Assembly (NCBI GenBank): GCA_964016885.1
Contig: OZ024740.1
Span: 98,332,001-98,396,000, forward strand
DNA length: 64,000 bases
DNA from: Eledone cirrhosa
Taxonomy: Eukaryota
Direction of reading: 5' to 3'
The position numbers were made by a program, and so were the translations under genes. Under the pieces are notes generated by a model. The model was not told the DNA's origin. It saw nothing but the letters and a program-made list of their open reading frames with translations, and did no database searches. This document shows, one piece after another, positions 1 through 64,000 of this stretch (positions are counted from its first letter, which is position 1; each line of letters opens with the position of its first letter).

Positions 1-712
1 ACCCCATAACAAGGGAAGACGTAAACACAAAATATACGCTATTGTTAACATTGAAATATTTGGTCAACATAATAAATACAATATCAATTGTTCACCAATT
101 AAATATCTCTTTCTCTTTTAAATTAACCATATAAGTTTTATGTTATCTATATTAGGTTTCGATAATTTCTGTTTTCAATGATATTCTTCATATATTGACG
201 TATTATTTAAGATATATCTTTTATTTTTTTACTGTAATAATGAAGTTGTTGGTGATTTAATTGTTGTTGTTATATGTATATATATATCCTGAGATTAAAC
301 TTGATAGGAAAAGAACCTATGATGCAAATCATTCCTTCATCTCTTTTTATGGATGTCTAGGGTTACATTAATAAATGTATGCTTTCCTTCCTTAAAGTAG
401 AATGATATGATTTGAGGGAGAGTTTGCTGCTACTTCTTGTTGGTCAAACTGCTCCATAGAAGCTTGCTCACCAGCTTGTACACTTTAGTATTGGCAAGAG
501 TGAATATGAACAAGTGTGACCATTGCTCTTCCTCTGCACTTATTGTTGGCCATAACAGGTTTTCCTCAACAGTTGAAATGCTGTTGTTTGATTTAGAACC
601 TAGTAAGCTTTGATTGAATATACCTTTGATAATAAAGCATTTCATTATTTTAAATGTCAGTTTATTTAGAAACTCATTCCTAATGTGTCTTTAACTTTTA
701 AGATGGAAGAGT

Positions 713-1000
713 GAAGGTGCATGGCCTAGTGAATAGGTTGTTGGGCTCCTAATCTTAAGGTTGGGGGATCGATTCCTAGACCAGGTGACACATTGTGTCC
801 TTGAATATGACACTTCATTACATATTGCTACTGAACTAGAAAAAAACATGGGTACCAGCAGTCGCCGGGAGCTAAGCCTGCAAAAAACTAGTGTCCTGAC
901 CAGATGAATAACTTGTGCTTTTATTTTCTTAACACCAATGGAATTGCTATATGCTCTAAGCCCTTTGGTTTAAGAAAGACATTAACTGAAAGTGTAAAAT
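713..1000 (+). mobile_element. degenerate tRNA-derived SINE
   Basis: A-box-like TGGCCTAGTG and B-box-like GATCGATTCC, followed by TGTGTCCTTGAATATGACACTT, similar to the SINE at 45598. The 3' boundary is approximate. Confidence 0.55.
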
Positions 1001-1289
1001 TTGAGATGTTTATAGCTGTTATATATAGCAAATTTAATGATTATGTAGTAGCTCCCTCATTGATTCATGTAATAATATTGTTGTTATTGTTGTTGAGCCC
1101 CATGTCAGCTCTAATTGAACAAAATTATAATCAAAATCATTCCAGCTGTGATAATCATCTTCCTTTCCCAGTTACACCACAGAGTCAAACCAGAAACATA
1201 TTAAACAATCTGTCTCATTTTTCTTCTACTATATCAATGTTATTTCTTCTTCTTCAGAACTTAAATTGAATTCTAAATAGAGCTACTCT

Positions 1290-1750
1290 CATTTTCTCAT
1301 TCAATCTATTAAGCAATACATATAGAAATCCCTTGATGAAACTCACATTAATTCCTCTTCACATTCTTGAATATAAGGATGATACTGGTATCTACCCATT
1401 CCTGTGGGACTTCACCAGCCTCTCATGATTCTAACTTCGTCTGATGGAGAGAGCATATGAGTTTGTCTCTTCCATTTTCCTGTCTTCTACTGGTATCACA
1501 TCCATAGCTGTTGCTTATCTATCCGAGGGAGACCTAATTCAACAGTACACCTATATACTTAGTTAATCATACATTGATATATCAGTTACACGAGACTTCA
1601 CATTTTCCAAAGTTTCTTGATTGCCCTGTCCAGACACATTGAACAATTGATGGAAGTCTTCTTCAAAACAGTCAAATATTTGTTATTTTTCTTGCACAAT
1701 GATGATCTATCGGCTTATATTAGTTAAGTAGGGCCCCTATTCTAAGGTCT
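1290..1750 (-). pseudogene. highly decayed RTE-type RT fragment
   Basis: The minus strand reads AGEVPQEWVDTSIILIFKNVKRN*CEFHQGISI, resembling the RTE RT motif GEVPxDWxxAxIVxIFKKGDxxxCxNYRGISL. Confidence 0.45.
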
Positions 1751-1976
1751 ATATATATATATCCTTCAGTCCAACAAAGAATCTTTGCATGTCATTATAA
1801 TCAGCAGATCACTTTGCAGAATTTGTTCCAGTTCTTTAATTTTAAATCTGGCCAACTTTAACGTTCATCTCAGTAAACTGCTCGGTTAAATATAATTGAC
1901 TTTCCCTTCTCCCAAATTGCTGGCCTTGTGCCAATGTTATAAATAATAATAATCATAATATTATTAATGATAATAA

Positions 1977-2157
1977 TTGTTTCTACTTTTGGCACAAGGC
2001 CTGCAATTATCCCAGTGTATTACTGGTACTTTATTTTATCGACCCCGTAAGGATGAAAGGCAAAGTTAACCTCAGCGAGATTTGAACTCAGTCCGTAAAG
2101 GGACATAACTGTGCTGCAAAGCATGGCGCCCGACCCTCTACCGATACTGCCAATTCA
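1977..2157 (-). mobile_element. SINE family A (TTGCCTTTCATCCTTACGGGGTCGATAAA core)
   Basis: Near-identical to copies at 11522, 25100, 34743, 43498 and 62709. Has a GTTCAAATC B-box and sits in ATT/AAT-rich sequence. Confidence 0.85.
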
Positions 2158-2934
2158 TGATAATTATTATTATCTCTGTCATGCAGTGCCCATTATTAGT
2201 GCCCGATCGTCAACTGAAAAGGTTATAGGATGGCTATGAAGAAGTGATGCTAGAACTGTGAAATCTTGCAAGTATTAATTTCAACTCTTATTAATAACTG
2301 GATTGTTTCTTTCTAGAGTCTATGTTGAAAAATAAACCTCAGTTGGTTATTGCATGAGAGTTTCTTGGTCAGCCTATGAACGTTTCAGCCTACCTTCACA
2401 TGTAGTTGTATGTGTGCCTGTGAGTTTATTTAGGACTGTGTGTAGGTTTATGTGTCAATTTTCATTCAATTATATCAAAATAGTACTTGAAAATATATCA
2501 ATAAATTGTGTACTACTCTGAAATATGTGCTGTGATCAGTTTCTTCAATAATAGCCACGTATAAAAAAATAAAAAGTCCATCATTTCATTGAGTTTTGAT
2601 TAACATGTACATTATTGATACTCAAAGTGAATTGTCATTATGTAAATAGATAAATGATTCCTATCATTTCAGATATTGTGCTGTATATAGTATGATTAAT
2701 AAATAAACACATTTAAATGGCTTCCTTTGCCACTGTAGATGCAAAATTCTGTCACATAGTTTGCTCTTGTAAATGTACTTCAGATTAAATTGTTAATATG
2801 TTTCTATAAATATTAGAGAAATACATTTAAGAGCTGTAGGGGAGGTGAAATTGCCATTTGAATGTTGGTATTCTGCATTCTGACTTCAAATCCCACCAAG
2901 CCCAACTTTACCTTTCATCATTCCAAGGACAATA

Positions 2935-4440
2935 TTCATACATACATATATACATACATTCATACATTTATACCAACATACATACACATTTAAATGCATA
3001 CATACATATATACATATATATGTACATATCCATGCTCGCATGGAAAATGGACATTAAACGATGATGATAATAATGATGATGATGATAGATACATATATAT
3101 GTTTTTATATCGGAGTTATCCCAGTTTCCTGAGTTGCCTTCTCCTAGAAGAATGCACTGACAAACACTAGGGGTCCTTCACTCCCAGTGGTTTAACCGCA
3201 CGGTAAATGTGTATATACATATTTACACACTTTTGGATGGTCATTGACTCTTATGAGTTCTTCCACCCTTTGTCAGGTTTTGTTTTTTGTCCTGCAGGGT
3301 GTCCAAAATCACCCTCCTCACCAAGTAAACTTGGTGGGGTTGCCGGTTTACTCACCGCCGATCCAATCATGCGACATATATATGTACATACATACATATT
3401 TACATACATATCTGTATACATACATGCATGCATACACACACACATACATACATATATTATATGTACATATATACATACATACACTCAAGTATACATGTAC
3501 ACATACATATTTGCATATATTTCTATATACATACATGCATGCATACATACGCACACACATATATACAAATCTACATACATACATACATACACACACAGAG
3601 TACTATCTACATATGTAATCTATCGAATGTATATCCCTGAGGATAAAATAGAAAAAAGTTACAAAGTTACAAAAATATAAAAAAGTTACAAATATTGTAT
3701 AAATGATTCCTGGTGGAATGTTCCTGTCAAAAGCTCAGTAAAATGACAACAAAACATATCGTGCATATTAATATTTGATAGAGTAAAGAAGACATGGATA
3801 AGAGTGAAAATAAATTGCTTAGAAGTCGTTAACAAAATGTAAATAATTAGTAAAAAGTAAAACATCAATGAATGAACTAATGAGAAACCTGAAGATATTC
3901 CATGCAGGTTTCAACTTCAGATTTGTACCTGTGATCATTAGGGTACCTAGATACTATTATACTTACTAACTGCCTCAGTACATTCTTGAGAAACCAGGCT
4001 TCACAAAACCAGAAACAGCTGACTAATTAAACATTTTACAAGTACAAACCATTGATGGAATTGAAAATAAGTAAAACATTCCAGAAATGTAACTATCTGC
4101 ATATACACATGTGTAGACATAGCAACATATGTATATTTGTGCATATATAATTTGAAACGTTGAGATACACACATTCATTGACATCCATGTATGTACACAT
4201 GCATACTTTCATATTTGCATACATATCTGCATACATACATTCATGCATACACACACATACAAATACATACACACATACATACAAACAAATAAAAATATGT
4301 AAAACCTTCCAAAATTTCTGCATCTAATAACTACATGTAGACATGTACAAATGCAAAGCACATGCACACATATAACTCAAAATACACACATCAACACATA
4401 CATTAGCATCCATACCTGCACACACATGCATACATATCTA
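2935..4440. repeat. patches of degenerate (TACA)n/(CA)n/(TA)n microsatellite
   Basis: Visible at ~2935-3030, 3375-3600 and 4100-4440. Explains the H/T/Y/I-rich and V/C/M/Y-rich ORFs. Confidence 0.9.
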
Positions 4441-4960
4441 CCTAGTTGATGTTGTTTAAATTCTAATGAGAGAGTATTGTATCTATGTGAGAAACTGACT
4501 CTCTCTCTATTGGTAAAAAATTATAAAATTATAAAACCAGAACATCTATACATACATACATATACATGCATACTGGAATAATGATACATCATCATCATCA
4601 TCATTACCATTTTATATCTGTCTTCCAATCTGACATGAGTTGGACATGTTGTCATTCTTTGAAACTAGACAAATCGGTGAAACTTGTACATATATTTGGC
4701 ATGTTTGTATGGCTAGATATTAACCAGCTTATAGGATGTACTGAATGTATTTTATCATGGTGACATCCCTATCACTTCACAGATTATAGAAGGTGCAATT
4801 TTGTATGGCACCCTCACTTCCACTTTACAAAGTGCCCTGGGGGTATTTTATTTGGTGCCAAAATGAAAATAGAGAGAATATAAGGCAGAGAGATCTATTT
4901 GATTTACAAGTATATTAAAGAGTGTACTGGGTGCATTTTATGTTATTTCAGTGTGTTCAT

Positions 4961-6130
4961 TCAAACAGGAGAGAAGGATACTAAGTGTGTGTCATTGAGA
5001 AAAGGGTCAGTGGTATGCGTACCTGGCATAAATCCAGACTGCATCTCATCTGACTTGATTCTTTTCCTAACTAGTTGTACTCTAACCCTTGCCAACCGAG
5101 TGAGAGTTGACAATGAATACATAGATGAATTTGAAGTGCACAAAATGATCAGACCCCAGCCCACTCCTGTTTATCATCATCATTCAGGCTATCACTGAAG
5201 AGTTTAAAATTGGCACTCCATTGGAGCTCATAGCTAAATCTGTAGTAGAATTAGAAGTAAATTTCAAGCATTGAAGAAGAACCTAGAGTTGAAAAGCCTA
5301 AAAGTAAATTTAGTAAAGACAAAATTCATAATAAATAGGAAAGAAGACAGGATGCTTATACCATCAGGGAAATGGCTTTGTTTGATATGTCAAAAAGGGG
5401 TGGCAGAAATTCTACAAGGTGTACTCAATGTAAACTATGAATGCTCATGTGATGTAGTGGGATGGTAGGCAGGCTAACTGAAAAGAAAAACTTTACATGT
5501 GGCAGATGCACTGGAGAAGTAAGCACAAAGAATACACATAAAATAGATTCCCTCAACTGCCAGGCAGCTCCAAAGATGTTGACAGCTTTCACTACCTAAG
5601 CGAACAAATTAGCAGTGGGGGAGGATGAATCAAAAGATAGATTAGAACAGGCTGGAAAAAGTTTTAAAATCTATTACTGTTGTTAGCAACAAAATGGTTT
5701 TCTTCACAGAGTGAAGGGTAGACTGAGTGATGCTTGTATACAAACTGCATTGTTATACGGCAATGAATGTTGGACCTTGACTGCAGGAGGCCAGTGAAGG
5801 CTAGAAAGAAAAGAGTTGACTATGCTCCGATGGATGTGTAATGTTAATGCGCATGAGTGAAATAGCATAAGCAAACTCAGAAAAACTTGGCATGAGAGGA
5901 ATTAGATGTAGTATGCAAGAGAGAAAACTGCATTAGTATGGACATATTATGCACATGAATGATAACAGCTGCATAAAGAAATGCAAAGAAGCCCCAATTG
6001 CTTGGACCCACAGAATAGGTAAACCCAGGAAGACATGGGATGATGTTGTAAGGCTGACCTTAAGAAACAAAACCTCACAACAAAAATGACCTATGATTGT
6101 GAAGGCTGGCACTATGTGGTGTTAAAGAAG
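4961..6130 (+). pseudogene. decayed RTE-clade LINE 3' part with an inverted 5' segment
   Basis: Plus strand from ~5096 reads RVRVDNEYIDEF...LKVNLVKTK...PSGKWLCLIC, homologous to 10727-11278. Minus strand 4961-5095 reads RVQLVRKRIKSDEMQSGFMPGTHTTDPF, the upstream RT part. Confidence 0.75.
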
Positions 6131-6650
6131 ACCCAACCTCAACATACAATTTGGCCCTGACAGTCCACCCTCTTCCACCACTGCTATCCTCAACACTACT
6201 ACAGCCCTCACTGCACATGACTTTCCCCACACACGCTCCCAGCTGCTGTCCCCTTGTGCAGTGGTTGGTGATAGGAAGGACATCCAGCTGTGAAGGGTCT
6301 GCCAAACAAAGGGCTGGGAGGACCCTTCAGTTGCACGAAGGCATGATAGCCTCCGTAATGTTTGGTGATCTACACAATAAATGCATCCAGAGACACAGTA
6401 AAGTGGTAGGTGACAGGAAGGGCATCTGGCCATAGAAAGCTTGCCAAACAAAGAGTTGAGAGGACAATCAGTTGTGTCAAAGACATGACAACCTCCCCTC
6501 AGCACTAGGTTGAATGTGAAACTGTACATAAGTGATATGACAGATCCCTGGCTTGTCCAGGAGATCAGTAGCCACATCTTCAGTACTGACTTGGTCTATG
6601 TAGACCCATCCAACCATTGCTAGCAGAGATAGCAGATGTTAAAATGACAA

Positions 6651-6690
<40 letters not shown>

Positions 6691-7620
6691 TGCACCTCCA
6701 CCCACGTCTATGCCATCCTGTGTTCCTTTTGCAGGTCCTTATACATTGGACAAATGGGATGTCGGTTGGCAGACCGTTTTCTGAAATTTTGAGGGACATA
6801 CCACTTGGTATAGATCTCCCATCGATCATTATTTCTGTTCCCTAGGTTAGTCTTCTCTATGTGTCTCAGTCTTTCGTGTCCTTTTACATCACGGATCACA
6901 GGCTCTGATTTTACTAAATGGGTCCTGTTTCCCTCATGGACTCAACTCCTCTCCCCAATTACTTTAATATTACACATATATGTTTGTGCTTAGCTCTCTA
7001 CCTTTTGCCCATGTCATGTTTAGCACGTACGTTATCACACAGGCGCTTGTAAATTCACCCTTAGATTCTTATGGCTCTCTTATGGTCAGAAATATATACT
7101 CTTACAGCTGATACAGACCAACTAAATATCTACACACACTTCTACTTTTCTCTTCACAGCTCTGAATATACACACACACACACACACTATATATTAACAT
7201 AAATTTGCTCATAGCTCCGTACTTATAAGCACACACACACACACACTCTTTTTTACTTACTTATACACACACATGCACATGCATGCGCACACATATAGCT
7301 CTATATACAAAACGTTTTTTTTCCTTCCAGTTAAACGTGCTCCATTATCCACTTTTCGAAAAAAGTATATCATACACAAAACGCCAGCATCAACAGTTTT
7401 CCAAGAGATGTCTACATGAATGGACCTGTTATTTTTCTCTAAAAACATTTTTTCTGATTCTGCCAATTCCTTCAAGCTTTCTAATTTCTCATTCTTTCTT
7501 CCACTGAAGGACCAACCTCCGAAATGTTAAGACATTCTTCCTGCTATTTCAAGCGTTAAACTAATATATTCCTTCCTAAACCGATTGTGTTATTATTTCT
7601 GTTTACCTTTGAGTTTTCTC
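6691..7620 (+). mobile_element. Penelope-like element remnant: GIY-YIG endonuclease plus 3' region
   Basis: From 6691 the frame reads CTSTHVYAILCSFCRSLYIGQMGCRLADRF, with PHGLNS near 6950. It follows a (TA)n tract, and a degenerate hammerhead-like motif lies at 7497-7532. Confidence 0.7.
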
Positions 7621-9282
7621 ATTAGGAAATCCTATTGTTGTTGTTTTTTTGTTTTTTCAATCTATGTACGTTCGTCTCCAAAGGTTACCCATTTCCCTAC
7701 CACCCAACCTCACTCACACCATAGTTATTTGGTCCAATCAAAACTCAGCGGTTTTATAGTAAGGTTTCTAATACTAATCTCTATTCCCAAAGCCACTTCT
7801 CCTTAAGCTTAGCCCTGGTTTTTGTTTAGTATTATAAATGGACTACAGAGTTGGAGAGTATGAGCACTCACAATGACGATGATAAAGATAAATTCAACTC
7901 CCGTCTTTGGGCGAGCATGCAAATACACCTCTTTATTTCGGACTGGGAATACCAGGACCAACATAAGTCCGTCTTCCACACCCCTCCCTGTGTCCCCATC
8001 CCATCCCTTCCTCCCTCCCAGTGAACTCCCAAACTTCAGAGTAGGTACCATGAATGTAGGTAGATTGAAAGGTCACGCAAATGAGGTTGTAGAGATGCTT
8101 GAACATAAGGATGTTGATGTTTGTTATGTTCAAGAGACCAGATTGAGGGATGGGTCTGTTAGATTCATTGTGGGCAAGAAACGATGCTATAAGTTTTTCT
8201 GAATGGAATGTGATAGCAGGCTAGGTGGTGTAGGAATTATGTTAGCAGAATAATGGGTAGATAAGGTAATTGCTGTAAATAGAGTTAATGACAGAATAAT
8301 TAAAATAAGTCTAGTTCTAAATAAAACTGCTGTCAATAATATCTGCTTATGTACCCCAATCTGGACAACCAGATGTTATAAAAGATAGGTTCTATGAGTC
8401 GCTAATGTCCACTACCTCCCAAGTAACCGACAGTGACTACATAATTATTGCTGGTGACCTTAATGGTCATGTTGGGCACATTGTGATGGCTATGATGGAA
8501 TCCATGGTGCTTATGGGTTTGGTACTAGAAATGAGGAAGCTTTCAGGATCCTGGAATTCTGTGATGCTAATAACGTAACTAACTGCAACACAAACTTCAA
8601 AAAATGAGATAATCACTTGATCACCTATAGATCAGGGGAGGACACAGCCAGATAGATTTTATTCTTACTAGAAAACAACACAGTGTATGTTATTAACACT
8701 AAGTCCCTCACTCATGAAGTTTGTGACCTCATAGTCAAGGCCAGATGTACTCGTCAACAGAGGAATACATCGAGAAGATTATGGAAGTTGAAGAACCCCA
8801 CAGCCAGTAACAAATTTAAAAGCATATTACTTGAGGCTTTTGAAAGTAAGGAAGAGCAATTAGAAACATACAATATAGAGGAACACTGGGAACTCTTAAA
8901 AGTTAACTTGCTGAAGGCGACGGATGAAATCTGTGATTGGAGCAGGCCTTTAGGCAGGAAGAGAGTGACATGATGGTGGAACAGTAAGGTGGAGGAGTCA
9001 ATCAAGAGGAAAAAGCAGGCTTGGAAAGAATGGCAGGTTGGGAAAGTAGAGAACTCTATCGGGTGGCTAGGAGAGAGGCTAGGCGACAAGTATACTTTGC
9101 AATAAGGGAACCAGAGGATAGAAAGTTGAAACACATTCTACAACGCGAGGACCAAAGACATGAGGTGTTCGGAATTGTGAGACAATGTTTCAAGGAAAGT
9201 TGTCATATTGTTGGGGAGAAGTGTGTCCGTAATGACGATAGTATACTTGTTCTCACTGATACTGATAAGAAGGTGTCACTAT

Positions 9283-10202
9283 TTTTTCTAGGGCGGGCAA
9301 AATTCCCGAGATCCATGGACGAGTTCTCTCCAGCAGTCTCTGTCCCTCATTATCGCTGCCATCTCCTGCGTCTCCAACAGACCAGTGTCTGTCCTTAGGG
9401 CATAAACATACGTTAACCTTCGTCTTCCTCTTCCAGTGTGTCCATGTACAGGGGCACTGAGTGCAATGTCAACTCTGGATGTCGGTGAGCATGTCCAGCT
9501 AACCTCAGTCTCCTCTGTGTTACTTTTGAGCTAACTTTTGGGAGGCTCCCATACAGCTCTCAGTTTTTCATCCTCAGTATATACTGATTAATGTTCAGAT
9601 ACATTGGCTCCCTAACTTTTTATCCTCATAGTGGATTATTGTATGCGCCTTGCACTGGTGAAGCACCAGGACTATGGCTTTACTGTAGCACCGGTTCAGA
9701 GCAGGGGAGTTAAGACAAAAAAGATATTGGATGTTGAATTTGCCGACGACATAGTTTTGGTGACAAATACAGTGAAGGAGGCAGAGGATTTGATGTAGGA
9801 GGTTGAGACTGTGTCGATGAGTATGGGGCTGAGAATAAATGAGACTAAAACAAAATAATTGGTAGAGAATGTTGAGAAGCCAGAGGGGATCACTAATGTT
9901 GGCGGGAAGCCGCTAGAATTGGTTGAGGACTTGCTGTATTTTGGAGCAAAGATTGGGAATACGGAAGATGATGTGGTTGAGAGGAAGAGCAAAGCCTGGG
10001 CGGTGTGCCACAGCTTGAGATCAGTGTGGAAGTCAGACCTTCGCAAAGACCTGAAAATCTGCCTCTTCATTGCTGTAGTGGAGTCTGTGCTGCTGTACGG
10101 GTCTGAGACTTGGACACTGACCAAGAACTCACTCAGATGTTGGATGGGTGCTACACGAGAATGCTGAGGATGAGTCTGAACATTAATCAGTATACATCAA
10201 TC
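9283..10202 (-). mobile_element. 5'-truncated, 5'-inverted LINE (RTE/RTE-X-like) inserted in the RTE
   Basis: 11-bp TSD GGTGTCACTAT at 9272-9282 and 10203-10213. Minus-strand 3' part 9283-9600 (ELYGSLPKVSSKVTQRRLRLAGH). Plus-strand segment ~9600-10200 (DTLAP.LFILIVDY, FADD, VLLYGSETWTLT). Confidence 0.85.
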
Positions 10203-11521
10203 GGTGTCACTATGAGAGACTACTAAATGAGGAGAATTAATGGAATAAACAGTCTGTCCCAAATTGATCCAACAGAAGGACCGGCTGTGCAAGTTGATTG
10301 TAATATAGTAAGTAAGACAATCAAAGGTATGAAGACAGGCAAGGGAGCTGGGCCTTCAGAGATAGTTGCTGAAATGTTGAAAGCATCTGGAATGGTGGGA
10401 CATACTATAGTCACCCATATAGTAAGACAAGTAATACAGAATGGGGTCATACCAAATGACTGGAATAGCAGCATAATTGTCAACTGTTACAAGAGCAAAG
10501 AAGACACTCTGGATAGAGGAAACTATAGAGGCATTAAGTTAATTGACCAGGTAATGATAGTCACAGAAAGAGCTATTACTCAACTGATTAGAGACCGAAT
10601 TGATCTTGATGAAATGCAGTTTAGGTTTGTGCCAGGTAAAAGTACCTTGGATACTCTTTTCCTTGTACTACAACTACAGGAGAAGTACATAGCTAAAAGT
10701 AAACCCTCCACTTAGCTTTTGTTGACTTGGAGAAAGCCTTTGACAGAGTCTCCTGCTCTTTAATATGGTGGGCTCTTAGAAAACTAGGGGAGTGGCTTGT
10801 GAGAGCTATACAAGCCATGTATAGGGGAACAGTCAGCCGGGTTAGAAATAACAATGAATATAGTGAAGAATTTAGCATAAAAGTAGGTGTTCACCAAGGC
10901 TCCGTCCTTAGACCCCTCCTGTTTATTATTGTCCTAAAGGCTATAACAGAAGAGTTTAAGACTGGCTGCCCAAGAAAACTTCTATATGCAGATAATCTAA
11001 CTATCATAGCTGACTCTATGGCTGAACTAGAGAAGAAATTCCAAACATGGAAACATGGCCTAGAATCAAAAGGCCTTAGAGTTAACTTGTCTAGGAATAA
11101 AATTCTAGTATGTAGGGCACAGGTGCCCTCTGGGAAATGGCTATGCTCTGTTTGTAAGAGAGGACTAGATAGAAATTCCATTCTATACCCCAAATGCAAA
11201 CTATGGGTACATAAAAGATGTAGTGTGATTACAGGTAAGTTATCTAAGAATGTAGATTTTATATGTGGCCGATGCTAAGGTACAGTAAGTACCAAGGAAC
11301 CACTGGATGCTATCTCTTTCAACTGCCCAGATGGTTCTATAGAAATAATAGACACTTTCCGTTACCTGGAGGAGGGTGCTCTGAAAGTGTAGCAGCCAGA
11401 GTTAGAACGGGATGGAAACAGTTCAGAGAGCTAATACTGATGTTGGCAACAAGGACTTTTCTCTAAAAGTTAAAGGCAGATTGTATGATGCTGATGCTTC
11501 TATACGAACGGCAATATTACA

Positions 11522-11701
11522 GTGGATTGGCAGTATCGGTAGAGAGTCGGACGCCATGCTTTGACGCATGGAGTTACGGCCCTTGCCATTCTGAGTTCAA
11601 ATCCCGCCGAGGTTAACTTTGCCTTTCATCCTTATGGGGTCGATAAAATAAGGTACCAGTAATACACTGGGTAATTGCTGGCCTTGTGCCAAAAGTAGAA
11701 A
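11522..11701 (+). mobile_element. SINE family A inserted in the RTE
   Basis: 10-bp TSD CAATATTACA at 11512-11521 and 11702-11711. Confidence 0.9.
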
Positions 11702-12159
11702 CAATATTACATGGTAGTGAGACCAGGGCTTTGTGTGAAGAAGACTTGCATAGATTTGAAATAAACAAAGCTTGCATGCTCCAATGGATGTGTAATAGTA
11801 ATGTACGTGAACGGCAAATCATAAACGAATTGAGAGAGCGACTAAGCATAAAAGATAGCAAATGTTGTGTGCAGGAGATGAGATTGCGTTGGTATGGAGA
11901 TGTGATGCGTCTGAAGCACAACAGCTGTATAAAATAAGTGCAGAGCGATCAACATTGATGGAAGATATGGAGTGGGTAGACCAAGAAAAACCTAGGACGA
12001 GGTGATAAAGGCTGACCTTGCTCGCTTACACTTCTCTAAGATAGTGTTACTATACAGAAGACCTGCCTTCCCTTGCATACAAACTTAAACATACAGTCAG
12101 GAGGCACCTCTTAACCCAATATACACCCCACCCCACAACTCCATCCTCCCATTTCTGTC

Positions 12160-12442
12160 CACTGTAAAGTGATCATGTAGGTGACACAACACAAAGCACC
12201 CAGTCCACACTGTAAAGTGGTCGTTTAGGAGACACGGTAAAAGGCTCCCAGTCTACACTGTAAATGTGGTTGGTGTTAGGAAGGGCATCCAGCTGTAGAA
12301 AACCTGCAACAAACAGTTCTGTATGAGCAAGACATGGTTTCCTAGCCAATTTCGCATTAAGTGGGAGAAAACCGTCCAACCCATGCTAGCGTGGAAGATG
12401 GATGTTAAATGATGATGGTGATAATGATGATGATGATAATGA
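12160..12442 (+). mobile_element. RTE-type 3' tail module ending in (GAT)n
   Basis: GGTTGGTGTTAGGAAGGGCATCCAGCTGTAGAAA...GGATGTTAAATGATGATG. The same module occurs at ~6260-6650, 12972-13110 (-), 45820-45942 and 47120-47280. Confidence 0.7.
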
Positions 12443-12445
12443 TAT

Positions 12446-12781
12446 GTCTGTAATGTAATACTGTCAAAAGGGTGCATAATGGGAAAATACTTTGAAAAGA
12501 AGTTGTTCCTGAAATTGGAATACAAATGGAATAAAACAAGTTTTGTGTAAATTGGAGCACGGATTCCTGAGAAATTGGGTTTTCTGGGTACCTTCACAAA
12601 TAGAGAGAGAGAGAAGGATAAAGACAAAGAGATAGTGGTTGTGAGAGAATAGATTGAGAGGGAAACATAGAGAGAGGGAGAGAGAAGGAGACAGAAGGAA
12701 ATTACAAATGGTGACTTCAAAGAAACAAATACAGCGTTACTGTATATAGTATATAGAAAGGGTTTCTAAGTGTGTGTGTGA

Positions 12782-12815
<34 letters not shown>

Positions 12816-12945
12816 ATGTGCGTGTATGTGTATATATATGGGCCTTCCAATTTCATTTTTCATTATATACATGTCTGTGTATATGTTGATTATTTAAAAA
12901 TTACTTTTTAAGCGAACGTGACCCAACGGGTCTCGGGTGGTCTAG
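12446..12945 (+). mobile_element. possible non-autonomous Helitron
   Basis: Hairpin CGTGACCC-AAC-GGGTCTCG (12917-12935) lies 6 nt before CTAG|T (12942-12945). Internal GA/GT microsatellites. The 5' end is uncertain. Confidence 0.4.
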
Positions 12946-14091
12946 TATATATATATATATATATATATATATCATCATCATCATCATCATTTTACATCCA
13001 CTTTTTCCCTGCTTGCAGGGGTGGCTTGATTTCTACAGCTGGAAGCCTTTCCTAACACCAACCTCATTTACAGTGAGTGCTGGGTGCTTTTTTTGCCGTG
13101 GCGCCTACATGTCCACTTTTCAGTGGAATGATAGTGACTCTGGGTGCCTATACTGGATTTTCAATAGCAACCTTTGCTAGGTGTGTTTATAGCAGATCAA
13201 GCTTTTCTGTGGAACTATCAATAGCCGTTTAAGTCATAAGTCCTTCCATCCAGCTTTCTTCATTCAGAGTGAATAAGCCAAGGAAGTTTGAGCTCGAAGA
13301 GTATCGAACTTATTCAACAAACTTATGTATAAGAAAAGCAAACTTACTGCCTTAGCACTCAAGAAGAAACACAGAACGATTGAGGAAGTCATTGAAATTA
13401 TTGAAGAAATTATAACCGAGTGAACATATTCAGGTACTGTTCAAGCACTCTGTATATCACCATTTGTAAAGGGAGAATGACTGAAGCAATTCAATAAAAC
13501 CATCCTGTTTTCCTCCTATAGTAGACATAACTCAAGAAAACACACCATAATAAGATGGATAAACAATCAGAAGTGTTGGCCCTAAGGAGAGCCTTGTAAC
13601 ATTCAATATTGCAAAGTGTCAATAATGGGGGAGAAGTTACATCTTCTTAATTCGTGTTAATCTTTCCACGATCCAACACCTAGAAATATCGATAAAATAA
13701 ACTCTACTCTCAGAGACGGCATGTTACAATTAGCATGCCGGGAGTACGAATATTCTTCAGAATATGATTTGGGTTTTATTCTTCGGACTTTTATTCTTCT
13801 AACTGATCACCGATTCCCGCAGTTGACCTTAATGTGATCTAAGCATGTGCATGTGTTCAGAATCTATATCAGTGGATGTGATATATATATATCATCATCA
13901 TCATCTTCGTTAATGTCTATCATCTTCCACACTAGCATGGGTTAGACAGGAGTTGTCCCACTTGAGGCAAGGTCGTTCGGGTGACCGTGTCTCACTCATA
14001 TATATATATATATTTATACATACAGAGACATCTAGTCTGCTTTGTTTGAAATTTCTCTATGTATATTTCTATCAACTAGAAATTGATTGAC

Positions 14092-14867
14092 ATATATATA
14101 TCTAAAATAAACACATGAAACAATGACAGGGGATAATTTGTAAAGTGGGTAAGGACACACAGCTAGGTTGGTAACTAATTAAAGTTATAACTAGAACTTC
14201 ATATATAGATACCTTTTAAAATGATTAATCTTCCTTGTATATATTTCATTAAAGAAATATATTTCACCATTAATCCGTAAACTCACAGTAGTCAAATTTC
14301 GGATTTTCAACAAGGGAGAAAATTTAACTATTTGTGTTTACACAGCAAATGCAAATCTGCGAATGATCCGTAGCACGTGTTGCATTTTAAAAAGAATACA
14401 CACTTGTACCAGCGTCATCCCAGTGGCGTGAATAGGATTATCGACAGCTAGAAATAGCAGCCGAGTCCTTTCAACTGAGTTAGCTCTACAATTAAGGGGC
14501 CGTATATATATCCAAAATTAAATTAAAGGAGTCATGTCCGAGACATGGTACGATGTATGTAGTTTTTTTTTTAAATGCAACACGTGCGACGGGACATTCG
14601 CTGATCTGCATTTGATGTGTAAACACAGATAGTTAAATCTTCTCCCTTGCTGAAAATCCGAGATTTGACTACAGCGAGTTTACGGATTAATGGTGAAATA
14701 TATTTCTTTAATGAAATATATACAAGGAAGATTAATAATTTTAAAAGGTATCTATATTTGAAGTTCTAGTTTAAATTTAATTAGTTACCTACCTAGCTGT
14801 GTGTGATTACACACTTTACAAATTATCCCCTGTCATTGTTTTATGTGTTTATTTTAGATATGTATAT
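14092..14867. mobile_element. fold-back/MITE-like element with ~300-bp inverted arms
   Basis: 14092-14400 is the reverse complement of ~14556-14867 (for example CTTCCTTGTATATATTTCATTAAAGAAATATATTTCACCATTAATCCGTAAACTC). The spacer is ~155 bp. Confidence 0.85.
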
Positions 14868-14884
14868 TTCTCATAAGTTGTTAC

Positions 14885-15073
14885 CTCGTTTTCGAGGACT
14901 GAGTTGTGAGAGGAGGAAGGAGAGTAGTGGAAGGGAGGGTTTAACATACAGTAGTAGTATCTCCTCTTCCCCCTCTTTCATTGAAACTTCTTCTCTTTCC
15001 TCCTCCATTGTAAAGATGTCCCCAGTGGTTCCATTATTGATTGTTATTGAAATCCAATTAGCCAGTCCTGTTT
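14885..15073 (-). CDS. candidate host internal exon (189 nt, phase 1-1)
   Basis: Acceptor ttaatatttag|AAAC and donor GAG|gtaaca. One open frame: TGLANWISITINNGTTGDIFTMEEEREEVSMKEGEEEILLLYVKPSLPLLSFLLSQLSPRKR. No family recognised. Confidence 0.4.
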
Positions 15074-15254
15074 CTAAATATTAACTTAACAAGTGTGCAA
15101 ACCTTCATCAGGATCGGATCACTGGTGTAGGCACCAACTGGTTATACAGAGAATAAACAGATACACAGAAATTGCCATTTATAAAGTATATATATATATA
15201 TATAATCATCATCATCATCACAATGTAATGTCCATCTTCCATGCTAGCATGGGT

Positions 15255-15331
<77 letters not shown>

Positions 15332-15905
15332 TGATCATTTTAAATTCATGTAACTAAAACAACACATAAACAACTAGAAAAAGGGCACTAGTACAATTGA
15401 ATGAGTACTTAATAATAGTAATGACTTGTGTCAGCACAACTATAGAGATAAATTAATGAGTTGGAATAAGATTGTATGGAATGGGGAGATGAGATCTATG
15501 ATGTATTAGGATTGCTTCTTTTTCTAAAAGAAAACAATTTTAGGCCAATTACATCATTTTGATGCACAACCTTTTTAGAATATGGTGTACAAAATTCATG
15601 AGGAAAACTTCATGGGTCATCAAATATAAATGTACTTTTAATTGCACTATGTTTAACACAAAACTTATTGTGGACTACCAATAGGTTTCTATGGATCATT
15701 GGTGATTCTTCTACAGCATGCTGTGTGTGACTGCTTTAAAGGATAGCATCATCTGTTAAATAAATCAATAATGACAGTTGAGGTTTTCATATACTTTATT
15801 TCAGATCTGGTATTACAGTTAAATATTTCTGTTCATTTATACATCTAAGGTATTGGTTATATGTCAATCTAAAAACTAGAGATCCCTCTATGTATTTATT
15901 AAATA

Positions 15906-15907
<2 letters not shown>

Positions 15908-15981
<74 letters not shown>

Positions 15982-16050
15982 ACACACACTCACGCACGCA
16001 CACACAAACACACACAGACATATGCATACACAAACATACATACATACATA
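15908..16050. repeat. (CA)n microsatellite
   Basis: Long perfect CA run that degrades into CATA. Confidence 0.95.
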
Positions 16051-17129
16051 CGAATGCCAAAAGCAATATTCAAATTCTGCATAATCATTTCAGTTTTGTT
16101 TGCAAATATTTGTGTGCATATGTGTGTGCATCACATGTGTGTATATATATATATATCTGCATGTGTATAGATTTGTGTAATATACACATAGATACTTACA
16201 CTATTATTTATTAATAAAACATAATGATGTTCAATAAGAGGACAGACTATATTCATAAATGTTCTGTTAATAAAATCTAAGAAATCAAATATTGCATATA
16301 TGTGTATTTGTAATGGAGAGAGAAAAAATAAAATTTCTTTTCTTAAAAATTTGCAAAAATGATATTGCAAATATGATTGAAAGGATTGAGAGTAAAATTT
16401 ATTAAATTTTCAATTTACACCTTTTAATTATACTTGGCATTCTGTTGCCGTTCCATTTTCAATTTGTTTTCCTTTACAATTAAGATTTTCTTCCTATTTT
16501 ATAAAATTTTCGTATTTCTTTGTGTGTATGTGATGATATGTATAGCCTATGTTCAAATGTCAACAAACAAACATAGAAATATAACTGAGAATATTTTTTT
16601 CGTTTAGATTAAAAGTCTCATCAGCACACTTGAGAATGTATGAATACTACTAAAATGTATTTATGATTCAGGACTAGATATTTTCTAAGTTCAAATCTTA
16701 TGACTGATATCATATTGTAGCTGCTAGCCAGCAAACATTATTTGATTAACTGAGACTATTTGCAATTATTAGACAAAATATCTCACAAAAGTTGTTTAAA
16801 ATATAAATGCAAACAAAGGCCATTAATGTGATCGAAACAAGCCCATTTCTTTCAATTGTTGGCAACAAAGCCAAGTTTCTCCTGTAACTCTATCATCTTT
16901 ATTTTCTCAAAACAAAAAACAACAAAAAACAAAAAAAAAATGGTTAATCTGATATTGGATCTTCAACTCTAAATAATTTAAACAATACTGAGGTGATATT
17001 TTTTTACGAAATCTATACTTTGCAATGGGTTGTTGCATACTCCTATAATTATTTCATCATAATATCACTTAACCTTTAACCCTACAAAATACTCAAGTAA
17101 TCCTGGTATAATCACTGCCTCCATCTCTA

Positions 17130-17340
17130 TTACTCTTCCCATCTCTCAATATTATAAGTAACTGCCCCAGCAGGCAGAATAGAAAAGGCATTTCTCTGAA
17201 GGATGATGAGGAATATGTGTTGGAAGAGCCATTTCAACTTGTGAGGTTCACACCTGCAGGTAGCTAAGTCTATGCTGATGGTGGTGAGTAAGGAGGTGCT
17301 CCTATGGCCTAGGACACAAGAGGTTTCCACTGCTAAAAGC
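17130..17340 (-). pseudogene. CRE/NeSL-like RLE LINE C-terminal remnant
   Basis: AVETSCVLG...LATCRCEPHKLKWLFQHIFLIILQRNAFSIL resembles the CRE-type C-terminus AVETxGxxG...EPRxxxFLxQRISxAxQRGNAxSIL. Confidence 0.55.
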
Positions 17341-17899
17341 TAATATGCTGGATTTTTAGGAATATCCCAAGACATTAGAAATGTGTGAACAATGAATACA
17401 AAGTTAAACTAGTGTTATTCACTTTTAACTTTGTTGTTTCATATAAATTATAGTAGAATATGTAAGGTGGAACAATTTCTTTCTACAAAATTTGTAATAC
17501 TTTGCAAACTTTAAAATGATTATCTAAGCAAATTGGTAACATCAAGCATGAATGATTGCGAATCTAATTTGTACTCATAATAATTTTGTAGTTAATGCGA
17601 ACATAAATTAAAGTATTTTTCAGAGTAAATCCTTTCCCCTTTGTTCTTATACCAATAACACTAATACTGAAGAAGTTGACAAAGCTTTGAGTACTAAGTC
17701 AGCAATTAAAAGGATAAATAATCTTGATGAAATTGTGAAGTACATGAAATACAGAAAGGGTAATCCACACAGAGAATGTCTGCAAAATGGCTAGCTCAAA
17801 AATAATATGAAAGAAGACAGAACAGGTTTTGTTCAAAGTGCAAATATTATGGATATCAGGTGTCTGATAAGTAGTACCACCATATCCCAGAAAGTATCC

Positions 17900-18342
17900 T
17901 TGATATAGACAAACCCAAGATACTCTTGAGTATCATTATCCAAATTGACTGCAAGACATGAATACATTAAACATGATATTGTATTTAGGCTCAAGAATAG
18001 GAGTGAATGCCAGATTATTGATATTATCATCCTAGGAGTTCACAATATAACATGAAACAAAATTAGAAAAATATCAAAATGTACTGACAAAATTTCATTA
18101 ATGTGGCCAATACCGACTAACAACATCAAAATAATTTCAAGTGTCATCAGAGCATTGCAATCAATACCTCTATAACTGAAAAGTTATCTTAAACAAATAG
18201 AGCTTGAATTACAATTTGTACTCTTACAAAAAATGTCTAGCTGGATGTTGCACAGTCAGGAAAGTCTTCTCTGTCTAAGGCCCTTGTCAAGACTCAACAG
18301 AGAAAAGATCCAGTAATTATCATAGTTAGTGTGCAAAGCATC
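17900..18342 (+). pseudogene. old decayed R4/Dong-like RLE 3' end
   Basis: CQIIDIIILGVHNI...EKYQ...LMWP...IKIISSVIRALQSIP matches the C-terminal layout of 26005-28392. It ends directly in (AAT)n at 18343-18398. Confidence 0.6.
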
Positions 18343-18399
<57 letters not shown>

Positions 18400-18400
<1 letters not shown>

Positions 18401-18900
18401 TTTTCTTTATTAACCACAAGCGTTTACATAAAGTAGACATTAAGGACAGTACAGGACAATACAGGACGGTACAAATGGGCATTTCTGCGTGTAAAAAAAC
18501 AGAGGATGAAATAAAATAACAAAGAAAAATTCCCCAATAGGGGGGAGACTTCCGAGGGACATTTGTGGAGAAAGCCCATTAAAAGACCTCAGTGGCCCTG
18601 ACCACCAGGGCAAGTGCCCTCTCCCAGTTTTCCACCTTTAATTTACAGACACATACTCAGAGAAGGCCCATTCATTCGAGCCATACTTGCTTCTCTCACC
18701 CATCTTTCAACAAAATGCTGGGAAGAGAGCACTTCCCTCTCTTCCCTGATTTTCCTTTTCAAATGAAATTTGAAAAAGTTAATCAGGGCATCACCGAAGA
18801 GGTAAGTGCTCGTCTTCAACCCTTTCAAACGTGTCCACCATACTATCTCTTTCGCCATGGCCACCAGACAGATAAAAACTGCCTGCCCTTCCCGGCTAAA
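18400..18900 (-). mobile_element. Tx1/L1-type LINE 3' fragment (copy A)
   Basis: AVFICLVAMAKEIVWWTRLKGLK and the 3' UTR are homologous to 18903-19409. The 3' end abuts (ATT)n. Confidence 0.85.
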
Positions 18901-19129
18901 TGGTTTCTTTATTGGCCACAAGGGCTAACATGAAGAAAAACATTACAGACGGCACAGAAAGGTACAGGACGATACAAAGTGAGTTTTGACCGTGTAAAAA
19001 AGGTTATAACAAGAAGATAGAAATATCAAAAAATTCAAAGATAAAAAAATTCCCCAATAGGGGGGAAAACTTCCGAGGGTCACTCATGGCGGAAACCTCA
19101 CAAAAGACCACGGCCACCCTGACCACCAG

Positions 19130-22100
19130 GGCAAGCGCCCTCTCTCAGTTTTCCACCCGTTCTCTCGGACCAGATTCGCCACTTTCACCCACCTTTCAAC
19201 TTATTTGAAGACAGCATTTGTCTCTCCATCCTCATTTTCCTCTTCAAGTGTAATTTGAAAAAGTTAATCAGTGATTCGCCGATGAGGAAAGTGTGCATCT
19301 TCAATCCTTTCAACCTTGTCCACCATACAATCTCTTTCGCCATGGCCACCAAGCAGATGAAAACTGCCTGTCCTTCCAAGAGGACAGCGGGGCTATCTGC
19401 ACAATGCACTCAGTTGATAACCGGATCCGTCCTACACGTGACAGCAAATGTTCAACATAACTCCACAAGTCAGAAATGCTCGGACACTAAACGAGTGCAT
19501 GCACAACGGTTGCGTCACTCTGTGCGCATCTCGGACAGGTTTGGCTGATGGCACTTCCATGCCTGTAGAGCTTATCTCGAACCGGCAACACTCCCCGGTA
19601 GCACTGCCAGGCCAGGGATTTCTGGAAGTTGTCCATAGGCCCCGGGCTGAAAGTTCTCTTGAAGAGAGCGAACAGCTGATAGTCTTTGATGCCCAGGGTC
19701 TCCCCGAGAACTTTGTCACTCTTCCCCTCCACTAGTCCTCTATAGAACGCCGAGGTGGATGTCCACCGATATTAGTGCCCAGCTGGTAGTAGGTTGTGAG
19801 CGCTTGGAGACATTCCAGCTTCCAAGCACTATCGCTCGGTCTTTTCCTGATACAGGACTGCAGCTCCGTTAATGAGACGAGCTTGGGAGAACATGTCTGG
19901 CAAACGGTGACCACACCTGTTCACCGTCAAGGAAGCACCAGAGATGTCACAGCCTCAGCGTGTGTCTGCATATCATCAGCCACGGCATGCACAGCCCGCC
20001 GCGCAACGGGTGTTGACAGCAGATAGATCGTCTGACCATGAGAGCATGTCCCTTCCATAAAAAGCAGAAGAGGAGGCGCTCCATTTTTGTTAGAGTTGGG
20101 CGAGAGCAAGGCACAACAGTTAAGCGGTAGCAGATGACGGATGCGAGGAACACATTCGCCACCTCTGCCCGACCTTTCAGGGACAGCTTCCTCTCGGCCT
20201 ATTTCTGGGTGAGCGAGGCCACTCTCTTCGTCACCTCGCTCCAGTTTTTCTCCATCTGGAAGTCCGGACCGAACCAGATCCCGAGCAATTTACCCGGTCC
20301 TGCCGTCCTGCATCCCACAAAGCTGTCGGGCGGCATGGACTTGCCTCTCCAGGTGCCGAGCTGCAAACCACAGACTTTTCCTGGTTTAACTTTGCTCCTG
20401 TCACTGCTTCATATTCCTTGAGAGTGCTGCCGAGCATCTGGACATGTCCGGTGTTTGACACCACCACGGTGACATCGTTGGCGTAAGCTGATACGGATCC
20501 CACACATCCCAGTTCGCGTGGGACGTCTCTCATCGCCCCCAATTTGTGCATAAGGGCTCTAGGGCCAATACTTACATGAGTGACGAGAGGGGACAACCCT
20601 GACGGACCGAGAACATGATGCTGAATGGCTGTGACAGATGACCGTTCACCTTCACAACTGAGCAGATGTTGCTGTGCATCGCAGCGATCCAAGCCCTGAA
20701 AATTGGCCCGAAACCAGCCGCCTCGAAGACCGCCACCAAGTACCGATGGTCGACCCTATCAAATGCCTTAGATTGATCTAAGTTGATCAGGGCCCCACCC
20801 GTGCCAGGTTCCTTAACCACCCTCTCTATGATGTATCGCATGATGTGGAGGTTGTCGTGGATAGATCTGTCTGGAATGGCGCATATCTACGCCTCTCCTA
20901 CCAGATTACCAACGACAAGCGCCAATCTCATTGCTAACACCTTGGCCAAAATCTTGAAGTCTGTGTTTAACAACGTTATGGGCCTGAAGTTGTCTATAAC
21001 GTCCCCTTTGTTCGGGTCTTTTCCTAACAGCGCCACCGCTCCCCAGCTCACAAATCTGGGAATGCTCCTGTTCTGCTGCCAGTTGCAGTAGACGTCTGCC
21101 AATAGGTCGCCGAACAAGTCTGGCATGTACGCATAAAGCTCGTAGGACAGACCATCCAAACCTGGCGATTTACTCCTCGTGCAGTCAGACATCGCTTCCT
21201 GTATTTCACCAGCTGTTATCGGCTTTTCGCAATACTGCACTGCGGTCGTCGAGAGGTGCGGCAGTCCCTCAAGGTATGCACTGAAGTTCTTACTCCGATC
21301 TGGCCCACCGCCGTTCCCAAACAGTTGAGCAAAGTGCTGCTGAAAAGCCTCACACATCTGCTCGGGTTCGAGTAACATGTGCCAGTTTTGGTCAGGCAAG
21401 GATTGAATTGTGGCTTTGTTGCCACGTCGCGCCTCCACCACCTGGCTCCATTGGACAGCTTTTGTCCCCTCTTATCTCAGAGCACGCACTCTAGCTTTGA
21501 CAATGCAGCCTTCGTGCTTTGCATTTAAGAATTGGTCGAGTGCCAATCTTGCTGCAAGGACGTCGATTGTGATCCCTGTCCTAAATGCCTCTTCTAGCTT
21601 TCTAACTAGCTCTCCTTCTACTCTATTTTCCTCTATCTTTACTCCTTTGCTAAACCTTATTTATTCTACTCTAATTGACCTTTTCAGGGTAAACCACCAC
21701 CTGTTGTTGACGATCGCACCCGTCAACGCACGCTCAACTAATTCGCTTCTCCGGTCTCTGTAAGCTTTGTGCGCCTGGAAAGACGCGTTCAGCTTCCAGT
21801 AACCAGGTCCTTGCCTATGAAGTCTATCTAAGTCGACTTCCCAGATCACAAATTTGTGGTCTGAGTAGACGACTTCTTTAAATTGTGGACAACTTACGCT
21901 AGCCTTATCTGTTTCCCTACACAATACCCTATCTAGATACGATCTGGATGACCCGTTGCGGTTTGCCCATTTCCACATTGGCACATTCGGATAATCCAGT
22001 CGATACCTGTCAGACAGTTCAAACCGTCTGAGCAGGTTGGTTGAGGCGTTTACATCCTCCTCCCCTATTTACTAGACCCACATAATCCCAGCGTGCATCT

Positions 22101-22530
22101 AAGATACCGTTCCAGTCACCCACTAACACTAAAGAACGGGACGTTCCAAGAAAGGTTTCTAGACGTCTGAAGAAATCTGGCCGTCCTGCCGCTGTTGCGG
22201 CGTAGATGGCTAGTAGCCTGAAAGTATTGCCTTCACTGCCGGTCACGTCCAGCACCACCGACTTACCTTCTGGTTCCAGGAAGATGGCTCGTATGGCGAG
22301 ATCCAAGCCTCTCCGAAAAAGCACAGTAACTCCGCGCCTCGCTCCCGGACGGCTGGGAGATGTGTATACATCGTAGCTGCCGAATATCGGTGCGAAGGCT
22401 CGTGCTTCGGAGATTCTTGTCTCGCTGATGGCCACCATATCTATGTTTAGTGACCTGAGATCGTTAGACCCTGCTTCCAAGATGACCCCAGGCCATGTAT
22501 ATTTATACTGCCTATTTTAAGTAAGGCCAT
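19130..22530 (-). pseudogene. Tx1-like ORF2 (APE endonuclease, RT, C-terminal Zn finger)
   Basis: Starts MALLKIGSIN. APE motifs AISETR, VGDWN, SYLDRV, YSDH and GPGYWKLN. RT motifs KSPGLDGL, NFRPITLLNTDFKILAK, LDQSKAFDRVDH, VRQGCPLS and SAYAND. Zn finger CPRCAQSDATVVHAL. Several frameshifts. Confidence 0.9.
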
Positions 22531-22567
22531 GTTCGGTGAGGAAATGGAGTAAGTGAAAAAGGATCAC

Positions 22568-24500
22568 CTACCCTCATCGTGTGGGGACGGGACAGTTGAA
22601 CCGTCCCTTTGGCTGGACATGGGTGTATCCAAGATGATGTCGGTGTATATCCTCTTGGTAACCGACCCTCTGAAGTCTCCAACTGAGTTGGGGAATTTTT
22701 CTTTTAAATGTTTGTAATGTTCTATTTTAATTTCAATAAACGGGAGAGTTCTTGGTGTTGCTGGGGTGTAGTCATTTTTGTCCGTAATGTCTGTGTGCTG
22801 CTTTATATATTCTAAGAGTTCTTTATTTGCCAGGTTTATGGCTGTGTAATGTTTTTGGGGTGGTTTGGTTTTGTTGCTGTCTTCTTGTTGCTGCTGTTGA
22901 GTATGTTAGTCTTGTTGTGTTTGCGATGTTGATGTTTGTGGTGATGCTGGTGGTGGTGGTGTGGTGGTTGTTGATGGTGATGGTGGTGGTTGTTGGTGGT
23001 GATGGTGGTGGCGTTGCTGCGAGTCGTCTTGCAGCATTTACCCCTCTTTGTTTTCCTTCGCTTTTGGAGAGTGAAGCTAAGGGTTTTTTTTGTTTTTTGT
23101 TTTTTTGTGGCAGACCGTTTGTCACTTCACTCCTGCCTCAGACTCCATGTCGGATTCCGTGGCGTCTGGGAGGGGTATATGCTCCACGGCTGTTGGTGGT
23201 GGTAGTGGAGCCCTCGCCAGCGATTTTGTTGCTGGTGCAGCTACTGTAAATGTAGCTACTGGTGTTGCCACCACTGATGCTGCTGCTTTAGTTGTCCGTG
23301 GCCTTGGTACAGGTGCCACGGACGTTGCCCTCCGACTCACCGTGGAAGGGTCTTCTGCGTTTGTTGCCTGCCGTGCTCTTGTTAGCAGCGGACCAGGCAT
23401 TAGAAGGAGGAGGGGTCTCCTTCGCTGTCTTCTGCGGGAAAAAAGCCCTGAGGTGACCGTTTGACCCACAGAGATAACATTTTGGCCATCTTCCTTCCAT
23501 GCTTATAGGCAGTTGGAGTCCTTCCTCGAGGTCTATGATATAGGGGATAGCGTCGATACACTCCTGGTCAGTTTGTATAAGCATTTGCATGCCTATACCT
23601 GAGCAGTTCTCTCTCCCTATTTTCTCTACTTGCAGCATGGTCGTCCTGTTCTCGATTCCAGCAAGGACAGATGCGGCCAGCCAATGTATGGGCATGTCGG
23701 GTGGGACCTGGGTCACTTTGAACCTCACAATTTTCTGCCCGCAGTAGGAGGGCACCAATACTATCTCCTCACTCTTTAGGTTTTCCAAAGAGTGAGACTT
23801 CGCGTCTTGAGGGGTAGCAAAAAGTACCTCCACTGTGGAATATTCTCTACCTCGGGTGATGTGAGTTTTGCGCGCCCAGATGCACCCCAAGGCCTTTTGG
23901 ATTTGAGCCTCCGTGACTCTCTCCACCATGTGACATTTTGCTTACGGTGTGGTAAGTCACCGTCCATAGCTTCTGGTCCTTGAAAAAATTGGATGGAGGT
24001 TTCAGGGAAACTCTGTTGGAGTTTCTTGTCACCGTGGCCCTTGCGACTGCCATCTCCTCTCCTGTGACTAACACTGTTTCGATATTTCGGGCGACACCTG
24101 CAAAAGAAGTGGTCCCTTTTTCAGCGGCACCACTATTGCTGCCGCTACTGGTCTTACTGGTGGTGCTGAGATCGCTGTTAATGGTATTGATGTCATTGTT
24201 GATGTTTTCGTTGGTACTGTTGTTGCTGTTATTGTTGTTATTGTTGTCATTGTTGTTGTTTTCGTTGATACTGTTGCTGTTGTTACTGTTATTGTGGCTG
24301 TTGTTATTATTGTTGTTATTGTTGATACTGTCCCTACTATTATTGTTGTTGTGGCTGTTGTTATTGTCATTGTTCTTGTCGTTCTCGACTTTGCCTCTAT
24401 TATTTCTGTTGTTGATGTTGTTATTGATGGTGTTGTTGCTGTTGTGATTGATGGTGTTGTTGTTGGTGTTATTATTGGTGTTGTTTGTGTTAGAAATATT
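22568..24500 (-). pseudogene. Tx1-like ORF1 (low-complexity Thr/Asn N-terminus, zinc knuckle)
   Basis: The 23288-23929 segment contains EGRWPKCYLCGSNGHLRAF, a degenerate CCHC knuckle. It lies upstream of ORF2. Confidence 0.7.
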
Positions 24501-24572
24501 TGGTAATTTTAAATCTGTAACAATATCATTAAAAATGATATTGTTCCTCTTTTCCTTCGTAATATTTTAAGC

Positions 24573-24737
24573 ATTAGACTTAGACTTAAACCCCAACCCA
24601 AGTCTCAGAATTAGACTTAAACCCTAACGCCAAGCATTAGACTTAGACTTAAACCCCAAAACCAAGCCTTAGACTTAAACCCTAAACCCAAGACTTAGAC
24701 TTAAACCCCTACCACAAGCCTTAGACTTAGACTTAAA
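24573..24737. repeat. ~28-34 bp tandem minisatellite of TTAGAC units and AAACCC(C/T)AA in the Tx1 5' region
   Basis: About five units of TTAGACTTAGACTTAAACCCYAA.C.AAGC. Confidence 0.85.
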
Positions 24738-25099
24738 CATAGACACACACACACACACATACGGCCCATCTTCGCTAGAACGCTGTCGTCTTGAGATGTT
24801 GACAAAGTCTGCCTCTCTCTGTGTTGTCTGACAGCGCTCTCTCTCTTTCTTGTGTTATCCATGTTGAAAGAACTTTTTTTTTTTTTCAAATAATATTATT
24901 ACATAATACGAAACCCCGTAAAGGGGTGCCATATTATTTACGAGAGAACTCCTGTATTAGGTGGGTCATTTCTTCTAAACTTTTATCAAGTTTATCACTT
25001 GAATAAAAGGTTAAGAGCGGTTGAAAACGTGGTAAACTGTTGAAAAGAACTGGAGCCGATAAGAAGCGTGGCTTCACCTTCAATAATAATAATAATAAT

Positions 25100-25283
25100 T
25101 GTTTCTACTTTAGGCACAAGGCCAGCAATTAACCAGTACATTACTGGTACTTTAGTTTATCGACCCCGTAAGGATGAAAGGCAAAGTTAACCTTGGCGGG
25201 ATTTAAACTCAGACCGTAAAGGGACGTAACTATGCTAGAAAGCATGACGTCCAACCTTCTACCGATACTGCCAATTCACCGCC
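25100..25283 (-). mobile_element. SINE family A inside (AAT)n
   Basis: Full-length copy with (AAT)n on both sides. Confidence 0.9.
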
Positions 25284-25300
25284 ATAATAATAATAATAAT

Positions 25301-25548
25301 GATTTCTTTATTGGCCACAAGAGCTGACATCAAGAAAAACATTACAGACGGCACAGGACGGTACAGGACGGTACGATGTGGGTTTTGTGCTTGTAAAGAT
25401 TTTTATTATTTATATAAGAAAAGAAAAAAAGACATAGAAACATATAAATATATAAACAATAAAAATGAAAATTGAAACAATGAAAAATCCCCAATAGGGG
25501 AGAAACCTCCGAGGGTTACTTGTGGCGAAAACCACACAAAAGACCACG
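25301..25548 (-). mobile_element. Tx1/L1-type LINE 3' UTR fragment (copy C)
   Basis: TTTCTTTATTGGCCACAAG...CCCCAATAGGGG...TCCGAGGG matches 18903-19110. Flanked by AAT repeats. Confidence 0.85.
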
Positions 25549-25934
25549 AATAATAATGCCTGATTGTAGATGTAGCCTGCCCATTTGACACGAGAGTGCT
25601 AGAAAAGGAGATGGAGAAAATTAACCAATACCAGGACTTAAAGTGGTAGTTAAAAAGGATTTGGAACTGCCATGAGATCAAGGTCGTTCCGATTGTCATA
25701 GGAGCACTAGGTACTATATCAACGAGTTTTCAAGGGTGGTTAAAGAAGATTAGTCCAGCCCCGTTTTTTGGAACACTACAAAAGGCATGCTTGCTGGGAA
25801 CAGCAATAATCCTCCGATATTTCCTAAATATCTGAGGCTCCAGGTAGCAGCTTGATATTCATTCCAACAAACTCTCCAGTTAAATAACATCAATGACTGA
25901 GTCTCAAAGAACAATAAAAATAATAATAACAATG

Positions 25935-25971
<37 letters not shown>

Positions 25972-26004
25972 GAGAACAGAGTCAGTCAGTATAAACAGAA
26001 CCGC

Positions 26005-28392
26005 ATGTTCGACAACAACCAGAAGATGCTGTTTGGACAGCTTGAGGGGAAAGAAAGAGGCACCGACTTGATCCCTGGGGCGGAACAAGCTAAAACATTC
26101 TGGAGAGGAATATGGGAGCAGGATGTTAGACACAATGCCCAGGCAGGGTGGATTGAGACAGTACAGAGGGAGATCGGTGAGCAGGCACAGCAACAGACTG
26201 ATTTGAGTATCACAGTTGAAACTCTTAAGGGGCAAGCCAAAAAACTAACCAACTGGAAATCACCAGGCCCAGATGGTGTGCAGGGGTATTGGATTAAACA
26301 TTTAACATCCCTCCACCCGAAGCTGACGGCCATGTTCAATGACTGCTTGGTGTCGGGTGAGGTGCCAGAGTGGTTGACAAAAGGTACCACAGTTCTGATA
26401 ATGAAAGACCGAATCAAGGGTAATGATGTTACCAACTATAGACCTATCACATGTCTGCCCGTAATGTGGAAACTGTTGACGAGCATTGTGTCTGAGGAAA
26501 TCTACCATCACCTCCACACAAACAACTTGTTGCCGGACGAACAGAAAGGATGCCGAAAGAAGTCACGTGGTACAAAGGACCAGTTGCTTATTGATAAGAT
26601 GGTAATGGGGAATTGCAGGAGGAGACACACTGATCTTGCCATGGGATGGATAGACTACAGAAAGGCATTTGACATGGTGCCTCATTCCTGGATCACCAAA
26701 AGCCTGGAGATCTTCAGGGTGGCAGATAACATCAGACAGTTGCTGGGCAGGAGTATGGGGTCCTGGGAGACAGAGTTGACATCAACTGGAGTATCCTTGG
26801 GAAGCGTGAAGATCAAGAGAGGTATCTTCCAGGGAGATAGCCTGTCCCCTCTGTTGTTTGTCCTTGCCCTGATGCCCTTGACCATTATGCTGCGAAAAGT
26901 GAGAGCAGGATACAAGTTGGGAAGGGGAGGGCTTACCATCAATCACCTCCTCTTCATGGACGATCTTAAGCTCTTCGGGAAAAGTGAGAAGGAGTTGGAT
27001 GTGCTTGTTGACACTGTCCGTATTTTCAGCAGTGATATATGTATGCAGTTTGGTATTGGTAAATGTGGAGTCATTGTGATGAGGAGGGGTAGGTTGAGCA
27101 GAAGTAACGGGATCCAGATACCAACAGGTGAGATGATAAAGGAAATTGACTCTGAGGAAGGATACAAGTATTTGGGCGTTCTGGAGGCTGATGGCATAAA
27201 GAACAAAAAAATGAAGGAATTGTTAAGAACTGAATACATTCGGAGAGTAAGGAGCGTATTGAAGTCACATCTGAACAGCAGAAATGCCATAAGCGCAGTA
27301 AATTCCCGAGCTGTGTCTATTATTAGGTACAGTGCGGGAATTCTGAGATGGAATGTTGCTGAACAAAAAGAAATGGATAGGAAGACTAGGAAGCTATTGA
27401 CTATCTACAACATGTTCCACAAGAGGAGTGATGTCGATAGACTCTACCTAAGGAGATCTGAGGGTGGAAGAGGTCTTATCAGCATAGAGGACTGTGTTCA
27501 GATGGAGAAAAACAACCTATACAAATACGTGACCTATAGTAAGGAGCCAATGCTCAGAGCTGTACTGAAGGAGGGGACAGTAGGCCAGGGGATACCCAAG
27601 GAGGAAATAACATCAAGGAGGAAGAGCAGCCTTAAGGGAAAATCCCTTCATAGTACCTTCTTTGAGAAAACTGAATTTAGAGATCCACAGACATGGAACT
27701 GGTTGAGAAGAGGAGACCTCAAAAAGGCTACAGAAGGAATGCTAATGGCTGCGCAGGAGCAGGCCCTCAAAACGAAGTGGTTGAAGCACCATATCTACAA
27801 GGAGGAGGCTAGCCCACTGTGCAGCATCTGTGGAGAGAGAGAGGAGACTGTGGCTCACATTGTGTCCGAGTGTAAACACCTAGCCCAGACCCACTATAAG
27901 GGCTGGAGACACGATGTGATGGGCAGGGTGATCCACTGGCACCTGTGCAAAGTAAACAATCTACCACATTCTGAGAAATGGTATGAGCATAGGCCAGAGG
28001 CAGTGATGGAGAACAGTCAGGTGAAGGTGCTGTGGGATTTTAGGATACAGACGGACAAAAAACTGGAACACAATAGACCTGACCTGGTGGTTGTGGACAA
28101 AGAAAAAAGATCGTGCCTGATTGTGGATGTGGCCTGCCCGTTCGACACGAGAGTGCAAGAGAAGGAGAGGGAGAAAATTAACCGATACCAGGACCTAAAG
28201 TGGGAGGTGAAAAGGATTTGGAACTGCCATGAAGTCAAAGTGATCCCGATTGTCATAGGCGCACTGGGGACTATCTCCAAAGGTTTCCAGGGATGGTTAA
28301 AGAAAATCGGCCCCTTCACGCTTTTTGGAACGCTTCAAAAGGCATGCTTGCTTGGAACGGCAAGAACCCTCCGATACGTCCTGAATATCTGA
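26005..28392 (+). CDS. R4/Dong-type RT + CCHC + restriction-like endonuclease (5'-truncated, frame open)
   Basis: NWKSPGPDG, NYRPITCL, WIDYRKAFDMVPH, GIFQGDSLSP, HLLFMDD, CSICGEREETVAHIVSEC, RHD, RPDLVV...IVDVACP...K. Confidence 0.9.
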   Translation: MFDNNQKMLFGQLEGKERGTDLIPGAEQAKTFWRGIWEQDVRHNAQAGWIETVQREIGEQAQQQTDLSITVETLKGQAKKLTNWKSPGPDGVQGYWIKHLTSLHPKLTAMFNDCLVSGEVPEWLTKGTTVLIMKDRIKGNDVTNYRPITCLPVMWKLLTSIVSEEIYHHLHTNNLLPDEQKGCRKKSRGTKDQLLIDKMVMGNCRRRHTDLAMGWIDYRKAFDMVPHSWITKSLEIFRVADNIRQLLGRSMGSWETELTSTGVSLGSVKIKRGIFQGDSLSPLLFVLALMPLTIMLRKVRAGYKLGRGGLTINHLLFMDDLKLFGKSEKELDVLVDTVRIFSSDICMQFGIGKCGVIVMRRGRLSRSNGIQIPTGEMIKEIDSEEGYKYLGVLEADGIKNKKMKELLRTEYIRRVRSVLKSHLNSRNAISAVNSRAVSIIRYSAGILRWNVAEQKEMDRKTRKLLTIYNMFHKRSDVDRLYLRRSEGGRGLISIEDCVQMEKNNLYKYVTYSKEPMLRAVLKEGTVGQGIPKEEITSRRKSSLKGKSLHSTFFEKTEFRDPQTWNWLRRGDLKKATEGMLMAAQEQALKTKWLKHHIYKEEASPLCSICGEREETVAHIVSECKHLAQTHYKGWRHDVMGRVIHWHLCKVNNLPHSEKWYEHRPEAVMENSQVKVLWDFRIQTDKKLEHNRPDLVVVDKEKRSCLIVDVACPFDTRVQEKEREKINRYQDLKWEVKRIWNCHEVKVIPIVIGALGTISKGFQGWLKKIGPFTLFGTLQKACLLGTARTLRYVLNI

Positions 28393-28571
28393 GGCTGCAG
28401 GTAGTGGCTTGATATTCAATCCAACGGACTTTCCAGTTAACCAACATCAATGACTGAGATTCAAGGAATAACAATAACAATAATAATAATAATAATAATA
28501 ATAATAATCAGGCAGGGTGGATTGAGACAGTACAGAGGGAGATCGGTGAGCAGGCACAACAACAGACTGAT

Positions 28572-30761
28572 TTGAGTATCACAGTTGAAACTCTTAAGGG
28601 GCAGGCCAAAAAACTAACCAACTGGAAATCACCAGGCCCAGATGGTGTGCAGGGGTATTGGATTAAACATTTAACATCCCTCCACCCGAAGCTGACGGCC
28701 ATGTTCAATGACTGCTTGGTGTCGGGTGAGGTGCCAGAGTGGTTGACAAAAGGTACCACAGTTCTGATAATGAAAGACCGAATCAAGGGTAATGATGTTA
28801 CCAACTATAGACCTATCACATGTCTGTCCGTAATGTGGAAACTGTTGACGAGCATTGTGTCTGAGGAAATCTACCATCACCTCCACACAAACAACTTGTT
28901 ACCGGACGAACAGAAAGGATGCCGAAAGAAGTCCCGTGGTACAAAGGACCAGTTGCTTATTGATAAGATGGTAATGGGGAATTGCAGGAGGAGACACACT
29001 GATCTTGCCATGGGATGGATAGACTACAGAAAGGCATTTGACATGGTGCCTCATTCCTGGATCACCAAAAGCCTGGAGATCTTCAGGGTGGCAGATAACA
29101 TCAGACAGTTGCTGGGCAGGAGTATGGGGTCCTGGGAGACAGAGTTGACATCAACTGGAGTATCCTTGGGAAGCGTGAAGATCAAGAGAGGTATCTTCCA
29201 GGGAGATAGCCTGTCCCCTCTGTTGTTTGTCCTTGCCCTGATGCCCTTGACCATTATGCTGCGAAAAGTGAGAGCAGGATACAAGTTGGGAAGGGGAGAG
29301 CTTATCATCAATCACCTCTTCTTCATGGACGATCTTAAGCTCTTCGGGAAAAGTGAGAAGGAGTTGGATGTGCTTGTTGACACTGTCCGTATTTTCAGCA
29401 CTGATATATGTATGCAGTTTGGTATTGGTAAATGTGGAGTCATTGTGATGAGGAGGGGTAGGTTGAGCAGAAGTAACGGGATCCAGATACCAACAGGTGA
29501 GATGATAAAGGAAATTGACTCTGAGGAAGGATACAAGTATTTGGGCGTTCTGGAGGCTGATGGCATAAAGAACAAAAAAATGAAGGAATTGTTAAGAACT
29601 GAATACATTCGGAGAGTAAGGAGCGTATTGAAGTCACATCTGAACAGCAGAAATGCCATAAGCGCAGTAAATTCCCGAGCTGTGTCTATTATTAGGTACA
29701 GTGCGGGAATTCTGAGATGGAATGTTGCTGAACAAAAAGAAATGGATAGGAAGACTAGGAAGCTATTGACTATCTACAACATGTTCCACAAGAGGAGTGA
29801 TGTCGATAGACTCTACCTAAGGAGATCTGAGGGTGGAAGAGGTCTTATCAGCATAGAGGACTGTGTTCAGATGGAGAAAAACAACCTATACAAATACGTG
29901 ACCTATAGTAAGGAGCCAATGCTCAGAGCTGTACTGAAGGAGGGGACAGTAGGCCAGGGGATATCTAAGGAGGAAATAACATCAAGGAGGAAGAGCAGCC
30001 TTAAGGGAAAATCCCTTCATAGTACCTTCTTTGAGAAAACTGAATTTAGAGATCCACAGACATGGAACTGGTTAAGAAGAGGAGACCTCAAAAAGGCTAC
30101 AGAAGGAATGCTAATGGCTGCGCAGGAGCAGGCCCTCAAAACGAAGTGGTTGAAGCACCATATCTACAAGGAGGAGGCTAGCCCACTGTGCAGCATCTGT
30201 GGAGAGAGAGAGGAGACTGTGGCTCACATTGTGTCCGAGTGTAAACACCTAGCCCAGACCCACTATAAGGGCTGGAGACACGATGTGATGGGCAGGGTGA
30301 TCCACTGGCACCTGTGCAAAGTAAACAATCTACCACATTCTGAGAAATGGTATGACCATAGGCCAGAGGCGGTGAGGGAGAACAGTCAGGTGAAGGTGCT
30401 GTGGGATTTTAGGATACAGACGGACAAAAAACTGGAACACAATAGACCTGACCTGGTGGTTGTGGACAAAGAAAAAAGATCGTGCCTGATTGTGGATGTG
30501 GCCTGCCCGTTCGACACGAGAGTGCAAGAGAAGGAGAGGGAGAAAATTAACCGATACCAGGACCTAAAGTGGGAGGTGAAAAGGATTTGGAACTGCCATG
30601 AAGTCAAAGTGATCCCGATTGTCATAGGCGCACTGGGGACTATCTCCAAAAGTTTCCAGGGATGGTTAAAGAAAATCGGCCCCTTCACGCTTTTTGGAAC
30701 GCTTCAAAAGGCATGCTTGCTTGGAACAGCAAGAACCCTCCGATACGTCCTGAATATCTGA
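28572..30761 (+). CDS. second R4/Dong-type RT-RLE copy (5'-truncated, frame open)
   Basis: Differs from 26005-28392 by only a handful of residues. The frame begins at the truncation point, 28509. Confidence 0.9.
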   Translation: MSITVETLKGQAKKLTNWKSPGPDGVQGYWIKHLTSLHPKLTAMFNDCLVSGEVPEWLTKGTTVLIMKDRIKGNDVTNYRPITCLSVMWKLLTSIVSEEIYHHLHTNNLLPDEQKGCRKKSRGTKDQLLIDKMVMGNCRRRHTDLAMGWIDYRKAFDMVPHSWITKSLEIFRVADNIRQLLGRSMGSWETELTSTGVSLGSVKIKRGIFQGDSLSPLLFVLALMPLTIMLRKVRAGYKLGRGELIINHLFFMDDLKLFGKSEKELDVLVDTVRIFSTDICMQFGIGKCGVIVMRRGRLSRSNGIQIPTGEMIKEIDSEEGYKYLGVLEADGIKNKKMKELLRTEYIRRVRSVLKSHLNSRNAISAVNSRAVSIIRYSAGILRWNVAEQKEMDRKTRKLLTIYNMFHKRSDVDRLYLRRSEGGRGLISIEDCVQMEKNNLYKYVTYSKEPMLRAVLKEGTVGQGISKEEITSRRKSSLKGKSLHSTFFEKTEFRDPQTWNWLRRGDLKKATEGMLMAAQEQALKTKWLKHHIYKEEASPLCSICGEREETVAHIVSECKHLAQTHYKGWRHDVMGRVIHWHLCKVNNLPHSEKWYDHRPEAVRENSQVKVLWDFRIQTDKKLEHNRPDLVVVDKEKRSCLIVDVACPFDTRVQEKEREKINRYQDLKWEVKRIWNCHEVKVIPIVIGALGTISKSFQGWLKKIGPFTLFGTLQKACLLGTARTLRYVLNI

Positions 30762-31164
30762 GGCTGCAGGTAGTGGATTGATATTCATTCCAACGGACTT
30801 TCCAGTTAACCAACATCAATGACTGAGATTCAAGGAATAACAATAACAATAATAATAATAATAATTATAATTAAAGTGGGAGGTAAAATGGATTTGGAAC
30901 AGCCATGAAGTCAAAGTGGTCCCGATTGTCATAGGCGCACTAGGTAATATCTCAAAAAGTTTCCAGGGATGGCTAAGGAAAATTGGCCCCTTCACGCTTT
31001 TTGGAACGCTTCAAAAGGCATGCTTGCTGGGAACAGCAAGAACCCTCCGATACGTCCTGAATATCTGAGGCTGCAGGTAGTGGCTTGATATTCATTTCAA
31101 CAAACTTTCCAGTTAACTAACATCAATGACTGAGACTCAAAGAATAATAATAATAATAATAATA

Positions 31165-33654
31165 AAGCTAAATATTATCATAGAGGAACTGAAGCAACGC
31201 ATTGTAGCAAAGAGTGCAAAAATCAGGCGATACGAGAACAGAGTCAGCCAGTATAGACAGAACCGCATGTTCGACAACAACCAGAAGATGCTGTTTGGAC
31301 AGCTTGAATGGAAAGAAAGAGGCAACGACTTGATCCCTGAGGCGGAACAAACTAAAACATTCTGGAGAGGAATATGGGAGCAGGATGTTAAACATAATGA
31401 CCAGGCAGTGTGGATTGATACAGTACAGAAGGAGATCAGTGAACAGGCACACCAACAAACTGATTTGAGTATCACAGTTGAAACTCTTAAGGGGCAGGCC
31501 AAAAAACTAACCAACTGGAAATCACCAGGCCCAGATGGTGTGCAGGGGTATTGGATTAAAAACATAACATCCCTCCACCCGAAACTGACAACCATGTTCA
31601 ATGACTGCTTGATGTCAGGTGAGGTACCAGAGTGGTTGACAAAAGGTACCAGAGTTCTGATAATGAAAGACCGAATCAAGGGTAATGATGTTACCAACTA
31701 TAGACCTGTCACATGTCTGTTCGTAATGTGGAAACTGTTGACAAGCATTATGTTTGAGCAAATCTACCATCACCTCCACACAAACAACTTGTTACCGGGC
31801 GAACAGAAAGGATGCCAAAAGAAGTCACGTGGTACAAAGGACCAGTTACTTATTGATAAGATGGTAATGAGGAATTGCAAGAGGAGACACACTGGTCTTG
31901 CCATGGGATGGATAGACTACAAAAAGGCATTTGACATGGTGCCTCATTCTTGGATCACCAAAAGCCTGGAGATATTCAAGGTGGCAGATAACATCAGACA
32001 GTTGTTGGGCAAAAGTATGAAGTCCTGGGAAACAGAGTTAACATCAACTGGAGAATCCTTGGGAAGCGTGAAGATCAAGAGAGGTATCTTCCAGGGAGAT
32101 AGTCTGTCCCCTCTGTTGTTTGTCCTTGCCCTGATGCCCCTGACCAGAGTACTGCGAAAAGTGAGAGCAGGATACAGGTTGGGAAAGGGAGGGCTTACCA
32201 TCAATCACCTCCTCTTCATGGACGATCTTAAGCTCTTCGGGAAGAGTGAGAAGGAGTTGAATGTGCTTGTTGACACTGTCCGTATTTTCAGCAATGATAT
32301 ATGTATGCAATTTGGTATTAGTAAGTGTGGAGTCATTGTGATGAGGAGGGGTAATTTGAGCAGAAGTAACGGAATCCAGATACCAACAGGTCAGATGATA
32401 AAGGAAATTGACTCTGAGGAAGGATACCAGTATTTGGGCGTTCTGGAGGCTGATGACATCAAGAACAAAAAAATGAAGGAATTGATAAGATATAAATACA
32501 TTCGGAGAGTAAGGAGCGTATTAAAGTCACATCTGAACAGCAGAAATGCTATAAGCGCAGTAAATTGCCGAGCTGTGTCTATTATTAGGTACAGTGCGGG
32601 AATTCTGAGATGGAATGTTGCTGAACAAAAAGAAATGGACAGGAAGACTAGGAAGCTATTGACTATCTACAATATGTTCCACAAGACGAGTGATGTCGAT
32701 AGATTCTACTTAAGGAGATCTGAAGGTGGAAGAGGTCTTATCAGCATAGAGGACTGTGTTCAGATGGAGAAAAACAACCTACACAAATACGTGACTGATA
32801 GTAAGGAGCCAATGCTCAGAACTGTACTGAAGGAGGGGACAATAGGCCAGGGGATGTCCAAGGAGGAAATAACATCAAGGAGGAAGAGCAGCCTTCAGGA
32901 AAAATCCCTTCATAGTACCTTCTTTGAGAAAACTGAATTTAGAGATCCACAGACATGGAACTGGTTGAAAAGAGGAGACCTTAAAAAGGCTACATAAGGA
33001 ATGTTAATGGCTGTGCAGGAGCAGGCCCTCAAAACGAAGTGGTTGAAACACCATATTTACAAGGAGGAGGCTAGCCGACTGTGCAGGATCTGTGGGGAGA
33101 GAGAGGAGACTGTTACTCACATTGTATCCGAATGTAAACACCTAGCCCAGACTCACTATAAGGGCTGGAGACATGATGTAATGGGCAGGGTGATCAATTG
33201 GCACCTATGCAAAGTAAACAATTTACCACATTCTGAGAAGTGGTATGAGCATAAGCCAGAGGCGGTGATAGAAAACTATCAGGTGAAGGTGCTGTGGGAT
33301 TTTAGGATACAGACGGACAAGAAACTGGAACACAATAGACCTGACCTGGTGGTTTTGGACAAAGAAAAAAGATAGTGCCTGATTGTGGATGTGGCCTGCC
33401 CATTCGACACGAGAGTGCAAGAGAAGGAGAGGGAGAAAATTAACCGATACCAGGACTTAAAGTGGGAGGTAAAAAGGATTTGGAACTGCCATGAAGTCAA
33501 AGTGATCCCGATTGTCATAGGCACACTAGGGACTATCTCAAAAAGTTTCCCGGGATGGTTAAGGAAATTTGGCCCCTTCACGCTTTTTGGAACGCTTCAA
33601 AAGGCATGCTTGCTGGGAACAGCAAGAACCCTCCGATACGTCCTGAATATCTGA
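31165..33654 (+). pseudogene. third, more diverged R4/Dong-type RT-RLE copy with two in-frame stops
   Basis: Same domains, with TAA at 32995-32997 and TAG at 33373-33375. Confidence 0.9.
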
Positions 33655-33730
33655 GGCTGCAGGTAGTGGCTTGATATTCATTTCAACAAACTTTCCAGTT
33701 AACTAACATCAATGACTGAGACTCAAAGAA

Positions 33731-33773
<43 letters not shown>

Positions 33774-34742
33774 AATAATGATAATAGCAAACTTAATAAC
33801 TGCTACTGATAGGTGGGACTTTTCTACCTGCCAATTGATTGTAGTATAAATGGACAATAAAACAAAGCAGCTTGGATACTATTGCAATTTATGTCCTCTT
33901 AGATCCTGTAATATATTTCAAAACAAGCAACATTCAATTGCTTGACAGAATATATCTGAATCTCTTGAGAAAAAAAATTTAATTAAGTGAGTTTTCTGAT
34001 ATATTGTGCTATGATATCTGAATGTAATTATTAGATATTTGTCCAATATGATAATAATATCATTTGGACAGAAATTATCTTTTCCCATTGCTCTATCATT
34101 AGTTCAGACATTATCAATACTGTATTTGACTTGAGAGGTATAACCTAAGCTGATGCCTTTAAATGTTTATCTTTGATGCAGAAATATCAATCAGCTCAAA
34201 CTCCCATAACATTGTAAACTGTGTAATCTATATGCAGTTGAGTTATCAAAACTTTTACATATGCTCTCCCAAAAGTGACATAAAGAGAAAACACAGATAT
34301 TTCTTCAACAGTGTCAACGAGTCGGATTATAAGCTCATTTCCAGGTAGTATTTGATGCAAATACACATTTAGATGATTAAACTTTCAGATGCAGGTTAGA
34401 GAAAAATATAAGACCAAGATAGAATAAAAACTATAGAATCAAGCTGAAAACAAAGTCCTTCTTCCCTTGTCATGAACTGGAACTGAGTTTTGTATTCTAT
34501 AAATAGATTTTACAAGACAATAACAACATAGAGATGATGAATTGCAGTAATAGTAAAGTAAAGGCTAAAAAATATTTAGTTACAAATGTTTACATTCTGA
34601 ACAAACTATACTGCTTGAGATCAAGAGTTTATTTTCCCCTTTACAGAAGCTTAAAAGAAAGATAAGTCCTGGAGTCGACATAAACTGATACTTCTCTTCT
34701 CAATTTTGTGAGATTGTGCACAAATTAGAGATTATTATTTTT

Positions 34743-34904
34743 AGAGGGTCGGACACCTTGCTTTGACGCATAGAGTTACGGCCCTTGCCATTCTGAGTTC
34801 AAATCCCGCCGAGGTTAACTTTGCCTTTCATCCTTACTGGGTCGATAAAATAAAGTACCAGTAATGTACTGGGTATTTGCTGGCCTTGTGCCAATAGTAG
34901 AAAC
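34743..34904 (+). mobile_element. SINE family A (slightly 5'-truncated)
   Basis: Sequence match to the family. ATTATTTTT on both flanks. Confidence 0.85.
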
Positions 34905-36411
34905 AATTATTTTTCAGTATTTATTTGCATGGTTTCTTTGTACAACCAAACACGTCTCTGTGTGCTGTGAACATGTACAGAATGTTGTTCAGGTCCTCTA
35001 TTTTCTATTGTATTTATAATATTCTATGCAATATGAGTACATTGTGCCGAGTTGTGCTATTTACTGCTATTATTTACGTTAATGTTTTGGTTACATTTTT
35101 AGCTATAAATTTTTTAAGCATTCTTATATTATTATAGAGATCGTTTATTTTTGCTAGAGAGGGATGAGATCCAGAACGTTTAAATGCCCATGACATATAT
35201 GTAACAATGAAACCCTTATAACTCCCTCAGATGTTAAGGGCACATGAATGGATATTTATTATTGTAGCACTCATATTCAGCTTCTCTTTATTTCCAGATT
35301 TTTATATTTGAATAATTTCTCCATTTCTGTTAGGAAAGTATTTTATCATAATTCAAAACTCATACTTTAATTGGCAAGCTCTACCTTTACAATACTCTGA
35401 TGACTTACAGATTATTTCATTTTTCATAATGTATAGATTACTTATTTTATTGATATGGCCTCCCACAACTGTTCAGGTGCTACTTTTATTGTTTTGTGAA
35501 TTCTCATATATTGTCATCCTTTTGTTATCTACAGAATCCTCTTTTCTTCCTGTTAATGCTTTTCTAGATAGATTTCTGGTAATTGTGACTTGGAATATGA
35601 ATGTTCTGAATCTAATATTTTGAACCAATATTTTGGGATCTAATATTTTATTTACAAATATCATATACAAATATATTATAGTTTTGATTGTCAGTTGAGT
35701 GCAGCTATGCAATATGCTTGTAGAATAATAACATATTCATTTTGAGACTATTTATGCATTTTATTTTGTATCAAAATTGTCATACTTCCTATGGGGAGAT
35801 ACTGGTCAATATGTTTCTGATGATGCTGAGTTTTGTATGTTATATTTTTTATATATGTTATGTATCAAATTCAAAGTATGAACTCCCCTTAACTTTGGGC
35901 TGAATTATATAGTATTTATTTGTATTGTGGTGTTGATATGGCATGTGTTTCATTATCTTGTTTATTCATGGTTTCTGATTTTCCACCAATACAAACATCG
36001 ACACTGCAATTATTGTATAAAGTAAATATCAATAAACTGCACAAGTAAATCAATCAATTGGAGATATCCTTGAACTGCTGCCTTTTTTGTAGGTGGAGGG
36101 GGCTTCAGTATTTACTCAATGTTAAGTTAAATGACATTTTCATTGCAATTGATGAATGATTATTATTGATGTTGTTTTTAGGTTTATTGGCCTACACCCT
36201 AGTCATAATAGGTAGAAATTGATGGCTACTTGCTCAGATGTAATGGTAACACATCTTTCTAGTATACAGGCATATGTAAGTTCGATTTCAATAGGTGCTT
36301 ATCCATGGTTTTGTGCCTCAAGAGAGTTAACTGACTATTTCACGACTGCTTTGTAGTGATCATTTATTGTGGTTCTTTGCTCAATATAAAAATAATATAT
36401 GCTATTTATAT

Positions 36412-36830
36412 TGGCAGTATTGGTAGAGTGTCAGACAACATGCTCTATGGCATATAGTTAAGGCCCTTTATATTCTAAGTTCGAATCGTGCCAAGGTTAA
36501 CTTTGCCTTTCATCTTTACGGGGGTCAATAAAATAAGTACCAGTATCACACTGGGATCGATTTAAATGACTTTCCACTTCCCTTCAAATTGCTGGCCTAG
36601 TTCTAAATGTAGAAACAATTATTATTATTATTACTGGATTGGCAGAATCATTAGACTGTTGGACACACTACCTTGAAGTATTTATTTGTGACAAGTTATG
36701 TTCTGAGTTCAACCCTCGCAAATGTCAAGTTAGCTTTTTATCTTTCTGGGGTTAATAAAATAAATTACTGATCAAGTACTGGAATCAATATGATCAACTA
36801 TTCCTTCCCCAAATTTTCATTTCGTGCCTG
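36412..36830 (+). mobile_element. two tandem older SINE family A-related copies joined by (ATT)n
   Basis: 36412-36617 and ~36635-36830 each show TTGGCAG...GTTC.A...TTGCCTTTCATC-like blocks. Confidence 0.7.
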
Positions 36831-37249
36831 TATACTTTTCTCAAATGATGTCTTGATTCTTTCTAATACACTCCCATAACATAACTTTAATTGTTAGATA
36901 ATAGAACAAAGCAGCAAGCATCTTACTTTCTACTTCAACCATTTCTAGAGAAGCCAGGCATATAATGCAAGTTTTTATAGCTCTTTCAAGAGTCACATCC
37001 CTCCTCCATATCATGTTCCATACATACCATTTGGTTGAAATCTTGTACCAGGTGTATATCCGGTCTGTTGCCTTCAGAAGGCTGTCCTAAAAAGACTACC
37101 CACTGGTATTCTTCCCCTCCTGCCATACACGTCAACTAGAAATTCTCTGAATCTTCAATTAGTTGAGGTGCTTTTCAGCTTCTCTATTTTCATCTTCAGA
37201 TTGTCCTGTGTCTCTAAGTCTGTCTAGTTCTTGCTGTAAAGTCACTAAT

Positions 37250-38760
37250 CACTTATTTATAATTAGTGGTACATTTTTTTCTAGGGAGTGACTTGGCATT
37301 TACGACCACATGTTTATGTCATTTCCTTGTCAGAATGAGGTCTTTTTGACATGTGTGTTCACTTGATTATTAGGTAATTAGGCGGATGGCATGATTCCTG
37401 AAGTGGTTATATTATTTGTGTCACAGAACAACTGGAGCCTCTCCATATTTCTTGTATCACTTCCATTATCTCTGTGTATCCCAGCCAAACTACCATGGTA
37501 GTACCCAATGTGCTCATGTAAATCACTAGCTGCTACAATAAAATCACTGTCCATCTTTATCGATAGTTGGTTTGATATTTGTGTAAAATTACTGGCTATG
37601 ATTTATCTTGCAATAGAAATTAGTATTTCAAAAAGGGCAATATTTGCAACTTCTGAGAGAAGAGTTTACTGTAGTCACCATCAACTACTTCCAACTTAAA
37701 CTATTCAGATTGAACAAAAACATTGATATGAATTCTTTCTGCTGCATTATGAACTCAGATGTTTAAAATAAGTGCTGGTCAACCTATTAAAAGTAATGAA
37801 ACAATTCTTGAAATTTGCTACTATATTATTCATGTCTTTATTGCACCTGAGCTTTTCAAACATTGTATTGCAGTTGTCATCAGTCAAGACAACACAATTC
37901 TCAGAGAGATCATTTTTCTCCAAAGTTTCCTTAATATAATTAGCGATTATGTCTACAGTCTCATTGAGTGTGTTCTTTAACTCAATCAGTTTTGACTGTA
38001 AACGTTTAGTCAAAGTGCTGAATAATTACAGGAAATAGATTCATTGAATTGTGATTACTTCCATCTGTAGCAATTACTCAATATACTATATCATTTTCTT
38101 CAAGTGTTTTCAATACAGTATTAAGAGAATGTGAGGCAAAGCAGAGAATTAACAATTGCTTCTGTTTAAGCTGGAGCTAGTAAATGTCCTTGACACCTCA
38201 AAGAAAGTAATTTTAACCAATGTAAATGAACAGTTAATAGACCTGAAACAATTGTAGTGTTTAACAATGTGAAGTGTATAACTACCCTCTACAGCAGTAA
38301 CATAATGTTCAGTTTTTAAATCTGTTTTGAAAAAAGAAATATGTCAGGCACATCAATGAGTCTCTCCTTCAAATGTCTTCTTGTGTATTTTTGAGTCCTT
38401 CTGTTTGTGAATCATTAATATTTGTATTTGCCACTGGGCATGCATTCCTGGTTTGCACACACAACACTGTGTTTGCTCTTCATCCCTGCCTCTGTTGTGA
38501 GTTTACCCTGTAACTGTATAGTGATTTTACATTTGTGCCTGTGCATTTTGTCTCTGTGGTTTACGGTATTGTTTTATGCTCTTGAAAAGTACTATAAATT
38601 GTACATATTCACTGTTACAACCAGCAACAAATCCAGAAGGACTAAGATCAAAGACTATTACTGCAGACTAAGTTCCTTTCATTTCCATTCATCCATTTGC
38701 CTGAAATTTCTGATGACATAGTGTCATTTGGGAATTTAAATTCTTCCAAGGAGAAAGAGA
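37250..38760 (-). pseudogene. decayed hAT-like transposase
   Basis: VIATDGSNHNSMNLFPVIIQHFD followed by KLIELKNTLNETVDIIANYIKETLEKNDL...LTDDNCNTMF, which resembles the region around the first two catalytic Asp residues of hAT transposases. No TIRs identified. Confidence 0.6.
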
Positions 38761-39249
38761 GAAGAATCAACCTGTGTATTGAGCTGGAACTACATAAACA
38801 TTAGAAAAAATGAAAAGTTATTATCTTGAAAATAAATGTTACAATAGAGAAATTACTATGCACACAGTACATTCTGTAAAGTGGTTGGTAATGAGAAAGG
38901 TTTCTCATCAGTTATGTCAAAGCAATGACAAGTTTCCTAGTATTGGTACCATCATAAAATACACTTGATAGAGTTCAAGATCATACATTGGGCCCAAGGC
39001 TAACTGCTTGCAGGGAAATAGACATTAAACAATAATGATGATTATATTCTAATGTACTCATCCGAATACATACACTACTAAATACTTCACAATGAAATTA
39101 TAAATAACATCACATTAGCATTATAATGAATGTTGTTGTTATGAATACATTGGTGACAAGAATTTCTTAGGAAAAGTTTCATTTCTGCTTTGTCTGTTTG
39201 CTCGCTATGTAGGGGATCTCCTGTATTCGCTATCTGAGTTAGATGTTCT

Positions 39250-40470
39250 GGTAGGGTTACGGACCTCATTGATATGAGTTCCACAACAATTTAGTGACCC
39301 CAAACCTGAAGAATAGCTGGAGTTGGATGGGCAGCATAAGGGCAGTTGATAGAAGGGAGATAATTTGTAGATGCACCAGTAGTGTAGAGCAGTGGGTATT
39401 GGCAATGTGAATGCAGTTTCAGGTAATTATGATCAACTATGTTGTGGATGATGTTGATGTAGTAATAGGAATGGATGTAATCAGCTAGTTAGAAGGCATT
39501 ATGGTCAGTGAGGATACTATAACATTTATTAGGGGATGCAATATGTCATGAATGTGAAGCCAAAAAGAAGACTATGAAATTGTTTAACCAAGCTCTAGAA
39601 AAGGGCATACCTCTTGAAGCTTGGAGACAATGGTTTCCGAGTGAAGTTTGATGGCAAGCATGGACAGTCAAATAGTTTTTGAAAGGAGAGTCACCAGTGC
39701 TGGGATGGAAGTTGAACTGCTATGGCCATTGCTTGTTGGGAGGAGAGGCTAGAATTGACGTCGAGAGAGGGGAGGAAAAATAGATTGAAGAGTATATTTT
39801 GATATCTTGGAAAGAGGAAGTAGAAAGTGATATGTTGTTGCTGATAGCAGTAGTTCAATTAATGAACAAGAGAGCCTGGACATTGTTGGGCCACTGTGTG
39901 TTGACTAGTCTTGTGTCATGCCATGTCACATAGGTGGTGAGATCACGGATATATGGGGGAATAGTTGTGACAATGGAGACAAATAATAGGGACATCTAAG
40001 ATTGTTGATCTGTACACAGTATATCTAAAGCTCTATGTGACCAAAATAGTGTTGAAGTATCAACTGGTATGTTGTAAGTCTAGTAAAGTATTCATAAGGG
40101 TAGTTTTAGAAATAGCTGGTTTTGAGGTTGGGACTCAGTCTGGCTTAAGAAAAAAGATGATTGAAACCATATTAATCTATCTGAATTAAATGTGTTGAAA
40201 AGCACAAACTTAGCTTTGAAATCAAGTTGCACAATATTAAAATTTGAAGTGATTCGACTATTGTAATTGGATAGGTGAAATCAGTGATAACTAATGAGAA
40301 AAGGGTGTGAGCTCGACAAGGAGATGATAATTACGTAATGCATGTGAATCCCCAAAGAGTTAATTGCTGAATGTTACCTGAAGCTGTATGAGAATGAAAC
40401 AGATATCTCATCAGATTGAGAAATAGCTGGTTGAAGAGGGTTGACTATTCAGAAAGAGTTCTGGTACAAC
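39250..40470 (+). pseudogene. very decayed LTR-retrotransposon pol remnant (Gypsy-like)
   Basis: Fragments DVDVVIGMDVIS, KFDGK, ILISWKEEVESDMLLLIAVVQ and KIVDLYTVYLKLYV...LKYQLV. Confidence 0.45.
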
Positions 40471-40527
40471 ATTTCACCCAGATTAGGGTAGCAGTCATTT
40501 GTGTCCACAGCCAGTTTTACAGAGAAT

Positions 40528-40562
<35 letters not shown>

Positions 40563-41590
40563 GAATTGATTCCTAATACTAGATTGGGATTTTATTTAGT
40601 GACCATGAAAGGATGAAAGGTAAAGTTGGCTTTGGTAGGATTTGAACTCAGAGTGCAGAGAACCTGAATGAGTATTGCAAAATATTTTATCTGATGCCCT
40701 AACATCACAGTCAGTTTACTACCTCTCTATATGACAGTAGTAGTAAATAGTGACATGCATTCATGGCTGTAATTTCCTCCTTTGCTCCTTTCCTCATATG
40801 AATAAACATCCACCTGCTCTTAAAATGGTAAACATCAAACAATCAGATGCCTTTTTTATCTTTGCCGCAACATGTTAAAACACTTTGGTCACTTAGTTCG
40901 TAAATGACTAATCAAATATACAGACTAATAATCAAAGCCGACTGGAAACCAATAACTATTGCATCATGGGTAATGAAAGAAACAAAACAGACAGCAATAG
41001 AAAGTAGTGTAGTTGATTTTTTTAAATTCGATTAAAAACCTTTGAAACGAAGTTGTTCTTAATTAAAAATCAGTCAAAAATAATTTCATGATCTTTTCTG
41101 ATATTGTTTTTATTATTTTATATTTACTTTGTTATTTTTGTTTATTTTCTTTAGTCCAGACGCCATAAACACACTCCATAAACACACTCACAGGGAGAGT
41201 AAAGGAGCGAGAGAAAGATAGAGAGAGAGAGTTACATGCATGTTGTTGTCCTATAGTGTCAGATGTTTGTCTGAATTTATTCCCTATTGAGTAAAATAAT
41301 GAAAGTAAATGGACTACTCACGAAATATCATTGCTGTTAGAGATACAGATATGTTGGTTATTTTATTACTATAGTAGATATGGATAAACTATGTCAAACC
41401 TGTGCCACATATCTGGGAGGAGTAGTTAATATGTTCAAATTACAGCTATGTAGTTCTGGGTTCAATTCCACTGCTGTGAAACCTTGGGCAAGCATATTTC
41501 AATATAGCTATGGGTTGAACAATGCCTTGTAAATGGAATCTAAAATGTGGAAATTGTGTAAGAGTCCATTGAGCATGATATATATTATAT

Positions 41591-41919
41591 CATCATCATC
41601 ATCATTTTACGTCCGCTTTTCCCTGCTTGCAAGGGTGGGACGGGAACTGATTCTAGCTTGATTTCTACAGCTAGATGTCCTTCCTTACACCAACCTCATT
41701 TAGAGTGTGGGCTGGGTGCTTTTTTCTGTGACACCCCCATGACCACTTTGCAGTAGAATGATACGGACCCCAGTCCCTATCATCTCATTTCTACAGCTGA
41801 GTAAACTGGAGCAATGTGAAATAAAGTGTCTTGCTCAAGGAAATAACACATCACTCGGTCTGAGAATTGAACTCACAACCTTTCGATTGCAAGGCCAGTG
41901 CTCTAACCACTAAGCCTCC
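41591..41919 (-). mobile_element. SINE family B (tRNA head, RTE-type tail with (GAT)n)
   Basis: Reverse complement of 45598-45942. Confidence 0.88.
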
Positions 41920-42513
41920 ATATATATATATATATGAAAAAGAAGTTAAAAATGCAATTGGAGTCTTTAAGCGATTTATTAATAATAACTTTATTGATTT
42001 TACATATAAAAGATTTTCAAACGCTAAGTGATATAGAGAGGTATGTGGCTGAGTATATCAAACAGAAAGTTATTTGTCACTGAAATACTGAAACTGCAGT
42101 TAGAGAAACGATACAAGTTTCTGATATTGGTTTATCTAGCTAGTATTCCTCTAATGAAGATTTTGGTATAAGTTGAACAATATATGTGGATGTAGTAGGG
42201 CAACAGAGAGAAGGAGGGTGATTTAGTGGTGGAACAGTAAGGTAGAGGAGACAATTAAGGCCAAGAGACAAGCATGGACAAAAATGGAAGAATAGAAGAA
42301 TGGAGGAAGCAAGGTACACTACATCTTTTAAGGCCAAGTGACAGGCATGGAAAAATGGAAAAATAGAAGAAGAAAGGTATACTACATCTTCTATCTATGG
42401 ATATCCTGCATATATATATACATATACATTTTTATTTTTAGAGTGAGTGAGTAATTGTGAGCAAACGGGTTTATGTTGAATATTCCCTATAAACTTGTCA
42501 ATATATATATATA

Positions 42514-42666
42514 TAGAAAACGTAAGAGAAACACAAACATAAGGACAATACCCACTCATCGGCTGTCTGCTGTGGATTGTTGTTTAATGCGTTGAAACAT
42601 CAGCAACCACAGCAGACAGCCGAGGAGCGAGAATTGTCATTATGTTTGTGTTTTCCTTGTTTTCTA
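42514..42666. repeat. ~150-bp imperfect palindrome
   Basis: AAACACAAACATAAGGACAAT...TCGGCTGTCTGCTGTGG pairs with CCACAGCAGACAGCCGA...ATTGTCATTATGTTTGTGTTT. Confidence 0.85.
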
Positions 42667-42702
42667 AATAATATTTATTCATATCCATACAGTGTCTTTG
42701 TC

Positions 42703-42763
<61 letters not shown>

Positions 42764-43310
42764 GAAAAAGTGGAGAATAACATGGTCAACTACTAAAAAG
42801 TGGATTTATTTGCAGTCTAACAATTGTTTCTGTGATAGAGTTGTCTAAAAATTGGTGAACACTAAAAACAGTGCCACTCAATTTTACGATGTTAACTCTA
42901 CTAGATCATTGGAAACTTAAAAAAAAATATATATGTAACCGGCAAATTTACAAGTTCAAATTATATTATCAATAATAATATTAATAATACAGATATAGAG
43001 AGAAAAGGAGGAAGAAAGGGAGATAGATACAGTGAAGAAAGAAAGGACAGGAAGGAGAAAGAAGAAGGACAAAGAAAAAGATAATGTGAAAGGAGAAGAA
43101 AAGGAGAAATTATTATAGATAGAAATATAAAGAGAGGAAGATATATAGAAGATGATGGTAGATAGATGAGAGACAAACTTAAGAATAATGTAGGATAGAA
43201 AGAAGAATAGAGGGACAAATAGATGAATAAACGTTAATACATGAATAAATGTAAATACAAATAAAAATAGTTATATAAAAAATATATGAAAAAGTATATA
43301 AAAAAATTTA

Positions 43311-43353
<43 letters not shown>

Positions 43354-43497
43354 GTTATATCTAATGCGATATAAAATGGTATAAAATGTGAAAATTAAAC
43401 AATGAAAATAAATACGTAAAAGGAGTACAAATGTGCGAAGAATATTTAAAATTACTGAGAATGGTTTTTGAGAATTGTTGAAATATGGAGAGATAAT

Positions 43498-43681
43498 TGT
43501 TTCTACTTTTGACACAAGGCCAGCAATTACCCAGTGCATTACTGGTACTTCATTTTATCGACCCCGTAAGGATGAAAGGCAAAGTGAACCTCGGCGGGAT
43601 TTGAACGCAGACCGTAAAGAGACGTAACTATGCTGGAAAGCATGGCGTCCGACTCTCTACCGATACTGCCAATCCACGGAT
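43498..43681 (-). mobile_element. SINE family A
   Basis: 15-bp TSD ATATGGAGAGATAAT at 43483-43497 and 43682-43696. Confidence 0.92.
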
Positions 43682-44793
43682 ATATGGAGAGATAATGAGA
43701 TGTAAACATGGAATATAAAATCAGCTGGATAAAGCTATCAAAAGCAAAGGCCCATTAAATGGGTATGTTCCACTGTGGTCTCTGTAATATGGAACTTTTC
43801 CAAATTTTAAATTACAACAAAATTCTTCTTAACAGTAAAATTGCAAAAAACATTTTTTGTCGACATAAATCGGCGACTAAATTTGATAGTTTAGACCAGC
43901 TTAATTCCCTCTTATCTATTCCATAACCCAGATTGTACCACTGGATCTATTATGATATCACATTATCAACATCATCATCATTATAATTACAATTATAATT
44001 ATAATTGTCATCATCTATCAAAGAACAACATCAAAACCTCTTATAACATTCTTATTTTATATATCTCTATTTTTCACTCTTTATCTTTATATTTCTCTCC
44101 CTAAATTTATTTCATCTCTGTCATTTTATTTTATCATATAATATAACTTTAAACTAATTAATTAATTTATTTAAAATAACCAATACACACATAAATATAT
44201 TTAACATTATCATATTTTCACCTCATTATCTCTCCATATTTCAACAATTCTCAAAAACCATTCTCAGTAATTTTAAATATTCTTCGCACATTTTTACCCC
44301 TTTTACGTATTTATTTTGATTCATCAATTTTCACATTTTATACCATTTTATATCACATTAGATATAACTAATTTATTTATTTATCAATTTTTTATATATT
44401 TTTTTATATATTTTTTCATATATTTTTAAAATATCTATTTTTATTTTTATTTACATTTATTCATGTATTAACGTTTATATTCATCTATGTCTCCCTCTAT
44501 TCTTCTTTCTATCCTACGTTATTCTTACTTATGTTTGTCTCTCATCTATCTACCATCATCTTCTATATATCTTCCAATCTTTATATTTTTATATATAATA
44601 ATTCTCCTTTTCTTCTTCTTTCACTTTATCTTTTTCTTTGTCCTTCTTCTTCTTTCTCCTTCCTGACCTTTCTTTCTTTACTGTATATATCTCCCTTTCT
44701 TCCTCCTTTTCTCTCTATATCTTTATTATTAATATTATTATTGATGATATAATTTGAATTTGTAAATTTGCTGGTTACATATATATTTTTTAA

Positions 44794-44899
44794 CAGTTTC
44801 TGATGATCTAATAGAGTTAACATCGTAAAATTGAGTGGCACTGTTTTTAGTGTTCACCAATTTTTAGACAACTCTATCACAGAAACAATTGTTAGACTG
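44794..44899 (+). ncRNA. type I hammerhead ribozyme (long stem II, palindromic minimal stem III)
   Basis: Stem I CAGTTT/AGACTG. CTGATGA at 44800-44806. Stem II ATAGAGTT/AACTCTAT with a further inner helix. GAAAC-AATT-GTT gives a GUU cleavage triplet. Confidence 0.7.
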
Positions 44900-45119
44900 C
44901 AAATAAATCCCCTTTTTAGTACTGTTGACCATGTTATTCTCCACTTTTTCAATTTTATTACTCCAAGATAACCTTACATAGGAATACACGTGAAATCATA
45001 AACTCGTCATCTACGTAAACCTCTTGTTGAGTCAAGCAACGCCGTACGCTAAAACTATCCATAGTAAGAAGTATTCACAACCTCTAATTGGATTACTTAT
45101 AATGATATTTTGTTATCAG

Positions 45120-45120
<1 letters not shown>

Positions 45121-45174
<54 letters not shown>

Positions 45175-45232
45175 ATATATATTATATATATATATATATA
45201 TTATATATATATATATATATTATATATATATA

Positions 45233-45303
<71 letters not shown>

Positions 45304-45436
45304 ATATTATATATATATATTATATATATATATATATTATATATATATATATATATTATATATATATATATTATATATATATATATTATATATATATATA
45401 TATATTATATATATATATTATATTATATATATATAT

Positions 45437-45468
<32 letters not shown>

Positions 45469-45528
45469 ATATTATATATATATATATATATTATATATAT
45501 ATATTATATATATATATATATTATATAT

Positions 45529-45597
<69 letters not shown>
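45121..45597. repeat. ~480-bp (TA)n tract with periodic TT interruptions
   Basis: Seen directly in the sequence. Confidence 0.95.
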
Positions 45598-45942
45598 GGA
45601 GGCACATGGCTTAGTGGTTGAGCATTGGCCTTGCAATCGAAAGAGTGTGGGTTCAATCCTCAGACCGGGTGATGTGTTGTTTCCTTGAGCAAGACACTTT
45701 ATTTCACATTGCTCCAGTTTACTCAGCTGTAGAAATGAGATGATAGGGACTGGAGTCCATATCATTCCACTGCAAAGTGGTCGTGGAGGTGCCACGGCAA
45801 AAAAACACCCAGCACTCACTGTAAATGAGGTTGGTGTTAGGAAGGGCATCAATCTGTAGAAATCAAGGAAGCATCAGTTCCCGTCCCACCCTTGCAAGCA
45901 GGGAAAAAGCGGACGTAAAATGAAATGATGATGATGATGATG
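45598..45942 (+). mobile_element. SINE family B (tRNA head, central GTTTCCTTGAGCAAGACACTT domain, RTE-type tail)
   Basis: A box TGGCTTAGTGG, B box GGTTCAATCC, and a (GAT)n end. Confidence 0.88.
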
Positions 45943-46365
45943 TATAATTTCTCTAAGTTAACCGAACAACCAGAAACGTAAGTAGATTGTATTAGCATCC
46001 TTTTGACCTCTGTGTTTGATTACAATTCAGTTTTTATTTTTCCCAAACTAGTGAAGATCTAAATTATGGCTGTACATTTGAAATGTATTTTATTTTGAAT
46101 TTTTGCCACAATTTTTAGCTCTAGCCTACGTTGAATGATAGGTCATTCATCCTCACATGACATTACTGCCTGCTGCAGATAACTGTTTCCTAGCAGTTAT
46201 TTCTCTTACCCTTTCAAGGAACGAACACACTCTCTCGTTACCTACTTGGTCTGATGATAAAGCAAATGCAGAATAGGACTTGTATTTGATGTCACAGTAT
46301 ATGACAAGCTGCAAATTACACTTAACAAAGCTTTCTGCATTAGCAGAAACACTAGGTCCAGATGT

Positions 46366-46591
46366 ACATGCACAAATGCCACATTATAAATAAACACTTG
46401 GTTAGCACTTTGAGACATGTTTTGCCATAACTCATTGAGGGCGAAATTGTGTGCAAGTAGGTTTATGACAATTATTCCACATGCACAAATGCCACATTAT
46501 AAATAAACACTTGGTTAGCACTTTGAGACAGGTTTTGCCATAACTCATTGAGGGCGAAATTGTGTGCAAGTAGGTTTATGACAATTATTCC
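46366..46591. repeat. 113-bp direct tandem duplication
   Basis: 46366-46478 and 46479-46591 differ at about one position. Confidence 0.9.
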
Positions 46592-46615
46592 CTATAAACT
46601 TATCAATATATCTCT

Positions 46616-46698
46616 TTGCCTTTCATCCTTACGGGGTCGATAAAATAAAGTAACAGTAATGCACTGGGTAATTGCTGGCCTTGTGCCTAAAGTAGAAA
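46616..46698 (+). mobile_element. 5'-truncated SINE family A
   Basis: 12-bp TSD CAATATATCTCT at 46604-46615 and 46699-46710. Confidence 0.9.
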
Positions 46699-46865
46699 CA
46701 ATATATCTCTGTATATTCCTATATACAGGAGCAGAGGCATACATCTAGGATGCATCACTTTGCCTCCCACCCCACCTCCCCTACACCTCCAACATTATAA
46801 TCGCCCACACCCCTACATCTTTCTCCCCAATTCCCTATTCATTCCCCCCACCCACGTTCCCAATC

Positions 46866-47115
46866 CACAATATAAAGTGACCATCCTGGAGCTACAACAA
46901 TAAGTGCCCAGTCCAGAGTGTAAAATGTTCATGTAGGTGTCATGACAAAAAGTACACAGCCCACACTGTAAAGTGATCATGCTGGTAACACAACAAAAAG
47001 TGCCCAGCCCACACATTAAAGTGGTCATGTTGGAGTCGCAATATAAAGTGCCCAGGTCACACTCTAAAGTAATCATGCAGGTATCATGATTAAAAGCACC
47101 CAGCATACAATGTAA
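46866..47115. repeat. ~44-bp degenerate minisatellite upstream of the RTE-tail module
   Basis: About six units of AAAAGTGCCCAGYCCACACTGTAAAGTGATCATG. The same unit occurs at 12160-12270. Confidence 0.75.
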
Positions 47116-47288
47116 ATCTGGGTGGCATTAGGAAGGGCATCGAGCTGTTTAAACCAAGCCAAAATCAGTTCTGTGTAAGTAAAATATGGTCTCCGACCTG
47201 GCTGTCTCCTAACAGGACAACTAATCTATCTCATTGTAGCATAAAAAATGAATGTTAAACTATGATGTTTATGATGATTATACATCAG

Positions 47289-47339
47289 GGCTTTCCTGAT
47301 GATTTCCTTCGAATGAAACATTCCTAGTCCTGTAGAAGC
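47289..47339 (+). ncRNA. degenerate hammerhead ribozyme abutting the LTR insertion site
   Basis: GGCTTTC-CTGATGA-TTTC(CTTC)GAAT-GAAACA...TGTA-GAAGC(C). A related 3' half occurs at ~55463-55500 on the minus strand. Confidence 0.55.
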
Positions 47340-50236
47340 TATGGTAATGAATAATCCTTGTTGGATAGTTTATCAATATAGACGTGAGGGAAAGTCCCTC
47401 GTCTATTTACCATTTTCGTAAGTGAGAGGATAGGTACTCCATAGAATTATAGCAAGTGAGTGGGTGTGTGTGTAGACAAGATAATAACCACAACGAGAGT
47501 TCTATTCAACAATGTAAATAAGGATGATGTTTATTTTGTCTATTATGTGTTTGTTATATTACAAATGAAACAACATACCAATATAGACGTGATCAGTTGA
47601 AATGAAGGCAACGTATTACAATTGTCGTGGGTCACCAATGTAACGCCCACGTCTGGGTCACCAATGTGACGGGACCAGTAAAGTGAAATCAGTTATGAGC
47701 CAGTGCTCGGCCAACACTATCCTTGTGGCTTCGGCATAGGAGTTCGGTGTATTGACATCTGTGTGATCTCGTGGTCCAAAGGCTGTCTGCTGTTTCGTGG
47801 TACAAAGGCCGTCTGCTGTTTGCTGTCTCTGTGGCTTGTTTGAGAAAGTAATACTGCTGCTTACTTAAATTGTGTTCTCAACCAGAGGGAGAAAACTAGG
47901 CCTGGTCCATTATCCGACAGGGGGGGGGGCGTAAGGCGTCTTACTACAGTATCCCCTGCCAGATTTTCAAATCGTCGACAATCGATGCTATTACTCACAC
48001 GTGGAGTAAGATGGCGAACAATGAATGCAGCAAGGGGGAGCTATTCGCTCTACCAATCGTTAAATCCAGAATAAGGATTTAAAAAATGTTAAAAAACATG
48101 CATGCATAAAGAAAAAGGCAAAAAAACAAAAAGCAGAAACACAGAAGCAAAAAAAAAGGCGCAGCTAACACAGTCTAAATATAGACGGTGCTGCTAAATT
48201 TTTTGGACCAGTGGACCCTACGACCTGAACAGGTCGTGGTCTTGTAACGTGGCGTGGTGGTGGTGTAGGGACAGGCGATGATGGTGGTTCAGAAACAGGC
48301 GTTCGCTCAACAGGCAAATACGAAGGGGTTCGTGGATCAGGAACCACAGCGTCCGTGTCCAGATGTGCATGCTTAAGCCTGTCTATTATAACTGTCTCCC
48401 TGGACCCTTTAATATCTAGAGTGAAATGCTTACTTAAATAGTGTTCTCAACCAGGGAGAGACAACTAGGCCTGGTCCATTATCCGACAGGGGGGGCGTAA
48501 GGCGTCTTACTACAGTACCCCCTGTCGGAAACCCTAAGCTGTGGTTCGCCCAGCTACAGGCGTGTTTTACGGTCTGTAAGACCGAGTCTGACCAGAGCCT
48601 CGCTGTCTTGATTAGCGGACTTCCCCCTAATTTAGCAGATTCGGTCCAAGACCTAATTACAGACCCCCCCCTCTCTGACTTAACGTATGATTCTTTAAAA
48701 GGCGAGATCTTCAGAAGGAACTGTAAAACGGTAGAGAGTCGTTTTCGGTCATTGATCGAGGACGAACGACTAGGTGACAGAACCCCTACCGCTTTTCTCC
48801 GGCATTTGCGGGATTTGAGTGATTCCCAAGATCACGATAGCCCTTTCCTGAAGCAATTGTTCGTCTCTCGCCTACCTCAAGAGGTACAGGCGATCCTAGC
48901 CCATATGCTAGAGTTAAACACACTCGACCACATTACTGTCTCTGCCGACAAAATAGTAGAAGTGACGAAGAGAGACAGTTCGAAGCAAAAGTACGTTGCT
49001 TCCTCTTCTCTTCCTCAATCACGCTCATCAGCGAGTGATGAGAAGTTGGTCAAAACTATGGAAGCCATGACTCGTCAAATGGCGGAGTTGTGCCAGGAAC
49101 TCAGGTCTATTGGACGGCAGAGGAGCCGCTCACGATCTTATTCAACTCCTCGCCGCCGTAGCCGTTCCAAATCTTCAAAGCCGTCATATGTTATTACCTT
49201 GACAAATATGGTGACAAAGCCGCCCGTTGTAGGCCTCCTTGTGCTTACATGGGAAACGACGACCAGAGTCACTAACGGCGGATAGTGCGCTCTGCGAAAC
49301 ATCATCCAACCGCCACTTTTTTATTGAGGACCTGCTATCAGGTAGAGCCTTTCTGGTTAACACAGGTGCAGCTTGTTCTATATGGCCTGTGTGTTGTATG
49401 AAGGAGACTCCTTCTGAGTCACCTATTGAGTTGCAGGCAGTAAATTGTTCGCAGATTCGAACTTCGGACAAATCTCGTTACCTTTGCAGTTCCGTAATCT
49501 GCGGCGTGAGTTTAAATGGATTTTTACTGTCGCTGCCTTGCCGTATCCTATTCTAGGCGCGGATTTTCTACATCATTTTTCATTGACGGTGGACCTCCGT
49601 CGTAAACGCCTAATTGATGACATCACGTCGGGGTCACCAGTATGGTAATGAATAATCCTTGTTGGATAGTTTATCAATATAGACGTGAGGGAAAGTCCCT
49701 CGTCTATTTACCATTTTCGTAAGTGAGAGGATAGGTACTCCATAGAATTATAACAAGTGAGTGGGTGTGTGTGTAGACAAGATAATAACCACAACGAGAG
49801 TTCTATTCAACAATGTAAATAAGGATGATGTTTATTTTCTCTATTATGTGTTTGTTATATTACAAATGAAACAACATACCAATATAGACGTGATCAGTTG
49901 AAATGAAGGCAACGTATTGCAATTGTCGTGGGTCACCAATGTAACGCCCACGTCTGGGTCACCAATGTGACGGGACCAGTAAAGTGAAATCAGTTATGAG
50001 CCAGTGCTCGGCCAACACTATCCTTGTGGCTTCGGCATAGGAGTTCAGTGTATTGACATCTGTGTGATCTCGTGGTCCAAAGGCTGTCTGCTGTTTCGTG
50101 GTACAAAGGCCGTCTGCTGTTTGCTGTCTCCGTGGCTTGTCTGAGAAAGTAATACTGCTGCTTACTTAAATAGTGTTCTCAACCAGGGGGAGACAACTAG
50201 GCCTGGTCCATTATCCGACAGGGGCGTCTTACTACA
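47340..50236 (-). mobile_element. non-autonomous rearranged Gypsy-type LTR element
   Basis: LTRs at 47340-47948 and 49641-50236 are nearly identical. 4-bp TSD AAGC at 47336-47339 and 50237-50240. PBS TGGTGACCCCGACGTGAT (49622-49639, minus) matches the tRNA-Trp 3' end. PPT GGCAGGGGA lies next to 47948. Integrase tail HFTLDIKGSRETVIIDRLKHAHL is on the minus strand (~48350-48428). Confidence 0.9.
48528..49621 (+). pseudogene. Gypsy gag + aspartic protease fragment (inverted relative to the LTRs)
   Basis: NPKLWFAQL, YDSLKGEIF, LGDRTPTAFLRHLR, RSRSRS. Protease FLVNTGAACSIWP and PILGADFLHHFSLTVDLRRKRLID. Confidence 0.85.
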
Positions 50237-51147
50237 AAGCCATAAAAATATATATATAATTATATATATATATTTTTTTTTGTTCTCCCCAACTTGTCGA
50301 TCTAAATAATTATTTTAACCAATTGGGAAATTGCAGTAGACAACACGAATCTTAATTGCAAGCAATATATAATATATAAATATTTCAAATGAACTCTGTT
50401 TCAAAAAATATCTATAATATTCCAAATACGTTTTGTAATGGCTTACAAATTTCACCAGTAATGTATTAGATCATATCTCATATGAATTTCTTTAGCCATT
50501 GTCATGAACAAGGTATTCTATATGATGCTCTCATAACCCTGCCAATTGATGTCTGTTTTATACATTCTTCACTAAATACATTATTATTTAATGAGGCAAT
50601 ACTATTTAGAACATCTTTTTGTCTCAAGTTATATAAATGGCTACTTTCTTATTTGTTGGGAATTTAATCGATTTTGCCAAACCCTTAATAAGACATTACT
50701 GTTTGTCACAATGTAATAAAATAATGTAAAGTAAAACCCCAACCTATTTAATTTTGTAGCATTTATTCATTACCATCTTTACTTATATCGTGCTGTATTA
50801 TTACATTAAAATGCAAAGCCTGTAGTCTAAATACCGATTCATTATATCCCATCACTACGTTGATGACTATGAGTTATAATACATTAATATTAATCACTTA
50901 ATACCAGCTGAAACTGGTTGTGGGTCTATGATATATCATTCTAACATCTGCACATTTAATTTTACACTTTCTGTTATAATCTTACGTTAAAACCTAATTT
51001 GTTCCAAACATAAGCTTAATAATGTCATAGTCATTAAATAGTGAATTCATAGCCAATTATTTCACTAGAAATAAGGTTACATATATATGAATAAAAAGAA
51101 CACTTCATATTCAGATCAAATATGTTGTTATTATTTTTATGACTCAC

Positions 51148-51342
51148 TTTGGTGGTGGACTGACAAAAACAGTAGAGTGTCGGACAACATGCTTAGCAAA
51201 TTAAAGTTATAGACCTTTACGTTCTGAGTTTAAATCCTGCCAAGGTTAGCTTTGCCTTTCATCCTTACAGCGTTGATAAAATAAATTTTATCGACTTTCC
51301 TCTCACCTTCAAATTACTGGCCTTATGCCTAAAGTAGAAACA
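51148..51342 (+). mobile_element. SINE family A (older copy)
   Basis: 18-bp TSD ATTATTTTTATGACTCAC at 51130-51147 and 51343-51360. Confidence 0.85.
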
Positions 51343-51633
51343 ATTATTTTTATGACTCACAACAGCATAAGTGTAGCTATAACATAGCATCACATGAAAG
51401 TTTTCTTGCATGTTTTAATGATAGGGAGCCCAATCATATCATCAGTGTTTCACATGAGGGTAGGTTGGATTTGAACTAAGAACATACACAGCTGGAACAT
51501 ATGCTTTAACTTCTGTGTGGTGTATCACAGTAATCAAGGATTTCTGGGATGTTATCATTTTAGCCTTTTTGTTTTAGTCAATTTGGAAATTCTCCATATT
51601 TTTCCAAATGTGTAAATTGTTACAGACCCATTA

Positions 51634-53418
51634 CACTGTGTAATATATATTTTGTTCCCAGGTTCTAAGTAACATTTCTTGGTTTGGTATATCCCATTAT
51701 TATTAAAAAAAAACTATTATATAATCAGAAGTTTGGATTTGTGGTCAGGAGTTTGATATTTCGAAATGTTCATATTTTTCAAGAAAAAACACATTTAAAA
51801 AAATTTATCAGTTCATATAATTAAATCAACAGAGTATATATTTATTTTATTACACAAGCTTATCAAAAGCAAACAAGTAAAAACAAATAACACTTATAAA
51901 GCAACTTATACACGTCAGAAATGACTGGATTTCCTGGATTTGCAGTTGTAGTCCAGGTCGCATTCCCGCACTAGCCCCCAGATATAGTTCCCATTATTTT
52001 TTCATTGCAGTGGTCCGGATACCTCCGCTCTATCTCTTTCACATCTTGGTGGAATCGTTCGCCTTGTTCTTCTGAGTAGGCGCCCATATTGTCCTTGAAT
52101 TTTTCCAGGTGAGCGTCCAGGATATGGAGTTTAAGCGACATCCTGCATCCCATGGTGCCAAAAGCCTTTATCAGATCTTGCACCAGTTGCTGGTAGTTTT
52201 CAGCTCTGTAGTTGCCTAGGAAGCCCTTAACAACTGCCTTGAAACAGTTTCATGCTGTTCTCTTAATCCTATTCAGATTATTGGAGAACTTGGTAGACTC
52301 AAACACCTTCTTCATCTGAGGTCCAACAAAAATTGCACCTTTGATTTTGGCTTCAGATAACTTGGGGAAGAACTCAAGAAGGTACTTAAAAGCGGCTGAT
52401 TCTTGGTTGAGAGCCTTCACAAACTGCTTCCTCAGCCCCAACTTAATGTGCAGTGGCGGCATGAGCACAATCCTGGGATCAACCTGTGGCTCCCACATGA
52501 TGTTCCGGGTCCCAACTACAAATTCTGTTTGCTGCTCCCAGTTCTTTCTTTTGTAGTGGTCAGAGGTGGCTCTGCTGTCCCAAAGGCAGAGGAAGCATTG
52601 GAATTTGATAAAGCCTCCTTGGAGTCCAAGCAGGAAAGCCACCATCTTGAAGTCTCCAATGATTTCCCAATTGTACTGGTTGTATTCCAGAGCTTCCAAG
52701 AGGACTTTCACACTGTAGCAATCTTCCTTCAGGCAGACTGAATGAGCTAGGGGCAGTGTCGGGAACTTGTTTCCATTGTGGAGGACAGCCTTCAAACTTG
52801 TGGTGGAACTGTCTATAAATAGCCACCACTCCTTGGGCACTAACGGCATCCAATAACGTCAAACAGTCCAGGCATGTCATGGCAGAAGCAGAGGCCATCT
52901 CTAAGAGTGTAAAAGCCTGAGAAAGGTTTGTGTCGACTTCTCTGACTTGTCACCTGCACTTCCTCCTTGACCAAGTTCCACTGCTTCATCCTGGAGACGA
53001 ATAGCTCTGCATTGGACTTGGTCAGACCCATATCCCTGACCAAGCCATTGACTTCTTTTTGGTTTAGGAAGTGATGAACTTTTTCTGGTACCCCAGTATC
53101 AATAAATCTCTTTAATCCACTTTTTAACAATTTTATACTTTATTGCACTTTTATAATTTTCTTTAGGTATTACTCTTTATTTTATAACTTTAATTTAACC
53201 TGAAACATATATTAAAAAATCATTTAACATAAGCAAATTAAATTTACATACAATGTAAAATGCAGCATACAAATAATTCTAGTGAATAGCTTAGAATTTT
53301 TACAAACCCAACCTTTTAACTGTTTAATAGCACTTTTTTTTTTATTTGGGACCTAAGCAACAAAAAAAAGTGATTACAAGCCAGGAACAGAGAAAATAAA
53401 TTTTTTGGTTACATGGTG
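51634..53418 (-). mobile_element. internally deleted Chapaev3-like (CMC) DNA transposon
   Basis: Imperfect TIRs CACTGTGTAA...TTTTGTTCCCAGG and CCAGGAACA...TTACATGGTG. TTA on both flanks. Transposase fragments WLFIDSS...LKAVLHNGN, GDFKMV, CFLCLWDSR, PPLHIKLG and LHILDAHL...SEEQGERFHQ across 51971-53100, frameshifted and lacking the N-terminus. Confidence 0.8.
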
Positions 53419-54212
53419 TTATTTTCAAAAGATTTATAGTTATCGTTATCTTCATATAAGCGCTTGGCCAAATGGACAGATGTTCAAACATCCAAGATGT
53501 TAGAAATTCTGAAAGTATAAAAGCAAACTGGTCCATGACAAGATTTGAACAGAGAGCACAGGGAGCTGGAACATATATCCAATGCTCTAATGACAGTAAA
53601 GTTGACAACCTTAATTTAGATTTACCATGAAATGATCTGTAATGGCTGCCACATTGAACTAAAATCTGTGCTAAGCTTACTCATCCACTTATCAGTAACA
53701 GCTATGAGATATCTGATGCTTATTTATTTTCTCTGATTTTCAATAGCATTTCTTTTTATCTATAATCATCATCATCTTATTTCTAACATTATATGATTTC
53801 CTCTCTTATATCATACCCATTCAACCATTCTTGATTTGATATGTTCCTCTTCTTCATTAGATATGTATGATGTTCTTTCATACTGATACCCAAAGGCATT
53901 TCATTTACTGATTTATATGAGAACCTATAAATCCATGGGATTTTATGGATTCTTTAGTTCATACCACTCTTGGGTAGATTTTACTCTAGTGAGCATTCTG
54001 CAGAGTGTAGATAAAGCATTACATAAGCTAGCAGTTATCTCAGTTCAGTATTGTTGCATTATTGAAGTGTTGAACATAATCATTTAAATAATGGACTGAT
54101 AATTGTACATGCACTATTAATACAATATTTTTAACCAGCATGGTTCTCTTAAGCCATCAAGTGAGACTTTACTATCTGACTCCCTTCTCCTCTCTCTCTT
54201 TCGCTCTCTCTC

Positions 54213-54270
<58 letters not shown>

Positions 54271-55405
54271 CACACAACGAACTGGATTGCTATCATCATC
54301 TTTTCAACATTTACAATCCAAGTAACATTGTGGTAGCCTTCAAACAAAACATTATTTTCTACACATTACACGAAGCTTCAGGCAAACTACAACACTCCTT
54401 TTATATATATATAGATCTGACTTTAATGTTTGTTTTGCCTGACTTTTGATGTAAAGTAAAATGATGAAACATGTATCGCTATAATATGGGACGGTCATAT
54501 TGCCAATATAACTGCACATAATAAAACTTAAGGTATTTCAAAAACCGGGAATTCCCATAAAATCTCTGGCCAACAGAACTTATCTATTTAAGAAAACACT
54601 CTATCCTGACAGAAATTGCATAGTCTCTAATGTAAGCCCAAAGATAAATAGAAAAACTAGAAATGTAGAATATATCGTAAGATGCACAGAGAGACAACAT
54701 ATGTAAGAGAAATAACTCATAGTATAGGTGAAAAGAAAAATTGATGTCAACATGAAAACTTGCCAAACTAGAACATGATGGCGTATGAGAAAATATTAAG
54801 ATAAACATCATATCTACACAGCAAACGGAAGCAATGTTCAGTCAGCTCATATAACAGAAGGTAAACCCAATCTCAATAGGAAGACTGAATAGATAAGCAA
54901 CAACCTCACAACTTAATGACTGGTGACAATATGACACAAAGAATAAATATATGTTGATAGGTGAAATAAGGCTTAAGAACACACATTTATACATGCATTT
55001 TCAAGCCAAACATTTGTGGAAGCAGCAGTACAAAAAGATACACACATCGACACAAACGCATACGTTGATGCAGACCATGTACGCACCACAAATGGGCAAG
55101 ATGACATAAATAGAACAAAATTAAAATCAAGAAGAAACACAGAGGAACAAGTATAGTTATTGATAAGATCACAGAATGTGTGACAAAGGAGCTTTCACAA
55201 TTAGATATGACAATTGAACAACCATCCAGTTATCAAATTAAACAAGGAATGGATTAGTTACCTAACTTATAATAAAACTGAAGTGAAATTCAATTGTTGC
55301 CTGTGTTTGTATTGGCCACATAAGCCTACCCAAAGTATAACCACTATACTTTAGAAGCCCTCACAGTGTTTTCCAATATTCCCATTAGATACGTTTATAT
55401 ATACA

Positions 55406-55461
<56 letters not shown>

Positions 55462-55504
55462 GAAATGACTTCTACAGGACTAGAACTGTTTCATTTGGGA
55501 TAAA

Positions 55505-55577
<73 letters not shown>

Positions 55578-55769
55578 TGTATATGTTATTGTATTTAATG
55601 GGCACATTGAACATGTCTGTGTGCCTTCCATCGTGTCCAGGGAGGATTTGCTATTTGTAAGAGAAAGGAGGAGGGATAAGGCTCCTCAAGTTTTGTGATA
55701 CAAGTGCTCTATATGAAACAATAAATTCAGAAAACATACCTGCCATTTGAATACTTATAAATCAGGCAA

Positions 55770-56310
55770 AATGTGACATGGTGTGGAAAAGTAGGGTAAA
55801 TGAATCAATCAAACAATCAAAGCTATGAAACAAGCAATGAAAGACTGGAAAAATGGGGAAAGCAGAGAATATTATCAAGAAGATAGAAGAGAAGCAAATT
55901 TCCAGAAAAACTTAGCACAAAAAGAAGCAAAAAGAAATAATTTCTGCATGTTTTGCATTAGGAATATCAAAGGTGTGAAGTGTTGAAGATTAGAAACTAT
56001 CAAGATGTGATGAAATCCATTGAAAATGATAGTGGCACATATGTCCTGACCCCTACTAAAAAGAAAGTGCCATTATGAGAGTTTTCAATGCAGAAAATGC
56101 TTGGGAAGAAGAGTGTTTGCCTCAAGTAGAAGTAACAGAGATACTAGCCACCAAAGTTAGCTGTAGTATTATTAGTTAATTAAAGATATGGAGGCTGGCA
56201 AAGCAGCTGGTCTTTCAGGAATTATTTGCTGAAAGCATATGATATGGTGAGTATCACGTTACCTGCATATATGATACATCAAGCAATACAGGATGACATT
56301 ATTCATAGGA
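55770..56310 (+). pseudogene. decayed RTE internal fragment
   Basis: Colinear similarity to 8965-9270 joined to 10214-10460 (VTW...ESIK...WKNGESRE...MEAGKAAG). Confidence 0.55.
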
Positions 56311-59119
56311 ACAGTACCAATAATGCACTGGTGTAATTGCTGGCATTCTGCCAAAAGTAGAAACAAATCTATAGGTGAGATGTGCGAGGGAAGAAACTAT
56401 CAGCATAGAATTTGTGAATGCATATCAATGCTCTGATTAAATCTGTGAATAAAATACAACATATTGAGGAGGGCATTAAAGGTTTTGACTTGCTGTAGTG
56501 TAGCAAAAAATTTCAGGAAGCAGAGCACTAATCATTTTTAGCTAAAAATCATTTGCTTGATCCTCGAGAATTTGTAACTAAGTCTCCTTCCTATTAACCC
56601 CCCCCCCCCCGACTGCCTTAAAATGATAGAGACACTATATAAAAGCTATCTTAATTGCACTGTGTGGCTGAATAATAAACGATAGGATTGTCACAATTAT
56701 TCCAGTTTTTGGTCATATATTTTGATTAGGGATGACTTGTGAACTAAACAACAACAGCAATGATACCAAACAACTTGAAGATTCAGAAGATATTTATTTA
56801 CTTATTTTATTTTATATCACATATGGTAAAGACAACAAGTCAATCTCTCTAGTACTGTTAGCATGATAAAATACACCCGGTGTATTCTGTAATGTGGCTG
56901 GTGTTACAAAATTCATCCAGACGATATTTTGAATGTATGTGCATGATGTGGTCGAGCAACCTCTCTAGGAGGGCAATAACCCTTAAGAATTGACTTGTTC
57001 TGTGACAACTTGTCCAATGCTGATGATGAGTACAATAATTATTCGTTCATTCAATTCCTGACTGTTATAATGACAAAGGGATGACAGTAACCTGGGGCTG
57101 AAAATAGCAACAGTTCATTTTCAACAAATGCAATACAACTTGGAACCTGCTGCAAGCAATTTCAGAACCAAAAAGAACTAGAACAAATATCAAAAAGCAT
57201 TTTAGCCAATGCTCCAAACATTTTGTTCACCTACCAGCTTGGACTAGTAATTTATTTAATCATATCTGGAAGGATGGAAGGCAAATTTGATGTTCTCAGG
57301 ATTTGAACATAGTTGTGGGCTTTGTTAATTTGGTTGTCATTAAAGAGATATTTTATAGCAAGCTTTAAATATTGATTGGAAGGAATCTTGGTGGGTAATT
57401 GATAGAGTCATTAGAATATCTTGCAGTATTTGTTCCAGCTCTGTACACTCCATGTTCAAATCAGTCTACAGTAGTAGATTGGTAGGATTGTTAGATTTTT
57501 AGACATGATGCTTTTTCAGCATGTCTGGTACTTTGTGTTCTTATTTCAAATTCTGCCTAGAGATTCATATCCCATCAATGACCTTGGCTAATCAACTGTC
57601 CATAGGACCATAGATGATTGTAAAAGCTGTCATGGATAGAGGAAGATTGTGGCCATCTACCATTTCAGTTAAATATTAATGATGAATCTATGTATCAAAA
57701 TATATTTCAGTAAGTGTATACAATTTTGATTTCTTAAATAAGTAAATGGCCTCAAATTTGGTAGACATGGACATTCTAGTTTATCAATTCTAAGACATGA
57801 CAAGTATTTTATTTTATCAAACCCAAAAGGGTAAAATATGGAATTAATCATCACTACATGGTTTGAACTCAGAACATAAAAACCTGGGACAAATGCTACA
57901 AGGGATTTTGATTCTCCTGGTCCAGCACCATACTTTTATAAAGATTTCATAGTTCTGGACTTCTTTAACTGTTTCACTATCATATTTTCAGTGAAAGAAG
58001 TTACTAAAAATTTGCAAATACTTTTGAAACTAATCAAGAATTTGAAAGGATTTAGTAATATATTATCTTTAAATGTTCAGCTGTTGTTTGATATTTACAA
58101 TTTTCTTTTTACAGAAATTTGTAATGGTAGAATTTTAGATAAACAGCTTCAAATCTTAAAACAAGGCGTGGTTTCAGGTGGGTTGGTATGAAAATGATTA
58201 AACCATATTGTTGTGAAAAAGACATCATGGCATAGTTAGCAAAAATTCTACTGTCCATTCAATGTAGTTTATGTATGAAAAGATATTCCAGCAGACATCC
58301 ACAATAACTAAGATGTAGTTATATGCAGTCACACCTATATTACAAGTTTTATTTGATTTACAATGGCTGAGAAGAAAAGATAACTACTTCTAGAATACTA
58401 TTTCATCTTTTTTTATTGCTTTCTACATATTTTTCTTTACAGCAAGAATATTTCTTAGTGTAGAAAACATGTATAAATGTAACAGCCATAAAACAAGTTC
58501 TAAGATATCTTACTCAAATGAAATTTCTTTACTGCTTTTAAATTCATAGATAGTACTCACTGATTATTTTGTTTTATAGACATGGCTGTGTGTTTAAAGG
58601 GCAGGCTGTACAACCTCATGATTTCATATTCGATCCCACTATATAGCCGGTTTTCTGTTATTAACTTAGATAGATCAATGTCTTCTGAGTGAAATTTGGT
58701 AAACAGAGACTTACTCTGTGTATGTGTATATATATTTATGTACATGTATCTAACTATCTATCTATCTATCTCTCTCTCTATATATATATGTTGTTATATT
58801 TGGGGAGGGTCATATTTGTGTAATATTGCCAGAATTAATAACAGAACACACTTACTGTTTGGTTGGTTTTCACTTTTCGCTTCTGTGTCTTTTATATCGG
58901 TTAATTTAATTTATTCGGTCCTCAATGTTGCCATTGACTGACCAACGGTCAAATATACAGATACAATATAGACACAAACACATATATATATAGTCTATCA
59001 AAGTTCTTTCGTTTCACATCTGCAACATCGTCAATGGTGCTATTGTTTCCTCCCGTTGAATTGTATGTCTACGCCATCTTTATTTAGTCTGTTAATATAT
59101 TTATTTATTTGTTTATTTT

Positions 59120-59980
59120 TTTGTAGACGATATCAATATAGTAATAAGAACATCCCCACAAGAGAGCACTAACAAGTTTGATTTAGAACGTAGCACAATG
59201 GAAAGCATCCAGCAGATAGCTAATTCCATACACCAGAGTATAACTGTAACTATCGACTACTCTTCCAAACACCCTAACAATAGACAACCTGTATTAGACA
59301 CGGAACTCTGGATTAACACTATAGACGAGAGAGCCCAAATTCTCCACTCACACTATGCTAAACCCATGGCCTCCAAATACCTGATACTCAAAAACTCAGC
59401 AATGTCCAGTAGTGCTAAGTTTAATATTCTGATCGCAGACTTGGTACGAGTGATGAAGAACGTGTCCCGCATGTTCGACCCAACAGAAATGGAAAAACAC
59501 ATCCAACACTTCATCAACCGCATGCAGTTCTCTGGCTACAACCAAAGAGACAGAATCAGAGTATACGAAGGAGCCACGGAGAAGTATAAGACCCTCATAG
59601 AACTGGACATGAAAGGAATTTTCCCATTATACAGGAGCAAATCATGGAATAGCTTAGATAGGGCTAGACATAAGATAGGGAAAGCTACCTCATGGTACGA
59701 CAACCAGAGATACCAAAGTGTCATGTTTGTGGACGCTACCCCTGGAGGGAAATTAGCTAACCAGTGTAGAAAGGCCCTCAGAAAGACCCACTTAAAGATT
59801 AAGGTGGTAGCAAAGCCAGGAACCACCATAAAATCCCTGATCAGCAAAACCTACCCTTTTAAGAAAACCCACTGTTCTAATAGGAAACGTATCATATGTA
59901 AAGTAAACCCCAGGATAAACTGTAAAACTAGAAACGTAGTCTATAGCATAAGATGTAGAGAGGGTACTTGCAGAACATAA
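59120..59980 (+). pseudogene. Penelope-like element ORF fragment (RT C-terminus, thumb, start of GIY-YIG)
   Basis: VDDINIV at the start, then PVLDTELWI, HYAKPMAS, RMQFSGY, FVDATPGGKLA and CKVNPRINCKTRNVVYSIRC. Frame is open for more than 260 aa. Confidence 0.8.
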
Positions 59981-60554
59981 TAGGACCGGTGTACAATCCA
60001 TGGCTGTGACTGATTAAAAACATTCACTAAAATAAAACATAGCCAATGTAATGGAAAAGATAGCAATAACATTGATACTCTCAGCACATATACATTTGAA
60101 CATTACAGAAACAACAGTCACACTACATCCACCATAAACACACAGTTTTAATACAAAAACAGCTTTGCCTGATATGCTTATTTTATGCAAAAAATTATAT
60201 TTGCCTAATACCAATGCTTGTTTCCTTCCTGTATATGACTAATGCATTTGCACTCTCTTTACGCTTGCAAATGTACAGCTAGTGTCCTCGTTTTACGAGT
60301 AACTCTCTGTCTTAATGCCTCTTTAATTGTTATACTATTCCTTTATAATCTCTGTCACTTGCATTCCACTCTGTACCTTTTTAATATTTAATTTTTAATT
60401 TTTAATTTTTAATCTTAATTATTGTACAATTCTCTTGTAATCTATGTCGCATCCATTCCACCCTGTAAATACGAAACTGTTGTTGACATTAATATCCATG
60501 TATCTATATGATTGTTCAGTTGAATAGGAGGTTAATTATATGTACAAACATTGC

Positions 60555-60607
60555 TATTGCTCCGATGAATCCAAACGATAGTATGGAAGAAACGATTGTC
60601 AGCAATA
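60555..60607 (+). ncRNA. type I hammerhead ribozyme variant downstream of the PLE ORF
   Basis: Stem I TATTGCT/AGCAATA (7 bp). Core CCGATGA (U4C). Stem II TCCA/TGGA. GAAAC-GATT-GTC. Confidence 0.7.
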
Positions 60608-60861
60608 AAATGATATGAACATAGCTTTAATTATTGTGCAATTTATATTCCCGCTCTGTAAAACATCTCATGTATTTACATTGAGGTATTTTTTCTTACT
60701 GATAATAGGGTAGTACTAAATTACTGACCTTTCCCGTTTATAGTTGTATATAGTGTATACATAACTATAAATAATATATATATATATATATATATTAGAA
60801 AGTGAGGTTTTTTTTACAAAATGAAAAATAACCGAGTTGTCCTACACGAGTGAAAGTATAA

Positions 60862-61068
60862 AGAAAAAAGATGAAATCGAAAATGCAACTAGAGTCTTTT
60901 TTTTTTAAATATATATGTTTATTTGGTTCCTTTACCGCTTTCGCAGACCCTTCATCTCAACTCTACTTTTGAAAAGCAGAGGAACTGTGAAACCGGTAAA
61001 GGAACCAAAGAAATACACATATATTTTTTAAAAGAGACTTCAGTTGCATTTTCGATTTCATCTTTTTT
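60862..61068. repeat. ~85-bp-arm inverted repeat containing hammerhead-like 3' halves
   Basis: AAAAAAGATGAAATCGAAAATGCAACT...TTGGTTCCTTTACCGCTTTC versus GAAACCGGTAAAGGAACCAA...AGTTGCATTTTCGATTTCATCTTTTTT. Confidence 0.8.
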
Positions 61069-61094
61069 GCTTATATATATATATATATATATAT

Positions 61095-61814
61095 ATTATC
61101 TGTTATAAACACACTCAGGGCGAAACAGATTAGGGATATTCTGTCCGAGAGATATAATGGTTATTGAGGCGGTTTGTATATTTTATCATTCTGTCTGCTT
61201 CTTGGTTAAATATTTCAAACAAATGTGGTTTTTCAACCCTTGTAATTTTAGACACACGGTTTACTGTGTTTCTTACTATATATTATTAATCGGCTCAGTA
61301 TTTATACTTGGAGCTTAATAGTTACAGGGTTCCAATTGAGTTTTAACTCTAATTTTCATATATATTTCTGCTCCCTCACAAGTTGAGCTTATTAAGTTGT
61401 GTGTGTTGGACTGTTATTTCTATTCAATACACGCTTACCACGTTTGACTAGCGGAGCACGAGGTGACAAATTCATCTTTCTGTGTGAACGTTGGCAAATA
61501 GTGTTTGTGGCATTTAATCAGATTCTCTCGCTGATGAAGCCCAGGATTATCTGTTGCAAACACACTCAGGGCGAAACAGATTAGGGATAATCTGTCCGAG
61601 AGATATAATGGTTATTGAGGCGGTTTGTATATTTTATCATTCTGTCTGCTTCTTGGTTAAATATTTCAAACAAATGTGGTTTTTCGACCCTTGTAATTTT
61701 AGACACACGGTTTACTGTGTTTCTTACTATATATTATTAATCGGCTCAGTATTTATACTTGGAGCTTAATAGTTACAGGGTTCCAATTGAGTTTTAACTC
61801 TAATTTTCATATAT
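61095..61814 (+). mobile_element. non-coding partial tandem repeat (451-bp period) carrying a hammerhead: retrozyme or solo pLTR
   Basis: 61095-61363 matches 61546-61814 (269 bp, about four mismatches). It begins at a (TA)n tract. Confidence 0.85.
61524..61603 (+). ncRNA. intact type I hammerhead ribozyme
   Basis: Stem I TCTCTCG/CGAGAGA. CTGATGA plus one extra A. Stem II GCCC/GGGC. GAAA. Stem III ACAGATTA-ggga-TAATCTGT. GUC triplet with predicted cleavage after 61596. Confidence 0.92.
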
Positions 61815-62708
61815 CATCATCATCATCATCATCAACGTTTAACGTCCGTGTTCCACGCTTGCATGGGTTTGGACGGGGGTTTTCCCACTTGAGGCAAGAG
61901 TGATTGTCTTGCTTGCATAGGACTGTCTGGCAGGTATATATATATATATATATACAGATTAGAGCAAACATTACGGACGCTCTAGCTCAAAATTATTTTT
62001 GAAAAGCATTAGAAATGCGCAACCGGTAAAACTTAAAACCAAAACTCAATACTAGCCAATAATATTACTAATTCTCACTTATTCCTAATTAAACTATTTT
62101 TCACTGTGAACAATTTGTCAGCATTTCCTTTTCCGTTTACCAATATATCATAACTTGTGTGTTACACCTCTATTCTTTTAAATATATATATATATATATA
62201 CATGTATATATATTTATATATTACATATATGTACAGTATTTAAATGAAATGTTATATATATATAACAATTCATTTCATATTGCTCCAGTATACTCAGTTG
62301 AAAATGAGTACTAGCAGTAGCTGGGGGTTTAACTTTGCAATGGACTGGCATCCAGGATCGAGTCTTGTACTCTCAATCAATGAACCAGAATAAGCACCAG
62401 CCTGATCAACCCCTTGTATGAAAGAAGCAAGGACTTTGATAGCTGTGCCTTATATATAGAAAAGGAGTAAGTAGAATTTCCAAAAAATGTATAGAATGCA
62501 CATACATGTGTAGTGGATTGAAGGTAGGTTAAGAAGAAAGGCAGTCTTTGTGACAAATACAAAAGACTCCACAACTATGCCTAACATAGTTGAGTATTAC
62601 ATTGAAATTCCATTATGTTTATGACTGATTCTACACCAGAATACAAATAGTATATTGTTTTATCTATTTCAGACGTCTATATTATTATTATTATTTTGTT
62701 TTGTTTGA

Positions 62709-62893
62709 GGGCGATGAATTGGCAGTATTGGTAGAGGGTTGAACGCCATGCTTTCTAGCATAGTTACGTCTCTTTACGATCTGAGTTCAAATCCTGTTGA
62801 GGTTAACTTTGCCTTTCATCCTTTTGGGGTCGATAAAATAAAGTACCAGTAATGTACTGGGTAATTGCTGGCCTTGTACCAAAAGTAGAAACA
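62709..62893 (+). mobile_element. SINE family A
   Basis: Full-length match with ATTATT-rich flanks. Confidence 0.88.
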
Positions 62894-63779
62894 ATTATTA
62901 TGATGTTTTGTTTTCTTTTACAAAACCCAACACACAATTGTGTCTCTCCTTCTCTTCATCGTCATCATTATCATCGTCTTCATTGCTTACAATGTGTGGA
63001 GCGAAGCACTGATTCCTTCACTCTTTCGCCCCTTCCTGTTTCTCCCTGACACTTGTATAAATATTCAATCTGCCTGAGGCAATTGAAGACTTCAAATCTT
63101 AAGCTAAGATCATGTTTTTTTATATTTTTGTCTTTCTCTTTCTTTCTTAACCTTACTTCCACGTATCAATAACCTCTCAGTCCAATTTTTCACGATATCT
63201 TTTAACTCTTTGCCTATATATTACTAATGTTTCAGCTAGTTACCATGATAGCTAGCTATTTACCTATCTATTTCAGACACAGACGCTATATCCCTCCTAC
63301 CCACACCCTATCCAAGACTATTTGGCTAGCTGTAGTGAAGGCAACCCTTCTAGAAGGGAAGTGGCTCTAATGTAAAAACGACTGCATGGGGAAGACATGG
63401 GATCTGTAAGCCATAGTGAAAGCCACCCATCTACAAAGTATACACTTCAAATAAAAACTGATACAGGGTGGAGAGGACTCTTAAGTTTGGTAACACAACA
63501 TCTCTAGTGCTGGTAGCACAAAAAATTCACCAGTCGACTCTGCAGAATGGTTGGTGATAGGAAGGGCATCCAGCGAGTAAAACTCTGCAAAAATTATGAA
63601 AAGCACGATCAATATAATTGCAAACACAGAACTAACACTAGTCATGTTAGTGCTGTGCACAGTAGTGGGATGGCTAGAGTAGCTATGTGTGAGAACCCCT
63701 TGACTGTCATCAAACAATCACACTTTCCCTATCAGGTACATACAACCTCTAACCGAGGATGTAACAACAACAGTCAAGG

Positions 63780-64000
63780 TACAAATCTCAGGACTGCCAC
63801 CCTTAGTGTTGGTACCCTGAAAAACAAATCAGGTGAAATTGTGGAACTGTTAGAGAGAAGGTGAGTAGATTTATGCTGTGTACAAGAAGTAAAATGGAGG
63901 GGTGGCTCAGCGAGACTAGTCATAGGAAAGCAATATAAACTCAACTAGGTAGGACATTACAATGGGGTAGCTCAGAAATGGATAGATAAGGTGATTTATA
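63780..64000 (+). pseudogene. start of another decayed RTE-clade LINE (APE N-terminus), running off the window
   Basis: LRTATLSVGTLKNKSGEIVELLERR*VDLCCVQEVKWRGGSARL is homologous to 8036-8200. Confidence 0.8.

What the first reader, a model, noticed from the sequence alone, without database searches (positions are those of the whole stretch)
17900..33785. 16-kb retrotransposon nest grown on (AAT)n, with strict family-specific orientation
Seen: an old Dong-like 3' end runs into (AAT)n at 18343. It is followed by three Tx1-like copies and a SINE, all on the minus strand, then five R4/Dong-like copies, all on the plus strand. Most junctions are AAT repeats. Known: Dong (R4 clade) inserts into TAA repeats, and some Tx1 elements are microsatellite-specific. 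Inferred: an APE-type and an RLE-type LINE converge on the same microsatellite from opposite strands, and each insertion regenerates target, making a self-amplifying TE sink. Opposed orientations could also make this a source of small RNAs.
Basis: partly seen in the sequence, partly recalled or inferred. Interest (0 to 1): 0.75.

Follow-up and report, generated by a model that had tools for sequence, protein, structure and literature searches.

The report
Opposite-facing retrotransposons sharing AAT repeats
Nine young jumping-gene copies are stacked in one AAT repeat, and across this genome the two unrelated kinds involved sit in such repeats facing opposite ways, likely because their enzymes cut opposite DNA strands and each insertion leaves fresh repeat for the next.

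Summary
The nest is real: an old restriction-like-endonuclease (RLE) LINE tail, three Tx1-like copies and a SINE on minus, five Dong-like copies on plus; 9 of 10 boundaries are (AAT)>=3. It is not a special locus. The families have thousands of copies (7,719 Dong 3' ends; 8,525 Tx1 3' ends). The repeat is a target, not only a tail: 59 of 74 Dong 5' junctions carry (AAT)>=3, none ATT (background 0.23%); 197 of 200 listed full-length Tx1 5' ends carry the repeat on the other strand. Neighbouring Dong and Tx1 copies face opposite ways in 110 of 111 pairs. Against strictness: 5'-truncated Tx1 copies keep the repeat in only about 30%, and the SINE uses a short ATTAT site genome-wide. Small-RNA production is untested, and this window lacks a Dong promoter. 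Each ingredient has precedent (Dong on TAA, Kibi/Koshi, TRAS1/SART1, Keno/Utopia); an (ATT)n-targeting Tx1 sharing a dispersed microsatellite with Dong was not found in nine paper searches. This scan noted the same system before on other DNA of this genome (8 notes seen). New variant of a known kind.

The parts
17791..18342 (+). Old, decayed 3' end of an RLE-type LINE (zinc knuckle region, endonuclease, 3' UTR) of the same protein family as the Dong-like copies; a different, older family
   Evidence: blastx to homologue P0118 E 4e-12, profile E 6e-10, flanks negative
18343..18399 (+). (AAT)19; tail of the old LINE and 3' flank of the first Tx1-like copy
18400..18900 (-). Tx1-like copy T1, 5'-truncated, young subfamily
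   Evidence: 98.4% to dispersed copies; joins T2 by a short AA microhomology with no tract
18902..25081 (-). Tx1-like copy T2, full length (5' UTR, ORF1, ORF2 with APE endonuclease and RT), broken by stops and frameshifts
   Evidence: Pfam Exo_endo_phos E 1.6e-6; tblastn with intact ORF2 in several frames; 5' end matches 316 genomic 5' ends; best other copy 88%
25082..25099 (+). (AAT)6 between the T2 5' end and the SINE tail
25100..25283 (-). 184-bp SINE, abundant family; inserts at ATTAT with target-site duplications
   Evidence: about ten more copies in the window
25284..25300 (+). (AAT)5 between the SINE 5' end and the T3 tail
25301..25548 (-). Tx1-like copy T3, 5'-truncated 3' UTR fragment
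   Evidence: 96% to dispersed copies
25549..25557 (+). (AAT)3 between two 5' ends (T3 and D1); neither element's tail can have made it
25557..25912 (+). Dong-like copy D1, 5'-truncated, oldest of the five
   Evidence: best other copy 91.9%
25913..25970 (+). Impure (AAT)n tract
25971..28466 (+). Dong-like copy D2, 5'-truncated, open frame of 807 codons (RT, CCHC knuckle, RLE)
   Evidence: Pfam RVT_1 E 4e-23; 99.76% to a dispersed copy versus 99.18% to D3
28467..28508 (+). (AAT)n tract
28509..30835 (+). Dong-like copy D3, 5'-truncated at a different point, open frame of 767 codons
30836..30871 (+). (AAT)n tract
30872..31142 (+). Dong-like copy D4, 5'-truncated
   Evidence: 97.8% to dispersed copies
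31143..31163 (+). (AAT)7
31164..33728 (+). Dong-like copy D5, 5'-truncated, second subfamily, in-frame stops
   Evidence: 97.0% to dispersed copies
33729..33786 (+). Terminal (AAT)n tract, then low-copy DNA
   Evidence: a short-read contig matches 33793-34600 without difference

Best explanation
This is one of many nests in which a Dong/R4-like LINE and Tx1-like LINEs sit in the same (AAT)n microsatellite facing opposite ways, likely because the Dong-like endonuclease nicks the ATT strand and the Tx1-like endonuclease the AAT strand before target-primed reverse transcription. Shown: both families have the repeat at 5' junctions, each on its own strand, and end in that repeat. Inferred: an insertion splits one tract into two and adds a repeat tail, so an occupied site stays a target for both families and grows step by step; here nine insertions of different ages accumulated in the tail of an older RLE LINE. 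Inferred: the Tx1 enzyme reads a short ATTAT-type site and makes duplications of about 10-18 bp, and joining of truncated 5' ends often removes the upstream tract. The SINE likely borrows Tx1-type proteins and lands in nests with Tx1 polarity, but mostly uses ATTAT sites elsewhere.
For: Dong 5' junctions, mostly truncated: 59 of 74 resolved have (AAT)>=3, 0 ATT, background 0.23% (16 of 90 ran off the fetched DNA). Full-length Dong 5' ends: 87 of 100 listed have >=2 AAT units, 7 AAG, 4 a duplicated head, 2 other. Full-length Tx1 5' ends: 100 of 100 and 97 of 100, the other 3 AAC-rich; none on the wrong strand. Dong-Tx1 neighbours opposite in 110 of 111 pairs in 163 non-redundant segments. Dong 3' ends cluster: 31 of 99 neighbour pairs within 15 kb against 2.3 expected, 30 of 31 same strand. 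12 of 22 perfect tracts of >=6 units in 600 kb of evenly spaced DNA abut a Dong or Tx1 copy. Window copies have different truncation points and ages, and D2 is closer to a dispersed copy than to D3. 26 of 36 SINE duplications start ATTAT. Intact members have the expected enzymes.
Against: Truncated Tx1 copies: only 17 of 57 and 4 of 15 have (AAT)>=3 at the 5' junction; some sit at single ATTAT-like sites (L082) or inside a SINE with no repeat (L105). Some of the 57 ends are false (alignment lost in divergent ORF1). Which strand is nicked is inferred from the general mechanism, not measured. The 12 of 22 figure is small and several tracts come from one nest (L222). Anchored loci are all from contig C1. 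No read spans the array.
Confidence: 0.85

Rival explanations
1. Tx1 is not repeat-specific: it uses a short ATTAT site plus pairing of its AUU tail, and full-length copies carry the 5' repeat with them in their RNA; only Dong truly targets the microsatellite.
For: Large gap between full-length (about 99%) and truncated (about 30%) Tx1 5' junctions; AAC drift next to some 5' ends; the SINE uses ATTAT without a tract.
Against: Truncated copies are still about 100-fold above background (30% versus 0.26%); 5 of the 9 tract-less young truncated copies directly abut another nest member; 0 of 21 full-length copies show a unique-sequence duplication outside the two tracts (weak test, since later insertions separate the flanks).
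Confidence: 0.1
2. Insertion is loosely AT-rich; nests are survivors of selection or low recombination, and the repeats are tails of earlier copies.
For: Many 5' tracts are tails of neighbours; clustering alone does not show targeting.
Against: Passive retention predicts no strand rule, yet 110 of 111 Dong-Tx1 pairs are opposite and 0 of 74 Dong 5' junctions have ATT; the tract at 25549-25557 lies between two 5' ends.
Confidence: 0.03
3. The plus-strand half is a tandem duplication or assembly stutter.
For: D2 and D3 are 99.2% identical; short-read contigs cannot span the array.
Against: Five different 5' truncation points; D2 is 99.76% identical to a dispersed copy, more than to D3; D1, D4 and D5 belong to other age classes; similar nests of at least 13 kb recur and one fell into the random sample.
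Confidence: 0.02

Closest known systems
Dong (R4 clade; Bombyx mori, DongAg, DongBg, Darwinula Dong1/2)
   Same: Single ORF with RT and RLE, no N-terminal zinc finger, inserted in (TAA)n with the TAA strand upstream of the 5' end (PMC3812793, PMC7998251, PMC3774820, passages). Dong-R4 families are recorded as abundant and young in octopus genomes (PMC13282606 Table 1; PMC9115989 passages).
   Different: Nothing essential. Here it shares its tracts with an APE-type family; a minority of copies sit in AAG tracts (7 of 100). No tree against named Dong sequences could be built.
Microsatellite-specific Tx1 families: Kibi, Koshi, crocodilian (TTCC)n/(TTTC)n Tx1
   Same: Two ORFs, APE endonuclease, RT closest to L1 among solved structures, head-to-tail stacking in a simple repeat (PMC4494074 passages and section 15).
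   Different: Reported targets are TC, TTC, TTCC and TTTC; the target here is (ATT)n, which I did not find for Tx1 in the searches. Kojima and Fujiwara 2004 and Repbase were not readable.
TRAS1 and SART1 of Bombyx mori
   Same: Two LINE families insert into one simple repeat in opposite directions, set by endonuclease strand choice (PMC7265360, passages).
   Different: Those share the telomeric repeat and are both APE-type R1-clade elements (clade per PMC4640811 passage and recall). Here the partners have unrelated endonucleases and the target is dispersed and largely self-made.
Keno (Tx1, APE) and Utopia (RLE) in U2 snRNA genes
   Same: Parallel evolution of APE and RLE LINEs onto one target (PMC4640811, passage).
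   Different: That target is a gene, with identical 3' flanks; no opposite polarity or mixed nests are described in the passages seen.
Crocodilian SINEU with Tx1-Mar
   Same: A SINE thought to be moved by Tx1 proteins, sharing target preference more weakly than the LINE (PMC4494074 sections 15-16).
   Different: Target is a Mariner element, not a microsatellite; heads are snRNA-derived. The head of this SINE was not identified.

Membership tests
R4/Dong clade | Single long ORF with non-LTR RT | tested here: met
   Intact 1,141-codon frames in dispersed copies; Pfam RVT_1
R4/Dong clade | C-terminal CCHC knuckle and PD-(D/E)xK endonuclease, no APE domain | tested here: met
   Conserved motifs in a 64-sequence alignment (motif names recalled); best sequence and fold matches are R2 proteins; no Exo_endo_phos hit
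R4/Dong clade | No N-terminal zinc finger (unlike R2) | tested here: met
   Only one conserved Cys and no conserved His in residues 1-330
R4/Dong clade | Divergent N-terminal Myb/SANT domain (PMC7998251) | tested here: inconclusive
   Confident helical bundle at residues 46-116 with conserved Trp; no Pfam Myb hit; domain not searched alone
R4/Dong clade | (TAA)n target on the sense strand | tested here: met
R4/Dong clade | RT tree placement with named Dong/R4 sequences | not testable with these tools
   No named reference among homologues
R4/Dong clade | 5' HDV-like ribozyme (PMC3774820) | tested here: inconclusive
   No Rfam ribozyme match in L145 or L164; Rfam models may not cover it
Tx1 clade (L1 group) | ORF2 with N-terminal APE endonuclease, RT and C-terminal zinc-binding region | tested here: met
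   Intact copy L159: Exo_endo_phos E 3e-14, RVT_1, zf-RVT; L1 ORF2p best in PDB, E 2e-53 versus R2 4e-22
Tx1 clade (L1 group) | Separate ORF1 with a CCHC knuckle (feature recalled) | tested here: met
   723-codon ORF1 with a CX2CX4HX4C motif read from the sequence
Tx1 clade (L1 group) | Target preference in more than 20% of flanks (criterion of PMC4494074) | tested here: met
Tx1 clade (L1 group) | RT tree placement in Tx1 rather than L1 proper | not testable with these tools
   Homologues carry no clade names; the Tx1 label rests on architecture, target habit and recall
Tx1-dependent SINE | 3' end shared with the partner LINE | tested here: inconclusive
   About 25 nt of loose likeness and the same tail; no unusual folding, z from -1.8 to 0.2
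Tx1-dependent SINE | Same insertion signature as the LINE | tested here: met
   Duplications starting ATTAT; same polarity as Tx1 in 31 of 34 repeat-bridged pairs
piRNA cluster or small-RNA source | Small RNAs or antisense transcripts from the array | not testable with these tools
   Needs small-RNA data from this species

The most novel reading that the evidence does not exclude
Two unrelated LINE clades build each other's niche: their tails have made about half of the genome's long (AAT)n tracts, the tracts draw both families in fixed opposite polarity, and read-through across tail-to-tail junctions yields antisense RNA against the partner, so that thousands of self-assembled nests act as dispersed silencing traps and as sites where Tx1 5' and 3' modules are swapped.
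Probability: 0.2. Interest if true: 0.75.

Novelty: new variant of a known kind. Interest (0 to 1): 0.5.

Why it matters
It adds (ATT)n to the targets of Tx1-like LINEs and gives a natural pair of unrelated endonucleases that read one three-base repeat from opposite strands, with intact young copies of both available for assays. The two families make up roughly 2% of the sampled DNA (14 kb of 600 kb), so the rule may explain TE hotspots and much of the long AAT microsatellite in octopod-like genomes, and it warns that AAT markers there often sit in LINE ends. It makes testable whether target-specific LINEs expand their own safe harbour, and which enzyme moves a very abundant SINE.

Tried and rejected
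A DNA search of the own genome with a Dong 3' stretch returned nothing because common words are skipped; exact patterns were used instead. No RNA holder listed. Public short-read contigs support both low-copy flanks (17300-18333 and 33793-34600, no differences; possibly the source sample) but no listed piece bridges an inner junction or shows an empty allele: inconclusive. Rfam found no convincing RNA family in the nest or in three intact copies; ARAGORN found no tRNA. The shared 3' hairpin of SINE and Tx1 was not supported by folding. A single-sequence fold of the Dong N-terminus was low confidence and discarded. The first automated Tx1 junction count used a reference with a nested copy and was redone. 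A search for unique duplications around full-length Tx1 found 0 of 21. An unexpected-cluster reading of motif 'u2' as a non-autonomous element was dropped: it is internal to the second Dong-like family. Inverted-repeat double-stranded RNA between the opposed families was rejected: they share no DNA similarity.
Full report
Observation. From left to right: a decayed RLE-LINE 3' end on plus (about 17791-18342; blastx E 4e-12 to a homologue, profile E 6e-10, flanking controls negative); (AAT)19; T1 (18400-18900), T2 (18902-25081), a SINE (25100-25283) and T3 (25301-25548) on minus; then D1-D5 on plus (25557-33728) and a last tract to 33786. Nine of ten boundaries hold three or more AAT units; T1/T2 has one, overlapping a short microhomology. 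The tract at 25549-25557 lies between two 5' ends, so it cannot be a tail of either neighbour. T2 is full length but broken. All five D copies are 5'-truncated at different points; D2 and D3 keep open frames of 807 and 767 codons.

What the families are. The window lies on contig C1 of a 3.0-Gb genome. The closest named protein to the minus-strand family is from Argonauta hians (73%), so the host is likely an octopod. Dispersed intact copies were found for both. The plus family is about 4.5 kb with a 1-kb 5' UTR and one 1,141-codon frame: RT, CCHC knuckle and restriction-like endonuclease motifs, no N-terminal zinc finger (motif names recalled), a confident N-terminal helical bundle, best matches R2 by sequence and fold. 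This fits the description of R4/Dong in PMC7998251 (passages). The minus family is about 6 kb with a 723-codon ORF1 bearing a CCHC motif and a 1,161-codon ORF2 with APE endonuclease, RT and zinc-binding region, closest to L1 ORF2p in the PDB. Homologues carried no clade names, so 'Dong' and 'Tx1' rest on architecture, target and recall, not on a tree.

Copy numbers (exact patterns, lower bounds). Dong 3' end 7,719; Dong full 5' end 1,138; two Tx1 3' variants 1,952 and 6,573; two Tx1 5' variants 2,552 and 316. In 60 evenly spaced 10-kb stretches the two families cover 8.8 and 5.2 kb of 600 kb.

Target or tail. For 90 Dong 3' ends on C1 (90 of the 100 listed), 74 5' junctions were resolved and 16 ran off the fetched DNA: 59 have (AAT)>=3 within 24 nt, none has ATT, 15 have neither; background is 46 of 19,880. 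Of the 15, by eye six abut Tx1 or SINE sequence, two an AAG tract, four are 5' rearrangements next to a tract or within the UTR, three are unexplained. Of 100 listed full-length Dong 5' ends, 87 follow at least two AAT units, 7 AAG, 4 a duplicated head, 2 other DNA (counted by eye; one letter excluded at the pattern's first place). For Tx1, 100 of 100 and 97 of 100 listed full-length 5' ends adjoin the repeat on the opposite strand, the other three AAC-rich (one letter excluded at the last place). Truncated Tx1 copies are weaker: 17 of 57 have three units and 22 of 57 at least two, against 0.26% and 2.7% background (22 of 90 ran off the edge, and some ends are alignment failures in divergent ORF1). 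For the younger subfamily, 49 ends were found, 20 at an edge and 6 under 90% identity were dropped: 8 of 8 full-length have the tract; of 15 truncated, 4 have three units, 2 two units, 9 none, of which 5 directly abut another nest member and one has the wrong-strand tract. Some copies sit at single ATTAT-like sites with a clear duplication (L082) or inside a SINE (L105).

Polarity and nesting. In 163 non-redundant segments (1.25 Mb), Dong and Tx1 hits within 150 bp face opposite ways in 110 of 111 pairs; among repeat-bridged pairs Dong-Dong are same-sense in 73 of 74, Tx1-Tx1 in 37 of 38, SINE-Tx1 in 31 of 34, and SINE-Dong opposite in 22 of 24. Three nests of over 13 kb appear within the fetched segments. 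Downstream of the 90 Dong ends the next element is an opposed Tx1 in 28, another Dong in 27, an opposed SINE in 7, none in 26, contrary in 2. Dong ends cluster: 31 of 99 neighbour pairs within 15 kb against 2.3 expected, 30 on the same strand. In the random sample 12 of 22 perfect tracts of six or more units abut one of the LINEs, 3 a SINE, 7 neither; several come from one nest, so this is a rough figure. It fits target supply by the elements themselves without needing an extra preference.

The SINE. Of 67 random copies with an intact 3' end, 58 are followed by ATTAT, 36 have a duplication of 8 or more bases (26 starting ATTAT), and only 6 have (ATT)>=3 at the 5' side (examples). It is therefore not microsatellite-specific. 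Its last 25 or so bases loosely resemble the Tx1 3' end, but folding is unremarkable, so the partnership is likely, not shown.

History of this nest. Identity to the nearest sampled copy ranks T2 88%, D1 92%, SINE 94%, T3 96%, D5 97%, D4 97.8%, T1 98.4%, D3 99.2%, D2 99.8% (depends on which subfamilies were sampled). The two families alternated over time. D2 is closer to a dispersed copy (99.76%) than to D3 (99.18%), which argues for separate insertions rather than duplication or assembly stutter. Short-read contigs match both low-copy flanks but cannot span the array.

Mechanism. By target-primed reverse transcription (established knowledge), the strand complementary to the RNA's 3' end is nicked and primes cDNA. 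An element ending in UAA repeats would nick the ATT strand; one ending in AUU repeats the AAT strand. This accounts for the polarity; the nicks were not measured. Each event leaves repeat on both sides. Loss of the upstream tract at truncated 5' ends is inferred from direct head-to-head joins. The rival that Tx1 carries its 5' repeat and reads only ATTAT stays open at about 10%.

Small RNA. Opposed copies of unrelated families make no inverted repeat. In this window no Dong copy has a 5' end, and the only full-length element, T2, points away from the Dong copies. Read-through antisense RNA is possible in other nests with tail-to-tail full-length copies; it is untested.

Comparison with what is known. 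Dong on (TAA)n in insects, molluscs and cnidarians: PMC3812793, PMC7998251, PMC3774820 (passages). Tx1 families on TC, TTC, TTCC and TTTC repeats and a Tx1-dependent SINE: PMC4494074 (passages, sections 15-16; supplements not held, and its Figure 3 lists targets I could not see). Opposite-direction sharing of one repeat: TRAS1/SART1, PMC7265360 (passages). APE/RLE convergence on one site: Keno/Utopia, PMC4640811 (passages). Octopus repeat surveys list Dong-R4 and L1-Tx1; the passages I saw describe no targets: PMC13282606 (first third and passages), PMC9115989, PMC8967140, PMC4758252 (passages). Xiong and Eickbush 1993 was not held; Kojima and Fujiwara 2004 was seen only as cited; Repbase was not available. 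Searches showed no (ATT)n-targeting Tx1 or Dong/Tx1 co-occupation. Eight earlier notes of this scan describe the same system on other DNA of this genome; they are not independent support.

Verdict. Real, genome-wide, a new target and a new pairing for known habits; this locus is a good example rather than an exception. Interest 0.5.

Noticed in passing
L159, L131, L153, L099, L062: Tx1-like copies combine at least three different 5' UTR/ORF1 modules with two or more ORF2/3' modules; for example L159 and L131 are 95.7% identical over the 3' 3.7 kb but unrelated upstream.
   Followed up: partly
G000:C1:55423680-55449638, 56169676-56181795, 57085851-57098000: Head-to-tail runs of three to five Tx1-like 3' ends at about 6-7 kb spacing.
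   Followed up: no
L164 and many loci: A second, distinct Dong-like family (1,216-codon intact frame) uses the same tracts in the same polarity as the first.
   Followed up: partly
L170, L173, L176; 7 of 100 rows: Dong-like 5' ends next to (AAG)n, often grading from (AAT)n; possible secondary target.
   Followed up: no
L038, L111, L117: The SINE has inserted three times at nearly the same AT-rich spot of the Tx1 3' UTR, antisense to the LINE.
   Followed up: no
window 47340-50224: 584-bp direct repeats (98.5%) flank an ORF with Pfam DUF7041 (48425-49285, E 3e-12): likely a small, young LTR-element derivative.
   Followed up: partly
window 10125-11278: Fragmented RT on plus with a C-terminal Cys-rich region, a third LINE type (Pfam RVT_1 E 7e-15, weak PHD).
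   Followed up: no
window 59096-59980: 294-codon open frame without Pfam hit, ending in a motif that recalls Penelope-like elements (recalled, not tested).
   Followed up: no
window 42756-45000, 41589-45938, 14089-14870: Inverted repeat pairs of 753, 358 and 326 bp at about 90% identity, probably DNA transposon or MITE arms.
   Followed up: no
window 12160-12264 and 46865-47086: The same 48-bp tandem unit occurs at two places.
   Followed up: no
window 24569-24738: The 5' region of T2 holds a degenerate tandem array with telomere-like TTTAGGG/TTAAG words on the minus strand, absent from alignment with L062 (gap).
   Followed up: no
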